The notes: generated from the sequence alone by a model not told the origin. A stretch of DNA of 52,691 nucleotides from a virus (IMGVR_UViG_3300046467_000501:1-52691); one strand, 5' to 3'. Numbered from the stretch's first letter, positions 1-52,691 are shown. Numbers and translations: made by a program.

Positions 1-138
1 GACGGGGTTTCAGCCGCCCTCTCTGCGCTTCGTGCCAAGATACAGGCAGAGTCTCAGGAAACACTACGCGAACGTGACCGTCTTTTACAGGAGAATCTCG
101 CCGCCCAGAAGAGAGCGATGAGGGAGGAGACACCATGA
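1..138 (+). CDS. 5'-truncated hypothetical protein
   Basis: Frame 1 is open from base 1 to TGA at 136-138 (DGVSAALSALRAKIQAESQ...EETP); the stop overlaps the next ATG (ATGA). Confidence 0.6.
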   Translation, partial: DGVSAALSALRAKIQAESQETLRERDRLLQENLAAQKRAMREETP

Positions 139-350
139 AAGCCAGAAGAATCAGAGTGTACGACACCGTTATCGAAACCTACGAGGTGCTCGTTCCTGTG
201 GGTACGAACCACGATGAAGTAGATGAGATCTTGGCCGAAGGTGACTTTGCTCGTATGGACATAGAGCACGACCGACGCCACCGGGATTGGATTTTTACTT
301 CCAACCATACAGAAGACATCGAACTGACCACGGAGATAAAAAATGGCTGA
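135..350 (+). CDS. hypothetical phage protein (71 aa)
   Basis: GGAGGAG RBS upstream; overlaps both neighbours. Confidence 0.75.
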   Translation: MKARRIRVYDTVIETYEVLVPVGTNHDEVDEILAEGDFARMDIEHDRRHRDWIFTSNHTEDIELTTEIKNG

Positions 351-543
351 GAATCAATGGAAGGGTTGGGTGTGGCCGTGGGAGGGCAAGAAACGAACAG
401 CGGCAACGACGCTCATCGGATTGGGCAAGATGCACGACAGGCTACTGCGTAGACGAGTGTGGGTTTACCAAGGCCCAGAAAAATACAAGCCAGTGTTGCG
501 TATCAAACAGATCGTCTCAAAGGAGAAAGAATCAAATGACTAA
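343..543 (+). CDS. hypothetical basic protein (66 aa)
   Basis: GGAG RBS; overlapping operon arrangement. Confidence 0.7.
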   Translation: MAENQWKGWVWPWEGKKRTAATTLIGLGKMHDRLLRRRVWVYQGPEKYKPVLRIKQIVSKEKESND

Positions 544-775
544 GACAGCGATCCAACACGAACACAAAGAATTTATCGACACGATTCTGGACAAGGTAAA
601 GACTCACTCACGACTAGTGTCGATGGGCGATACCATGCATACAGTTAGAAGGGGAGCGAGCCCAACAGATCATCGTGATTGGCACAGTAACCTCCGCAAA
701 GAAGCAGATACGTTGATCGAAGACATAGAGAATTCCCTCTACCGTAGGCTAGATGAAGTCGGAGACTCAGAATGA
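536..775 (+). CDS. hypothetical protein (79 aa)
   Basis: AAGGAG RBS before ATG at 536 (MTKTAIQHEH...); preferred to the longer 287 start in the ORF track. Confidence 0.7.
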   Translation: MTKTAIQHEHKEFIDTILDKVKTHSRLVSMGDTMHTVRRGASPTDHRDWHSNLRKEADTLIEDIENSLYRRLDEVGDSE

Positions 776-987
776 CAGTCACCAAGCAACACCTAATAGA
801 TCTAGAAGATGTCTGTGCTATCTTGTCAGAGATGGACACGGAGCTTGATGGATCAATGCACACCTGCACCTCATGTGGACGGGAATCATGGGAGGATCTC
901 CAAGAGGGAAGGCTCGCCAATGAGATAGCACTCATGCTACGCAAGACCCGCAGGTGCATCGGCATGGTCAGAGAGACGGTGAAGTGA
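772..987 (+). CDS. hypothetical protein with CxxC
   Basis: GGAG RBS, ATGA coupling, CTSC motif. Confidence 0.7.
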   Translation: MTVTKQHLIDLEDVCAILSEMDTELDGSMHTCTSCGRESWEDLQEGRLANEIALMLRKTRRCIGMVRETVK

Positions 988-1235
988 GAACCCGCAAGGC
1001 CAGACGACTGCTGAGACGGGGGCTCCGTGCCTCCAAGATCCGGGGCCACCGACCCGCACTCGTCTCCCACTTGGGTGCGATCAAGGTGTACGGGTGCAGG
1101 GCAAACGGATGTAACGCCATCTTAGAATGTTGGGACAATCCCGATACCGTGTCTGGCTCTATGGTTCACACCAACTGCAACCATCTAGAGCTAGGGTGGC
1201 TCCGAAGACAGCTACTGAAACTGACAGCCATTTAG
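984..1235 (+). CDS. hypothetical basic, Cys-containing protein
   Basis: GTG at 984 overlaps the previous stop (GTGA); in frame with track ORF 954..1235. Confidence 0.6.
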   Translation: MRTRKARRLLRRGLRASKIRGHRPALVSHLGAIKVYGCRANGCNAILECWDNPDTVSGSMVHTNCNHLELGWLRRQLLKLTAI

Positions 1236-1245
1236 ATTCGGGCAC

Positions 1246-1306
1246 AAAAAAAACCTCCCAAGCTGTCTGTGTAACTCATCGGGGGACACACAAACAACTC
1301 AGGAGG
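1246..1306 (-). terminator. Rho-independent terminator
   Basis: 19-bp stem followed by T8-GTGCCC on the minus strand; faces the plus-strand operon ending at 1235. Confidence 0.75.
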
Positions 1307-1350
1307 GGGGCATGGTAAGAGGAGGAACCATGCCGCTTTTACAACCCACC
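1246..1350 (-). ncRNA. candidate small RNA: anti-SD-loop hairpin plus long terminator hairpin
   Basis: 8-bp stem 1309-1316/1327-1334 with minus-strand loop UCCUCCUCUU; 19-bp stem 1254-1272/1288-1306 whose mismatches are G-U pairs only on the minus strand; U8 tail; promoter upstream. Confidence 0.5.
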
Positions 1351-1355
1351 AATAT

Positions 1356-1383
1356 AATTTACCAACTACAGACTCAGAGTCAA
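1356..1383 (-). promoter_or_regulatory. sigma70-like promoter
   Basis: TTGACT-16 nt-TAAATT with a TGn extension, directly after the stop of ORF 1387..1554. Confidence 0.5.
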
Positions 1384-1386
1384 TCC

Positions 1387-1554
1387 TCAAGTGTGCGGAC
1401 GATCACCAAAGTTTTTGGAGATTCCCTTCTGCACACTCTTTTCGGTAACCCAATGGGTGTTCCCGGCAAGCCAACCATAGCGGATTCCATACCTCACGCC
1501 CAACCCCACGCACACACCCAACAACACCAACGTCTTCCAGACTTTACCTTTCAT
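1387..1554 (-). CDS. small protein with N-terminal hydrophobic segment (55 aa; below ORF-track cutoff)
   Basis: MKGKVWKTLVLLGVCVGLGVRYG...; GAGG upstream; overlaps the stop of the upstream gene. Confidence 0.6.
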   Translation of the reverse strand: MKGKVWKTLVLLGVCVGLGVRYGIRYGWLAGNTHWVTEKSVQKGISKNFGDRPHT

Positions 1555-2047
1555 CCTCTTCCTCATCAGAGGTGGAACTAATGAGTGGCCGTATCATTAC
1601 CTTGAACGCATCAAACAATCCAAACTTGTTACGCACAAGAGATTGTTCAAGCTCATCGGTTGCCCGCTTAACACCTTTTAGATAAGGCTTGGTGTAAGTC
1701 TTCCTGTAGGCTCTGACCTCTTTCTCAGTCTGAGCTATGTAGATGCCACGCGCACAGTAAAGAACGGGAAGCACCAGTTCCTTGGCACAGTAAAACTTGA
1801 ACCTTGGGTGATGCGAGTTGAACCAAGATCTAGCTGGCCTCTCAAACTCTGTAATCGTTGGGTCCCACAACCCTACTACGGTATCCCAAAGAAATTCTTT
1901 GGACTTAGCCCTAGCCTCACCCATACAATGTTCTCTCAGTAATTTCACAAGCACATCGTAATAAACAACTTCCTTCCTACTCCATTCTGACAAGCCCTTC
2001 TCATCCATTGGCTTCTCCACTATCGCCATCTCCATTCCGTTAGACAT
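1544..2047 (-). CDS. hypothetical protein, possible winged-helix DNA-binding protein
   Basis: HCMGEARAKS...LPVLYCARGIYIAQTEKEVRAY resembles a phage wHTH pattern; overlaps parB-like gene. Confidence 0.6.
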   Translation of the reverse strand: MSNGMEMAIVEKPMDEKGLSEWSRKEVVYYDVLVKLLREHCMGEARAKSKEFLWDTVVGLWDPTITEFERPARSWFNSHHPRFKFYCAKELVLPVLYCARGIYIAQTEKEVRAYRKTYTKPYLKGVKRATDELEQSLVRNKFGLFDAFKVMIRPLISSTSDEEEDER

Positions 2048-2960
2048 TAGAGAGAACCTCGTCTAAGGCGATAATTTCTTTTGTAATAATGCTGTGCCTA
2101 CGGGTAGTAAAACGGATTGCCTCTGGAGAAAATCTGGCGGGAGATTCTGACGCCTCTTTAATTGCATCACGATACGCAGTCATTGCGTCCATGTAATACT
2201 TCACTATCGGCTCGTCTGTTATCTCCGCCGATCTACGTTTTTCAGACTTGCGATCAGCATCCATGCTTGTAGCCCTGAGTTCCTGCTCAAAGCTGAAATC
2301 TCTACGCTTCGGGTGGCGCACCTTAATCACTGTGCTCCTTTCCCTTGCACTTGATGCGGCGTTGTGGGCCGCCAACACCTCTTCTGTTTGACCTAAATTC
2401 AATTCCTCCGAAGTAAATTTATCAGCAATCTTCCGCTTCGCTTCCCAGTCACCCTTTGCCGCCATGGCTATGGCAGTTTTTCTTAAAGATATTTTTCCAT
2501 CACTATTATGTACTACGACTCCATTATCCAGTCCCTTCAATGCTTGCATTGATCTATTTATTGTGGGTTGAGTACACCCTACCATCTGTGCCAATTCAGT
2601 TTGGCTACAGCCAAGCTTCTCTAAAAGATTCGCATAGCCACGAGCTTTTTCGACAACATCAACATCCTCTCGACATTCATTTTCCAATACCTGTTTCAGT
2701 AACGCTTCCGAATCATCAACATCCTCTACGATAGCCGCTATCGTTTCAAGTCCAGCCCTCCTCGACGCTTCAGTTCTGCGATGACCGTAAACAATCTCAT
2801 AGCCCTTGCCGTTTCGGCGTACCTTGATGGGCACCTCCTGCCCCTGCTCCTTGATAGATAAGGCCAGTGCATCCAAAGCTTCTTCGTCAAACGTGACACG
2901 AATCTGATCCTTCGATGGCCTCAGATCCTTGAGCGGTACATTCTCTACAATCATTTTCAT
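2040..2960 (-). CDS. parB: ParB/Spo0J-like protein (ParB N-terminal domain + HTH)
   Basis: LALSIKEQGQEVPIKVR, YEIVYGHRR, LENECRED motifs, then HTH SQTELAQMVGCTQPTINR. Confidence 0.85.
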   Translation of the reverse strand: MKMIVENVPLKDLRPSKDQIRVTFDEEALDALALSIKEQGQEVPIKVRRNGKGYEIVYGHRRTEASRRAGLETIAAIVEDVDDSEALLKQVLENECREDVDVVEKARGYANLLEKLGCSQTELAQMVGCTQPTINRSMQALKGLDNGVVVHNSDGKISLRKTAIAMAAKGDWEAKRKIADKFTSEELNLGQTEEVLAAHNAASSARERSTVIKVRHPKRRDFSFEQELRATSMDADRKSEKRRSAEITDEPIVKYYMDAMTAYRDAIKEASESPARFSPEAIRFTTRRHSIITKEIIALDEVLSNV

Positions 2961-2967
2961 CCCCCTT

Positions 2968-3495
2968 TTACAATTTTTGAAGTGTCACCATGTCATGCGA
3001 CTTGCCGCAATGGTGTATCGCATCTAGTAGTGTGCCAATCGGGTGAAGAGCGGACTGAGGCACCATCCAATTTGGATACTCAATCGTGTCGTCCCACCAC
3101 TCATCCCGCCTCGCTTCGTCAGGACCAATCCATCCCCGAACAAAAAATACCGGCGCGATACCCGTAACGAGGACGAACCACCGATCTTCTGGGTCAGTCC
3201 GTTTGACTGGGAGCCGGTAGTTGTGACCGGGTGTCGTTCGAACCTCAATGCAATGAAGCAGGTCTGGCCCTTTCATCGTGCCCATCCCCGGAGGCCAGTA
3301 CACGCCAAGACACTTCCCCACCGCGCACTCGCCACAAGCTCCCTCAATGTGGGCATCCCACCCGCTTTTGGTGAAGCCACCCGCCCGTCCCCTGCCGTGC
3401 GCCCGGTTCGCAGACTCCCGCGCTACCCCAGAGAAAGCGGCGAACGCCATCTCTGACGCCGACAGGGTGATTTCCTCGCCCCTTGTATCACTCAT
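2968..3495 (-). CDS. conserved phage protein, possible PD-(D/E)XK-fold nuclease
   Basis: GACGECAV, PD...IEVRT and VRGWI motifs. Confidence 0.6.
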   Translation of the reverse strand: MSDTRGEEITLSASEMAFAAFSGVARESANRAHGRGRAGGFTKSGWDAHIEGACGECAVGKCLGVYWPPGMGTMKGPDLLHCIEVRTTPGHNYRLPVKRTDPEDRWFVLVTGIAPVFFVRGWIGPDEARRDEWWDDTIEYPNWMVPQSALHPIGTLLDAIHHCGKSHDMVTLQKL

Positions 3496-3562
3496 TCTCC
3501 ATCCTATGACAGACGCCCGTGTACCGCGCCTTCATTTCCGGCTGGGTGAGGGTGACTTGCAT
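3488..3562 (-). pseudogene. 24-aa mini-ORF, possible remnant of a paralogue of the downstream gene
   Basis: MQVTLTQPEMKARYTGVCHRMENE versus EEITLSASEMAFAAFSGVARESAN; fills the intergenic gap. Confidence 0.3.
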
Positions 3563-3563
3563 A

Positions 3564-4037
3564 TCAGTTCATGGTCATATCAGAAGGATCAATCGTTATA
3601 CCTAGGTTAGTGCCCACCTTCTTCATGAACACAGGCTTTAAGGTCTTCACCAAAGGACTGTCATCACCTACTTCCTTAGCTTTATCCAGCATATCCTTGG
3701 TGACCTTCTCGTCGTTCAGCCACGGATGGAGATCCTTCATGTCACTCAGCATAAACGAAACAAGCAACGACTCTCCGTCACCCTTGGTGAAAACCGTTTC
3801 TATATTCGCATCACAATTGCAGGAGTAGAGGTGGGCGAGTGCCTCATCTGAGGTGGGCTCATGCCCGCCCGTCATATCTTTTCTCTGCTCCTCTCCTTCC
3901 ATGCGCTGAAAGATGTGACAATTATCTTGGTGCAAGGTTTCAATAACTACCATCGACTCATTATCTCTGGCCAGACTGTCTATCAACAACACAATGCAGG
4001 AGATCGTGTCTCCATTGTTGCCCTCTAAAGCCACCAT
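3564..4037 (-). CDS. hypothetical protein (157 aa)
   Basis: ORF in the minus-strand operon, overlapping the RHH gene stop. Confidence 0.7.
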   Translation of the reverse strand: MVALEGNNGDTISCIVLLIDSLARDNESMVVIETLHQDNCHIFQRMEGEEQRKDMTGGHEPTSDEALAHLYSCNCDANIETVFTKGDGESLLVSFMLSDMKDLHPWLNDEKVTKDMLDKAKEVGDDSPLVKTLKPVFMKKVGTNLGITIDPSDMTMN

Positions 4038-4207
4038 TCTTTCTCCCTTTTTTTGACAACCTTAGATGTATCAATTTTGGCCGCGCTATCCACATACGCT
4101 TTAAGTATATCACGCATCAACTGTGACGTACTCACGCCGTCCTCTTCAGCGAACCCACGGAGGGCGGAGAGTATATCACCCTCCACCCTCAACAGGAATT
4201 GATCCAT
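4025..4207 (-). CDS. ribbon-helix-helix (CopG/Arc-like) DNA-binding protein
   Basis: MDQFLLRVEGDILSALRGFAEEDGVSTSQLMRDILKAYV; ATG follows the upstream stop. Confidence 0.75.
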   Translation of the reverse strand: MDQFLLRVEGDILSALRGFAEEDGVSTSQLMRDILKAYVDSAAKIDTSKVVKKREKEWWL

Positions 4208-4208
4208 C

Positions 4209-4502
4209 TTAGAAGGGGAGTCCATCGTCCTCTTCGTCATCGACACCCACGGCAACACTCTGCATCGGTTGGATCTCCAAGCGGGCATTCTCATAGTCGA
4301 TGCCCTTCTTCGATGTCCTGTTCCAGATAGCTACCCGAACCGTAGGCATCTCGCCTTCCTTCGCGTGAGACACCATCTCCTTCAGAAACTCCCTAGTGAA
4401 TTCAATCTTCCCCGACTTCACCGGAGCTTTAGAATTTTCTTGAAACTGATTCTTGAAGATTGCGAAGTCGATCTTAACTACGTTGTCGTATTGATTAGCC
4501 AT
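4209..4502 (-). CDS. putative single-stranded DNA-binding protein
   Basis: Small beta-rich protein with acidic tail DDEEDDGLPF; next to the annealase. Confidence 0.65.
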   Translation of the reverse strand: MANQYDNVVKIDFAIFKNQFQENSKAPVKSGKIEFTREFLKEMVSHAKEGEMPTVRVAIWNRTSKKGIDYENARLEIQPMQSVAVGVDDEEDDGLPF

Positions 4503-5250
4503 TGAGCAGTTCCCCTTGTTCGTCTCTGTTATCGTTGAGTTTTAATGCAGCCTTCGACAATTCGTTTACTGACTGGACGAGTTTCGCTATCGCCTTGGTG
4601 TCTTTGCTTTTCAGCGCGGCCTTGATCTCGCCTTGGGTCTTGGAGTCCGGTAGCCAACCCGCTTGAGCCGCATCATTGCAAGCTTCCTTCAATGCCATAG
4701 CCATCTCATCACCTGAGACGGCTCCGTTCGATGTCGGCACCTCCACCTTCTCAGCTTTCTTGGCCTTGGCCTTCGCCTTTGCCTTGGGCTTCGCCTTCGG
4801 CGGTGCCACCTCTGCTACGGGAGCAGTTACCTCTTCCGTGGGAAGGCCGTCCCCACTGTAGATGTAATTAGCTAATCCATGAAGAGAGAAGCACTTGGTC
4901 AGGCATCTCATTTTCGCATCAGAAATATCCCGTGACGAGGGATGAGCGATGCTCTTCATCCTGTAATCCATAACAGGCAACCACATCTCCCGAACCACAT
5001 CACCAATTGTCACCGAACAACTGACCGATGCAGTACCACCCTCATAGTAAGTGGCATCTCTGGTGACGCCCTTCTCGTCAGTGGTGCCATGCCATTTGAT
5101 TGTCAACTCAGGATAATTCTCCATCATAATCCTGTAGGCATGACTCCAACTCAGGTAGGTCAACCCACCCTTCTCTTCCGTGAACTCATTGACGTTGATC
5201 TTCGACAGCGTCTTCCATATCGACGCCGCGCCCAAACTCTTAGCTACCAT
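4495..5250 (-). CDS. Sak3/DUF1071-family single-strand annealing protein
   Basis: TLSKINVNEFTEEKGGLTYLSWSHA, MWLPVMD, MRCLTK...HGL motifs; start MVAKSLG at 5250 after GAGG. Confidence 0.8.
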   Translation of the reverse strand: MVAKSLGAASIWKTLSKINVNEFTEEKGGLTYLSWSHAYRIMMENYPELTIKWHGTTDEKGVTRDATYYEGGTASVSCSVTIGDVVREMWLPVMDYRMKSIAHPSSRDISDAKMRCLTKCFSLHGLANYIYSGDGLPTEEVTAPVAEVAPPKAKPKAKAKAKAKKAEKVEVPTSNGAVSGDEMAMALKEACNDAAQAGWLPDSKTQGEIKAALKSKDTKAIAKLVQSVNELSKAALKLNDNRDEQGELLNG

Positions 5251-6097
5251 TTCCTCTTCCTCCCTTCCATTGTGGGCAAAACTCCGCAACCTCACACCAA
5301 CCTTCACACCGGACATACTTCGCATCACCATCAACGATATTGTATGAACCAGTTTTCTGCTTGTTGACGTAGTCGGTTGCCTCTCTCATCGTGTCGAACG
5401 AACGTGGCTTACCACCTCCACTGTGCGTGGGGTTCACTTGATAAGCACCCCTAGCCCATCGCTCTTCGGGTGTACATGGGATCGTGCTTTCCCGTACATG
5501 AACACGGACCCGCTGATCCACATAATCATCCTGCCGCCCATCCCTCCACATGGGCACGGATAACACAACGACTGGACTATTCGGGTAATCGTACTTACCT
5601 ACCCTCGACTTCATCCAGTCACGACAAATACATACGATGCTTAACTTGGTGGCAGTGATGTCATTCTGCCTGAGCAACCAAGCGTAGAGATTTAGCTGCT
5701 TCTCCCAATCTTCTTTTAACCCACGCTGTACGGAGTAGGTTGATGTCACCTTGTAATCAACAATGGAACCATCATCTCTTATAAGGTCGATGGCACCGCT
5801 GATCGTGACACTATAGGGCGGGATCGAAGTCGTATGTTCAGCGTGGAACCTTTGTTCTTTGGTGCCCTCGCTATCTGCCTGTTCAATTGCAGCATGAACA
5901 CCAGTACCTAACAGCTTCCAAATCTGTTCTCGTACATCAACAGTGATGTCATCCTCGTGCTTGTTCCACAGGCGGCGAATCTGTGGGGGCTTGATCAACT
6001 CCGTAACACTGAAGTCTGCCCCGTCCTTCGTATATGGATCGTTGCGGACAGCATCCACAATCGAATCCGGTGCGCCATAGTTGTTTGTGAGTTTCAA
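5240..6097 (-). CDS. PD-(D/E)XK (Cas4/RecB-like) exonuclease
   Basis: GTGVH, SGAIDL, IVDYK, QLNLY motifs and a C-terminal Cys cluster; TTG start with GGAGG. Confidence 0.8.
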   Translation of the reverse strand: MKLTNNYGAPDSIVDAVRNDPYTKDGADFSVTELIKPPQIRRLWNKHEDDITVDVREQIWKLLGTGVHAAIEQADSEGTKEQRFHAEHTTSIPPYSVTISGAIDLIRDDGSIVDYKVTSTYSVQRGLKEDWEKQLNLYAWLLRQNDITATKLSIVCICRDWMKSRVGKYDYPNSPVVVLSVPMWRDGRQDDYVDQRVRVHVRESTIPCTPEERWARGAYQVNPTHSGGGKPRSFDTMREATDYVNKQKTGSYNIVDGDAKYVRCEGWCEVAEFCPQWKGGRGNGS

Positions 6098-6354
6098 GAA
6101 ATCCTCCAGACACCAACCGTTGATACCGTATCTTCTATACGCCTCACAACGTAGCGTTTCCCTTCGTCATTATTATTCCAGCGAGTGGCAGATGAACGAA
6201 CACTGCGCTCATGCTTGTTGTCTTCACATTCAACCATGAAGCACTGATCCACATCCAGCTTTCCAAAGGGATATGTTCTTCGCTCTGCCCTGTGTGGAAT
6301 GGGTACATCGTCAAGGATTCTAATGTCACTCGACTCTGTTAATGTCTCACTCAT
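6094..6354 (-). CDS. small putative DNA-binding protein
   Basis: DDVPIP...YPFGKLDVDQCF...VGVWRI; GGAG RBS before ATG at 6354. Confidence 0.7.
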   Translation of the reverse strand: MSETLTESSDIRILDDVPIPHRAERRTYPFGKLDVDQCFMVECEDNKHERSVRSSATRWNNNDEGKRYVVRRIEDTVSTVGVWRIS

Positions 6355-6614
6355 TGGGTTCTCCAAATTCCTATACCGTAATCGGTAATACGAACGCTAA
6401 ATTTTTTCCCAGTCTTCCTTGCCAATCTCCCTGCATAACTTCTCACTGCATTGATCTTGCTTTGCACCTCCTCACTCTCCATGGTCATCTCAATCAAGTC
6501 GCCCACCTGCACCGTATCCAACGGCAGGTGCCCCCATTTAGTAGGAGGCCCTGAGTTGGGTGGAGGAGGTCCGACTCCTTCGTAAACCCTGATTCTCTGC
6601 TTTGTATGCACCAA
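6351..6614 (-). CDS. small putative DNA-binding protein, paralogue of the downstream gene
   Basis: GVGPPP...LPLDTVQVGD...KFSVR...IGIWRT; AAGGAG RBS. Confidence 0.7.
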   Translation of the reverse strand: MVHTKQRIRVYEGVGPPPPNSGPPTKWGHLPLDTVQVGDLIEMTMESEEVQSKINAVRSYAGRLARKTGKKFSVRITDYGIGIWRTQ

Positions 6615-6680
6615 GGAATCTCCTTAGTTGCCCTGTAAATCAGTTACTGTTATAGTCCCCATCCAAATGGAGACGAATAG

Positions 6681-7151
6681 ATGATAGCGGAACGACAAGA
6701 TCTACGCAAGGGCCTTGACAACGACCTGTGTGAGCTTACGATAGTGGGAGAACCTGCCTCTAAATCCAACTCACGGAGGCTCGTTTCGATAAAGGGTAGA
6801 CCCGCCTTTATTAAATCAAAGAAAGCCATTGACTACTCAAAAAACTTTACGCTCCAGTGTCCCACATCTGACACCCTGTATGAGGAAGATCTGGCTATTG
6901 CTTTAAAAATTTTCTATCAATCTAAACGACCAGACCTAGATGAATCTCTGATACTGGATCTTCTTCAAGGTAAAGTATATAAAAATGATAGGTCTATCAA
7001 GTTAAAATATGTTGAGTGGGGTCTAGATAGACAGTCTCCTAGAATACTAGTAGTACTAGGACCAGTAGAAAGAAGAGAAGAGATTATTAGTAGGTTTAGA
7101 GAACTAGTAGAAAGAGAGGAGCAGGATGTTTCAACAGCTAGTACCCAATGA
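6681..7151 (+). CDS. rusA: RusA-like Holliday junction resolvase
   Basis: GEPASKSN, RPDLD...ILDLLQGKVYKNDR acidic catalytic pattern. Confidence 0.75.
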   Translation: MIAERQDLRKGLDNDLCELTIVGEPASKSNSRRLVSIKGRPAFIKSKKAIDYSKNFTLQCPTSDTLYEEDLAIALKIFYQSKRPDLDESLILDLLQGKVYKNDRSIKLKYVEWGLDRQSPRILVVLGPVERREEIISRFRELVEREEQDVSTASTQ

Positions 7152-8850
7152 GATCAAGCTCTTAGCCGATAAACTTTCACTGGGGCAATACAAAAAGAAA
7201 TGTCCTGAGTGTAACCACACCCGCTCTAAGCATAAGCACGACAAGCCTTTATCAATTAACATCGACTCAGAGGGAGTCCGATACCACTGCCATCATTGCG
7301 ATACAAATGGAGGATGGATGCACAACGAAAAGCCCCCACCACCGATAACCCCCCCCACGGGTACAAACGATATCGTCCAACGCTACCTTAAAAGCCGTAA
7401 CATTGGCGAAGATGTAATCAAAAACCACACTGTTCAGGGCACCTATACTTTCAATGGGAAGAGTGTACCAGCAGTAGGGTTCCCGTACCGTGATGGCACC
7501 AACATCGTAGCAATCAAATGGCGCAGTGCGGATAAGGGGAAGTACTACAGTCAAGAGAATGTATGTCAGGACTTTTTTAATCTGAATAGCTACGTCAAGG
7601 GCAACGACATCCTGCTCGTAGAGGGGGAGATGGATGCGCTGTCATGGCTGTCCTGTGACCTGCCAGACAACCTGACGGTCATGTCCATTCCGAATGGGGC
7701 ACCCTCCCATGTGAGAGATGGGAAGGTAGATCCTAGAGAGGACAAGAAGTTTCAGTATGTCTGGAGGGCGAAGAAGCAGATAGAGTCAGCGGGAAGAATC
7801 ATCCTGTGCTTTGACAACGACGAGGCTGGCTTCGCCCTGCGTGATGAGATCGTCAGGAGGATAGGCACCAGTAAGGTGTGGACGATGGATCTGGAGGATT
7901 ACAAGGATACATCTGAGGCACTGACTGACAAAGGAGTAGAATATCTTTTAGGACAACTGGATGTATGTGATCGCTACCCAACGGTGGGATTACACAGGGC
8001 CAAAGATTTCCGTAAAGAGTACGATATCCTCTACGAAGAAGGACAGATCCAAGGGGCATCCACTGGTATTAGGTCTATTGATAAGATGATTCAGATCGTA
8101 CCGGGAATGGTAACGATAGTTACGGGTTTCCCTTCAAGTGGTAAGAGTGATTTGATCGACCAGATCTGTCTGAACCTAGCTAGATCCGAAGGATGGAAGA
8201 CAGCGTATTGTAGTTTTGAGAAACCACCTGCTCTGCACATGGCACAGCTTGCACAGAAGCTGATGGATCAGCCCTTCTTTGAGGGCATCTCCCCAAGGAT
8301 GAAAGCAGAGGCGAAGGACTATGCCTATGAGTGGATTGATCAGCACTTTCTTTTCATGGATCACACACGCGATGGGCCTACGAAGATTGATGGGATCTTG
8401 GATGTGGCATCAGCGGCTATCATGCAGATGGGATGCAGGGTACTGGTCATTGATCCGTACAACTTCATAGAGCTACCGCCCTCAGACAGAGAGACGGATG
8501 CAATCAGCAAGATGCTGACCAAGGTACAGAAGTGGGCCAAGGCGCATGACGCCCACTGCTTCTTCATCGCTCACCCCACCAAGATTGCACCGGACAGGAG
8601 ATCGGAGAAGAAGGTGGTGGTCACGGGGCATGACATCGCAGGTTCTGCGGCTTGGTTCGCAAAGGCTGACCTAGGCATAACCGTCTGGCGGCATCCGCAG
8701 GACATGGAGCCCAGTGAGTTTCATTGTTGGAAGGTGAGGTGGGGATGGATCGGCACGAATGGTTACTGCCGACTCGACTTTGATCGTGCTACCGGAAGAT
8801 GGTCAGATCATATACGAGAATCAGTAGATGATAGACAGTGGGACTTCTAG
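7126..8850 (+). CDS. T7 gp4/Twinkle-like primase-helicase
   Basis: Zn finger CPEC/CHHC, TOPRIM EGEMD and DND, Walker A GFPSSGKS, VIDP, AHP. Confidence 0.92.
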   Translation: MFQQLVPNEIKLLADKLSLGQYKKKCPECNHTRSKHKHDKPLSINIDSEGVRYHCHHCDTNGGWMHNEKPPPPITPPTGTNDIVQRYLKSRNIGEDVIKNHTVQGTYTFNGKSVPAVGFPYRDGTNIVAIKWRSADKGKYYSQENVCQDFFNLNSYVKGNDILLVEGEMDALSWLSCDLPDNLTVMSIPNGAPSHVRDGKVDPREDKKFQYVWRAKKQIESAGRIILCFDNDEAGFALRDEIVRRIGTSKVWTMDLEDYKDTSEALTDKGVEYLLGQLDVCDRYPTVGLHRAKDFRKEYDILYEEGQIQGASTGIRSIDKMIQIVPGMVTIVTGFPSSGKSDLIDQICLNLARSEGWKTAYCSFEKPPALHMAQLAQKLMDQPFFEGISPRMKAEAKDYAYEWIDQHFLFMDHTRDGPTKIDGILDVASAAIMQMGCRVLVIDPYNFIELPPSDRETDAISKMLTKVQKWAKAHDAHCFFIAHPTKIAPDRRSEKKVVVTGHDIAGSAAWFAKADLGITVWRHPQDMEPSEFHCWKVRWGWIGTNGYCRLDFDRATGRWSDHIRESVDDRQWDF

Positions 8851-8857
8851 GGGGGGG

Positions 8858-8886
8858 TTGACAAGATTGATACAGGGTGTTAGGTT
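8858..8886 (+). promoter_or_regulatory. sigma70-like promoter
   Basis: TTGACA-17 nt-TAGGTT. Confidence 0.7.
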
Positions 8887-8924
8887 GATTATCAATCAAT
8901 CACCCCTCAAAGGAGGAGAGACAG

Positions 8925-9161
8925 ATGAAATTCTATAGAGTGGATACAAGAAGCGCAGAGATGAGCAGTGAGGGTTTCTACTGGTTCACTTCACGCAAAG
9001 AAGCAGAGCGGTGCAAGCGGGAATGGGACGTACGGGTAGACGGAACTTACGATAACGAAAACAGGCATTGGGCAAAGATCGAAGTCGTCACTGTTCAACC
9101 GAACAAGAAGGGTATCCTGCGGGTGTTGAACCGCTGGGCATCTGATCCATCCAACGGCTGA
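8925..9161 (+). CDS. hypothetical protein (78 aa)
   Basis: AGGAGG RBS and its own promoter. Confidence 0.75.
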   Translation: MKFYRVDTRSAEMSSEGFYWFTSRKEAERCKREWDVRVDGTYDNENRHWAKIEVVTVQPNKKGILRVLNRWASDPSNG

Positions 9162-9262
9162 TGTCTAATCTTATGATCTTTATTGCGGGTGTTATGGTGG
9201 GCAACCTCATTGGGATGTTCATCATGGCGTTGCTCATAGCAGCGTCCAGAAATGGGGGGTAG
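9161..9262 (+). CDS. 33-aa single-TM peptide
   Basis: MSNLMIFIAGVMVGNLIGMFIMALLIAASRNGG; TGATG coupling. Confidence 0.55.
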   Translation: MSNLMIFIAGVMVGNLIGMFIMALLIAASRNGG

Positions 9263-9282
9263 CCTAGACACCTTCGTGACAA

Positions 9283-9329
9283 CCTCGACGCTCCTAGGGG
9301 CATCTGAAGCCCTATGAGGGGCGTCGGGG
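9283..9329. terminator. hairpin at the convergence of plus- and minus-strand units
   Basis: 13-bp stem 9283-9295/9317-9329 including G-U pairs; no clear U tract. Confidence 0.35.
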
Positions 9330-9971
9330 TTATGGTGTCAGCAGGAAGACAGCGAGCCCCCCGGCAGCAGCACCGAACAATGCGACCTCTGGTATGTCGA
9401 AGATCTTCGTGAGGAAGCTGGGCGCAATGACATTTTGCTGCTCTTCGATTGTCTGAAGAGCTAGTGTCAATGAGGCGTTTACAGCAAAGAGTTCAGCCTC
9501 ATGTGCCTGTCGCTCTCTAAGGGCTGCGTCTTCAAGCGAGCGCATACGATTCTGCGCGGTGAGCAATGCAGCGGCACTCACGCGCTCGACTTCTTCGTGG
9601 GCCATGCTAGTGACGATGGCTTCTGCTCGCATCTCTTCAATGGCACGTTGAAGGATAGGCTGATCAGCGGCTAGGTTCTGAGCCCTGCGGAACGCCTCCT
9701 CCGCAGCAGCCTCTTGGGTCGCCGCTTCCTCTTCCGCTTCGGCAATGGATTCAGCCGCCTCCACCTCTTCTGCCTGAGCAACCACCACCACGCTGTCGAA
9801 TGCTGCCGCTGCGACCACGGCCACCTCATGCGCCACGGCTGTGCTGTCCTGCCAATCTTCTATCTGCTCACGCAGGGCACTGACTCGACCAAGGGCTCCA
9901 GCCAAGTTCACGACAGTCAGGACTAGGATCACAACAAGGGTTGCGATACCAGCGATAGCCCATTTACTCAT
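9330..9971 (-). CDS. spanin-like coiled-coil membrane protein
   Basis: N-terminal TM, Ala/Glu coiled coil, C-terminal hydrophobic segment; follows the endolysin. Confidence 0.6.
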   Translation of the reverse strand: MSKWAIAGIATLVVILVLTVVNLAGALGRVSALREQIEDWQDSTAVAHEVAVVAAAAFDSVVVVAQAEEVEAAESIAEAEEEAATQEAAAEEAFRRAQNLAADQPILQRAIEEMRAEAIVTSMAHEEVERVSAAALLTAQNRMRSLEDAALRERQAHEAELFAVNASLTLALQTIEEQQNVIAPSFLTKIFDIPEVALFGAAAGGLAVFLLTP

Positions 9972-10440
9972 TGCTGCCCCACCTAGCAGGGGACGGCCTG
10001 TTGATCATGCCACGAACGTCGATATGCGTGAACGTCTTGTATCGACCGATGCCGAACTTATCGGAATCGGGATGGCTCTCCAAGATGTCAGCCACTTCAC
10101 TTGGGGTGAACCCCGGCTTCGTTACATCGGCTGCACCGCAGGTAAGATGCATCGACCGTGAGACACCACCGATCCGGTGGTTATAAATGATGTCCCGATA
10201 CCAACTGTTAATCAGCACCGGAGTTGTCTTGAACGCTTCTCGCAGATCACAGAGAACATGGCAGAGCTTGATTGCATTAGGGACCAGATGGAACGGTGGT
10301 GACACTAGATGATAGTCACCATAAAGCCGTGCATCAGGGGCCTTGCGTCCGATGTCAGCGATCTCAAGCGGATGGAAATTCTCAATACCTTCTACCGCTA
10401 AGGCTTTGCCGCACATCTCCACCCACTCATCCTTCGTCAT
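9964..10440 (-). CDS. endolysin, peptidase M15A family
   Basis: INSWYR...N...GG..RSMHL..AAD and GIGRYKTFTHIDVRG motifs. Confidence 0.88.
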   Translation of the reverse strand: MTKDEWVEMCGKALAVEGIENFHPLEIADIGRKAPDARLYGDYHLVSPPFHLVPNAIKLCHVLCDLREAFKTTPVLINSWYRDIIYNHRIGGVSRSMHLTCGAADVTKPGFTPSEVADILESHPDSDKFGIGRYKTFTHIDVRGMINRPSPARWGSNE

Positions 10441-10744
10441 CTTCTCTAAATTTTGGGTTGTTGTCTAACAGTTCAGGACGCTGCAATCTTTTAGCCGCTT
10501 GTGCTATGCCCGATGCCACCGCTCCAACTTGAGGGGCGAGGTACTGAGCCACCCGTGGACCGCCTGCCCATGCAACGAGGCCGATCACCAGACTTCCCAA
10601 AAGAACATACGCAGGTTCTGGTACGTCCCAGATCATGGAGTCGAGAACGATGAGGGTGCCCGTAAAAGCTAGAGATCCGAAAAGGAATGTTCTGGCAGCA
10701 CTGAGGTTGCCGCGCTCATCTGTGAGTATTTCTTTTATCGGCAT
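10427..10744 (-). CDS. putative holin
   Basis: Two TM segments, charged C-terminus, directly upstream of the endolysin. Confidence 0.7.
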   Translation of the reverse strand: MPIKEILTDERGNLSAARTFLFGSLAFTGTLIVLDSMIWDVPEPAYVLLGSLVIGLVAWAGGPRVAQYLAPQVGAVASGIAQAAKRLQRPELLDNNPKFREDDEG

Positions 10745-13700
10745 TATGGCCTCGTACCCAAGGCAGCTTCCATCACACTACGTTCTTCCCTTATGTCGCC
10801 CATAATATTGACCATCTCCGCGAGCATATCATCACGAATCTCAAACATTCGGAAGAGTTGTCTGCGCTTGTCGTCATCGGACAGATCGGTTCTCTCAAAT
10901 AATCTGTCGCGTTCCGTCCGGTAATGCTTCATGCGGCGTTCAAAATACTGGAGCCGTCTCTTGGCATCGAACATCCCTTTATGTTCTTGCTCAAACTCCT
11001 TTGCCTCCTCATATCCCCGGCCTTCCTTGATCTGGCCCAGCGTGGTGACCAGTGTGTTCATGTCTTCGACGGCCTCATAGAAATCTTCTTGGAATCCTCC
11101 ACCTTTCTGTGCATCATATAGGAGGTCACCAAGCATCGGCATACTAGCTACGGTGCGCCAATCAAATCCGAAGTCAGCCGATGTTCCTACCACATTTTCG
11201 TCCGTCGCTTCACGGGCGAGACGATCAGCCGCAACAAAGAGGTAAGACCCTAGCGTACCCCCGTACTGCCTCATCATATACTCAAGCTTCATGGGCGAGT
11301 TCAAGAAGTCCACGTTCTTGAGGAACGGGATATCATTCAACTTGTCTCCGACCAATCTCGTGATCATGCTCGTGTACGGATTGTATTGCTCGCTCGCCAT
11401 GACAGTGTCTTCCATCCACTGCGGCACAATCGCGTCTCTTTGGTAGGCATCCTTATTTGACCATGCGTCAATCATCGGACGTATGAATTGCGGCCTGAGA
11501 TCCATCATCAGGGAGCCCTTAATTTGTCGTGCCATTTCGTCCCTGACATCCCTGACATCATGTTCCTGTTCAAACATCATCCTCAGTATCTGCTCAGGTA
11601 TAACCTTGTAGAGAGTGCCAACCTCAAACGGTATCGGGATTTTGACATGGAGGCCGTTGCCCATAGGTATCAGCCACCAATCGTTCTTCAAGTCTTCGCG
11701 GGTGTTCTTATACTCCTCGTCATCCTTGACCATGAAGTAGTACATGGCGGTGGCCCCAATGAAGAGCGCACCCCTCGACACGGCAGTCAGTTGTCTTTGT
11801 GTCCGTAATGTTTTGCTATCTACATCCGTGACTCCCTCTTCCCCGAACAATCCGGGTGCGTCCATTGAACCAGCGTGTGTCCTATAGGTTACATCCAGAC
11901 CTTGGATACGACCGTTCAAGAATGGGGACATCGCTGTCATTACAGCGAACATGGGACTCGCGCCACGGCGTCCATAGTTGATGATTTCTATCGCCTGATG
12001 GAGTGATTCGGCAGCGTTCCCGTCCGTCTTGGCCATGGTGTTGTCGTACACAGCCATCCGTGTCGCAACCTCAGATCGCTTGGACATATCACCCAGAACA
12101 TCCCACAGATTGACCGCCCAGTCGAGTGGATTCAGCCAAGCAGATGGTGACGACAGCTTACCCCTCTTCTGCTTCTTTAACTTCTTCCTAATATCTACTG
12201 CCGCCGGATCGTTGGGATCAGCCTGCCAGTCAACGGCAATCCCCAGCCCTCGCTCTTCAGCCCTTACCAGAATATCCGGTGTCGCAAAGTTCGCCATTGC
12301 CTTGAAGAACAAGGCTGGCCCACCTCCGTAGTTGACGGAAGCTTGCCATGAATCCCTGATGATGTTCTTGATCACAAAGGGTGGTGAACGCACGACCGCT
12401 TCACGCAGGATTTTTGCAGGCCCCACGACAAGCTTGGTCAGCCCTTTCCTAAGCCGCTCGTTCTTGATGGCCTTACCAAAGAAGTCCTCAATCGCTTGCT
12501 GTGGGCTGAAGCCTATGCTCATAATCGCACGGGACAATTCGGGATCTAAGACAAGGTAGCTTTTAGAAATTCCAGCTTCTTCGATACCAGTTGTTTGGTT
12601 TTCGTTATTTAAATCCGTCGATATACCCTTGGCCGTGACGATCATAGAGGAGAAACCACGCTTTTTTAAACGCTCCATCTGGTCACTTCTCTGTTCGTTT
12701 AGCTCTGTTATCGTTGCGTTCAGTTCAGTTAACTCCGTTGCCATGTCCTGTGGCATATCTTGCGTCTTCAGTTTCGCGTACTTCTCCTTTTGAATTTGCA
12801 GATACCTTTGACGGCTGAGTTGCTCGTCGGACGGTTCGATCAGTAATTCGGCAGTGCCGTTAGCAACCTCGTCGCGCATTGATCTGGTCGTGGCAATGTT
12901 GGTCATGCCATCTCTGATCATAGCTTGAACATTGCGCTGTAGGTTACCGAACAGATCGGTGCTAATTGGGAGCAAGCTTCCCCTGATCTGTTGGTCGATG
13001 AGAGGCCCTCCACGGGTAGCCACCTCCTTCTCTGCTCCTTCTGATACCGCCTTATCTTTCTTTTTTCTAACATTTTCATTCTCGCTATTGGACATGGGAT
13101 CATTATTTTCCCAGCCCATATCCCTATAGAACGGGATGAAGCTCAACTCCTGCATTATCTCACCGCGCTCAATGCTAACCAGCCCCGTGTCCATTCCAAA
13201 TTGAATCACATGGTGGTTGAAGGTGGCATACTCTTTGCCAAACTGAACGATGGCGAGATCCATCTCCGCCTCACTTGATTCAATTCTCGCAATTTCTGCC
13301 TTTGCATCGTCAATGGGTATGTTTCTCTGGCGAGGAGTCTTGAGCGGATTGGCATCATCATATGCCTGCTCCCAACTCTCCTTATTTCTTCTCGCCGCTA
13401 TGATGTCATCTACACTAGCCCCTGTCTGGATTAAAGCATCTAGTTCTTGTCTCGCCACTTCTCTCTTGGCCTGAAGGTCAACCACACGTTTCGCGGCCAT
13501 ATAGATAGTTGCACTAACTTCAGCGGCTTCACCCATCTCAACCAATGGCCCAATGATCTCATGCAGACCTTTGACATCACGCTGAAGCCTGAAGCCGCCA
13601 TCTACATAGACGATCATACCATGCGACATCACTCCGGGTATGAAGTTCATTGCATTGTCGGCAATTCTCCACGCAGCTACTGCTGAGTTCTCTGCCAGCC

Positions 13701-16700
13701 TGCTGAGAACTTCACCGTATTTCGCTATCTCCCTTTGCCACGCACGTTTTGAGGACTTCCAAGTGGCTAAACGCCTGTCAGCGAAATTCAACCTGAATTT
13801 CTCTCTTATGCTGTACTCCATCATCTTTTCAAAATCTGCTCTAGTTCCTACAAACTTTGGCCTACCGTCCTCGTCTGTCCCAACTTGGTTGTGGTAGTCT
13901 GTCGCATTGACTATCTGCTCTCCCCCGGATACACCACTAGATCCTTCTACCCATCCCTCATCAATAAATCTCTGGTTAGATGCTTCCGTCTCACTAGGTG
14001 TGACCACATCGGTTTTACCAAACCGGAAGAGACGAAGCTCTCGACTGTCGGTAGGCATACGATACGCTGGCTTCCGGCCATCCTTGAACCTGAAGTAGGC
14101 ATTCAATGATTCAAGGTCGATGTCACCATCCTCTATCGCCTTCGCATTGAGCATGGGTGATATGAAATTAGGGGTGCCTTCAATCTGTCTTCGTGCGCTC
14201 AGTTCACTGATCAGAGATTCCTGCAACCGCTGGTGGGGGGTGAGGGTTGGATCAGAGAACTCAAAGGTAGAGTCCAGTATTATATCTATGGCTTCGTCTA
14301 TTTTTGCGGGATCACCATCCTTGACGGCGTCCCTCAATCGCTTGGCATCCTCTGGTCTGGCCCGTTCAATGAGGTGCAGCGACATCACACCGTCCGGTGA
14401 TTTCGCCTTTTCCCTTCTGCGCTTCATCGTATCCACGTTCTGGAGCTTCTCAAACACCTCCAACACAGGGAGTATGTCCGCCTCTTCGGCACTACTCGCT
14501 ATGGCACCGAACACCGCCTTTAGCTGACGCTTGATCTTGCCGATTAGGCCAGAGGTTCTAGCCACTGGGATCTTGTCCTGAACAAGGGCGTCCAAAATAT
14601 GGACAGACGTTTCTTCTGTTAGTGCCTCACCCTCAAGCCGGGGGATATTATTCTCATCCGTGTAGACTTCCCCAACATACTCTCGCCAAGTCAGCCCCCG
14701 CTCATGGGCATTTGAATCAACTTCTTTGGGCACTCTGGTGCGACCATACCTATCCAATGCCTTGCGGTCGCCGTCGTTCAACCATTGTCTGACGAAATGA
14801 ATATGCGCCCCTTCGTGGGCCACGGCGTCCTTGATCAGGGTTTCGATGTCGGCCTCTTTATGCTTGCCCACAATCTGCGAGAGATTGAAAACTATCCGGT
14901 TACCATAGTTTTGCAGGGAAGCTACGGCCCCACCTTCATATGTGGGTCTGTATATGGGATTGTCATTGGCATCTTTTGCCAACTTCGGCTTGCCATCTTC
15001 TATGATGACCTTGCCATTCTCGTCCATCTCGACCACAAAGGCCCCATTGATTATGACATCCTTCACTTGGGCCATCATATCGTCCACGTTAGCCGTGAAC
15101 TCAACAATGACATTCTCCAAGCCAAGCTTCTTGAGAGTCCTCGTTACGATATCCTTATATTTTTTAACCCTTTTACTCGCTTCTTCTATGCTTTTGGCAT
15201 CACCAACTATTTGATCTTGAGGCTTAACATCAGCCATGATACCCTCACTAACTTCCCGCAGGGTCTTTGCTAACTGTTCTTTCTCTTTCTTGGCTTGTTT
15301 CGTCCTGTCTGGTATGGGTTCAGTACGCAAAACACGCTCAAAAACCATTTCTTGTTGACCACGACCCAAGTCACTCCAATCGACATCGGTGCCCAGTGTG
15401 TCACTGATTAGTTCTTTAAAGAACTTTGACTGGAATAAGCTACCCGACCTCTTCCACTGCGATACTGAGAAATTCTTTATCCCTAACAGTTCCTTGAAAA
15501 CATTTTCCGTGAGATCGTATCCACTTTTCTGGAGTTTTTCGATTAACTTTTTAATCCTACCATCAGCCAACTTGCCCAGAGTAATACCAACCCAATCCTT
15601 GGGTGGTCTTTGATCCATGCCCTCTTCTTCAATTACGTCCGCTAGAGGATCTATCGCAGCTAATCCTAGGATAGCGTCCACGGCTCTCTTGGCTTGAGTT
15701 CTGCCATGTGCCCTGCCTTCTTGTGCGGTGCCCCTTGGCCCAGCGCGTGTACTTGGCTTGGCTTCTATCGGGGATACCATGGGCCTGCGAACGGCCTTGG
15801 CTGGCACTGTCTTGCGGTGGGGAGACGCTTGCCTGCCAGTCCTGCCCGACTGCGTCCATCTTAGACTTATCCCTTCACCACCAAGGATGCGTTCGACATA
15901 GCTAGTGGCCTCTGCGGGGGTCATGCTTAGTTCTGCGTCTGCGTCTGCGGCTGCGGATAGGGCAGCTAATTCCCTGTAAGCCTCCCTTTGTTCTGGGCTG
16001 ACCAAATATTCTTCAAGTTCAAAGTTGCCATCGGGGTCAGCGGGATCTGACAAGGTGTCGATAAGGACAGGACGAGATTCGATTTCACCATAAGCTTCAT
16101 TTATTCTTCTGTTCTGATATTCTTCACTTTGCAGTTGTTTCAGTCCGCCAACTATGCGATCTCTACTGCTATTTCTAATCTGTTTTATGGCCTCTTCTTT
16201 GAATTCTGCAAGCGACAACTTTGTTATTGGCTTGCCCTTTTTTATGATGACGTTGCCATCCTTATCCCTCTGCGGGGGATCAATGTCAGGGAATTCTTTA
16301 CGCATCTTTTTTTCAGTAGCGACATCAATCGCCTTCAGGCTCTTGGCTAATTCTTCCTTTGCCGTTTTCACACCATCGCTTGCAAGCTGATCAAGCGTTG
16401 ACGGTTCAATAACGACATCGCCTTCATTGAGAGAATCCAGAAGGGCTTGGTCACGCTTTAGTCCCCCTTCAAGTCTTCTGACCTTATCTTCGGGGCTCGT
16501 CGCATTCTCCAACTGTGTTCGTAGCTCGTCCCTCCTTTTTATAGAATGATTGTACTCTCTCCTAGACCTTCTTTGGTTATCTATGTCCGTCTTCGTTGCG
16601 GGTAAAAGCGAAGCTGGATGAATCGCATTCTTTCTTGGGGTGCCATCTTTCTTGGCGGGGATCGAAGGAATCTTTCCCGCCTCTGTAAGGTCATATTCAG

Positions 16701-18939
16701 CGTTGCCCTCTGCATCTATTGCAACCGTACCCTGTATCAACCCATGATCTAGTTCATCCCTTATAGCTTCCTCTTCTGCCGCTATCAGGCCCTCAATGAC
16801 CCCTCTTTCATTTGCAAGAGCCTGACGTTGTTGAGGGCCTGCCTCCACCCCCGACTTCCATGACCCTGTGTCTTCATCGTATGTCGCTATCTTCTCTAGT
16901 TCCTTCCTTCTTTCAATAACTCTCTCGTTTAGGTGAGCCCCCTGCTCCGTATACTTAAAAACATCGGCATCGATCTTATCTTCTGTCTCAATGATTTTGT
17001 CCGCAGTTAACGGGAGCAGTCGTTTTTCGACCTGATCAACAACTTCCGTGACTGGTATGCTCGTCTTGGATGGCATCACATCTAGGGTAGGCACGGGCGG
17101 TGCCGCTGGCTCTAGTACGTTTCTAATGCCTTCAATATGTTTATCTAACTCCCCTACACGCTGATCATCCCTCTTTTTTCTAGCCTCCTTACGCTCTTGC
17201 TCTGCCTTCTCAAGTTCGTTGTTCAAGAGAATATCGTCATCGGGCTCCGCGACTATTCTTTGCGCTTCTAGCGTAGCCTCCGCTGCTTTCTGTTGTGCGG
17301 CGTCAATGCCAGATTCTTTTAGGGCAAGTGTAGACCCCAGAATGAGCATTTCTCTATCAAAGTTGGCGAGCCTATCATCTATCTGTCCTACAAATTTATC
17401 ATGTTCAGATTGGGTTATGGTTCCTGCTTTCAGGTCATCTGCTAGGCGTTTTTTTGACCTTATAGCCCTCTCTTTATTCGCCCCTGTTAATGAGTTTTTC
17501 CCTTGCTTCCTTCTGACAGATCCATCTTTGTTGAAGATAAGGTTGCCATCTCTATCTCTGGCAAATACTGAGGCACGAAGCGCATTAAGGTCTTCATCTT
17601 CCTGAATTGCCGCATCAAGTTCCTCATCAAGAGATGCTTCGGCAGCTTCTATCTCAGTTTCAGTTTGTCTTATTGCATTGTCCCGCTCTTGCTGTGTTTC
17701 ATTCGGCATTGATTCCCATCTAGCGAGAATCTCTTCTCTTGCAACTTGTTTACGTCTCTCTACATCAGCACTAACAGCGTTCAAATCGGGGCCAGTGATT
17801 AGTCGATCTATGTCTGCTTCTTGGAACTCTCCCGCCGCGACCCTTTTCTCGTAGCGTTTTTGGACACGCCTGTTAAGGTCATAATTTCCTCGCTGTCCTT
17901 TCACGTTAGCTACCGCTCTAGCACTCATCTTCAACATCAGATCGGTAACGGCACCAACCTCACCACCGATCAGTGCTTCCCTGAGTGCTTCGACACCTGC
18001 ATCGGCCATAGCTTCCTCGTCATACATATACCTAGCCACGGCAGACTGACCGAATCCTGCGAGTCCTTCCTGTATTGCTTCGTCTCTAGCCTGTCTTATG
18101 GCCGACTTACCGATCTGACCCCAAGTCATATCAGCAGCATTGGCGACCACCCTCTGCGTTGCTTCAGACGCTCCCTTCCTGCCAAGCCCTATGCCTTTGG
18201 CATATTTACCCAAGGGTGCTATTTCGCTCAAGCCAATACCAAGGCCCATACCAAGGGACAGGATCTCTTTGGCTTTGCTAATATCTTCACCAGTGCGCTC
18301 TTCGTACTCAGCCATCCTTCCGGCCTGCTCACCAGCACCCATGAGAGCGGTCGCAACGCCCGCTACACCCGTTGCAGCGGCACCACCCAATCCCAACGCA
18401 CCAGCCCCTGCGCCTAAGCCGATCATTCCACCTACCTGCCCAAGTCCCATGCCTAGGTGGACTAGGTTGGCGTCCCGATACTTGGGATCTACTTCCATCA
18501 TAAGATCGTTAAGTCTCTTTCTCAGTGCTTTTTCACGGTCAGTGTCTCTATCAGGGGTACGAAGACCTTCTGCGCCCTGTAGGGCCATTAAGCCGAATTG
18601 CCTAACTCCTCGCGGTATGCTCTTGATACCTTCCCACGCTGACCCAAGGATGGTGCCCCCAGCTTCAGTGCCGTACTCATCGGGAGGAGGTTCTTGCAGG
18701 GAAGGGATACCTACCTGCCCAGAGGGGAATCGGGCTTCCATCATTGCTTCAAGATTGGCTGATCTCTCTGCAAATGATCCACGATCTTGTGGCTCTGGCT
18801 GCATCTGTGGCTGTGGCGAGGGTGTCCCGATGTTAAACCTTGTCCTGAGTTCCCCCGCTATTTTATTGCGCTCTTCTATAGAAAGGTTATCGGGGATCTC
18901 TATTACGGAGCCATCGGGCAGACGAATCGTTTCCGGCAT
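10744..18939 (-). CDS. giant internal virion protein (2731 aa) with zincin HExxH motif and C-terminal LPD38-like domain
   Basis: HEGAH at 14803-14817; C-terminal PFLNGRIQG and WWLIP...KIPIPFEVG; last gene of the ejection-protein cluster. Confidence 0.7.
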   Translation of the reverse strand: MPETIRLPDGSVIEIPDNLSIEERNKIAGELRTRFNIGTPSPQPQMQPEPQDRGSFAERSANLEAMMEARFPSGQVGIPSLQEPPPDEYGTEAGGTILGSAWEGIKSIPRGVRQFGLMALQGAEGLRTPDRDTDREKALRKRLNDLMMEVDPKYRDANLVHLGMGLGQVGGMIGLGAGAGALGLGGAAATGVAGVATALMGAGEQAGRMAEYEERTGEDISKAKEILSLGMGLGIGLSEIAPLGKYAKGIGLGRKGASEATQRVVANAADMTWGQIGKSAIRQARDEAIQEGLAGFGQSAVARYMYDEEAMADAGVEALREALIGGEVGAVTDLMLKMSARAVANVKGQRGNYDLNRRVQKRYEKRVAAGEFQEADIDRLITGPDLNAVSADVERRKQVAREEILARWESMPNETQQERDNAIRQTETEIEAAEASLDEELDAAIQEDEDLNALRASVFARDRDGNLIFNKDGSVRRKQGKNSLTGANKERAIRSKKRLADDLKAGTITQSEHDKFVGQIDDRLANFDREMLILGSTLALKESGIDAAQQKAAEATLEAQRIVAEPDDDILLNNELEKAEQERKEARKKRDDQRVGELDKHIEGIRNVLEPAAPPVPTLDVMPSKTSIPVTEVVDQVEKRLLPLTADKIIETEDKIDADVFKYTEQGAHLNERVIERRKELEKIATYDEDTGSWKSGVEAGPQQRQALANERGVIEGLIAAEEEAIRDELDHGLIQGTVAIDAEGNAEYDLTEAGKIPSIPAKKDGTPRKNAIHPASLLPATKTDIDNQRRSRREYNHSIKRRDELRTQLENATSPEDKVRRLEGGLKRDQALLDSLNEGDVVIEPSTLDQLASDGVKTAKEELAKSLKAIDVATEKKMRKEFPDIDPPQRDKDGNVIIKKGKPITKLSLAEFKEEAIKQIRNSSRDRIVGGLKQLQSEEYQNRRINEAYGEIESRPVLIDTLSDPADPDGNFELEEYLVSPEQREAYRELAALSAAADADAELSMTPAEATSYVERILGGEGISLRWTQSGRTGRQASPHRKTVPAKAVRRPMVSPIEAKPSTRAGPRGTAQEGRAHGRTQAKRAVDAILGLAAIDPLADVIEEEGMDQRPPKDWVGITLGKLADGRIKKLIEKLQKSGYDLTENVFKELLGIKNFSVSQWKRSGSLFQSKFFKELISDTLGTDVDWSDLGRGQQEMVFERVLRTEPIPDRTKQAKKEKEQLAKTLREVSEGIMADVKPQDQIVGDAKSIEEASKRVKKYKDIVTRTLKKLGLENVIVEFTANVDDMMAQVKDVIINGAFVVEMDENGKVIIEDGKPKLAKDANDNPIYRPTYEGGAVASLQNYGNRIVFNLSQIVGKHKEADIETLIKDAVAHEGAHIHFVRQWLNDGDRKALDRYGRTRVPKEVDSNAHERGLTWREYVGEVYTDENNIPRLEGEALTEETSVHILDALVQDKIPVARTSGLIGKIKRQLKAVFGAIASSAEEADILPVLEVFEKLQNVDTMKRRREKAKSPDGVMSLHLIERARPEDAKRLRDAVKDGDPAKIDEAIDIILDSTFEFSDPTLTPHQRLQESLISELSARRQIEGTPNFISPMLNAKAIEDGDIDLESLNAYFRFKDGRKPAYRMPTDSRELRLFRFGKTDVVTPSETEASNQRFIDEGWVEGSSGVSGGEQIVNATDYHNQVGTDEDGRPKFVGTRADFEKMMEYSIREKFRLNFADRRLATWKSSKRAWQREIAKYGEVLSRLAENSAVAAWRIADNAMNFIPGVMSHGMIVYVDGGFRLQRDVKGLHEIIGPLVEMGEAAEVSATIYMAAKRVVDLQAKREVARQELDALIQTGASVDDIIAARRNKESWEQAYDDANPLKTPRQRNIPIDDAKAEIARIESSEAEMDLAIVQFGKEYATFNHHVIQFGMDTGLVSIERGEIMQELSFIPFYRDMGWENNDPMSNSENENVRKKKDKAVSEGAEKEVATRGGPLIDQQIRGSLLPISTDLFGNLQRNVQAMIRDGMTNIATTRSMRDEVANGTAELLIEPSDEQLSRQRYLQIQKEKYAKLKTQDMPQDMATELTELNATITELNEQRSDQMERLKKRGFSSMIVTAKGISTDLNNENQTTGIEEAGISKSYLVLDPELSRAIMSIGFSPQQAIEDFFGKAIKNERLRKGLTKLVVGPAKILREAVVRSPPFVIKNIIRDSWQASVNYGGGPALFFKAMANFATPDILVRAEERGLGIAVDWQADPNDPAAVDIRKKLKKQKRGKLSSPSAWLNPLDWAVNLWDVLGDMSKRSEVATRMAVYDNTMAKTDGNAAESLHQAIEIINYGRRGASPMFAVMTAMSPFLNGRIQGLDVTYRTHAGSMDAPGLFGEEGVTDVDSKTLRTQRQLTAVSRGALFIGATAMYYFMVKDDEEYKNTREDLKNDWWLIPMGNGLHVKIPIPFEVGTLYKVIPEQILRMMFEQEHDVRDVRDEMARQIKGSLMMDLRPQFIRPMIDAWSNKDAYQRDAIVPQWMEDTVMASEQYNPYTSMITRLVGDKLNDIPFLKNVDFLNSPMKLEYMMRQYGGTLGSYLFVAADRLAREATDENVVGTSADFGFDWRTVASMPMLGDLLYDAQKGGGFQEDFYEAVEDMNTLVTTLGQIKEGRGYEEAKEFEQEHKGMFDAKRRLQYFERRMKHYRTERDRLFERTDLSDDDKRRQLFRMFEIRDDMLAEMVNIMGDIREERSVMEAALGTRP

Positions 18940-18941
18940 GA

Positions 18942-20867
18942 CTAGGGTGGTGTGACCCTTACACCACTGCTACTCGCTACACGAAATCCTCCGGGTCCAC
19001 GATCTTGTACACTACTACTTACCGCAGTTGGTGGAGCAGTTTGACCACTCAAAGAACGCGACTCACCTTCATGTTTCTCTAACTGCGACACCATCACAAG
19101 GTCATTAACATTCTTAAACCAATCGGCAAAGTCTGGATTTTCCATCATCGAACTTGAGCCGATGTCAGCCAGTGATTGTACTATGGCTTCCCAGTTACCA
19201 ATGTCAGCCATTTGATTTTCTCTGTTCATTATGGCTGTTCGCATCTGGGCATCCACCTGTGCCATCGTGCTATTCCACGCACCAATCTGTTGGGCTTTTG
19301 CCTTGAACAGGTCTACATAACCGCGCATTGCATCTGCTTGACCTCTGCGACCACGATCCGCCTTTGCTAGACCAATCGTTGCCTCCATGTTGTCGATAGC
19401 AGCGTCTGCCGTGTCAAGACCTTTTTGGCTTGATCTGGTGAGATCGTAGATTCCCTCGCGTCCTTCACCTTCCAACTCAGCGCCTGCTTCGCGCTGTTCA
19501 AAGATGTCTCCCAGAGCGGTCTTTCTTTCCGATCTCAGGAGGTCATCCAAGGCCGCAAGCTTGTCACCCGTGCGCTCAAAACCAGCACCCAACCCAGTTG
19601 GTGATCCCATCAGCGTTGAACCCAGCGCACCAAGCAAACGCCCTTTCCTGCGGCTCTCGACCTCTTCGGGCGTATCCATCTCACGCATCAACTCAGCTAT
19701 CCTTTCCTCACTCATTCCAAGACTGTCCGCCAAGAGACGTTCCTGTTCTTGTATCCTTCCCTGCTCCAAGGAATGGATACCCCCGGCCCGCCGCCGATCC
19801 TCTGCCGTCGCAAATCTTCTAAGACGATCCCACTCCAGATCTTCTGGACTTTCGCCCATCGCATCTAAGAAATTTCCAATAGCCCCTTCAGCCTGCCCAA
19901 AAGCCCCCGCTTGCGTACCCATCTGTGACCCCGGTTGCCCCATCATACGCCTAATTTCTTCTAGCGTACCCGTTAACTCGTCTTCAGGATCATCCCACCT
20001 TCCAGAGGCCATAACATCGTCTGGAAGGCCCGAAGAGCTTATAGACGAAGGAGCCGTCCCAGATGCTGGTCCCGCTGTCGGTCCCGCTGTCGGTCCCGCT
20101 GTCGCCCTTGGCACTCTTAACCCGCTAACATTTGGAATTGGAAAGTCACTCATACTGGCCAAGGTACTATTAATTTCATCCAACTCAGCCCGATATTCTC
20201 TTTCCTGCGCTGTCGCGGGCGCTGTCGCTCTTCCCCCCCCACGCTGTGTGCGAATCAAACGCTCTAATTCCCTCGCCCTTGCTTCCATTTCTACCTGAGC
20301 TTCCCCCGTAGTACCAAACTCCTCGTAGGCAGAAGTTGCTCTACCCAATCTCGCCAGATCAGCCTGACGCTGATGCCCGCCGGGAGCCAAAGCCCCAGAA
20401 CGATCACTCGCCTCCAATAAGGCGTCAGGAACGCCGCCGAGATACGGTCCCCTGAACCTTACGTCGGGATCAAAGGCTCCTCCGTAGTCCGAATCTAACA
20501 TTTCTTCAAGGCCAATCTGTGTGTATCGATCATCAATTTCACCACCGTTTTGATAACCCCGGATCAGGCCACCACCAGCCGCCGTAGCGATACCTGTCTG
20601 TAATGACGGATCAGGGCCTTGCGTATTCGGATCTGCACTGGGGATGCCACCACCTAGCTCTGCTGCTCTCTGTTCAAGGACACTAGGCGGGTTCGCAGCC
20701 TGCTGCTTTGCAGCCTCTGCCGCATACCTCTTTCGCATATCCTGCCTGCGCTGTGTTTCCGTCGCAGCTAACCATGTATCCCCGGCCTCAGAGCCCTGCT
20801 TAACCAACTGTGCCAGTTGCGCGTCTGGGATATCTTTCAACTCTTCCGCTCTATCCAGTAAGCTCAT
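18942..20867 (-). CDS. putative internal virion/ejection protein (641 aa)
   Basis: Helical, low-complexity; between tail genes and lysis cassette; has GGG/YQNGG motif. Confidence 0.6.
   Translation of the reverse strand: MSLLDRAEELKDIPDAQLAQLVKQGSEAGDTWLAATETQRRQDMRKRYAAEAAKQQAANPPSVLEQRAAELGGGIPSADPNTQGPDPSLQTGIATAAGGGLIRGYQNGGEIDDRYTQIGLEEMLDSDYGGAFDPDVRFRGPYLGGVPDALLEASDRSGALAPGGHQRQADLARLGRATSAYEEFGTTGEAQVEMEARARELERLIRTQRGGGRATAPATAQEREYRAELDEINSTLASMSDFPIPNVSGLRVPRATAGPTAGPTAGPASGTAPSSISSSGLPDDVMASGRWDDPEDELTGTLEEIRRMMGQPGSQMGTQAGAFGQAEGAIGNFLDAMGESPEDLEWDRLRRFATAEDRRRAGGIHSLEQGRIQEQERLLADSLGMSEERIAELMREMDTPEEVESRRKGRLLGALGSTLMGSPTGLGAGFERTGDKLAALDDLLRSERKTALGDIFEQREAGAELEGEGREGIYDLTRSSQKGLDTADAAIDNMEATIGLAKADRGRRGQADAMRGYVDLFKAKAQQIGAWNSTMAQVDAQMRTAIMNRENQMADIGNWEAIVQSLADIGSSSMMENPDFADWFKNVNDLVMVSQLEKHEGESRSLSGQTAPPTAVSSSVQDRGPGGFRVASSSGVRVTPP
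20068..20103. repeat. perfect 12-bp tandem repeat x3 (GGTCCCGCTGTC)
   Basis: Encodes (TAGP)x3 in the 641-aa protein. Confidence 0.9.
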
Positions 20868-23800
20868 CGTCCCATACCCCTACCAACTCCGATTATGCCC
20901 TGAGCATATGGCAGATAACCGCCACCCTGAGCGTATGGCAGATACCCACCACCAGCGAGGGGTGGTCCCACAGGTGGAGGTGGTTCCCCCAAAGTAGGAG
21001 TGATGGAGGTGTCAGTCGGTGGCACTGGATTAAATGGGGTTGGGCTGGATGGAGGCGGTGTTCCCATGGTGTCCGTGATGCCCGTGTCGATTGGCGGCAA
21101 GTTGCTTCCGGGTAACGTGATGTTAATGGGTGAGCCATCCGGGTTCAGTGGTCCTGTCCCAACTGGCTGTGCTGCGTGAGGCTGATTCGCTCTCCAATCC
21201 TCGACCAAGCCAGCACCGCTTATTGCTGCACCCGCCATGGTGGATAGTGGCCCAGCTTGAGGAGCATAGGTTGATTCTGACACAATGTTCTGGTAAGGCA
21301 ACGCACCCAACTGCTGACTCATCCAGCCGATCTGTCTCTCTGGGTACTGCATTGCTTGCTGGTGTTCAGCTTTCTGTATGTCTAGAGCAGCCTGTTGTAG
21401 TTGTCTCTGTTGTCCACCATAGCGATTCATCATATCGAATCGCCCCATCTGCTCTGCCTGTTGCTGTCCGCCCAGCCCCATCTGCTGCCCACCGATTCCA
21501 GCAAGTTGTCCATAAGCTCCCAATCCAGCAGCCATAGAGCGTTGCTGTCCTCCCATCATGTCGGCGGCAGTGCCGTAACCCTGTAGTTGGCGTCCTGTAC
21601 CGACATCCGCCAATCCAGCCGCACCTGTAAGCGCCCCCTCATACTGGGAGCGTCCTTGTTGCGCGGCAGCAAGAGCGGCTTGCTGTGCCGCCAAGTTAGC
21701 TTGCATTCCGCCCACAGCCGTTTGATGCGCTCCTTGTTCAACACCCAATCCAAATCTTTCCGCATCCATCCTAGCTTGATGGGCCGCTTGTTCTTGTCCA
21801 GCCCCGAACCTTTGTGCATCCATAGCCGTTTGATGAGCAGCTTGTTCTTGTCCAGCCCCAAACTGTTCTTGTCGCATTTGTTGTTGCAGTGCTTGTTGCT
21901 CTGCTGAAAGCTGTGTCGCTTGCTGGCCCGTCTCTGCCGCGAGTGCGCCCCTTTCTGCTGCCAATTCAGCCGTCTGAGCCTGTTGTTGTGCCGCTCTGTC
22001 AGCTTGGAATGCCTGTTGTGCGGACTGAAACGCTTCCTGTTGTGACTTGCCGATAATCTCAGCAGCCTGTTGTCCTGTCTGCTCCCTCAACTTTCTTTGT
22101 TCGACATCAGCACGGGCACCACCGTAAGCACCAGACTGTGCAGCTTGTGATCCTAATTCTTCCCCTTGCATCCTCTGGAATTCCATCAACTGCTGTAGCT
22201 GGGGATCGGTAACGCCAGCAGTGTATTGGGACATATACTGAGATAAGTCAGCCCCTTTCTGCAAATCAGGTGTCCCTAACTTGGTTCCTAACGCTCGTTG
22301 GGATATAGCTGACTGCGTGGCATAGTCTTTAGCAGCCTTTTCCCGTTGAAGCCCCAGCGAGGTATCCGTAGCAGTATCTGCCGCTGTTCCGTATCCTCGT
22401 TGAGCCGACGCTGCTGCGGTGCCCAGAGTACCTGCTTTCGTTCCGTACCCTCGTTGAGCCAACTCTGTAGCCTTCCCTAAAGTCCCTGCTGTCGTACCAT
22501 ATCCTCGTTCAGCTATCGCGGATGTGTCGGCAAGACCTTGTATACCTGTACCAACCTTCTCAAATGCGGTTTCAGCTTCTGTCCCCGTGGTCTTGGCCGC
22601 TGTTCCCGAAGCTTCCATCAGACCAGCAATACGTTCCTGTTCTGTGGCCGCGTCTGTTCCAAGAGTTCTTGCGCCCCTAGCCATGGTTCCATACTGACGA
22701 GCAAGAGCTTCCTGCTCTGGTATTACACCACCGATACCCTGTGCGGCCTGACTTAATGTTGACGCCGCTTGTCGGGTGCCTTGAGGACCAGCACCCCTGC
22801 CGTAAGCACCAGCACCTGCTTGTGCGGCAGCTTCCATGCCCGTGAATCCGGCAAGCTGTGGTCCTTTATACCTGACATCCTCATAGCCTCTTCCACCTGC
22901 TCTCATTATGCCCTGAGTCAGAGCGGCATACTGCTGTGCTACTTCTGGAGACAGATGTTCCTGACGCTGTGCGAACTGCCCCGGCATTCCATATCCAGCA
23001 TACGCCTGTGGGGCAGCATAGTTGGCAGGTATCCCGCCCTGCTGATAGCCCCTAATTACACCACCCTTCTGTAGCCCTACGATGCCACCAGAAGCTCGTC
23101 CGCTGGTATCGAATCCGGGGAGCCCCATCCAGAAGTTAGGTGATTCATAGGACTCAAATCTTTCATGGCGCTTTGGGGTTTTGCCTATATCCCACCACTG
23201 ACCAAAATCACCACCAACGACTGGTCGCTCGCGGGTGCGAGCCAAAGCCCGCCTGAAGTCAGGTGGTTCATAGGACTCAAATCTTTCAGGGCCTTGTAGT
23301 GTGCCTAATGGGATCTCCCTGTCTAATGGTCTTTGCTCCATTCCTTTTTGGGTATCTTCCCTAGCAGCAGTTGTTACCGAATCATGCACTATATCGGTGT
23401 ACCACCTTGGATCGTCCTCTCGTGTGGCCCAGTCTTCCCCTCTGTAATCTTCTAGGCTCATAGGTCCAGATGCCTGTTGCCGCGCCCTGCGTTCTGTCCT
23501 CGCATTGAGGAACTTAGGTAAGCTGAAGCGTCCTTCCCTCCCTATTTCTTTTTTGAGGGCGCTAAGAAAGGGCATCTCAGTTGTGCCCATGTAGGGCATA
23601 CCACGATCTGGTGTATCATACTGAGGCCATTCATGGCGAGGCCCAACATCACCCCCATTCTGTAGCCCTTTAATGCCACCCAACCCCGTAGCCAACATCC
23701 TTTTCCGCTTGGCTCTGAGTGTAGTTTTTGGATCGGCACGAACCAACTTTTTTTTGGCTCTGAGCAATGGGTCAGACAGACTATTCAAATCGGGACCACC

Positions 23801-23905
23801 TCTCCCAGAGTCGCGTTTGACTTGCTTCTTCACGCGCTCTGACAGGCCCATCACACCACCACCGTTTCTGTAACGACGATATTTATCAGGCATACTCTTC
23901 ACCAT
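20864..23905 (-). CDS. putative DNA ejection/pilot protein (1013 aa)
   Basis: Gln/Ala/Gly-rich helical core, QYMSQYTAGV and SGAYGGAR segments, 18-aa repeats. Confidence 0.65.
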   Translation of the reverse strand: MVKSMPDKYRRYRNGGGVMGLSERVKKQVKRDSGRGGPDLNSLSDPLLRAKKKLVRADPKTTLRAKRKRMLATGLGGIKGLQNGGDVGPRHEWPQYDTPDRGMPYMGTTEMPFLSALKKEIGREGRFSLPKFLNARTERRARQQASGPMSLEDYRGEDWATREDDPRWYTDIVHDSVTTAAREDTQKGMEQRPLDREIPLGTLQGPERFESYEPPDFRRALARTRERPVVGGDFGQWWDIGKTPKRHERFESYESPNFWMGLPGFDTSGRASGGIVGLQKGGVIRGYQQGGIPANYAAPQAYAGYGMPGQFAQRQEHLSPEVAQQYAALTQGIMRAGGRGYEDVRYKGPQLAGFTGMEAAAQAGAGAYGRGAGPQGTRQAASTLSQAAQGIGGVIPEQEALARQYGTMARGARTLGTDAATEQERIAGLMEASGTAAKTTGTEAETAFEKVGTGIQGLADTSAIAERGYGTTAGTLGKATELAQRGYGTKAGTLGTAAASAQRGYGTAADTATDTSLGLQREKAAKDYATQSAISQRALGTKLGTPDLQKGADLSQYMSQYTAGVTDPQLQQLMEFQRMQGEELGSQAAQSGAYGGARADVEQRKLREQTGQQAAEIIGKSQQEAFQSAQQAFQADRAAQQQAQTAELAAERGALAAETGQQATQLSAEQQALQQQMRQEQFGAGQEQAAHQTAMDAQRFGAGQEQAAHQARMDAERFGLGVEQGAHQTAVGGMQANLAAQQAALAAAQQGRSQYEGALTGAAGLADVGTGRQLQGYGTAADMMGGQQRSMAAGLGAYGQLAGIGGQQMGLGGQQQAEQMGRFDMMNRYGGQQRQLQQAALDIQKAEHQQAMQYPERQIGWMSQQLGALPYQNIVSESTYAPQAGPLSTMAGAAISGAGLVEDWRANQPHAAQPVGTGPLNPDGSPINITLPGSNLPPIDTGITDTMGTPPPSSPTPFNPVPPTDTSITPTLGEPPPPVGPPLAGGGYLPYAQGGGYLPYAQGIIGVGRGMGR

Positions 23906-26900
23906 AAGTGCCGGGGAGAACCTCAGATAAATCGATAGGAGGCGCTTGTTCAGGCGAACCCGTCCTGTTCGTCCTTACATCTTCTTGCAACTGATTCAAG
24001 ACAGACGCGCCCCTCTTGCTATTACCACTTCCCAATCCAGCAACAACATCCCCCGCTACCACAAATTCACCATCGCTCGTTAAGATGGGATAAGAGTCAG
24101 GCTCACCGGGATTGACTATGCCCAGCCTGTCATCGGCCATTGCATCTCCGTCACCGGGGATAAGACCACCCGCCTGCATCGGCACCGTTTGTTCCGACTG
24201 ACCCATCATGCCCACCAATTCTTCTAATGCTCCGGGGAAAGCTTCTTGGAATCCTGTGATTGTCTGTTCTGACTCTGGATCGTTTGGATTCTGTAACGCT
24301 TCCATCACTGCATCAATAACCTGAGAGCCCGTTTCATCCTGTAGCAATTCCTCAAGAATGCTGGCAGACCCTATTGGGCCACCAGCTTGTTTCGCGGGAA
24401 GTTCTACCGGAGCGACAGGGGGTGGTGGTGGGACATAGCTTTCAGTTGGTACTGCCGGGACATAGCTTTCAACGTCAGCGGCTGGCGCATTTATCCTGTT
24501 CAACATATCTGCGGTGCCCTGATCTCCCGCTTGTGTAAACTGTGCAGCAGTTGTCGGCATACTAAACGGATTGTATCCACTGCCTTCAAACAGGTTGCCC
24601 AAGCCCTGACCTGATCCAGTCCCTGTGTCTTGGCCTCCCTGCGTTGGCATTACGCGACCATACCCCGGAACCTGTGTAGTAGCCTCTGCCTCTGCGGCTG
24701 CGGCTGCGGCTTCTGCAACCTTGGCGGCGTGTGCCTCCTGTGCCTCCCGTGCAGCCTTCCTTGCAGCATCTGCCTGCCGTGCAGCTTCTTTCGCTGCTTC
24801 TGGGTCAGCCGTTTCGATTCGTTCAGTCTCTCTTTCCTCTTGAGCAGCCTCCTCTGCATCGGTATCTACACCTACTCGTTGTTCTGGCCTCCTGCCAACA
24901 ACAGGCCCTTCAATTTCAATACCTGCTGGGGCAATTGGATTACCGAACATATCTAGACCAACCTGCTGCTCTCCACCCGCACCTACCTGCGTTGGATCTG
25001 GACCCATAGCCTGATAGTCGAATGGGTCTGGCATTCCCGGCTTCCATCCGCCCGGAATCCACGGAACTCCCGGCGGGAGATCTGAGGGTCTGGGAGGAGT
25101 CGTGGGTGTAGGCGTAGCAGTAGGTGTGGGCGTAGGCATAGCCGCTGCCGTTAACGGCGCAACAGCAGCTACATCGGGCGGCACATCCGCTGGGCCTCTG
25201 TCAGCCGGATAACCAAATAACTCTTCTGGTCCACCGAAATCAGGAGGCTCAACAGTTCGTGGTGGAACCGGAGGTTGAGCAGCAACTGGTGCAATGGGTT
25301 GTGGAGGTGGTGGCCCAAAGAAATCCTCGACAGGAGGCTCTTCCCCAATCTCAGGTGGTCTAAACGGAGATGGAGGTGGCACCGATGGCGGAGGTAGGGT
25401 CGGTGGCCCAAACTCATCAATTGTCGGTCCCACTAGGTGCCTGAAGTCATCGAAAGAAGGAGGCTCAACAGTTTGTGGTGGAACCGGAGATGGAGGTGGC
25501 ACCGATTCTCTTATTTTCTTCTGATCTTTTTTAGTAAGTTTCTTTCCTTCATCTATCTTTTTCTGTATACGCTTAGGCAGATCAGGCACTACCGGGGGCT
25601 GAAAACTCAGACCGGGGCCACCAGTGCCAGCATAGGGATCGGGCGCTGGTGGCGGAGGCGGTGCAACCGGAGGAGCAACCATTGGTGGAGGTGACGAAGG
25701 CGGATGTATCAATGGCGGCGGAAGCGCAGAAGCAGGTTGAACAGGTGCCGCCGGGGGTGGCGGAGCCATTTGTGGAGGTGGCGCAGGTACTGGAGAAGGA
25801 GGAGCAACCGGAGGCGGTGGAAGGGGCTTAGGAACAAACTCTGGAATAGCTGCTGCTGGAGGTGGTGCAGGTGCCTGACCTAATCCAGTTCCTCCTGTCG
25901 CTGCTATCCCTCCTATCATCCCCTGACCTAATCCAGTTCCTCCTATGCCCTGTAGCCTTCCTATATCTATACCCTGTATCCCTCCTGCATCACGCCTACG
26001 TTGCAAACCTTGTCCTATCATCCCCCTACCACCCCGTGTCCCCCCTTGTCTTCCCCTTATTGCTGCAATGCTTGATCCGATGCCTCCCCTACCTCTCCTA
26101 CCCCTGCTTCTTTTACCCCCTTTCTTGCCACCCTTACGGCCCCTCAATTTCTTTATATAACTGCCAACACCGTATTCGGGGATTGGTCCGCCACCGAAAC
26201 GGCGGCTGGCATAAAGATTATCTACATAGCCTCCTTGTGCCCTAGTCTGCGGTAGATGAGAGAAGAGGTTGTAGACTTGTGAGGTTGGCGCACTAACATC
26301 AGTCATCATGCCCCCACCTGCTGGCCTTCCACCACCCCCACCAGCACCAACGGTAGATATCCGGCCAGACGCTGGGCCACCTGCACCCCCAGCATGACCT
26401 GCCCCCATAGCTTCATTGGCGGCAACCATAGGTGCCATCCGCAACAGATCTTCCATACTATACTGATCTTTTAGACCGCCTAACGCACCTTCCAGTTTAT
26501 CTTGCCAGCTTCCTCCTGCCTCTCCCCAGCCTTTCTTTGCTCCCCGTAATCCCTTGGCACCCGCATAGGTGCCCATGCCAGTCATAATTCCTTTCTGTAA
26601 GGCGCTCCCCCAATCTCCACCTTGTAGTTTGGAGGAAAGTGTCTTGCTAAGTCCGCCTACCACCCCTGCCCCCAACGGTCCCATAGTAAGTCCCGCAACT
26701 ATTGGAGCAGCCTTCAGGGCCAGCTTACCGACTTGCCCCGCTTTCTTCTTGATCCAGTCGCCAAACCCATAAGCTGGGATATAGCCACCGTTGGCATAGA
26801 TCATCGGCACATAGCCACCACCAGCTAGGCCATAAGGCATCATATAACCGCCACCAGCTAAACCGATGATGCCACCAGAAGACATTGGTTCAATGCTCAT

Positions 26901-27752
26901 TTTCCAACTCGTTGGAGGTCCACCTGCACCTGCATCACCACCGCCTCCACCACCGCCTCCCGCAGATGGAGAAGGTGATGTTGGCCTAGCGAATCCTGCT
27001 GGCAATAATGCTACCTGATCCTGCACTGTTGGCTGCTGCGGCGGCGGACCATATGGTCGAGCCATATCGGTCATCTGCGGAGGCACTTGCGTCGGCGCAC
27101 TTCCGATCATGTCAGTCCGCTGTAGCGCCATCCCCGGAGGCGCTTGCATCGCCGCCTGCTGCATCTGCTGTGGCCCACTTGCCCATCCCGGTGATGGCAG
27201 CATCCCCGGCTGTGGTGGCGGAGGCCGTGCCGTGCTAAATGTTTGCAGTAACTTTTCTTCCTGTGGTGAGCGTACCGACATTCCTATCATCGGATTCGCT
27301 CGTTGCGCCTCCCCCTCTCTCTGTATCGTTGCTTGCAATGTCGCGTACTCAGACTCCATCTGCGGCGTGATTTGCTGCTGCGCTTGCTGCTGCATCATTT
27401 GCTGACGAGCTAACATCTGTTGTCGCATCTGCGGGCTGGGGCTGAACTGCTGCTGCTGCTGCCCAAACGCCTGCTGAACCCCCGCCTGCTGCTGTTGCAA
27501 CTGCCTCCCCGGAATTGGCTGGGGAAACTGCCCCTGTTGATATAGTTTATAGCCCTTGGGACTAAGGCCCATTTTCGCCGCAGGAGACGATGGATCATAA
27601 TCTGACGGCATCATAGCGGCCTGCTGGCCCATCATCTGCTGTGGTTGCTGCATCGGTCCCGGCAGTGGCTGTCCCCATCTTTGTTGCGCCTGCTGTGCTT
27701 GCTGCTGGAATTGCTGACGCAACCCACCTATACCACGACCGGGATGTGGCAT
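23886..27752 (-). CDS. low-complexity Gln/Pro/Gly-rich virion protein (1288 aa)
   Basis: Continuous ORF abutting both neighbours; C-terminal GDGDAMADD...TSDGEFVVAGDVV...G.GNS..GA domain of the type seen in phage virion proteins. Confidence 0.65.
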   Translation of the reverse strand: MPHPGRGIGGLRQQFQQQAQQAQQRWGQPLPGPMQQPQQMMGQQAAMMPSDYDPSSPAAKMGLSPKGYKLYQQGQFPQPIPGRQLQQQQAGVQQAFGQQQQQFSPSPQMRQQMLARQQMMQQQAQQQITPQMESEYATLQATIQREGEAQRANPMIGMSVRSPQEEKLLQTFSTARPPPPQPGMLPSPGWASGPQQMQQAAMQAPPGMALQRTDMIGSAPTQVPPQMTDMARPYGPPPQQPTVQDQVALLPAGFARPTSPSPSAGGGGGGGGDAGAGGPPTSWKMSIEPMSSGGIIGLAGGGYMMPYGLAGGGYVPMIYANGGYIPAYGFGDWIKKKAGQVGKLALKAAPIVAGLTMGPLGAGVVGGLSKTLSSKLQGGDWGSALQKGIMTGMGTYAGAKGLRGAKKGWGEAGGSWQDKLEGALGGLKDQYSMEDLLRMAPMVAANEAMGAGHAGGAGGPASGRISTVGAGGGGGRPAGGGMMTDVSAPTSQVYNLFSHLPQTRAQGGYVDNLYASRRFGGGPIPEYGVGSYIKKLRGRKGGKKGGKRSRGRRGRGGIGSSIAAIRGRQGGTRGGRGMIGQGLQRRRDAGGIQGIDIGRLQGIGGTGLGQGMIGGIAATGGTGLGQAPAPPPAAAIPEFVPKPLPPPPVAPPSPVPAPPPQMAPPPPAAPVQPASALPPPLIHPPSSPPPMVAPPVAPPPPPAPDPYAGTGGPGLSFQPPVVPDLPKRIQKKIDEGKKLTKKDQKKIRESVPPPSPVPPQTVEPPSFDDFRHLVGPTIDEFGPPTLPPPSVPPPSPFRPPEIGEEPPVEDFFGPPPPQPIAPVAAQPPVPPRTVEPPDFGGPEELFGYPADRGPADVPPDVAAVAPLTAAAMPTPTPTATPTPTTPPRPSDLPPGVPWIPGGWKPGMPDPFDYQAMGPDPTQVGAGGEQQVGLDMFGNPIAPAGIEIEGPVVGRRPEQRVGVDTDAEEAAQEERETERIETADPEAAKEAARQADAARKAAREAQEAHAAKVAEAAAAAAEAEATTQVPGYGRVMPTQGGQDTGTGSGQGLGNLFEGSGYNPFSMPTTAAQFTQAGDQGTADMLNRINAPAADVESYVPAVPTESYVPPPPPVAPVELPAKQAGGPIGSASILEELLQDETGSQVIDAVMEALQNPNDPESEQTITGFQEAFPGALEELVGMMGQSEQTVPMQAGGLIPGDGDAMADDRLGIVNPGEPDSYPILTSDGEFVVAGDVVAGLGSGNSKRGASVLNQLQEDVRTNRTGSPEQAPPIDLSEVLPGTYGEEYA

Positions 27753-28082
27753 TTAACTAGTCTCTACGCCGAAGATGCTGAACGACATATCGCCTGAATT
27801 CGCGTAAATAGTGATCACATCATTTTCGCTTAGAGTTATGCCAACGATGATGAAGGTCGTATCGTTAGCGGCAACTGATTTACCGTAGTAGATGTAATGC
27901 TCATTTGCTACGGTTGCGCCCGATGGTCGCACAGCCACCCTGAAGGTGAGTGCCCCAGCGGAGCGGTTGCAAGCGGCAATAGAACTGACCGTCGTTACAG
28001 TAGCGTCCGGTACTGTATACAGATCGGTATTCGTTGTAGCGTCCGGTGCTGATTGCCCCAGTACCTTTAAGGTATCAGCCAT
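27753..28082 (-). CDS. putative structural protein (109 aa)
   Basis: MADTLKVLGQ...TDLYTVP, beta-rich; lies in the tail cluster. Confidence 0.7.
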   Translation of the reverse strand: MADTLKVLGQSAPDATTNTDLYTVPDATVTTVSSIAACNRSAGALTFRVAVRPSGATVANEHYIYYGKSVAANDTTFIIVGITLSENDVITIYANSGDMSFSIFGVETS

Positions 28083-28278
28083 TACTAGCACCAAGCAATA
28101 AAAACTGATATTTGCGGAGTGACAGAGAACTGTCGCTATCAGCTTGTACCTTCACAGAATTGATGTCACTACTGACATCCTGAAAGTTTTGTTCAATGGT
28201 TCTGCGGGACATACTCTCATCGTATTCTTCGTATTCATGCGGTGCGCGGTTGAGCGGACGATAGACTTTGATGCTCAT
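28075..28278 (-). CDS. hypothetical structural protein
   Basis: ATGA-coupled to the nozzle-like gene. Confidence 0.65.
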   Translation of the reverse strand: MSIKVYRPLNRAPHEYEEYDESMSRRTIEQNFQDVSSDINSVKVQADSDSSLSLRKYQFLLLGASNG

Positions 28279-30656
28279 CGTCTGCCATCCGTTCTGCCGT
28301 CAAGTCGTATATGGCCGACACGCCAACCATATCCGGCACCTGTACTCTGTACCTTCATCGACACCTGTCTGGCCCTGCCACGAATAAACGACTCATCTGT
28401 GCTGGACGTAACCGTGGCAGTAGCTATCTCAGATTGTGCTTGTGCGGGATAGTTATGTCCGTTCAAGCTGATTGTCACCTCATCAGCGGAATCACCACCC
28501 CTGAACTGGATGTCTGGTATGATTTTATGCAGTGACCAGAATTGATCACCTTCGCCAAGCTCAATGTCGCCCGTTTCAATATAGGCCGTCATCGCTGACC
28601 CATCATCGTCATAGCCGTTTTCGTGACTGTACAGCAGATTTGGGTATAGACCCTTCACTGTGTTTCCGCCGCCCGTGGCAGAGGATGTAGCAAGATCAGC
28701 CAAGGTAATCGTGTAAGTACTCGCATCCGTGATGGATGCAACGGTATGCTGATTATTCAGCACCACGGTCGAAAGACCACCAACCGTCGATACGTTCTGC
28801 AAAATAATCTCGTCATCGGCCTTTAGCCCATGTCCTGAATCTGTGATTGTGACAGTACCGGAAGTATTGGTTGTCGCTATCGGAGTAGTACCTAAATCCC
28901 TTTCCCGTATCGAAGAAGCGAGCGGATAAGTCTTTGTACCCGCATGATTCCATCCACCACGCACCATCGTTCCGTTATACCAGATATTTTCGGCATAATT
29001 GAAGATGACATACTTGTCGATTTCACCGTTACCGGACTCAGATGGATAGAACCATATGACTTCAGAGAAGTCTGTGTTCGATCCAGCAACCACCTTATAG
29101 GATTGGCTGTCATCAAAGTCATCGAATACGGTGCCCAATATGGGGCAGGCAAGCCTTTGCGCCGTTCCGGTATAGGTGTAAAACGCACCGCGATCCATGA
29201 AATAAACCGTACCGCCTGCGTTTACCGCCGCGTTGGGCGATACCATCGACATACCCTTGGCCGTCTCTGTAAACGAGAAATAGAAGGGGCTACCGATATA
29301 TCTCATGCTGACGATACCACAATCAGTCCATATCAGAATCTCTTGGCGCGTCATCATCGCACCCACGATCTCCGAACAAGCTGGTAATTCCTGACCACCA
29401 GCACTATTAGTCGATAGCGGTTGCCATACGCCAGCGGCTTCTGAGCTAGACCATCTAACGAGCAATGGATTGATTGTCGTCCCACCAATCTCGTTGCAAC
29501 CGAATGCAATGACATGACGGGCAACATCCGACATCATCACTTGATGAGCGGCTGTGGGCGTGTAGTAGGTTCCGGCTTTGTAGGTTGCAACTACAGCAGA
29601 ACCACCACCCGTCGCCGTGCCACTAGCATTTGCACCACCAACATCTGCCGTGAACGTGGCTTTATTTGTAACAGAGGCCACGGTCATTTCCACGTTCAAT
29701 CTCGCCGCGCTTATGCCGCCTATGGCCCCGCTCACCCCAGAAATCGTAACCGTATCTCCAGCAGTAGCCCCGTGACCAGCTTTGTCGATGATCGTAATAA
29801 CGGTAGAACCACTAGCGGTCGTTACCGGATCATTTGAAAGGGTCACGGTACGGCGTGTTATATCGCTGAGTGCTACGGCAGCAGTTCCCGTACCCACACT
29901 CTCATCCCAGTAATAGATATTTCCTTGCCGAACATTGGTGATCAAATCATCACCGAAATTTGCCATCGACCACAGGCGTAACTGATTGGCTTGACCTATA
30001 CCGGCCCCAGATCCCCAACCATCAGATCCCCAGGGATCTGCACCATAGCCAGATGCCGATACATAAGTATTGAGTCCGGTATTGATCTGGAATGCGGCGG
30101 TTACGCTACTTCCACCACCGCTCGCGCTGGACGTTGCTTTCGTAGAGCACACAACCCGAAATTTTGTGTCGGGGTTGGCATCGCTAGGATCGCCAAGTGC
30201 TACGATACGATGCTCTGTATTGAGTGCGCCTGTACCGATACCAGCCGTGGCTGTTGCGCCCGCAATGGTTACATAATCGCCTACAACCGCCCCGTGATTG
30301 GTGGCTGTTTCAATAGTAACAACAGCAGTACCATCGACAGCCGTGATCTTATCAGTACCAAGGGTGAGTGTAGTACGGGTGGGCGTAATATCGTAGTAGT
30401 TATCGCCAAGGCTTACATACAGCTTCAGATTCGTACCAACCCCGACATACTTATCGCCGGAATCGGTAGCCCAGTCATGGAGCTTTCGGGCAGTCCCTAA
30501 ATAAGTCGCCAAAACATACTTAGTCCAACCGCCGATCTTCTCAGCGAACCCCTTACGAAATCGCACCTTATCAGAATCATACCAAGTACCCTGTGCGGAA
30601 TACCTAGTACCATCCGTAAAAAGTCCAGCCGTGGGTGCGATTTTGGTAAATGACAT
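28275..30656 (-). CDS. tail nozzle/stabilisation protein
   Basis: WYDSDKVRFRKGFAEKIGGW start, propeller-like Trp/Asp repeats, R..G.RLDGRTDGRR end; three inserted beta domains. Confidence 0.7.
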   Translation of the reverse strand: MSFTKIAPTAGLFTDGTRYSAQGTWYDSDKVRFRKGFAEKIGGWTKYVLATYLGTARKLHDWATDSGDKYVGVGTNLKLYVSLGDNYYDITPTRTTLTLGTDKITAVDGTAVVTIETATNHGAVVGDYVTIAGATATAGIGTGALNTEHRIVALGDPSDANPDTKFRVVCSTKATSSASGGGSSVTAAFQINTGLNTYVSASGYGADPWGSDGWGSGAGIGQANQLRLWSMANFGDDLITNVRQGNIYYWDESVGTGTAAVALSDITRRTVTLSNDPVTTASGSTVITIIDKAGHGATAGDTVTISGVSGAIGGISAARLNVEMTVASVTNKATFTADVGGANASGTATGGGSAVVATYKAGTYYTPTAAHQVMMSDVARHVIAFGCNEIGGTTINPLLVRWSSSEAAGVWQPLSTNSAGGQELPACSEIVGAMMTRQEILIWTDCGIVSMRYIGSPFYFSFTETAKGMSMVSPNAAVNAGGTVYFMDRGAFYTYTGTAQRLACPILGTVFDDFDDSQSYKVVAGSNTDFSEVIWFYPSESGNGEIDKYVIFNYAENIWYNGTMVRGGWNHAGTKTYPLASSIRERDLGTTPIATTNTSGTVTITDSGHGLKADDEIILQNVSTVGGLSTVVLNNQHTVASITDASTYTITLADLATSSATGGGNTVKGLYPNLLYSHENGYDDDGSAMTAYIETGDIELGEGDQFWSLHKIIPDIQFRGGDSADEVTISLNGHNYPAQAQSEIATATVTSSTDESFIRGRARQVSMKVQSTGAGYGWRVGHIRLDGRTDGRR

Positions 30657-30661
30657 CGCTG

Positions 30662-30964
30662 TTATTGTCCAACGATACCGTTAGTCCTCGTAACCGTTAA
30701 GCAGCGACTACCCGGATCATTGCTATCTAGATCACCCCCGACAATCTCATCGCCGGATTGCATACCTATGCCTATGAGAAAAGCTTCCCACTTGGACTGG
30801 GCATCAATATGTGCGCTACGACATTCATTCACGGACTGAAGCAAGTTCTTGGCCAAGTCGGCTTGCTCTATAGAAAAATAAATATCTCTGGTAGAGATAC
30901 CATTTGTTTTCTCCTCTGTCGGCGCACTTCCAGAGATATCTACAGCTTCCTTACTTTTTGACAT
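30662..30964 (-). CDS. hypothetical protein
   Basis: AAGGA before ATG at 30964 (MSKSKEAV...). Confidence 0.55.
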   Translation of the reverse strand: MSKSKEAVDISGSAPTEEKTNGISTRDIYFSIEQADLAKNLLQSVNECRSAHIDAQSKWEAFLIGIGMQSGDEIVGGDLDSNDPGSRCLTVTRTNGIVGQ

Positions 30965-31181
30965 ATGTGATCCTTGCTTTGAGATTTTCAGTTTCCGTTT
31001 CAACCGCCGCGAGACGTTCCCCATGTAAATCCACCTTATCGTCTAATCTATTAACGACCCTCTCAATCTGAATGACCGACTGTTTCATGCCGTTCATACC
31101 TACCTTAACCCCCCCATACGCAGCCCCGGCAGCAAGTGGTGCTGCCAAAAGGGAGATCAGCGTAGTGATGTCGGCCTCCAT
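30951..31181 (-). CDS. small TM + coiled-coil protein
   Basis: Hydrophobic N-terminus followed by a heptad region. Confidence 0.65.
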   Translation of the reverse strand: MEADITTLISLLAAPLAAGAAYGGVKVGMNGMKQSVIQIERVVNRLDDKVDLHGERLAAVETETENLKARITYVKK

Positions 31182-31480
31182 CAGCGTTGTTCGTCAAGAT
31201 CCTTACGGATCTCTTCCAATTCCATGGACATAAAATCTAATCTCATATTTTGCTCCGCATCAGCAGGCAAGCTTCCTAGCTCCCCACGCGGCCAAAGAAC
31301 GCGAAATTCGCTATTCGCTTCAATCTGTACATTAGAAAGTTCTGCATCTCGTTCCAAAACACTGAGTCTCTCACCCACCCTGAAGTATCCCATGACTGCA
31401 ACTGCTGTCGCAGCGATGAGTGCTATAAGATTACGCACAGGAATCGTGACCTCGCTGCTGTCATTTAGCCGTGCTGACAT
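31181..31480 (-). CDS. TM + coiled-coil hypothetical protein
   Basis: IPVRNLIALIAATAVAVMGYF TM; start 31480 preferred (31513 possible). Confidence 0.65.
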   Translation of the reverse strand: MSARLNDSSEVTIPVRNLIALIAATAVAVMGYFRVGERLSVLERDAELSNVQIEANSEFRVLWPRGELGSLPADAEQNMRLDFMSMELEEIRKDLDEQR

Positions 31481-31494
31481 AATCCCATCCTGAT

Positions 31495-31815
31495 CTAGCT
31501 TTGATCCTGCCATGGAGGTGTCATCTCTTCTGTCGCTGGACTCTCCTGTTCAGCAACCTTTGCGTCGAGCGCAGTTTTGATCGCATCCACATCAAGACCA
31601 GCCTCACACCAGCCTTGGACATCGGCTTTAGTCAGGCTCTCAAATGATATGAACGGATTACCAGACTGATAATTTACCTCTAGATGTCCTCCATCACTCC
31701 AAGAAGAATCGCCATCCCTAGCGGTCAAGCGCCAAACAACATCAAACACAACATCTGTCTGGCCCTCAGAGCTTTTATAGCAATCCAACTCACCGAACTC
31801 CCAATCGTATGTCAT
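31495..31815 (-). CDS. putative tail-fibre assembly/chaperone-like protein, copy 2
   Basis: MTYDW...EGQTDVV...WRL...PF..F..LTK..V.GW...TPPW; clear paralogue of 31987..32319. Confidence 0.7.
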   Translation of the reverse strand: MTYDWEFGELDCYKSSEGQTDVVFDVVWRLTARDGDSSWSDGGHLEVNYQSGNPFISFESLTKADVQGWCEAGLDVDAIKTALDAKVAEQESPATEEMTPPWQDQS

Positions 31816-31826
31816 CTAATTCTCCA

Positions 31827-31985
31827 TTATCCTGCACTAATTCTCACATCGCCGGAAGAGTTCCAAAGCTGACCAGCTACACCGGGATCACTGGTAACGA
31901 GTCCCGTGAGCTTGAACGCCGCGTTGTTCGCGGTGACCGCCTTGGCAGATGGCACCACTTGCTGGAGCGTCTCCGCAATCCTCAC
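31827..31985 (-). pseudogene. orphan tail-fibre C-terminal tip (52 aa)
   Basis: Ends LVTSDPGVAGQLWNSSGDVRISAG versus the fibre end MATSDPSVAGALWNDSGTVKISSG. Confidence 0.7.
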
Positions 31986-31986
31986 C

Positions 31987-32319
31987 CTAGCTCTGCTCCT
32001 GCCACGGCGGCGTCATCGCTTCGGTCGTCGGTGTGATCTCTTCCGCAATCATCCCGTCGATCTTGGCCTTGAGCGCGTCCACTTGATCGTCGCCCAGATT
32101 CGTCACCGCCCAGCCCTCAACTACGCTTTTCGTTAGATCAGGATACGGTACGAACGGATCGCCCTCGGTATATGTGCATCCGACCCTGCCATATAGGAAA
32201 GCGGAATGACCAGTATTGTCGGTCCCTCCCAGCCTCCAGTGTATGCAATAGACGACATCCGTCTGGCCCTCCGCAGAGGGGCGAACGTCTAGCATTGAGA
32301 AAAACCAATCGTAGGTCAT
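31987..32319 (-). CDS. putative tail-fibre assembly/chaperone-like protein, copy 1
   Basis: Directly downstream of the tail fibre; same motifs as copy 2. Confidence 0.7.
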   Translation of the reverse strand: MTYDWFFSMLDVRPSAEGQTDVVYCIHWRLGGTDNTGHSAFLYGRVGCTYTEGDPFVPYPDLTKSVVEGWAVTNLGDDQVDALKAKIDGMIAEEITPTTEAMTPPWQEQS

Positions 32320-32323
32320 GTCA

Positions 32324-34252
32324 TCATCCCGAAGAGATTTTCACCGTTCCCGAATCATTCCACAAAGCACCCGCAACACTCGGGTCTGAGGTCGCCATAG
32401 CCGCATGGATGATGTGACCAGCCGCAACGTACAGTGAGGCGTTGGTTTCGCCTTCGTCGGGGGCTGACGCGATGTAGACCGTCGAGGCGATTGTGATGTC
32501 ACCCGTCAGGTTGTCGCTGATCGCTGGTTCTGCGAAATAAGCCTGTGTGATTACCCCTATGCTCTCGGTCGCCGTTTGCGTGATAATGTTGTTAGCGAAC
32601 CATGAACCCACCAGAAACGAGGTATCGCCACTGGCTCCTGTCAGGGCACCTCCAATATTGAGGCCCAACAGAAGCGAAGAAGACCCGTCGCTTGTGAAGG
32701 CCCCAGCTAACTGCAACCGCGATATACCACTCGCGGACCCACCGAAGGAATGGGGTCCGGTGCCAGACACGACGAGGTTGCCCCCAACCGTGGCGGCACC
32801 CGTAGTCGTGACCGCCTTGTTGAGGTTAATAGCTGAAGAGGTAAGCTCCATCACATTGGCAGTTGAAACATGGAAGCGCATAGCGGCCCATTTTCCGTTA
32901 TCCCCGATGTCTAAAGTGTCATTTCCTGTTATGGTGTTTTCGGATATAACTACCTTATTGGCATCGTTGGCGTTATTACGGGTGAAGATCCCAAAATTCT
33001 TCTGTAGCCTTATAGTCCCAGCACCTGCGGGGTTATCACCTATCTGGATGTTAGTGCCGACATAAACATCGCGTGGCCTAGCCGCTCCTACCGCACCGAT
33101 ATCGTTATTATCGTCTGCGTGAGCGAGGAAATTGGCCCCTGAGAATTTCCAGCGATCAGTCCCGCCAACCGTAACCATTAAAACATCGCCAGAGGACTCC
33201 GACAAATATGTATTTCCAAAGCCATCGAAATACAGTTTCTTCGTCGCCTGTAGGCTAACATCCTGATCTTCGGTCATCGAAAGGATCGCACTGGAACCAA
33301 CGGTAGACCCCAGACCGATTACCAAATCATCTGCTGAGTCATCCAAGCCGATATAGAAATCCTGTGCATTACCATTGTAAATCAGTGCAGTATCTTCGGC
33401 GGTGCCATCTCCTATCGTTACATGGGCCGCAGGAAATACAAGTTTTTGATCCTCGTCAATCGTGATAGCGGGAGTCGTTCCAACAGTAGATCCCAGCCCG
33501 ATCACCAGATCATCCGCAGAATCGTCCAGCCCGACATAAAAATCTTGGGCAGCGCCGTCAAAAACGATCTTGGTATCTTCGGCTCCTGCATCACCAATCG
33601 TGAGCGTTGGGGTTGTCCCGCTGATAGTTACCGGAGAAGCGATCCCTATAGAGGAGCCATCAGCAGATATGGTGTCGAGTGCTATATCTCCGACATTTGT
33701 GATATCGGCGTCCCCAAACGATGTGGCCCCAAAACTATTTGACGACGCCGTAGAGGTGATACCACCACTAGCGGTGACGGCACCAGTGAGTGTGCTCGCA
33801 CCAGCCACCGTCAACTTAGCACTCAACTCCAGATCAGCGAGCGCATCAAGGACAGCCGCGCCACCTCCAGCACCATCGGTGAAGATTGCCGAAACATTGC
33901 CATTACCGATTGTAATGTTAGCCCCGGAACCCTGACTGATAATGATGTTTTGAGAACCGCTTGTTGCGTTCTCAATGATCCAGAACTTGTTGATGGTATT
34001 TGGTGCCAGGGTAATGGTACACGCTGAATCCAGTGTGCCCGTATACTTCATGTATATGGCTCTACCTTCATCAGCCGCACCATCTGCTACCGTAGTAGTA
34101 TGCGTATCGGCGTTGGTCGTGATGGCTTCGGTGCCAGAACCGAAAGCATCTGCTATAAGCTCTAGGTTCGTATTGGTGGAAGTGCCCCAAGTACCTGATT
34201 CGGCACCTGTAGCAATTTCCTTCAATCTCAAATTATTGACATACGTTGCCAT
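32324..34252 (-). CDS. tail fibre protein (642 aa)
   Basis: MATYVNNLRL...GTWGTSTNTNLELI N-terminus; Gly/Thr/Asp-rich; internal duplication of QDFY.GLDDSADDLVIGLGSTVG. Confidence 0.8.
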   Translation of the reverse strand: MATYVNNLRLKEIATGAESGTWGTSTNTNLELIADAFGSGTEAITTNADTHTTTVADGAADEGRAIYMKYTGTLDSACTITLAPNTINKFWIIENATSGSQNIIISQGSGANITIGNGNVSAIFTDGAGGGAAVLDALADLELSAKLTVAGASTLTGAVTASGGITSTASSNSFGATSFGDADITNVGDIALDTISADGSSIGIASPVTISGTTPTLTIGDAGAEDTKIVFDGAAQDFYVGLDDSADDLVIGLGSTVGTTPAITIDEDQKLVFPAAHVTIGDGTAEDTALIYNGNAQDFYIGLDDSADDLVIGLGSTVGSSAILSMTEDQDVSLQATKKLYFDGFGNTYLSESSGDVLMVTVGGTDRWKFSGANFLAHADDNNDIGAVGAARPRDVYVGTNIQIGDNPAGAGTIRLQKNFGIFTRNNANDANKVVISENTITGNDTLDIGDNGKWAAMRFHVSTANVMELTSSAINLNKAVTTTGAATVGGNLVVSGTGPHSFGGSASGISRLQLAGAFTSDGSSSLLLGLNIGGALTGASGDTSFLVGSWFANNIITQTATESIGVITQAYFAEPAISDNLTGDITIASTVYIASAPDEGETNASLYVAAGHIIHAAMATSDPSVAGALWNDSGTVKISSG

Positions 34253-34261
34253 ACTTAACTC

Positions 34262-35026
34262 CTAGTTTATAACAGCCTTCCAATCAGGCGTTTGCGAGTC
34301 GGATACATCAGACCACCCCGGTGTCTGTGAGTCATCTACAGCAGCCCAATCTGGTGTCTGTGAATCCGATACCTCAGACCATCCCGGTGTCTGCGAATCA
34401 TCTATAGCTCCCCAATCCGGCGTCTGAGAATCATCTATGATGCTCCATACATTGACTCCAGTTATTCCCGTCGTCCCCACCACACCCGTTACTTCGATAT
34501 TCTGACTAACGCTCGTCGTAACGCTTCCTACCGCACCCGTTCCCGCAACTCCGGTGACGGTTACACTTCCTTCTCCCGTAACCGTTACCGAACCTACACC
34601 ACCTGTCGCCGCGACCCCGGTAGCCGCTATCGAAACGTCAATCGTTACCGATACCGAACCAACTGCGGCTGTTCCGGCCAATCCTGTTACCGAAACACTT
34701 CCATCACCTGTTACCGTTACGGAACCAACTGCACCCGTTCCGGCTATTCCCGTCGCCGTAACATTCGCATCAGCCGTTACGGTGACGCTTCCTACCGATC
34801 CCGTTCCCGCCAAACCAGTGACGGAAACATTTGCATCTGCTGCTACCGTGACTGATCCTACTGCCCCAGTACCAGCAACCCCTGTTACGGTAACGTTGGC
34901 ATCGGCTGTTACCGAAACACTTCCAACGCTACCCGTTCCAGCTACACCCGTTACCTCAACGGGTACTGGCTCACCCCAAGTACCGGAGCCCCAAGTAGAT
35001 CGACCCCAGCCAGTTACATCAGCCAT
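34262..35026 (-). CDS. repeat-rich structural protein
   Basis: GWGRSTWGSGTWG head, ~8 22-aa repeats, five 11-aa WxxxxDSQTP repeats. Confidence 0.75.
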   Translation of the reverse strand: MADVTGWGRSTWGSGTWGEPVPVEVTGVAGTGSVGSVSVTADANVTVTGVAGTGAVGSVTVAADANVSVTGLAGTGSVGSVTVTADANVTATGIAGTGAVGSVTVTGDGSVSVTGLAGTAAVGSVSVTIDVSIAATGVAATGGVGSVTVTGEGSVTVTGVAGTGAVGSVTTSVSQNIEVTGVVGTTGITGVNVWSIIDDSQTPDWGAIDDSQTPGWSEVSDSQTPDWAAVDDSQTPGWSDVSDSQTPDWKAVIN

Positions 35027-35460
35027 TACGCTATACGAATAATCGCGTTACTCGCATCTGCCGCAGGGAAAGCAATCGTGAACGTACCAGCAGTGGCCGT
35101 TTTCAATGCACCAAAATCTAAAATAACAACAGACGGATCACCGCTCGCGGTATCATTAAAGATCATTGCACCCATAGCCGAAAACGTAGCAGTAGACCAC
35201 GAAGTATCAGCAAAATCAGTATAGGCGGTCGTACTACTTGTTGTAGGATCTACACGAGTTAGCGTATTTCCCTTGGCAGAGTAGTTCGTGCCACTGATTT
35301 CATTAGTAGTGGTATACGCCGTAGTAGCCGCAGTGAATGAAGCACTATCTGTGTACAGTGCAATCTGGAATGTATTTCCACCGGAGTTGAGGAAGTTGTG
35401 CTTTGCTTCCATCAATTCCTTTTTGAAAGAAGTACACATAAAATTCCCTGAAAATGCCAT
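35026..35460 (-). CDS. conserved virion structural protein
   Basis: MCTSFKKELM...F.IALYT...DFAD...VILDFG..KTATAGTFTI.FP. Confidence 0.75.
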   Translation of the reverse strand: MAFSGNFMCTSFKKELMEAKHNFLNSGGNTFQIALYTDSASFTAATTAYTTTNEISGTNYSAKGNTLTRVDPTTSSTTAYTDFADTSWSTATFSAMGAMIFNDTASGDPSVVILDFGALKTATAGTFTIAFPAADASNAIIRIA

Positions 35461-35738
35461 TACAATCTCTCCACGAAGTTAGCCATGTCGTTGTGGCCTG
35501 CTGAACGCAACAAAGTAACAACCCCGGAACGGTCTTCATTGATTGCTTCGTACATATAGTACTTCACAGCTTTGTAAATGAACTCCTTGAACTCTACCGC
35601 CTGCTCCGCTATCAACGGATGTGCATCCTTGCTTACGGACACAATCTGCTCAGATGCCCGCTTTGCCCAATGATCCGGCCCAAGCGTGGTGTCGTTAGTC
35701 GTGGTGACTATGACGTTGCCCACTTCCCCGGTAAGCAT
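35460..35738 (-). CDS. hypothetical protein
   Basis: Stop/start coupling on both sides. Confidence 0.7.
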   Translation of the reverse strand: MLTGEVGNVIVTTTNDTTLGPDHWAKRASEQIVSVSKDAHPLIAEQAVEFKEFIYKAVKYYMYEAINEDRSGVVTLLRSAGHNDMANFVERL

Positions 35739-36370
35739 CAGTGAACAGGCACTCTGATTGTGCCATCTCTGTACTCATCAACAGTCATGCGGCCCTCTGC
35801 CTGCATCTTCAGAAGATCCAGTGCTTCCTGATATCGCTGTTGATACAACTGCATCATGTCCGCATCACCTTTCATGTAGGTATACGCCTCGACCAGACAG
35901 CCGTAGAGCAGGACCGTGTCGGCGTTCGTGCCCAACCATGAAGGGCTCGTGTCAACGATTGAGGCTGGCTGATAGTAGTAATGAAGCTCCGTGACGAAAT
36001 CAGCGTTGGGCGTAGGACCAACTATGAATGTGTCAACATCGAAGACACCATAATATTTCGGAACCCCTTCGGTGGACGCATTCGGATACGTTGACCTAAT
36101 GAAGTTCGCGTCCTTGTTCAGCAAAAAGATCTGGTTACTAGAACTGGTAATCGACAAAGACAATGGAAACAAAAAGTCCGTAGGCATCGACAGGTATTGG
36201 TTACCATCAGTGATGGTGCCTGCGACATTCTTACGGTTCACGGGCAGATTGACGGAACGATAAATGCGCTGTTCAGTCTGCTTGATAAACGTGGGGATCG
36301 CAGCCACGAAATTCGTTTCCGTGTTATCGCAATAATCCTTGATGGCCGCAGTCAGTTCAGCATAGGTCAT
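35738..36370 (-). CDS. head-tail adaptor-like protein
   Basis: MTYAELTAAIKDY...PKYY...GPTP...LLYGCLVEAYTYMKG. Confidence 0.7.
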   Translation of the reverse strand: MTYAELTAAIKDYCDNTETNFVAAIPTFIKQTEQRIYRSVNLPVNRKNVAGTITDGNQYLSMPTDFLFPLSLSITSSSNQIFLLNKDANFIRSTYPNASTEGVPKYYGVFDVDTFIVGPTPNADFVTELHYYYQPASIVDTSPSWLGTNADTVLLYGCLVEAYTYMKGDADMMQLYQQRYQEALDLLKMQAEGRMTVDEYRDGTIRVPVH

Positions 36371-36702
36371 GTGGTCACCGTCACGGTCCCAACTTGTCCA
36401 TGTGCCACAATGTTGCCCGATCCACCCCCATTACCATTTCCTACGGGATCGAACGCGAACAATTTCCTACTGATATCTTGTGATAAATCAGGGCGTGGAT
36501 CTTTAATTGCCTGTGGGTCAGAATAATCACCAAGTCTGCCAAGGAAGTTCTGGGGCTGATCTTTGTCCAGCATATCCTTGCCGACCATAAGACCTGTCAT
36601 GCGACCAGCCTTAATCTGAGGCACGAGATCTTTGAGCTTATATCTGAATCCCGTGCGGTCGCAAAACCCAAACGCATACTTGCCCTTGGCATATTTAGCC
36701 AT
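36367..36702 (-). CDS. conserved hypothetical virion-cluster protein
   Basis: YAKGKYAFGFCDRTGFRY...DPQAIKDPRPD. Confidence 0.7.
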   Translation of the reverse strand: MAKYAKGKYAFGFCDRTGFRYKLKDLVPQIKAGRMTGLMVGKDMLDKDQPQNFLGRLGDYSDPQAIKDPRPDLSQDISRKLFAFDPVGNGNGGGSGNIVAHGQVGTVTVTT

Positions 36703-37379
36703 CAGGAATAGCCTCCGGGCACAAAGTGGACAGAAGCCCTGTCACGATCTTCCTGTTCCGCCAATTGCCACTGAAATTCGTATTCCGCTTTTAGCTCAGA
36801 GGAACGCCCAGCCGCTTCTGGATATTTCTGCGATATCATATAGGCGAGGCCAGATACCAATGCCGGGAGGAAACGAGCGGGCACATCTGGATCAGTAGAT
36901 CCCACGGAACCCGTGTCCTCAATACGCCGTATTTGCTGATAAGCAAACGTGTAGGCTTTATTGGGCGTGGGCCAGAAATATACAACCGGAGCATCACGCT
37001 GCTTGTCGATGTACAAATTTACGGGACGCCCTTCGGTGAGCTTATTAGGGATCGTGGAATACTGAGATACACTGAACCGCGAGATTGGCAGATCGCTTTG
37101 CGATGTACCAGATCCATCGCGAATCCAATACTGAATCAAATCAACGGTATCCGAATCCATCGTGACCGTGGAGGTTCCTGCCGTCAAGGTTTTGGTGCCC
37201 TGCTCGACAGTCCAGAAGTTGAGGCCGCGATTCACCCACTCAAGGCTCAAGAGATTGAGAGATCTACGAGCCGTTTCGATGTCGTAGCCCGTTTTAGACT
37301 GAAGACCGCATCTCTCAAATGCCTCTTCGATCACCTCTGAAATTTCGAGGTTAAATGCAGAGGTTCCTGACGTAGCCAT
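36702..37379 (-). CDS. head-tail adaptor / tail tubular protein A-like
   Basis: MATSGT..F.LEISEVIEEAFERCG...ARRSLNLL..EW.NRG.N.W. Confidence 0.7.
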   Translation of the reverse strand: MATSGTSAFNLEISEVIEEAFERCGLQSKTGYDIETARRSLNLLSLEWVNRGLNFWTVEQGTKTLTAGTSTVTMDSDTVDLIQYWIRDGSGTSQSDLPISRFSVSQYSTIPNKLTEGRPVNLYIDKQRDAPVVYFWPTPNKAYTFAYQQIRRIEDTGSVGSTDPDVPARFLPALVSGLAYMISQKYPEAAGRSSELKAEYEFQWQLAEQEDRDRASVHFVPGGYS

Positions 37380-37621
37380 TAGTTATCCCTGAACTTGTTG
37401 CACAAGGCAACATTGGAGTCAACCACACCCTTGGGCCTCTTAGAGCCGTTGGCGATCATGCCACCACTTCTCATACGAGCCAAGTCTGGTAGCCTCATCG
37501 CACTGCCCAAAGCTTTTTTGACCATACCGCCAGAGGCTCTAGTCTCATCGGCAAACTTACGAGCCACCTTTGGTTCATTAGCGAACAGATACTTTCTCTG
37601 TTTATCGCTTTTAAAGGGCAT
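37379..37621 (-). CDS. small basic protein with xxxGG motifs
   Basis: MPFKSDKQRKYLFANEPKVARKF; RASGGMV and MRSGGMI. Confidence 0.7.
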   Translation of the reverse strand: MPFKSDKQRKYLFANEPKVARKFADETRASGGMVKKALGSAMRLPDLARMRSGGMIANGSKRPKGVVDSNVALCNKFRDN

Positions 37622-37814
37622 CTTTAGAACGCCTTATCCAATTAGGATATTCTTTAGCGATATGGCTGGTATGCCCAATCTCTTCTTCGTGGTCAGGATA
37701 ATTTTCAACAAGCTTACTGTAATAGCCCCAGCTATGATCAGCCCCTGCCTTCTTTTCTATCATCTCGTTACAGCTTGGAGGCTTGACAGTCGGATTTTGA
37801 GGATCTTCAGCCAT
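37611..37814 (-). CDS. hypothetical protein
   Basis: TAATG coupling with the upstream gene. Confidence 0.6.
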   Translation of the reverse strand: MAEDPQNPTVKPPSCNEMIEKKAGADHSWGYYSKLVENYPDHEEEIGHTSHIAKEYPNWIRRSKDAL

Positions 37815-38212
37815 TAGTAACTCTTCCTTAGATAGAGCATCACGGTATAGCGATCACCATCTGTATGGCCTGTAGTCGTGAACAGGACATCACCATTAAC
37901 ACCACCACCAGCGTTATTCGGGAGGGGACCACCACCACGGAAGTCGAAATAGCCGTATCCGCTTAGTGTCCAACAGATAACGTTAGTGCTGGCGTTCCAG
38001 AGGATATCGACGGTCATGCCAGAGCAATCATAGGAGATCTGCTCAATGGCTACCCTAGCACAGGATCTTCCCGTACCGGATTCCGTGCTGAGAGCGGAGA
38101 CATCGACTTTGGCGACAGCAGTTTCACCATTACCATCGGAGATGTTGGTGAACTTCATAACCGCGATGCGGTCGCCGTCTTGGATCGTTTGAGACGTTAC
38201 TGCGTCAGCCAT
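37814..38212 (-). CDS. virion structural protein
   Basis: MADAVTSQTIQDG...VMKFTNISDG.GE.AV.KVDVSAL; GGGGAG RBS. Confidence 0.7.
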   Translation of the reverse strand: MADAVTSQTIQDGDRIAVMKFTNISDGNGETAVAKVDVSALSTESGTGRSCARVAIEQISYDCSGMTVDILWNASTNVICWTLSGYGYFDFRGGGPLPNNAGGGVNGDVLFTTTGHTDGDRYTVMLYLRKSY

Positions 38213-38258
38213 CTGATTCTCCCCACGAGGACAGGACTTCTAGCCCCGCTCGCTACAG

Positions 38259-38301
38259 GAGATAACGGTTACCCACCCATTTGGATGGGTAACCTTATCT
38301 C
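38259..38301 (-). promoter_or_regulatory. long intergenic hairpin without U tract
   Basis: GAGATAA(C)GGTTACCCA / TGGGTAACC TTATCTC inverted repeat. Confidence 0.55.
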
Positions 38302-38318
38302 AATTAACGAACCATATC

Positions 38319-38840
38319 TTACTGATCGGAAAAGGCAGGTGCATCTGCACCTTGCTGATAACCCCAAATGATCCAATTCGTTGAATCTTTTGCCAGAATA
38401 TTGATTTCAAAGATACCAAAATCTGTCAGGGTTAGTATAGAGTTTGAGTTGCCATCAGCATACACAGAAACATCATTTGCGTCGGAATCCAAATGAGCAA
38501 TACCACCAATGTAATAATTGGTATCGGAGCCCGTATCGAAGATGACGTTTTCAGTCTCTTCTGCCGCACCACCATAAATAAACTTGAACCACACTCCCGC
38601 CGTGGGCGACGGAAGGGTAATCGTCCGGTTTCCACCAAGCGCCGGAACAACATTGACCCTACCACCGTTAGCAGTAGCGGTCAGGGTGGTGTCAGCATCA
38701 CTGAACGTAATGGGAGTAACCTGCAATCCCGATCCGTCTAGGCTGAATTCCGTTGTGAATGCACCAGTTGTTGAGCTTTTCGATACTACATCGAATCCGT
38801 CTTCGGATCTAACTGGTCCTGAAAAAGTCGTGTTAGCCAT
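38319..38840 (-). CDS. putative capsid decoration/fibre protein
   Basis: MANTTFSGPVRSEDGF start; directly after the major capsid gene. Confidence 0.7.
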   Translation of the reverse strand: MANTTFSGPVRSEDGFDVVSKSSTTGAFTTEFSLDGSGLQVTPITFSDADTTLTATANGGRVNVVPALGGNRTITLPSPTAGVWFKFIYGGAAEETENVIFDTGSDTNYYIGGIAHLDSDANDVSVYADGNSNSILTLTDFGIFEINILAKDSTNWIIWGYQQGADAPAFSDQ

Positions 38841-38887
38841 TATTTCTCCCTGTCGTGGCTAGTGTCTACCGTTTATCGGCAGTCAGG

Positions 38888-38938
38888 AAAAAAGAAAAGG
38901 GCAGGAACGGTCCCAATATGGAACCGTCCCCACCCCTT
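38888..38938 (-). terminator. Rho-independent terminator after the major capsid gene
   Basis: AAGGGGTGGGGACGGTTCCA-TAT-TGGGACCGTTCCTGCCCTT then TTCTTTTTT. Confidence 0.75.
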
Positions 38939-38955
38939 ACCCACTACGTTACTCA

Positions 38956-39891
38956 CTACGCTCCGGGTGATCCCCAGATCCCAAGGGGATCTGAGACGCC
39001 AAAGCTGTACCGCTCGCGAGCCTTGTAGCGAACGTTTCCGGTATCGAAATCACCGTCCATGCTCGTTTCCAGAGACACACGATTGAAGTGCTTCATCCCA
39101 TTCGGAATGTCGGTAAGAAGGAACCACGCATCCGTATCGGTCAGGAAGTGATTCACAACTGTCCCACCCGGAACAACACCCATCGAACGCACCGCGTTGA
39201 TATCGTTGTCCGCAGTTCCGGGGCGAAGATCAGATTTCATTACCCGTGTCGCCACGAACTGCAAGTCGGGCGGGATAACGAGCGTCTGGGGACGAGCAGC
39301 GATCATCAGGCCACGCTCATCGGTCCATTTGCCAATCTGAATTACAGCGGCCTCAAGAGAAGTCTCGTTGAGGTCAACGGCAGTAGCTGGACGGTTGGAG
39401 TTCTTGCCACCGGAAACAAGCGGGTGACCGTCACCACCAGTTACGCCATCACTAGATGCCGTGAAAAGATTCACACCGTCGCCGCCCTGATAGGCGTTGG
39501 TAAACCCATTGTTCAATGGAACAACAGCCTTGACCTGCTTGGTGTGAGCCATGGCGCGAGCCAAGGACTTGGTGTAACGAGCCGACAAGGAATCATAGAG
39601 ATTGTCTTCCATAGCCTCTTCCGTGATGGCAAAGCCCATGGCGATAGTCTCGTGATTGTAACGAGCGGTAAAGCTCTCCTGTGCGGCGTCATACGAAATC
39701 GCGTCACCCTCATCCTTCACGGGTGCAGCGTCGAAGCCCGAAAGCTTCACTTCTTCCTCAAAAGATCTGCTAGAGCTTTCCGTCTCATAGATTTCAGAAT
39801 GCTCATCGTCATAACGTGCATACTCCATTCCGAAGAGCGCGTTCAAGCCCGGAAGCAGTTCCTTGAGAAGTTGTGCGCGTGAAATAGCCAT
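38956..39891 (-). CDS. major capsid protein
   Basis: MAISRAQLLKELLPGLNALFGMEY...DFDTGNVRYKARERYSFG.SDPLGIWGSPGA; 311 aa, downstream of scaffold, followed by a terminator. Confidence 0.9.
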   Translation of the reverse strand: MAISRAQLLKELLPGLNALFGMEYARYDDEHSEIYETESSSRSFEEEVKLSGFDAAPVKDEGDAISYDAAQESFTARYNHETIAMGFAITEEAMEDNLYDSLSARYTKSLARAMAHTKQVKAVVPLNNGFTNAYQGGDGVNLFTASSDGVTGGDGHPLVSGGKNSNRPATAVDLNETSLEAAVIQIGKWTDERGLMIAARPQTLVIPPDLQFVATRVMKSDLRPGTADNDINAVRSMGVVPGGTVVNHFLTDTDAWFLLTDIPNGMKHFNRVSLETSMDGDFDTGNVRYKARERYSFGVSDPLGIWGSPGA

Positions 39892-39904
39892 TGCTCAGTA
39901 TCTC

Positions 39905-40522
39905 CTATAATCCAGTAGGATTGTTATAGGAATGAGGAGATGCTGTAAATGTAGACGCAGCATTAAACTTCACGATTACATCTGGATAAGTATCACTTGC
40001 CGTCGTTCCCTTCGGGGGCAGGCTCTTAGGCCCGTCAACGAAATCAATAATGCGGAGGGGAAGCGTCAGCGTTGCGGCTGGAGTGCTGCCGTCAAGCTTA
40101 TTCTTGGATTTACCGAAAGTGGTGTTGCCAGCCGAGACAACTACACCCGCATTCAATCCGCGATCAGTAGTGTTCATAGCCTCATCGGCTTGCATTTGAA
40201 ACACGACATTAGGATCATCCAAGACATAAGCCATCGCATCGGTGGCCGCATTGTCTGCGGGCCAATAGTTGGAGAATGTCTTCTGGCTGGTTGTCGGGTC
40301 CGTATACGAGCAACCCAAAAAGATCCCGACAGCAGCTAGTGTAGCAGTACCAGCATCCTTCTCAATAGTACCATTTGCAACCAACTTACAAAAATCACCG
40401 TTTGAAATCTGAGTATCATAGGTCGTGATAATCGGCAGATTTCTAGTCTTGCTGGTGAATGAACCCGAAGCACTAAGAGTGCCAACGGGTCTGGCCCCGT
40501 ATGGGGCTGCTGAAGTAGCCAT
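39905..40522 (-). CDS. capsid-associated protein
   Basis: APYGARPVG...GIFLGCSYTDP...AYVLDDPNVVFQMQAD; upstream of the capsid gene. Confidence 0.7.
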   Translation of the reverse strand: MATSAAPYGARPVGTLSASGSFTSKTRNLPIITTYDTQISNGDFCKLVANGTIEKDAGTATLAAVGIFLGCSYTDPTTSQKTFSNYWPADNAATDAMAYVLDDPNVVFQMQADEAMNTTDRGLNAGVVVSAGNTTFGKSKNKLDGSTPAATLTLPLRIIDFVDGPKSLPPKGTTASDTYPDVIVKFNAASTFTASPHSYNNPTGL

Positions 40523-40552
40523 AAATACCTCTAAATGTTAGTAGCGCAACAT

Positions 40553-41023
40553 TTAGCGAGTTCCCTTGCCAAACGCTACACGGGTTTTACGATCAGGCGG
40601 GAGAACTGGCATCCTAGGATCGCTCTCACGCATATAGTTGTTATCGACGGCTTGCATCTGTGATTCAGCGTGATTCCTATAATAAGTACGCCTTTTCTCC
40701 ACCGTTTCCTCCGGTGCCTTACAGAGCAATAGTCCACCGACTTCGATCCCGCCCTTCTGCGCCCATTCCGATTTATGATCGCTCATAATTTGTAGTTCTG
40801 GGTGATCTTCGGCACGAACTGGTTCCCACCCTTCACGAAAACGCTTTGACACGTTCGTGTTGTCAAGAGTGCCAACCATTGAAGTTCGTATCCATCTGAA
40901 CACCCATCCGTCTTGCGGCTCTGGGTCTGGAAGTATGGATGCGGGTTCCCAAGGCATATCACGAGCCTCGTCTTCACGAGTCTCCAACGCCCTAGGTTTT
41001 TTCGGAGCGCGTTCGTCAGCCAT
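40553..41023 (-). CDS. conserved head-cluster protein
   Basis: GWVFRWIRTS...REGWEPVRAEDHPEL...VGGLLLCKAP. Confidence 0.75.
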   Translation of the reverse strand: MADERAPKKPRALETREDEARDMPWEPASILPDPEPQDGWVFRWIRTSMVGTLDNTNVSKRFREGWEPVRAEDHPELQIMSDHKSEWAQKGGIEVGGLLLCKAPEETVEKRRTYYRNHAESQMQAVDNNYMRESDPRMPVLPPDRKTRVAFGKGTR

Positions 41024-42024
41024 CAGGCCATCTCCTTGATAAGCTGTGCAGCATACTGCTGTGGCGTTATCCCCAAGCGGTTCGCGAGTGCGACTTGGGT
41101 CGAAGTCAATGTGACTTTGCGTGGCACCGCACCGTTGTTTCTCATAGCTGGTGCAACCACGGGACTCGCCTTGCGACGAGTTGCGGGCTCAACGACCATG
41201 GACCCCGAAGAGCCGCTGCCGCTGACGCCGAAGTACTCAGGAAACTTCTCCCTCATACGTTTGTCTATTAATTCATAGTACTCTTGAGTTTCTGGGTCAA
41301 TACCTTCTTTCTTGACTAACTTCTCATGCACACCATATGCAAGGCTCGTCATCTCCTCATCATCACCAAACCAAGGATTGTTTTGTTGCCATTCCACGGC
41401 GGCAGGGTCCGCTGGTGGCGCTTCTGGAGAAGCCTCTGGCTGTTGCTGGGCCTGCTGGCGTTGTTCGGCCAATACATTCTGCTTCCACTGCTCTGTGACC
41501 CTATTTGACACCGCAGGAGCAGAAGCTTCCGCCAACTGTGCATTGGTCAGAGCCTTTTGTGCCTGAGCAATCTGATCCGATTCTCCAGATTCGTGTGCTT
41601 GCTTGAAGTTAGCTTCGGCTATGGCAACCGCAGCCTGAGCCCCGTATGTACTATGCTGGGTAAGAGCAGACTGCGAGTCTTGGACGAGCTTGAGTAGCCG
41701 TTGATTTTCGACTTGGAGGTTCTGTGTATAGTTCACAGCCTCGCCTGCAAGCCTATCAGACGCTTCTTTTGCCCTTCGTTCCTCGTGATACTCCCATTTC
41801 AGCTTCTTGATGCGTTTCTGGGCACGACTCCCATAGTTTGAGATCTCTTCGTCCGTCGCCATGTCACCATCTGATGACGTAGTCTCTCCAGCAGGACGCT
41901 GATCATCTTCGGGGCGATCATCTACGACCTCGACGTTCACTTCTTCCGATTCGGGAACTTCAATAGTATGTCTGACGCCCAGAAACTTGTCTTCTTCGCT
42001 CATTCTTCCGATTTCATCGCTCAT
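41023..42024 (-). CDS. putative scaffolding protein
   Basis: Acidic N-terminus, coiled coil, W...NPWFG, C-terminal LTSTQVALANRLGITPQQYA. Confidence 0.75.
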   Translation of the reverse strand: MSDEIGRMSEEDKFLGVRHTIEVPESEEVNVEVVDDRPEDDQRPAGETTSSDGDMATDEEISNYGSRAQKRIKKLKWEYHEERRAKEASDRLAGEAVNYTQNLQVENQRLLKLVQDSQSALTQHSTYGAQAAVAIAEANFKQAHESGESDQIAQAQKALTNAQLAEASAPAVSNRVTEQWKQNVLAEQRQQAQQQPEASPEAPPADPAAVEWQQNNPWFGDDEEMTSLAYGVHEKLVKKEGIDPETQEYYELIDKRMREKFPEYFGVSGSGSSGSMVVEPATRRKASPVVAPAMRNNGAVPRKVTLTSTQVALANRLGITPQQYAAQLIKEMA

Positions 42025-42025
42025 T

Positions 42026-42436
42026 TTATGCCCTCTCCACTCCTCTGGGGTCTTCTACTACCGCTTCTACGGTATCATCATTGATTAGGCGTAGTTCCCT
42101 ACCGTGTATCTTAATCCTTGTGCCACTAAACGCCCGAAAGATCACCCAATCACCGACCTGACAGTACGGTCCATTGGGGAACCTACCATAGTTAACGTAA
42201 GCATCTGGCCCCATCGACATGACCCATCCCACAACAGTGGAGATAGACTCTTCATGTTGAGACTGTGCAGACTTGATGATGCCGCCCTCAGTCTCCTCCT
42301 CAACATCAGGAAGGGCAATTAATAGTTTGTAGCCTTTAGGCTCAGGCAACTGCGATGCGTATTTGTTTTCGTCATCCCCGTACTCCTTCTCAGGCAATAC
42401 CAACTTTTCGATAACTTCCTCTGCGAGTTCAGTCAT
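42026..42436 (-). CDS. groES: GroES-like co-chaperonin
   Basis: P.GYKLLI, TEGGII, MGPDAY, VGDWVIF, LINDDTVEAVV. Confidence 0.85.
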   Translation of the reverse strand: MTELAEEVIEKLVLPEKEYGDDENKYASQLPEPKGYKLLIALPDVEEETEGGIIKSAQSQHEESISTVVGWVMSMGPDAYVNYGRFPNGPYCQVGDWVIFRAFSGTRIKIHGRELRLINDDTVEAVVEDPRGVERA

Positions 42437-42481
42437 TGCGACCTCTCGTTGAATTGTTGCGCCATGACGGCGGGTTACCAG

Positions 42482-42670
42482 CTAAAAATCCCTCAACTTA
42501 TCTTCCAAGTCTATGATTTCACGTTCCGTCCAAGCCAATCCTTCTATCGTTCCGCACACCTTTCGGTATTCCTCCATGTCCTTAGCGCCACCCATCGCAA
42601 GATGATCCGCCAATTCATTCATCTGGTCCCTGATCTTCTTTTTGAGCAACGACAAAACATCTTCACTCAC
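42482..42670 (-). CDS. conserved hypothetical protein between portal and GroES
   Basis: LAMGGAKDMEEYRKVCGTIEGL; GTG start at 42670 (ATG 42679 possible). Confidence 0.7.
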   Translation of the reverse strand: MSEDVLSLLKKKIRDQMNELADHLAMGGAKDMEEYRKVCGTIEGLAWTEREIIDLEDKLRDF

Positions 42671-45179
42671 TGTCATCATCCTTTGCTATTTCTCTGCCAA
42701 GCTTAACGCCTTCAAGCTCCTGAGAAGCTGCCATTTTCTTTTCGTCCGCATCCGTCTTTATCGCTAGTTCCTGCTCGTCCAATGCGAGCTTCTGTTGTTC
42801 TAACTGAAGTTCTGCCACATCGATTTGTTGTTCAGAGGCCATCTTCTCCTCAAGCAACGCGAGCTTCTGCTGGTCGAGTTGTTCCTTACTGGCAACCTTC
42901 TGCTGCTCCAACTGCTGTTTCGCGGCATCGGCCTGCTGTTTGCGCTGGACTTCCTGCTCCTGTATCCCAAGCTCGCGTTCGCGCTGTTGGATGATCGGGT
43001 CTTTCTGTTGCGCGGCTTGCTGTGCAGCCTGCTGTTGTTGCTGCTTCTTGCCAGTCATCTGATCGGCGGCATCGGCAACGAGTTTGCTGAGTCTGCTTTC
43101 GATATCTTCCGGTATCGGCTCACCCATCGGCGGCAGTTCCGTGCCAAGCTCTTCTTCGATTTGCTTGCGGAATTTGAAGGCCAAATGTTCGCGGAGATGG
43201 GAATCAAGCGCACCCGATATCGATTGACCAGCAGGACTGTTCTGCATCTCCTGTGCGATCTGCGGATCATTCTTGATCGCCATATGGACACGCATATGTG
43301 CCTCGTGATCCTGATATTGATACGCTTTGACAGGAGCCTGTGTAAGCATATTCTGATTTTCGCTGACGGGATCGGTAGGGGGCACCTCGTCCGTGTCGGG
43401 TACGACCTTGTCAGCGTTCGGAATACCGATCAGTTCCATCATCTGTCTGTGCAGAAGCGGGAGATCATACATATTCGGGGCTTGAGCTGCTAATTGCAGG
43501 GCAGCTTGATACTGCATGATGCGTTGTGCCATGGTAGACGCATTCGGGTCCGAAACAGGCACTACATCAATGCGGTCATCGAAATCTTCAGCCTTGATGC
43601 CTTCGCCCGCATCCGTCTCATAAGGATAGTCGGGGTCCGTATAATCATGGATGATCTTGGCTAAAATCTTGTATTCCTGCTTCAGACTCGCGTGGATACG
43701 AGCCTGAATCGCGGACTGCACCTTCATTGCCCGCTCCATGATAGCAAGAGTGGTCCCTACGGGAGCCTCTTGGTTCATGTCTGCTACTTTGAGATCAGCC
43801 ATTGACGCAAAGCGTCGGCCTTCCTCCACAATGTTACCCAACAACTGATAAAGGACCGAAGAAGGTTCCTTATAAGGAAGGAAGGTGATATTGTCACGGA
43901 TGACCCCTCCCGGTACATCAACGTCTCTGAATTCTCCCGGCATAATCGGCGTATCATCGCCTTTGATTCTGAGTCCACGAGTTTTGAGTCCTCCGGGCAG
44001 GTTGGAAAGGGTTCCTGCGTCTACAAGCTGACGCAACAGGCTGGTGGCGGACTTCGCGAGTCCACCGATCATATGGATCAAGCCTAGGTTATAGAATCCG
44101 ATGCCCGGAACGTATCCATAATGAACAAAATGCTGTTTCTTGACCTTGTGTTCATCGGATTCGTCCCAGTTTCGGTAGATTGAAAGGATCGTGGAACTGG
44201 ATTTGTCGATGGTGACCACATAAGGAAGGGCTACGCCGTCCGGGTCTTCAAAGCCCGGAAGGTCGAGATCAACGTGCATCTCCAGAAGCTGATGTCGCTC
44301 TTCGGCATCATATGAAGGCTTAACACCGCCGATCTCGTTGAACTTATCCGTGATCGGGTTCTCTTCTATGTGTGAGGTCGTGAGTTCCACATCCTTATAG
44401 AACCCGCTGACCTGAAGCTTTTTCACCTGATTCGTGCTTCGGTTCATCACATGGGTGTAACGCTCTGCCTGATCCAGATCCGCTTCGTTGTACGACACAA
44501 CGAAATCCTCTGCGGGCACGAACATCGAAGTCGGTCTGCCCAGCGACGGATCAAAATAGATTTTGCGGAACGCTGATCCGGCAAGCGGCAAGCTGAACAG
44601 GAGCTTTTCGGTTTCAGACCGATATTCGGTCATCACTTCGATAAGCTGATAGTTCATGTAGTCCTGAACACGTTTCGCTTGTTGCTGCCGTTCCTTCGTG
44701 TCAGTACCCCAAATCTGGGTCTTGACCGGACCCTTGGCTGGCATGATCTCTTGGATCGTCTGGCTCTGGAACCTGACCACGGCTTCGGACAACATGGGAT
44801 GAAAAACGCCACAGGCTCCAGCCCATGGCGTGGTGCGGTCCTCAATCTCCAGACCTAGATTGTCGAGTCCTTCCTTGTACGTTTGCTCCCAATCCGACCT
44901 GCTTCTGTTGTCGGCATTGAACTTGGCAATGAGATCGACTGCGATTGTGCGGCTGTCCTTGTCTTCGACAACTTCAGCGAGGTTGCTATCGAACTCCGTT
45001 TCAGCACTACCGACATCTGCTAACGGGTCAAAATCTATCTCGACTCCGCCGTCTTCCAATTCCGTGACCGAAGAATCGCCCGGAATAACCTCTTCTTCCT
45101 CAATAACCATGAGCCCCTCTGGACCCATATCGAAATCATCCTGATTGAATAAATTCTCCAGAGGTTTATCTATTGGCAT
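42663..45179 (-). CDS. portal protein
   Basis: PWAGACGVFHPMLSEAVVRFQ, LPLAGSAFRKIYFD, RQLVDAGTLSNLPGG; follows the terminase. Confidence 0.9.
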   Translation of the reverse strand: MPIDKPLENLFNQDDFDMGPEGLMVIEEEEVIPGDSSVTELEDGGVEIDFDPLADVGSAETEFDSNLAEVVEDKDSRTIAVDLIAKFNADNRSRSDWEQTYKEGLDNLGLEIEDRTTPWAGACGVFHPMLSEAVVRFQSQTIQEIMPAKGPVKTQIWGTDTKERQQQAKRVQDYMNYQLIEVMTEYRSETEKLLFSLPLAGSAFRKIYFDPSLGRPTSMFVPAEDFVVSYNEADLDQAERYTHVMNRSTNQVKKLQVSGFYKDVELTTSHIEENPITDKFNEIGGVKPSYDAEERHQLLEMHVDLDLPGFEDPDGVALPYVVTIDKSSSTILSIYRNWDESDEHKVKKQHFVHYGYVPGIGFYNLGLIHMIGGLAKSATSLLRQLVDAGTLSNLPGGLKTRGLRIKGDDTPIMPGEFRDVDVPGGVIRDNITFLPYKEPSSVLYQLLGNIVEEGRRFASMADLKVADMNQEAPVGTTLAIMERAMKVQSAIQARIHASLKQEYKILAKIIHDYTDPDYPYETDAGEGIKAEDFDDRIDVVPVSDPNASTMAQRIMQYQAALQLAAQAPNMYDLPLLHRQMMELIGIPNADKVVPDTDEVPPTDPVSENQNMLTQAPVKAYQYQDHEAHMRVHMAIKNDPQIAQEMQNSPAGQSISGALDSHLREHLAFKFRKQIEEELGTELPPMGEPIPEDIESRLSKLVADAADQMTGKKQQQQQAAQQAAQQKDPIIQQRERELGIQEQEVQRKQQADAAKQQLEQQKVASKEQLDQQKLALLEEKMASEQQIDVAELQLEQQKLALDEQELAIKTDADEKKMAASQELEGVKLGREIAKDDDSE

Positions 45180-45180
45180 T

Positions 45181-45468
45181 TTATAACTCCCGATTCGCGT
45201 CGGATAACCTCACCAGAAATCCCGGCGTCTTGTCGCCGTGCCAGCCGCCCAATTGATTGTATTCGTAGTACTCGACTGCGCCTTCGTAGTCGTCACAGCC
45301 GTCTTCGATCAGCTTGTCGATGACCTTGGCCTTATCGTATAGCACGATAGGTTCCATGCCGTACCGTTCCAGCACACCGACCACGCAATCGTTATAACCA
45401 TCCATGATCAGCGCATCTTCGATACCAATATCCAGCAGACGCTCCGCCAGCGTGACGACACTATCCAT
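45181..45468 (-). CDS. conserved phage hypothetical protein
   Basis: DGYNDCVVG...YD..KVI..L...AVEYYEYN..GGWHGDKTP. Confidence 0.75.
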   Translation of the reverse strand: MDSVVTLAERLLDIGIEDALIMDGYNDCVVGVLERYGMEPIVLYDKAKVIDKLIEDGCDDYEGAVEYYEYNQLGGWHGDKTPGFLVRLSDANREL

Positions 45469-45482
45469 GAAACCCCCGGCTG

Positions 45483-46964
45483 TTAGTAGTAATCTGCTTT
45501 ACGCATAGGCAGAATATCTTTCCATGGATCGTCGCTGTCCAAACTTATAAAGCCACCTTGCCTGAATCGCAACAAAGCCTGAGTCGATGAATCAACTAAA
45601 TCATCGTGGTCGCCAGTAGGGAAGGCAGCAAATTGCTCTATCACTTCTTCCGCCCATCTTTTTTTGGGTGCCCAAACATGACCACTATGGAACAGATCGG
45701 ATACCGCATTGACTCTGGCAATCTTGTCCTTGCCTCGTCCCGGCGTGTATTCCGCAACCGGGATACCGATCCTACGCAATTCAAAAATCAGTGGACTGCC
45801 CGCCGCTTTCGCTTCCACGATACACGCATCGGGTTTGTATTCCTTGTACATATCGTAAGCGCGTTTCTTCAGGTCAGGAAATTCCAGACGTTCTTGTAGA
45901 GCGTCCAATAGGATGATGTTCGCTTTCTTGTCTTTGTCTTCGCTGTAGAACACACCCCATGTCGTGCAAGCACTATAGTCGGCAGTCTGTTTGGCGAGAA
46001 ACGCCGTGTCCCAAGACTGAATCACGAATTCGCAGTCCGGTGGATCTTTCTTCGTCCATTCATTCCACCATTCGCGCTTGATGATCGCGCCTTCTTCCGA
46101 AGTCGGGTCTTGCTGATACTGGGCAGTCCATTTGCCTACCGGAAGCTCCGCTTTCAAAGCCTCAAGTTGTTCCAGTGGCCAGAACCCCGGCCACAGCGGT
46201 TTGCCGCTAGGAAGGATAGCAGGTAGTTCGATGATTTCCCACTCGTCGGAGCCGCCCCTTTCTATGGACGCCTTCAAAATAGAGCCCGTCAGATCCTTCT
46301 TCGACCAACGGGTCATCACCAGACAGATCGCACCCCCCGGTTGCAAACGCTGGCGTGGACCGGATGTGTACCATTCATAAGTCTTGTCGTAGACGGATGG
46401 ATCGTTCTGTGCCGCTTCCTGCTCAGAATGGGGATCGTCCACTATGAGAATGTCCGCGCCCTTACCTGTTACCGCACCACCAACCCCAATAGCAAAATAG
46501 TCGCCACCAACATTCGTGTTCCAACGACCAGCAGCCTTGGAGTCCACACTCAAGGAAACATTGGAAAATATTTTTGAATAATCGTCGGAGCCTACCAAGT
46601 TGCGGACCTTGCGGCCAAAGCCAACCGCGAGTTCCGCAGTGTGTGCAGTCTGGATAACCTTTCTGTCTGGGAACCTTCCCAGATACCAAGCAGGAAACAG
46701 ATGGGATGCGAATTCCGATTTGGTGTGTCTGGGCGGCATATTGATGATCAAACGCTTCAACTCGCCGCTTGCAATGCGATTGAATGCGTCCGCCATCACA
46801 CGATGATGGTCACCTTCGATGAACGCAGGCCAAACCTCTTTGACAAACTCCAGAAAATCTCCTTGGGCACCTTCCCTCATCCTAGCCGCGTTGAGTTCCT
46901 CAATAAGACCCAGAATCTCACGCTTCTCGTTGACAGGCAGCGCGTCAAGAGATTTTAGATTCAT
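45483..46964 (-). CDS. terL: terminase large subunit
   Basis: Walker A INMPPRHTKS, Walker B LIVDDPH, nuclease QSWDTA and HDDLVD. Confidence 0.95.
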   Translation of the reverse strand: MNLKSLDALPVNEKREILGLIEELNAARMREGAQGDFLEFVKEVWPAFIEGDHHRVMADAFNRIASGELKRLIINMPPRHTKSEFASHLFPAWYLGRFPDRKVIQTAHTAELAVGFGRKVRNLVGSDDYSKIFSNVSLSVDSKAAGRWNTNVGGDYFAIGVGGAVTGKGADILIVDDPHSEQEAAQNDPSVYDKTYEWYTSGPRQRLQPGGAICLVMTRWSKKDLTGSILKASIERGGSDEWEIIELPAILPSGKPLWPGFWPLEQLEALKAELPVGKWTAQYQQDPTSEEGAIIKREWWNEWTKKDPPDCEFVIQSWDTAFLAKQTADYSACTTWGVFYSEDKDKKANIILLDALQERLEFPDLKKRAYDMYKEYKPDACIVEAKAAGSPLIFELRRIGIPVAEYTPGRGKDKIARVNAVSDLFHSGHVWAPKKRWAEEVIEQFAAFPTGDHDDLVDSSTQALLRFRQGGFISLDSDDPWKDILPMRKADYY

Positions 46965-47201
46965 TTATCGCCTGTCCTTAATGAACTCGACCAACAGCTT
47001 GATGTCTGCCCGAATTTCACCCACAGACACTTTGAGTTCCGATACCGCCTTCGCGTTCTCTTCGTGTCTGCGCCCAAATTCGTTCTTGACCTCGTAAAGA
47101 GAGAAGACCAAGAAGCGGTAGAGTGCGTAGATGGCTCCCAAGAGCAATACGAGCGGTAAGCCGTATGACTCTATCAGGCCCAAGATGCCGTCAGGTTCCA
47201 T
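46965..47201 (-). CDS. small TM + coiled-coil protein
   Basis: YGLPLVLLLGAIYALYRFLVF TM; abuts terL. Confidence 0.65.
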   Translation of the reverse strand: MEPDGILGLIESYGLPLVLLLGAIYALYRFLVFSLYEVKNEFGRRHEENAKAVSELKVSVGEIRADIKLLVEFIKDRR

Positions 47202-47545
47202 GTGGCACCGTCCTTGGAATCTTTTAGTGAGATTAATGCCCCCACCAATAAAGTAGTTATGCGGGTTCTGTTCCAGTCTGTCAAGTTGTTTCTTTATTGT
47301 GATGTCACGATAAGTTGAAATTTTTATATAAAATTTTTAGGGGTAGGAGTCCCAGTGCAAAATCTGGTGATCTAGCGAGCAAAATACTGTTTTATTGTGG
47401 GGGGCGGCGGCGGGCCAAAAGGGGGGGGTCGGGGGTACTGGGGCCTTGCGCCCCCCACCCTATTACCTTCTATTTGTGTCACGGAGAGAGGGGGCCACGA
47501 TGGCACCCTCAATAACTCTGTCACCCTCCATAAAGGAGAGACACC

Positions 47546-47992
47546 ATGCGGTACATCACCATCACCACGGACTCCCTCTATCAACGTCTTATGGACAACG
47601 TCAGCGCACTAGCAGACGCCAACGTGTCCAAGATGGTAGAGGCAGACACGGACGAAGGGGTAGAGCTTCCCTTCAGCCCCGCCGATGCGTGGGAAGTTGA
47701 AGAAGAAGACCAGATTTCCGACCTAGGCTTTCTGACCGTCTACTACGAGAAGGTACACGATCCCAACGCGGACGATTACCAGTCTCGTTCGCTCGTTCCT
47801 GTCGAGGTCTTCGAATCGAAAGCGGGGAACATCTTGATGAGGGCCTACGATTTCCGGGCGGGATTCGTGAAAAGCTTTAGGCTCGACTCTGTACAGCGTA
47901 TCCTGATTCGGAACCAGAATCTGGGAGACTCCGAATGGGGTGTTAGAGACATCACATTTCGGGGAATCTCAGAGCGGTCCGAATCACTCTAA
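47546..47992 (+). CDS. WYL-domain protein
   Basis: LTVYYEK...RSLVPVEV...LMRAYDFRAGFVKSFRLDSVQ matches the WYL pattern; AAGGAG RBS. Confidence 0.7.
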   Translation: MRYITITTDSLYQRLMDNVSALADANVSKMVEADTDEGVELPFSPADAWEVEEEDQISDLGFLTVYYEKVHDPNADDYQSRSLVPVEVFESKAGNILMRAYDFRAGFVKSFRLDSVQRILIRNQNLGDSEWGVRDITFRGISERSESL

Positions 47993-47998
47993 CCCTTC

Positions 47999-48027
47999 AC
48001 AGGGGGGGGAGCATCTAGCTCCCCCCC
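47999..48027 (+). repeat. intergenic G/C hairpin, copy 1
   Basis: ACAG, stem GGGGGGGAGC/GCTCCCCCCC, loop ATCTA. Confidence 0.8.
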
Positions 48028-48054
48028 AGTACTTCACACAAGAGGAGAAACACT

Positions 48055-48312
48055 ATGTCACATCCGGGCAACGATCAGATCATCGACGCAATGCGCGACA
48101 AGATGCCTAACCTTACACCCGACCAGATAGGTCGATTGGTTTACCTGATCGATGCATATGGTAGGCATCAACATACACTGGGCCAGTTGAACATGATCAA
48201 TACATCCGATAGAAGCTCTGCATTCGATAAGCTTCGTGTCGAGTACACGCAACACTCTAAGGACACGAGGGAGGAGATCACAGAGATCATCGAGATCCTG
48301 TTCGACTACTAA
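48055..48312 (+). CDS. hypothetical protein (85 aa)
   Basis: GAGGAG RBS. Confidence 0.75.
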   Translation: MSHPGNDQIIDAMRDKMPNLTPDQIGRLVYLIDAYGRHQHTLGQLNMINTSDRSSAFDKLRVEYTQHSKDTREEITEIIEILFDY

Positions 48313-48316
48313 CAAA

Positions 48317-48362
48317 ACAGGGGGGGGGATTCACCCCCCCCCATCACCCCCAAATCGGGGAG
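48317..48362 (+). repeat. intergenic G/C hairpin, copy 2, plus SD mini-hairpin
   Basis: ACAG, G9/C9 stem, loop ATTCA, then CACCCCCAAATCGGGGAG. Confidence 0.8.
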
Positions 48363-48369
48363 AACGAAA

Positions 48370-48741
48370 ATGTTTGAACACATCAGCACCATAATCGGCA
48401 GAGTGTTAGGGGCCACAAGTTGCCCAGACTGTGACGGTAACGACAAGAACGACGGCCCCGTGCCGAACGAGAAAGATCGGGAGATGTGGATCGATCTCGC
48501 AGGATACTATGTCGAGTGTCCCATGTGCGAAAATGGCCGAGTCTACTGGGAAGACAATTGGCTTGCAGGTGGGGAGAACCATTGGAGGGCTCGCACTCAG
48601 GAATGCGAACACTGCAAGGGCTCCGGGGAATTGAGAATTCACGACCGCTGTGGGACTTGCGGAAGGTTAGAGCAAGCCTACGGCACGGGACCGGAGAGGG
48701 TGGACGATGATGATAGGATACGCGACCACCTAGAATATTAG
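48370..48741 (+). CDS. zinc-finger protein (four CxxC pairs)
   Basis: CPDC, CPMC, CEHCKGSG, CGTC. Confidence 0.75.
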   Translation: MFEHISTIIGRVLGATSCPDCDGNDKNDGPVPNEKDREMWIDLAGYYVECPMCENGRVYWEDNWLAGGENHWRARTQECEHCKGSGELRIHDRCGTCGRLEQAYGTGPERVDDDDRIRDHLEY

Positions 48742-48746
48742 GAAAG

Positions 48747-48796
48747 ACAGGGGGGAGGCACTCCGCCTCCCCCCTCCACCCCCAGATAGGGGAGCA
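48747..48796 (+). repeat. intergenic G/C hairpin, copy 3, plus SD mini-hairpin
   Basis: Stem AGGGGGGAGGC/GCCTCCCCCCT, loop ACTCC, then CCACCCCCAGATAGGGGAGCA. Confidence 0.85.
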
Positions 48797-48801
48797 GGAA
48801 A

Positions 48802-49002
48802 ATGGTTAAGATTCAGGGGTATCACTACTTCGCTAGTTCTGCGTTACACTGGCGCGTGAGCGGAGACATCTGCGATCTAGTCCGTAAGATGGATGAGATG
48901 GGGAACGAAGAATACAAGGTGTATCGTGTCCCTCTACCTCTCCATGCTACCTATGACATCATTCACTATGTGCCAGTTGTTGAAGGAATCGAAACACTTT
49001 GA
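48802..49002 (+). CDS. hypothetical protein (66 aa)
   Basis: GGGGAG RBS; flanked by repeats. Confidence 0.75.
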   Translation: MVKIQGYHYFASSALHWRVSGDICDLVRKMDEMGNEEYKVYRVPLPLHATYDIIHYVPVVEGIETL

Positions 49003-49008
49003 ATCAAG

Positions 49009-49058
49009 ACAGGGGGGAGGGGCTCACCCTCCCCCCGCCACCCCCAGATAGGGGAGCA
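49009..49058 (+). repeat. intergenic G/C hairpin, copy 4, plus SD mini-hairpin
   Basis: Stem GGGGGGAGGG/CCCTCCCCCC, loop GCTCA, then CCACCCCCAGATAGGGGAGCA (21 nt identical to copy 3). Confidence 0.85.
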
Positions 49059-49060
49059 TC

Positions 49061-49171
49061 ATGTACGGACAAGACGAGGTTTTCGTAGCTGTAATATTCG
49101 TTGTCGGGTTTACGATCCTGCTCGCTTGTTGGCTCGCTGAACAATTCTTTAACGGTAGGGGGAGAGACTGA
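49061..49171 (+). CDS. 36-aa single-TM peptide
   Basis: MYGQDEVFVAVIFVVGFTILLACWLAEQFFNGRGRD; GGGGAG RBS. Confidence 0.6.
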   Translation: MYGQDEVFVAVIFVVGFTILLACWLAEQFFNGRGRD

Positions 49172-49308
49172 TGGACGACACATCGATTGAACTACTTAGG
49201 TCGGTCTTAATAACCGCCCTATTCGTGGCCATGGTTGGTGTTGCCTTACTGGAACTCAGGAAGGTAGTAACCCGTAAGTGGCGCGAGGTTAGAGAGGAAG
49301 GCAAATGA
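49171..49308 (+). CDS. 45-aa single-TM peptide
   Basis: MDDTSIELLRSVLITALFVAMVGVALLELRKVV...; GGGGAG RBS, TGATG coupling. Confidence 0.6.
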   Translation: MDDTSIELLRSVLITALFVAMVGVALLELRKVVTRKWREVREEGK

Positions 49309-49391
49309 TAAACAACAACAATCCCATGCCTCTTATAGGCCTCGTAATCTTTGCCATGTTCCTGTGGGTACTGATCACCTTCAACATCTAG
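49305..49391 (+). CDS. 28-aa single-TM peptide
   Basis: MINNNNPMPLIGLVIFAMFLWVLITFNI; GAGG RBS, ATGA coupling. Confidence 0.5.
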   Translation: MINNNNPMPLIGLVIFAMFLWVLITFNI

Positions 49392-49399
49392 GAGAGAGA

Positions 49400-49660
49400 A
49401 TGATGAAAGACGGCGTAACGATAAGGGAGATCGCGATCTGGACCTTGACCAAACACCGGGATGCAGTCGGTGAATACTTGGACCTATCTGATGAAGAACT
49501 CCAGAACCTTTTTCGACGGCTATGTGCAGACGATCCTGTGCGATTTGAGGGGGTTCTAAAAGAGGAGGAGAGATACGGACACGCTCAGTTAACTGGACAA
49601 GAACTCTATGACCATGAAAACCCTGCACCCTTAGAAAATCCAATGGACTGGGAGAAGTAA
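49400..49660 (+). CDS. hypothetical protein
   Basis: AGGAG RBS before ATG at 49400 (MMKDGVTIREIA...). Confidence 0.7.
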   Translation: MMKDGVTIREIAIWTLTKHRDAVGEYLDLSDEELQNLFRRLCADDPVRFEGVLKEEERYGHAQLTGQELYDHENPAPLENPMDWEK

Positions 49661-49676
49661 GTAGAGCAAGCAACAT

Positions 49677-49708
49677 GGGGGGGGCCGAAAGGCTCCCCCC
49701 TTTTTTTT
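49677..49708 (+). terminator. Rho-independent terminator
   Basis: GGGGGGGGCC-GAAA-GGCTCCCCCC followed by T8. Confidence 0.9.
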
Positions 49709-49766
49709 GTGCCTACTGTTCACCTAACTTGAGGCCACGATCCCATCCACCTAGTGAGGGTATGCG

Positions 49767-49934
49767 ATGAAGAACAAGAGGAGAGACAGTAGCCACAGCA
49801 AGAAGCATAGACGCAATCGTAAGGCTAATAACCTGCGGCGAGGCAGACCCAAGCCGAACCAGACACCCAAGCACATAAGAGAACTCAACAAGATACTAAG
49901 GCGCACGGGTCAACCGATCTTCGACAAAGGGTAG
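49767..49934 (+). CDS. 55-aa Arg/Lys-rich peptide
   Basis: MKNKRRDSSHSKKHRRNRKANNLRRGRPKP...; GAGG upstream. Confidence 0.45.
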   Translation: MKNKRRDSSHSKKHRRNRKANNLRRGRPKPNQTPKHIRELNKILRRTGQPIFDKG

Positions 49935-49970
49935 GACAGCAGGGGGGGGAAGAAAAAAAAATTAGAGACA

Positions 49971-50048
49971 GGTACGGGCGTCGGGTACGGGCGCGAGGCG
50001 CGGAAAATTTTTTAAATAAAAATTAGGTACGGGCGTCGGGTACGGGCG
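49971..50048 (+). repeat. two GGTACGGGCG dyads (4 copies)
   Basis: Copies at 49971, 49984, 50026, 50039; each dyad preceded by an A/T tract. Confidence 0.9.
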
Positions 50049-50062
50049 CGAGGGGTAGGCAC

Positions 50063-50097
50063 AAAAAAAAGAGGGCCACCCTTTCGGGTGACCCTCT
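50063..50097 (-). terminator. Rho-independent terminator
   Basis: AGAGGGTCACCC-GAAA-GGGTGGCCCTCT then a T run on the minus strand. Confidence 0.9.
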
Positions 50098-50115
50098 CCT
50101 CTATCCCCCCTCCTC

Positions 50116-50931
50116 TTAGTTGAGTGACAGTGTTTCCTGATTCCTATCTGTCCACGTTCCCGCTTGGGTGACTAGTTCTTTCCCTAGCCTGTGGAATCTG
50201 GACATCGATGTCGGAAGCTCTATGATGTTGCGATCCTTGAGAACCTCAGTGGTGGCGTTATTGAATCCCCACATGGTCGGCTGCTCAAACTCTTCATGAC
50301 TAGGATTCCGGTACTCTTTCAGAATCTTAGGAGCGTAGGCCCATGGGAAAGCGCGAGCATCGCAAAGCCTAACGAGTAGATCGTGGGCCACGTTATTCTC
50401 TAGGCTAGTCTTCTTATAAGACTCGACCAGTTGAGTGTGGTCCGTGTGCGCTTCGTCAATCTCTCCCGCCAACTGATTGAGCCGTGACGGTAGAACCTGA
50501 CGCACGTTTACGCTGTGCTTGTGGCTCGCCTTGAACTCTCCCATGAAATCAAGGTTACTGCAAACCATGACAACGAGTCCCGCCACCATGCCCGCGCTCA
50601 TCGTCTTGTCGTGGCTGTTGCGGATGCCGATAGCCAACTCGTAATCCTCCCCGATGGCTACATCTTCTCTCTGGATTTTCAAGACACCGAATAGCCTTGT
50701 GCTATCGTATCGGATATCCTCCCCGCCAACCTCAACCTTCCCGCTTTCCAAAGCGTAACGCTGTTCGGTAATGTCCCAACCGAATCCGCCAAGCGTTCGG
50801 TTGACCATGTCGAGAAACTCACCATGCGGAAGCGGTATGTGGCTACGCGTTTCCGGCGGTGTCTCTGTCGCTCGCACCTGCTCCTCTGTTACCGTCGTGC
50901 CACCGATGAGCGTCGTTCTCACGTTCGCCAT
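50116..50931 (-). CDS. DUF932-family protein
   Basis: SHIPLPH, IGIRNSHDKT, VMVCSNL, MWGFNNATTE motifs. Confidence 0.8.
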   Translation of the reverse strand: MANVRTTLIGGTTVTEEQVRATETPPETRSHIPLPHGEFLDMVNRTLGGFGWDITEQRYALESGKVEVGGEDIRYDSTRLFGVLKIQREDVAIGEDYELAIGIRNSHDKTMSAGMVAGLVVMVCSNLDFMGEFKASHKHSVNVRQVLPSRLNQLAGEIDEAHTDHTQLVESYKKTSLENNVAHDLLVRLCDARAFPWAYAPKILKEYRNPSHEEFEQPTMWGFNNATTEVLKDRNIIELPTSMSRFHRLGKELVTQAGTWTDRNQETLSLN

Positions 50932-50977
50932 TTTCTTTCTCCTATGTGGGTGAATGGCCGTTCAATTAACTTACACC

Positions 50978-51006
50978 AATCTACAGTGATCGAGTCACAT
51001 TGTCAA
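50978..51006 (-). promoter_or_regulatory. sigma70-like promoter
   Basis: TTGACA-17 nt-TAGATT(GGTGTA). Confidence 0.8.
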
Positions 51007-51062
51007 CCACCATCACCACATTATTTTACCACCATGACCCACACCTATGTTATATTTTTTTA

Positions 51063-51085
51063 GGTACGGGCGTCAGGTACGGGCG
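51063..51085 (+). repeat. GGTACGGGCG dyad
   Basis: Copies at 51063 and 51076, after a T tract. Confidence 0.9.
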
Positions 51086-51112
51086 CGGGACATAAGCCCC
51101 GCGCCCTATCCC

Positions 51113-51337
51113 CTAAGCAGGACGTATCTGATTCCCCCAAGCCCAATGCTCATTGTCTAGATCCACTAACACCTTCCGCTCTACAACAGTGTCCCATCCC
51201 ACAAGCTGTACATCTTCACCATACTTTGAACCATTGGATTCATTAACCTGAATCCCTCTTACCTTGACTAGTTTCTCAGGATCACTGCCCCAACCACCAC
51301 GCCACAAGACCGAGTCCCCTACTTTCAGGTCAGCCAT
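51113..51337 (-). CDS. small beta-barrel (SH3-like) hypothetical protein
   Basis: LKVGDSVLWRGGWGSDP...DLDNEHWAWGNQI; GGAGG RBS. Confidence 0.75.
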   Translation of the reverse strand: MADLKVGDSVLWRGGWGSDPEKLVKVRGIQVNESNGSKYGEDVQLVGWDTVVERKVLVDLDNEHWAWGNQIRPA

Positions 51338-51498
51338 TAACCTGTCACCTCCATTGTCTCATCATCAAAGTCGAACAACTCTTGTGGCGCACGGTGCTGA
51401 CCCAACTCCCTTCTTGCTTCCTCAAGGGCACCATCCTCATCCTCAGCCTCAAGATCAAGTGTACCTGTCCATGTATAGGTGACCTCAAAAGTTTTCAT
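51337..51498 (-). CDS. 53-aa acidic hypothetical protein
   Basis: MKTFEVTYTWTGTLDLEAEDEDGALEEARREL...EVTG; GGAGG RBS, TAATG coupling on both sides. Confidence 0.7.
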   Translation of the reverse strand: MKTFEVTYTWTGTLDLEAEDEDGALEEARRELGQHRAPQELFDFDDETMEVTG

Positions 51499-51686
51499 TA
51501 ACCTGTCACCTCCTTGTGGCGATCTTCAAAGGTTACCATCCAATCCAACAACACCTCTTGCGCCTCGTTAGTACGCAACCCAAACGCACCAGCCACATAC
51601 TGCCCCGCCCCAAACATATTCGTGACACCCGATTCACGCAGGTTGTCCAGATACTCAAAGATCTTTTCCTTTCTAACCTCGTTCAT
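51498..51686 (-). CDS. conserved small phage protein
   Basis: FEYLDNLRESGVTNMFGA..Y....FGL...EA..VL..WM..F; AAGGAG RBS. Confidence 0.8.
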   Translation of the reverse strand: MNEVRKEKIFEYLDNLRESGVTNMFGAGQYVAGAFGLRTNEAQEVLLDWMVTFEDRHKEVTG

Positions 51687-51726
51687 CTGACTAGCTCCTT
51701 ATTGAAAGGGTTGTCTGTCGTACACC

Positions 51727-51755
51727 AATCTATAACAACACTATCACCATGTCAA
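51727..51755 (-). promoter_or_regulatory. sigma70-like promoter
   Basis: TTGACA-17 nt-TAGATT(GGTGTA). Confidence 0.8.
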
Positions 51756-51898
51756 GGTGTGACGTAACTGTTGGCGACCCAGCTAATCTAGAATGCTAAC
51801 CTCGGACCATGACGCCACTTCTCTGCGAAGCTATCGCGGACCTCTCTTTGCCATCGGTTAGTAGCTGGATCGCCTCACAGTTATTTAATAAATTTTTA

Positions 51899-51921
51899 GG
51901 TACGGGCGTTAGGTACGGGCG
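51899..51921 (+). repeat. GGTACGGGCG dyad
   Basis: Copies at 51899 and 51912, after an A/T tract. Confidence 0.9.
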
Positions 51922-51927
51922 TCCATC

Positions 51928-52029
51928 CTATATGATATTTAATCCGAAAAGTAACAGCAGGGTTAGGACGATCACATACACAACCTCAGAGATAACCTCA
52001 CCTATTGTCTGTTTCTTTTTGTACGTCAT
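51928..52029 (-). CDS. 33-aa single-TM peptide
   Basis: MTYKKKQTIGEVISEVVYVIVLTLLLLFGLNII; ATGA coupling to the GP88-like gene. Confidence 0.5.
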   Translation of the reverse strand: MTYKKKQTIGEVISEVVYVIVLTLLLLFGLNII

Positions 52030-52691
52030 ACCACGAAGCCCGACATATCTTTCTTGGCCGAACCCTTAGCAGTTAGGCCGACGATGCACGGCTTCGGATC
52101 TAGGAACCTGAGATCGTGTGTGGTGCCATCAATAACGGGCACACCTAGCCATCCTTTAGGTATCTCGTCCCTAAACACCACGGCCACGTTCATTCCGTCA
52201 TCTATAGCCTTGCACCATTCGTCGTGCGTGGTCGCTTCACTCCGTGAGAAGGTGAGCGAATAGTTTTTCGGTAATCTTTTCCTGTTCTTGATCTTCGTGT
52301 AATCATAGAAGGTCACGTTAGGAAACTGCTCCATGATCCCGGTACGTTCCCACCTGAGATCCGACGTTCCGTTCAGTCTAACACACGGTTTCAGATTGTT
52401 TTTATCCGCCCGCCTCACGATAGACGCAATGTCTTTCGCGAGATCAGCCATAAACCCTGCACGATTCTCAAAAAACATCCTAGTTTTTCTTATTCGTGCC
52501 TCTTGTACCGTGTTCATGCGTCCCCTACCCTGAAAATAGAGACACGCAGTAGAACAACCCTCAGTAGCTGAAGGGCAAACCTGATAACCTGATTGGATGT
52601 GTGGGGCTAGGTGCAGAATGCCCGTGAGATACCCGTAACCTGTAGACTTGGCCGTCTTGGGGTTACTTGCGCCGTCCGTGAGAAGTTTCAT
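52026..52691 (-). CDS. GP88-like protein (radical-SAM-like Cys motif)
   Basis: VCPSATEGCSTACL, VRLNGTSD, FYDYTK, DGTTHDLRFLD...GLTAKG; start codon sits at the window edge. Confidence 0.75.
   Translation of the reverse strand: MKLLTDGASNPKTAKSTGYGYLTGILHLAPHIQSGYQVCPSATEGCSTACLYFQGRGRMNTVQEARIRKTRMFFENRAGFMADLAKDIASIVRRADKNNLKPCVRLNGTSDLRWERTGIMEQFPNVTFYDYTKIKNRKRLPKNYSLTFSRSEATTHDEWCKAIDDGMNVAVVFRDEIPKGWLGVPVIDGTTHDLRFLDPKPCIVGLTAKGSAKKDMSGFVV

Follow-up and report, generated by a model that had tools for sequence, protein, structure and literature searches.

The sequence at positions 1246–1383 of the phage genome IMGVR_UViG_3300046467_000501 sits between two convergent gene sets, and the question is whether it encodes a small RNA of its own and, if so, how such an RNA would act. 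The window (the whole stretch of DNA analysed, 52,691 bp) is a complete IMG/VR virus record with an estimated completeness of 91%. It encodes tailed-phage genes (large terminase, portal, head protein and primase/helicase), and its terminase shares 55–60% identity with the terminases of Pelagibacter phage HTVC027P, phage 023Pt_psg01 and phage DSL-LC04. The window is present in DNA runs labelled marine or seawater metagenome, with seven rows that contain at least half of the sampled words. The best explanation overall, to which we give a probability of roughly 0.6, is a self-contained phage sRNA gene whose anti-Shine-Dalgarno (anti-SD) loop would occlude ribosome-binding sites (RBSs).

The minus-strand operon that points towards the element consists of a ParB-like gene, a 167-codon gene and a 59-codon membrane-type ORF, and ends at 1387. 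Homologues of the 59-codon ORF share the motif GV(R/K)YGWLAG.THW and are found upstream of the element in many, not all, relatives. The coordinates of the element and of its flanking genes are summarized in Table 1.

Table 1. Predicted parts of the sRNA element and its two nearest genes, in window coordinates.
Feature	Position	Strand	Basis
83-codon Cys-rich gene, GTG start, convergent to the sRNA	984–1235	+	protein alignment; 32 relatives in marine metagenome contigs
U8 tract, predicted 3′ end	1246–1253	−	sequence
SL2, 20-bp predicted terminator stem (1306–1287 with 1273–1254), 13-nt loop	1254–1306	−	fold; five G.U pairs
SL1, perfect 8-bp stem GGCAUGGU/ACCAUGCC (1334–1327 with 1316–1309)	1309–1334	−	RNAfold
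SL1 loop UCCUCCUCUU, anti-SD-like CCUCC inside	1317–1326	−	fold and loop conservation
Predicted single-stranded 5′ leader, 16 nt, GGUGGGUUGUAAAAGC	1335–1350	−	start predicted at G1350/G1349
Extended −10, TGg and TAAATT (hexamer 1361–1356)	1356–1364	−	promoter scan and conservation; T1364 G1363 = TGn
−35 hexamer TTGACT	1378–1383	−	promoter scan and conservation
59-codon small membrane-type ORF	1387–1566	−	stop 3 nt before the sRNA −35

RNAfold gives the minus strand a free energy of −47.4 kcal/mol (z = −5.2; 0/200 shuffles as good) and returns exactly the SL1 plus SL2 structure, in which the two hairpins are separated by two C's; the plus strand reaches −37.9 kcal/mol (z = −2.8; 3/200 shuffles as good). 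The original prediction had described a perfect 8-bp hairpin followed by a long stem and U8 on the minus strand, and had proposed the folding of both strands as a check. All the parts are present at the positions that it gave, the described hairpins are recovered exactly, and the minus strand folds better. Only the count in the long stem needs correction, from 19 bp with four G.U pairs to 20 bp with five, and the accompanying claim that the wobbles are G.U on the minus strand only holds: the five SL2 G.U pairs would become A.C mismatches on the plus strand. Across the 20 distinct variants of the element described below, the minus strand folds better in 19, with a mean of −43.0 versus −32.2 kcal/mol. 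A T-rich tract follows the SL2 stem in 20/20 variants, and its uninterrupted first T-run is 4–8 nt long. SL2 therefore carries both the stem and the U-tract of an intrinsic (Rho-independent) terminator, as which it is predicted to act; a simple terminator scan omits it because the 13-nt loop exceeds the 3–8 limit of that scan. The U-tail and an A-run before SL1 are features relevant to Hfq, which may bind this RNA. A 52-codon TTG frame (1232–1390, minus strand) crosses the element. No frame is kept across it, because the relatives differ by indels in the loops, with seven SL1 loop lengths and further indels in the terminator loop.

Relatives of the element were collected through the neighbouring proteins and a DNA pattern. 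The convergent 83-codon protein, not the RNA, was used to gather 32 metagenome loci (63–98% protein identity), three viral loci of related contigs were reached through the upstream 167-codon protein, and L044, a further contig, through the DNA pattern. A covariance model built from 18 sequences finds the full-length element in 31 of the 36 sources, namely the window, three viral loci and 27/32 metagenome loci, with E-values of 5.5e-33 to 8e-17 for the full-length copies. Among the other loci, L073 is cut by the contig end and gives a partial match, and L084 and L088 stop about 100 nt or less from the 83-codon protein; L086 and L087, which are identical, have enough flank yet contain no element. 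Removal of 11 matches that duplicate another locus over the element leaves the 20 distinct variants.

By terminase, HTVC027P, 023Pt_psg01, DSL-LC04 and MinM2 are the nearest cultured or deposited phages, and the model matches none of these four, while the positive control G001 is found. No similar sequence is returned by blastn of positions 900–2100 against GenBank phages. Rfam yields no family at the gathering score over the whole window, and at E ≤ 10 over 1150–1500 the sole match is to an unrelated lncRNA model with 9.6 bits. A DNA pattern for the exact hairpin has 0 matches. A loose hairpin pattern retrieves 57 stretches from viral contigs, of which only six, from three contigs, are real by blastn; three earlier loci of those same contigs are likewise real by blastn, and three other loci give matches of 18–23 nt only. 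A second hairpin pattern retrieves 18 stretches: the model, applied to 17 of them, matches only L124, and the eighteenth is the known L044. A pattern scan of 185,579 species genomes gives three matches, none of which is confirmed by the model. An apparent second copy within the window (48997–49091; 13 bits, E 0.1) is a G-run/C-run hairpin cassette and was rejected as a paralogue.

The stems of the element covary. In a model-fitted alignment of the 20 variants, which leans towards structure, 98.7% of 451 cells pair and 11/23 pairs are doubly changed (28 cells). None of 500 column shuffles reaches the observed value for any of five covariation measures, and when the partners are slid by 1–3 columns, pairing falls to 38–55%. 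A MAFFT alignment of 18 sequences made without structure likewise contains double changes in 11/23 pairs. The terminator helix accounts for nine of the 11 covarying pairs (9/16 modelled SL2 pairs). SL1 was re-aligned without structure over 17 distinct sequences, leaving out L098 and L090, which are identical there, and L075, which has lost the 5′ arm of SL1. In this re-alignment 99.1% of 116 cells pair and 3/7 pairs are doubly changed, while the four one-sided changes all lead to G.U and none to A.C; 0/500 shuffles reach the observed covariation. The covariation controls keep the relatedness of the sequences, which inflates statistics of this kind. The collection of homologues and the covariation check that accompanied the original prediction come out in its favour, with the element in 31/36 sources and compensatory changes in the stems. 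Because the G.U pairs fall on one strand, the stems change in a compensatory manner and the U-tract lies on that same strand, selection on the structure of a minus-strand RNA is highly probable.

While the stems change, the loop of SL1 keeps its core; a loop not conserved in relatives had been named in advance as a refutation. CCUCC is the commonest 5-mer and occurs in 18/20 distinct SL1 loops, and CCUCCU occurs in 16/20. The loops come in seven lengths (10–16 nt) with variable 5′ parts, and CCUCC is usually followed by more U's. The two loops that lack CCUCC are those of L072, which has CCCCCC, and L093, which has UUUCCCUU. In composition-matched loop shuffles CCUCC occurs in a mean of 1.44 of 20 loops with a maximum of 6, and 0/2000 shuffles reach 18. 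These comparisons support selection on an anti-SD-like motif in the predicted loop.

A promoter consisting of TTGACT, a 16-nt spacer and TAAATT with TGn had been proposed on the minus strand and is present where it was placed, the spacer ending in TGG. The promoter scan scores the site at 9/12 matches, with TG. A match of this quality is by itself not above chance (8 sites in 6 kb versus 5.5 ± 2.3 expected), so that the reality of the sRNA promoter rests on conservation. Across 19 variants the −35 hexamer is TTGACT in 16, TTGACG in two and TTGAAG in one, and the −10 is TAnnnT in 19/19, at 16–18 nt from the −35. The combination TTGAC(T/G)-16..18-TAnnnT thus occurs in 18/19 variants, and the remaining one has TTGAAG-17-TAACTT. 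The hexamers are kept although the spacers are unrelated in the distant variants L090, L089, L093 and L100. With a naive scorer, the sRNA promoter ranks first among the sigma-70-like sites over 127 nt in 15/19 variants, 12 of which place the end of the −10 exactly 21 nt ahead of SL1. Among 3800 control segments, a best site of such a form is seen in only 2.2%. In L094, L078, L089 and L093 the scorer favoured another site, and the homologous hexamers are visible in the sequence. Promoters of like type, TTGACA-17-TAG(A/G)TT, precede three other predicted ORFs of the window, at 8858–8886 on the plus strand and at 50978–51006 and 51727–51755 on the minus strand. The spacing of 16–18 nt and the retention of TTGAC. 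and TA...T are those of a sigma-70-type promoter, which is predicted to be active, and the sRNA probably has this promoter as its own. The start at G1350/G1349 is predicted by position, since it lies 6–7 nt past the −10. In the putative leader, a GUGGG motif and the A-run are kept in most variants. Pairing of the conserved 5′ GUGGG with CACCC motifs of phage leaders was considered and rejected, as it is inconsistent between variants when compared by eye.

The element could instead be nothing more than the end of the minus-strand operon upstream of it, with SL2 as the terminator of that operon, SL1 as a 3′UTR hairpin with a stabilising or regulatory role and the hexamers inactive. The arrangement in the window lends itself to this reading: the 59-codon ORF stops immediately before the −35 and no terminator lies between the ORF and the sRNA promoter, so that operon transcripts would enter SL1 and SL2, and the promoter match has only chance quality when taken singly. 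The upstream mRNA should consequently share the hairpins of the sRNA as its 3′ end in the window, and read-through from the operon should end at the same predicted SL2 terminator. However, the hexamers and their spacing are kept in distant variants over unrelated spacers, and homology with the relatives starts at the −35, whereas the genes upstream of it differ. The neighbour on that side may be the membrane-type ORF, a C-terminal extension of a longer form of the 167-codon protein, a 75-codon ORF or, in L075, a 69-codon ORF, and some relatives carry there homologues of two genes that lie beyond ParB in the window and in L044. A divergent frame of 139 codons begins 16 nt upstream of the −35 in L100, and the immediate neighbour in L083 and L085 is likewise a divergent frame, whose N-terminus looks by eye like a signal peptide. 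In these three loci no co-directional mRNA is at hand to supply the RNA, which therefore cannot be a 3′UTR there. A 3′ end also offers no reason for the conservation of CCUCC in the loop. We consider this reading unlikely and conclude, on the comparison of sequences, that the predicted unit is probably transcribed independently. The stretch from 1383 to 1246 on the minus strand is very likely a gene of its own for a phage sRNA of about 105 nt.

RNA contigs from three RNA runs, with one DNA run alongside, were compared with positions 1–6000 and match several phage genes exactly at a depth of 2–4; none covers 1201–1400, and such contigs cannot show ends or strand. The obligate linkage to a small membrane-peptide gene that characterizes type I toxin-antitoxin systems is not seen. 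An ORF of the 59-codon type lies immediately upstream in the window, L079, L070, L072, L074, L090 and L093 (7/17 among the variants listed), no membrane-type ORF ends beside the element in L080, L081, L075, L089, L100, L044 and L078, and in L083 and L085 such an ORF lies about 440 nt away, beyond the divergent frame. The sRNA is, moreover, co-directional with the 59-codon ORF and not antisense to it.

The convergent side of the locus suggests another role: like lambda OOP, the RNA could regulate the plus-strand operon as a cis-antisense RNA, through cutting of the duplex or by blocking read-through into the minus-strand genes. The predicted 3′ end of the sRNA is only 11 nt from the stop of the 83-codon gene (1235, plus strand). 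The sole plus-strand hairpin followed by U's is the complement of SL1 followed by GCUUUU, with 4 U's in the window and 5–6 in distant variants, and plus-strand transcripts would for this reason cross most of the sRNA gene. In 27/32 loci the element is found no more than 1.5 kb downstream of the 83-codon gene, a linkage that is built in by the sampling. Antisense complementarity holds whatever the sequence, however, and leaves the retention of CCUCC unexplained. The G.U pairs weaken the plus-strand hairpins, in keeping with the better fold of the minus strand in nearly all variants, and in L093 the 7-bp stem on the plus strand would contain two A.C mismatches. As the principal function an antisense role is improbable; it is compatible with the best explanation, an sRNA gene with an anti-SD loop, and could be a second role of the same RNA.

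For this preferred explanation, the following course is proposed. A host RNA polymerase of the sigma-70 type would start at about G1350/G1349 from TTGACT-16-TGgTAAATT, and transcription would stop at the SL2 hairpin and U8, giving an RNA of about 105 nt with a short G-rich/A-rich leader, SL1 and the terminator. SL1 would hold open a pyrimidine loop of 10–16 nt and display CCUCC(U), the core of the anti-SD sequence of the ribosome. The exposed loop would then pair with RBSs of the GGAGG or GGGGG type on phage or host mRNAs and keep 30S subunits off, which would lower translation. A leader, a hairpin with an open C/U-rich loop and a U-tailed terminator constitute the design of base-pairing sRNAs that occlude RBSs. 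Occlusion by the loop is the best-supported mechanism, with somewhat better than even odds.

Within the window, the loop had been predicted to be complementary to the RBSs near 124, 8911 and 48042, and it is: the starts at 135, 8925 and 48056 give −14.0, −13.5 and −13.0 kcal/mol. Together with 5250 these are the starts with the strongest SDs, and their range of −13.0 to −14.0 kcal/mol with the loop corresponds to about the top 1% of 5000 random 28-nt segments of this genome. Pairing between the loop and these strong-SD start regions is what would be expected of any strong SD. None of the best non-self loop sites in the window is at a start codon; they fall in coding or antisense DNA and in G-run hairpins. 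The complement of the loop 10-mer, with at most one mismatch, occurs 8 times versus 4.4 expected (7/100 shuffles reach 8), and GGAGG is not enriched in the genome (131 observed versus 133 expected). Phage genes mostly have SDs of the GGAG type, 48/68 reaching −6 kcal/mol against an anti-SD probe, a figure that derives from crude gene calls and is biased upward by the choice of the best start per ORF. An anti-SD core of 5–6 nt would by itself not make for a specific target, as it would pair with almost any strong SD.

The ParB-like gene is the one candidate for a specific target. In G001, the contig that contains L003, all 12 nt of the loop pair with the SD and AUG of this gene, one of the pairs being G.U, and the site ranks first among the non-self sites over 34 kb. 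The loop flank also fits the ParB-like start region in L044. The ParB-like start ranks 6th in L044 and 17th in L022, and lies outside the top 12 in the window (−11.1 kcal/mol). A scan of viral sequences for more loop/ParB pairs added none. The ParB-like start was rejected as a conserved target, as it is top in only one of four genomes and at least two relatives, L078 and L081, lack a ParB gene between the sRNA and the next gene on its upstream side. The targets of the sRNA may be host messages.

A still bolder proposal, which we regard as doubtful, is an RNA-based shut-off of the host. The anti-SD mimic, made early by the host polymerase, would cover strong host RBSs of the GGAGG type, or would imitate host sRNAs of the cuckoo type and take over their regulon. 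Translation would in either case be re-directed to phage messages with a shorter GGAG(A) SD or with SDs hidden in their own C-run hairpins.

The lack of a preferred message also bears on the possibility that the RNA is a decoy or a protein-binding RNA, in which the anti-SD mimic, instead of pairing with mRNAs, titrates a protein or nuclease that recognises this sequence. Of the loop, only the CCUCC(U) core and the U's after it are conserved and the flanks are free, which fits generic recognition better than a specific mRNA seed, and no conserved mRNA target is found in the four genomes compared, the window among them. On the other hand, no candidate partner has emerged and no protein gene is consistently linked upstream, and the RNAs with anti-SD-like or C-rich loops compared here are, in the available parts of their sources, reported to pair with mRNAs or proposed to occlude RBSs. 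A decoy is thus quite unlikely, and pairing of the loop with RBSs is preferred.

Least probable by far is a plus-strand translation start, in which AGGAGGA-ACC-ATG at 1330 would open an ORF (1312/1330–1581), an outcome that had been named in advance as a refutation of the sRNA: an ATG follows the purine motif by 4–8 nt in 16/20 variants and close relatives share the first residues MPL(L/F).PT, but this ATG belongs to the stem (CCAUGCC), is absent in L089, L093, L100 and L075 (4/20), and is lost in L089 through a joint change of both arms (GCGUGG/CCACGC) that keeps the helix, while the frames vary from 10 to 140 codons, and share only those residues that promoter DNA encodes, and the frame of the window has no Pfam family, runs antisense through the 59-codon ORF, which is conserved at the protein level, and changes register in L002. 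A gene or short peptide at this position is accordingly rejected, given the loss of ATG with compensatory stem change and the absence of a shared frame. Two further candidates were set aside. A CsrA-type GGA loop would require the plus strand, whereas the evidence on strand points to the minus strand, and in L072 the loop in question contains no GGA. An inverted repeat acting at the DNA level, such as a ParB site, does not accord with the G.U pairs, which make the repeat asymmetric between the strands.

The closest analogues of the predicted sRNA are the cuckoo/ar14 sRNAs and the c4 RNA of phages P1 and P7. According to the available part of the cuckoo paper (PMC4615179), the cuckoo/ar14 family (RSs0680a–d, ReC11, L5; Rfam RF02344) consists of alphaproteobacterial sRNAs and is common in the Rhodobacteraceae, which include marine bacteria. 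Its members contain 2–4 adjacent hairpins, each with CCUCCUCCC in the loop, with loops of 9–27 nt and stems of at least 6 bp; the same text leaves open whether RBS occlusion is global or specific (PMC4615179). SL1, with its 10–16-nt loop and 7–8 bp, is within the limits published there (PMC4615179), and as in that family the stems vary by compensatory change while the loop keeps an anti-SD-like C/U motif. In contrast to the family as the excerpt describes it, the element has a single motif hairpin (SL1; the SL2 loop is without the motif), keeps a core 5–6-mer CCUCC(U) instead of the 9-mer, and is located on phage contigs between phage genes and not on a chromosome beside the neighbour gene OG1. 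It also has no RF02344 match at the gathering score or at E ≤ 10. The predicted sRNA would work alike to cuckoo/ar14 but is not a member of that family.

The c4 RNA of P1/P7 blocks the ribosome-binding region of the ant mRNA, and its complementary sequences are thought to lie in loops, as stated in the available excerpt (PMC12197685). The element resembles c4, as there described, in being a phage-encoded small RNA with a loop complementary to RBS sequences, the pairing being predicted here. In contrast, the same excerpt gives c4 a defined target in its own operon and a specific complementarity that sets heteroimmunity, whereas the element has a generic anti-SD core and no single conserved target. 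No sequence or Rfam relation exists between the sRNA and c4.

Further parallels are partial. Two C-rich loops are present in the RNA 6C. In Mycobacterium tuberculosis, a Gram-positive bacterium, C-rich loops of 6C bind several mRNA targets, according to the part of the report available (PMC6486639). With 6C as it is presented there the element shares a C-rich loop; it differs in that the phyla are different and that no Rfam match is found here. Lambda OOP acts by full antisense overlap with the 3′ end of cII, and DapZ and MicL are 3′UTR-type sRNAs with their own promoter. Like these three, the element combines a predicted promoter of its own with a predicted intrinsic terminator at the end of an operon, faces a convergent gene and would share its terminator with the upstream mRNA. 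Unlike in OOP, the conserved feature is the loop motif, which antisense overlap does not need.

The predicted sRNA is, on these comparisons, a new family with no Rfam counterpart but of an already established design, that of anti-SD or C-rich loops. A literature search turned up no account of this RNA, nor any of anti-SD-loop sRNAs from marine phages, which is not proof of absence. The regulatory RNAs known from lytic or environmental phages are very few, and to our knowledge none comes from this uncultured marine phage clade. Since anti-SD and C-rich loops are an established sRNA design, the kind of regulator is not surprising. What is unusually clear is the comparative support, as promoter, structure and loop motif are each conserved separately across 20 distinct variants. 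The element would add a phage case to the issue of global versus specific action of anti-SD loops that is raised in the available text of the cuckoo study (PMC4615179), and it provides a defined, testable RNA family for the question of whether phages steer translation by anti-Shine-Dalgarno mimicry.

The sRNA gene, a minus-strand unit of promoter, SL1 hairpin and terminator, faces a convergent gene for an 83-codon protein, which probably starts at GTG and belongs to no Pfam family. Contigs from marine metagenomes yielded 32 relatives of this protein; in 27 of these, the gene is followed downstream by the sRNA gene. On the minus strand, a 59-codon ORF overlaps the end of a 167-codon gene by 23 nt. 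The encoded 59-residue protein retains a GV(R/K)YG(I/W)..GWLAG.THW motif in many relatives, as well as the C-terminal RP(H/Y)(T/L), and this conservation marks the ORF as a genuine small gene of membrane type. The homologues of the 167-codon protein in three related loci (L002, L003 and L044) are 245–260 codons long, and their additional C-terminal part of ~80 residues is missing from the window protein.

Features located in the window and their positions
Feature	Position	Strand	Remarks
83-codon protein gene	984-1235	+	Four conserved cysteines; basic N-terminus
59-codon ORF	1387-1566	-	One hydrophobic stretch
167-codon gene	1544-2047	-	Compared with L002, L003 and L044
ParB-like start region	2950-2985	-	
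Sigma-70-like promoter	8858-8886	+	Intergenic; TTGACA-17-TAG(A/G)TT
Array of small genes	47990-49065	+	G8-10/C8-10 hairpins in gaps
Sigma-70-like promoter	50978-51006	-	Intergenic; TTGACA-17-TAG(A/G)TT
Sigma-70-like promoter	51727-51755	-	Intergenic; TTGACA-17-TAG(A/G)TT

The sRNA itself varies among the related loci. An additional hairpin of ~27 nt is inserted into the leader in L094–L098, and the 5´ arm of SL1 is lost in L075, which still has its promoter and terminator as well as the CUCCUCCUUU stretch. In G001, the contig of L003, the 12-nt SL1 loop is complementary over its full length, with one G·U pair, to AAAGGGGGAUGA, which comprises the Shine-Dalgarno (SD) sequence and first AUG of a ParB-like gene and is, over 34 kb of sequence, the best non-self site for the loop. 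The loop flank and the ParB-like start region are both changed, together, in L044. Across the four genomes compared (the window, G001, L044 and L022), the match between the loop and the ParB-like start region is not consistent.

The sRNA promoter falls into one class with the three sigma-70-like sites, all of which precede a predicted open reading frame and two of which are followed by GGTG. These three sites are probably early promoters of the phage, used by the host polymerase. Elsewhere, a single ORF of 2731 codons (10744–18939, minus strand) occupies part of the structural half of the genome.

Every gap of the small-gene array contains a G8-10/C8-10 hairpin that is perfectly paired and lacks a U-tract, and two related contigs, L022 and G001, have G-run hairpins of similar type. 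In three of the four gaps, the hairpin is followed by CACCCCC, 5 nt, GGGGAG and ATG, so that a C-run could pair with the SD sequence in cis. The hairpin unit is a repeated, putative regulatory cassette.
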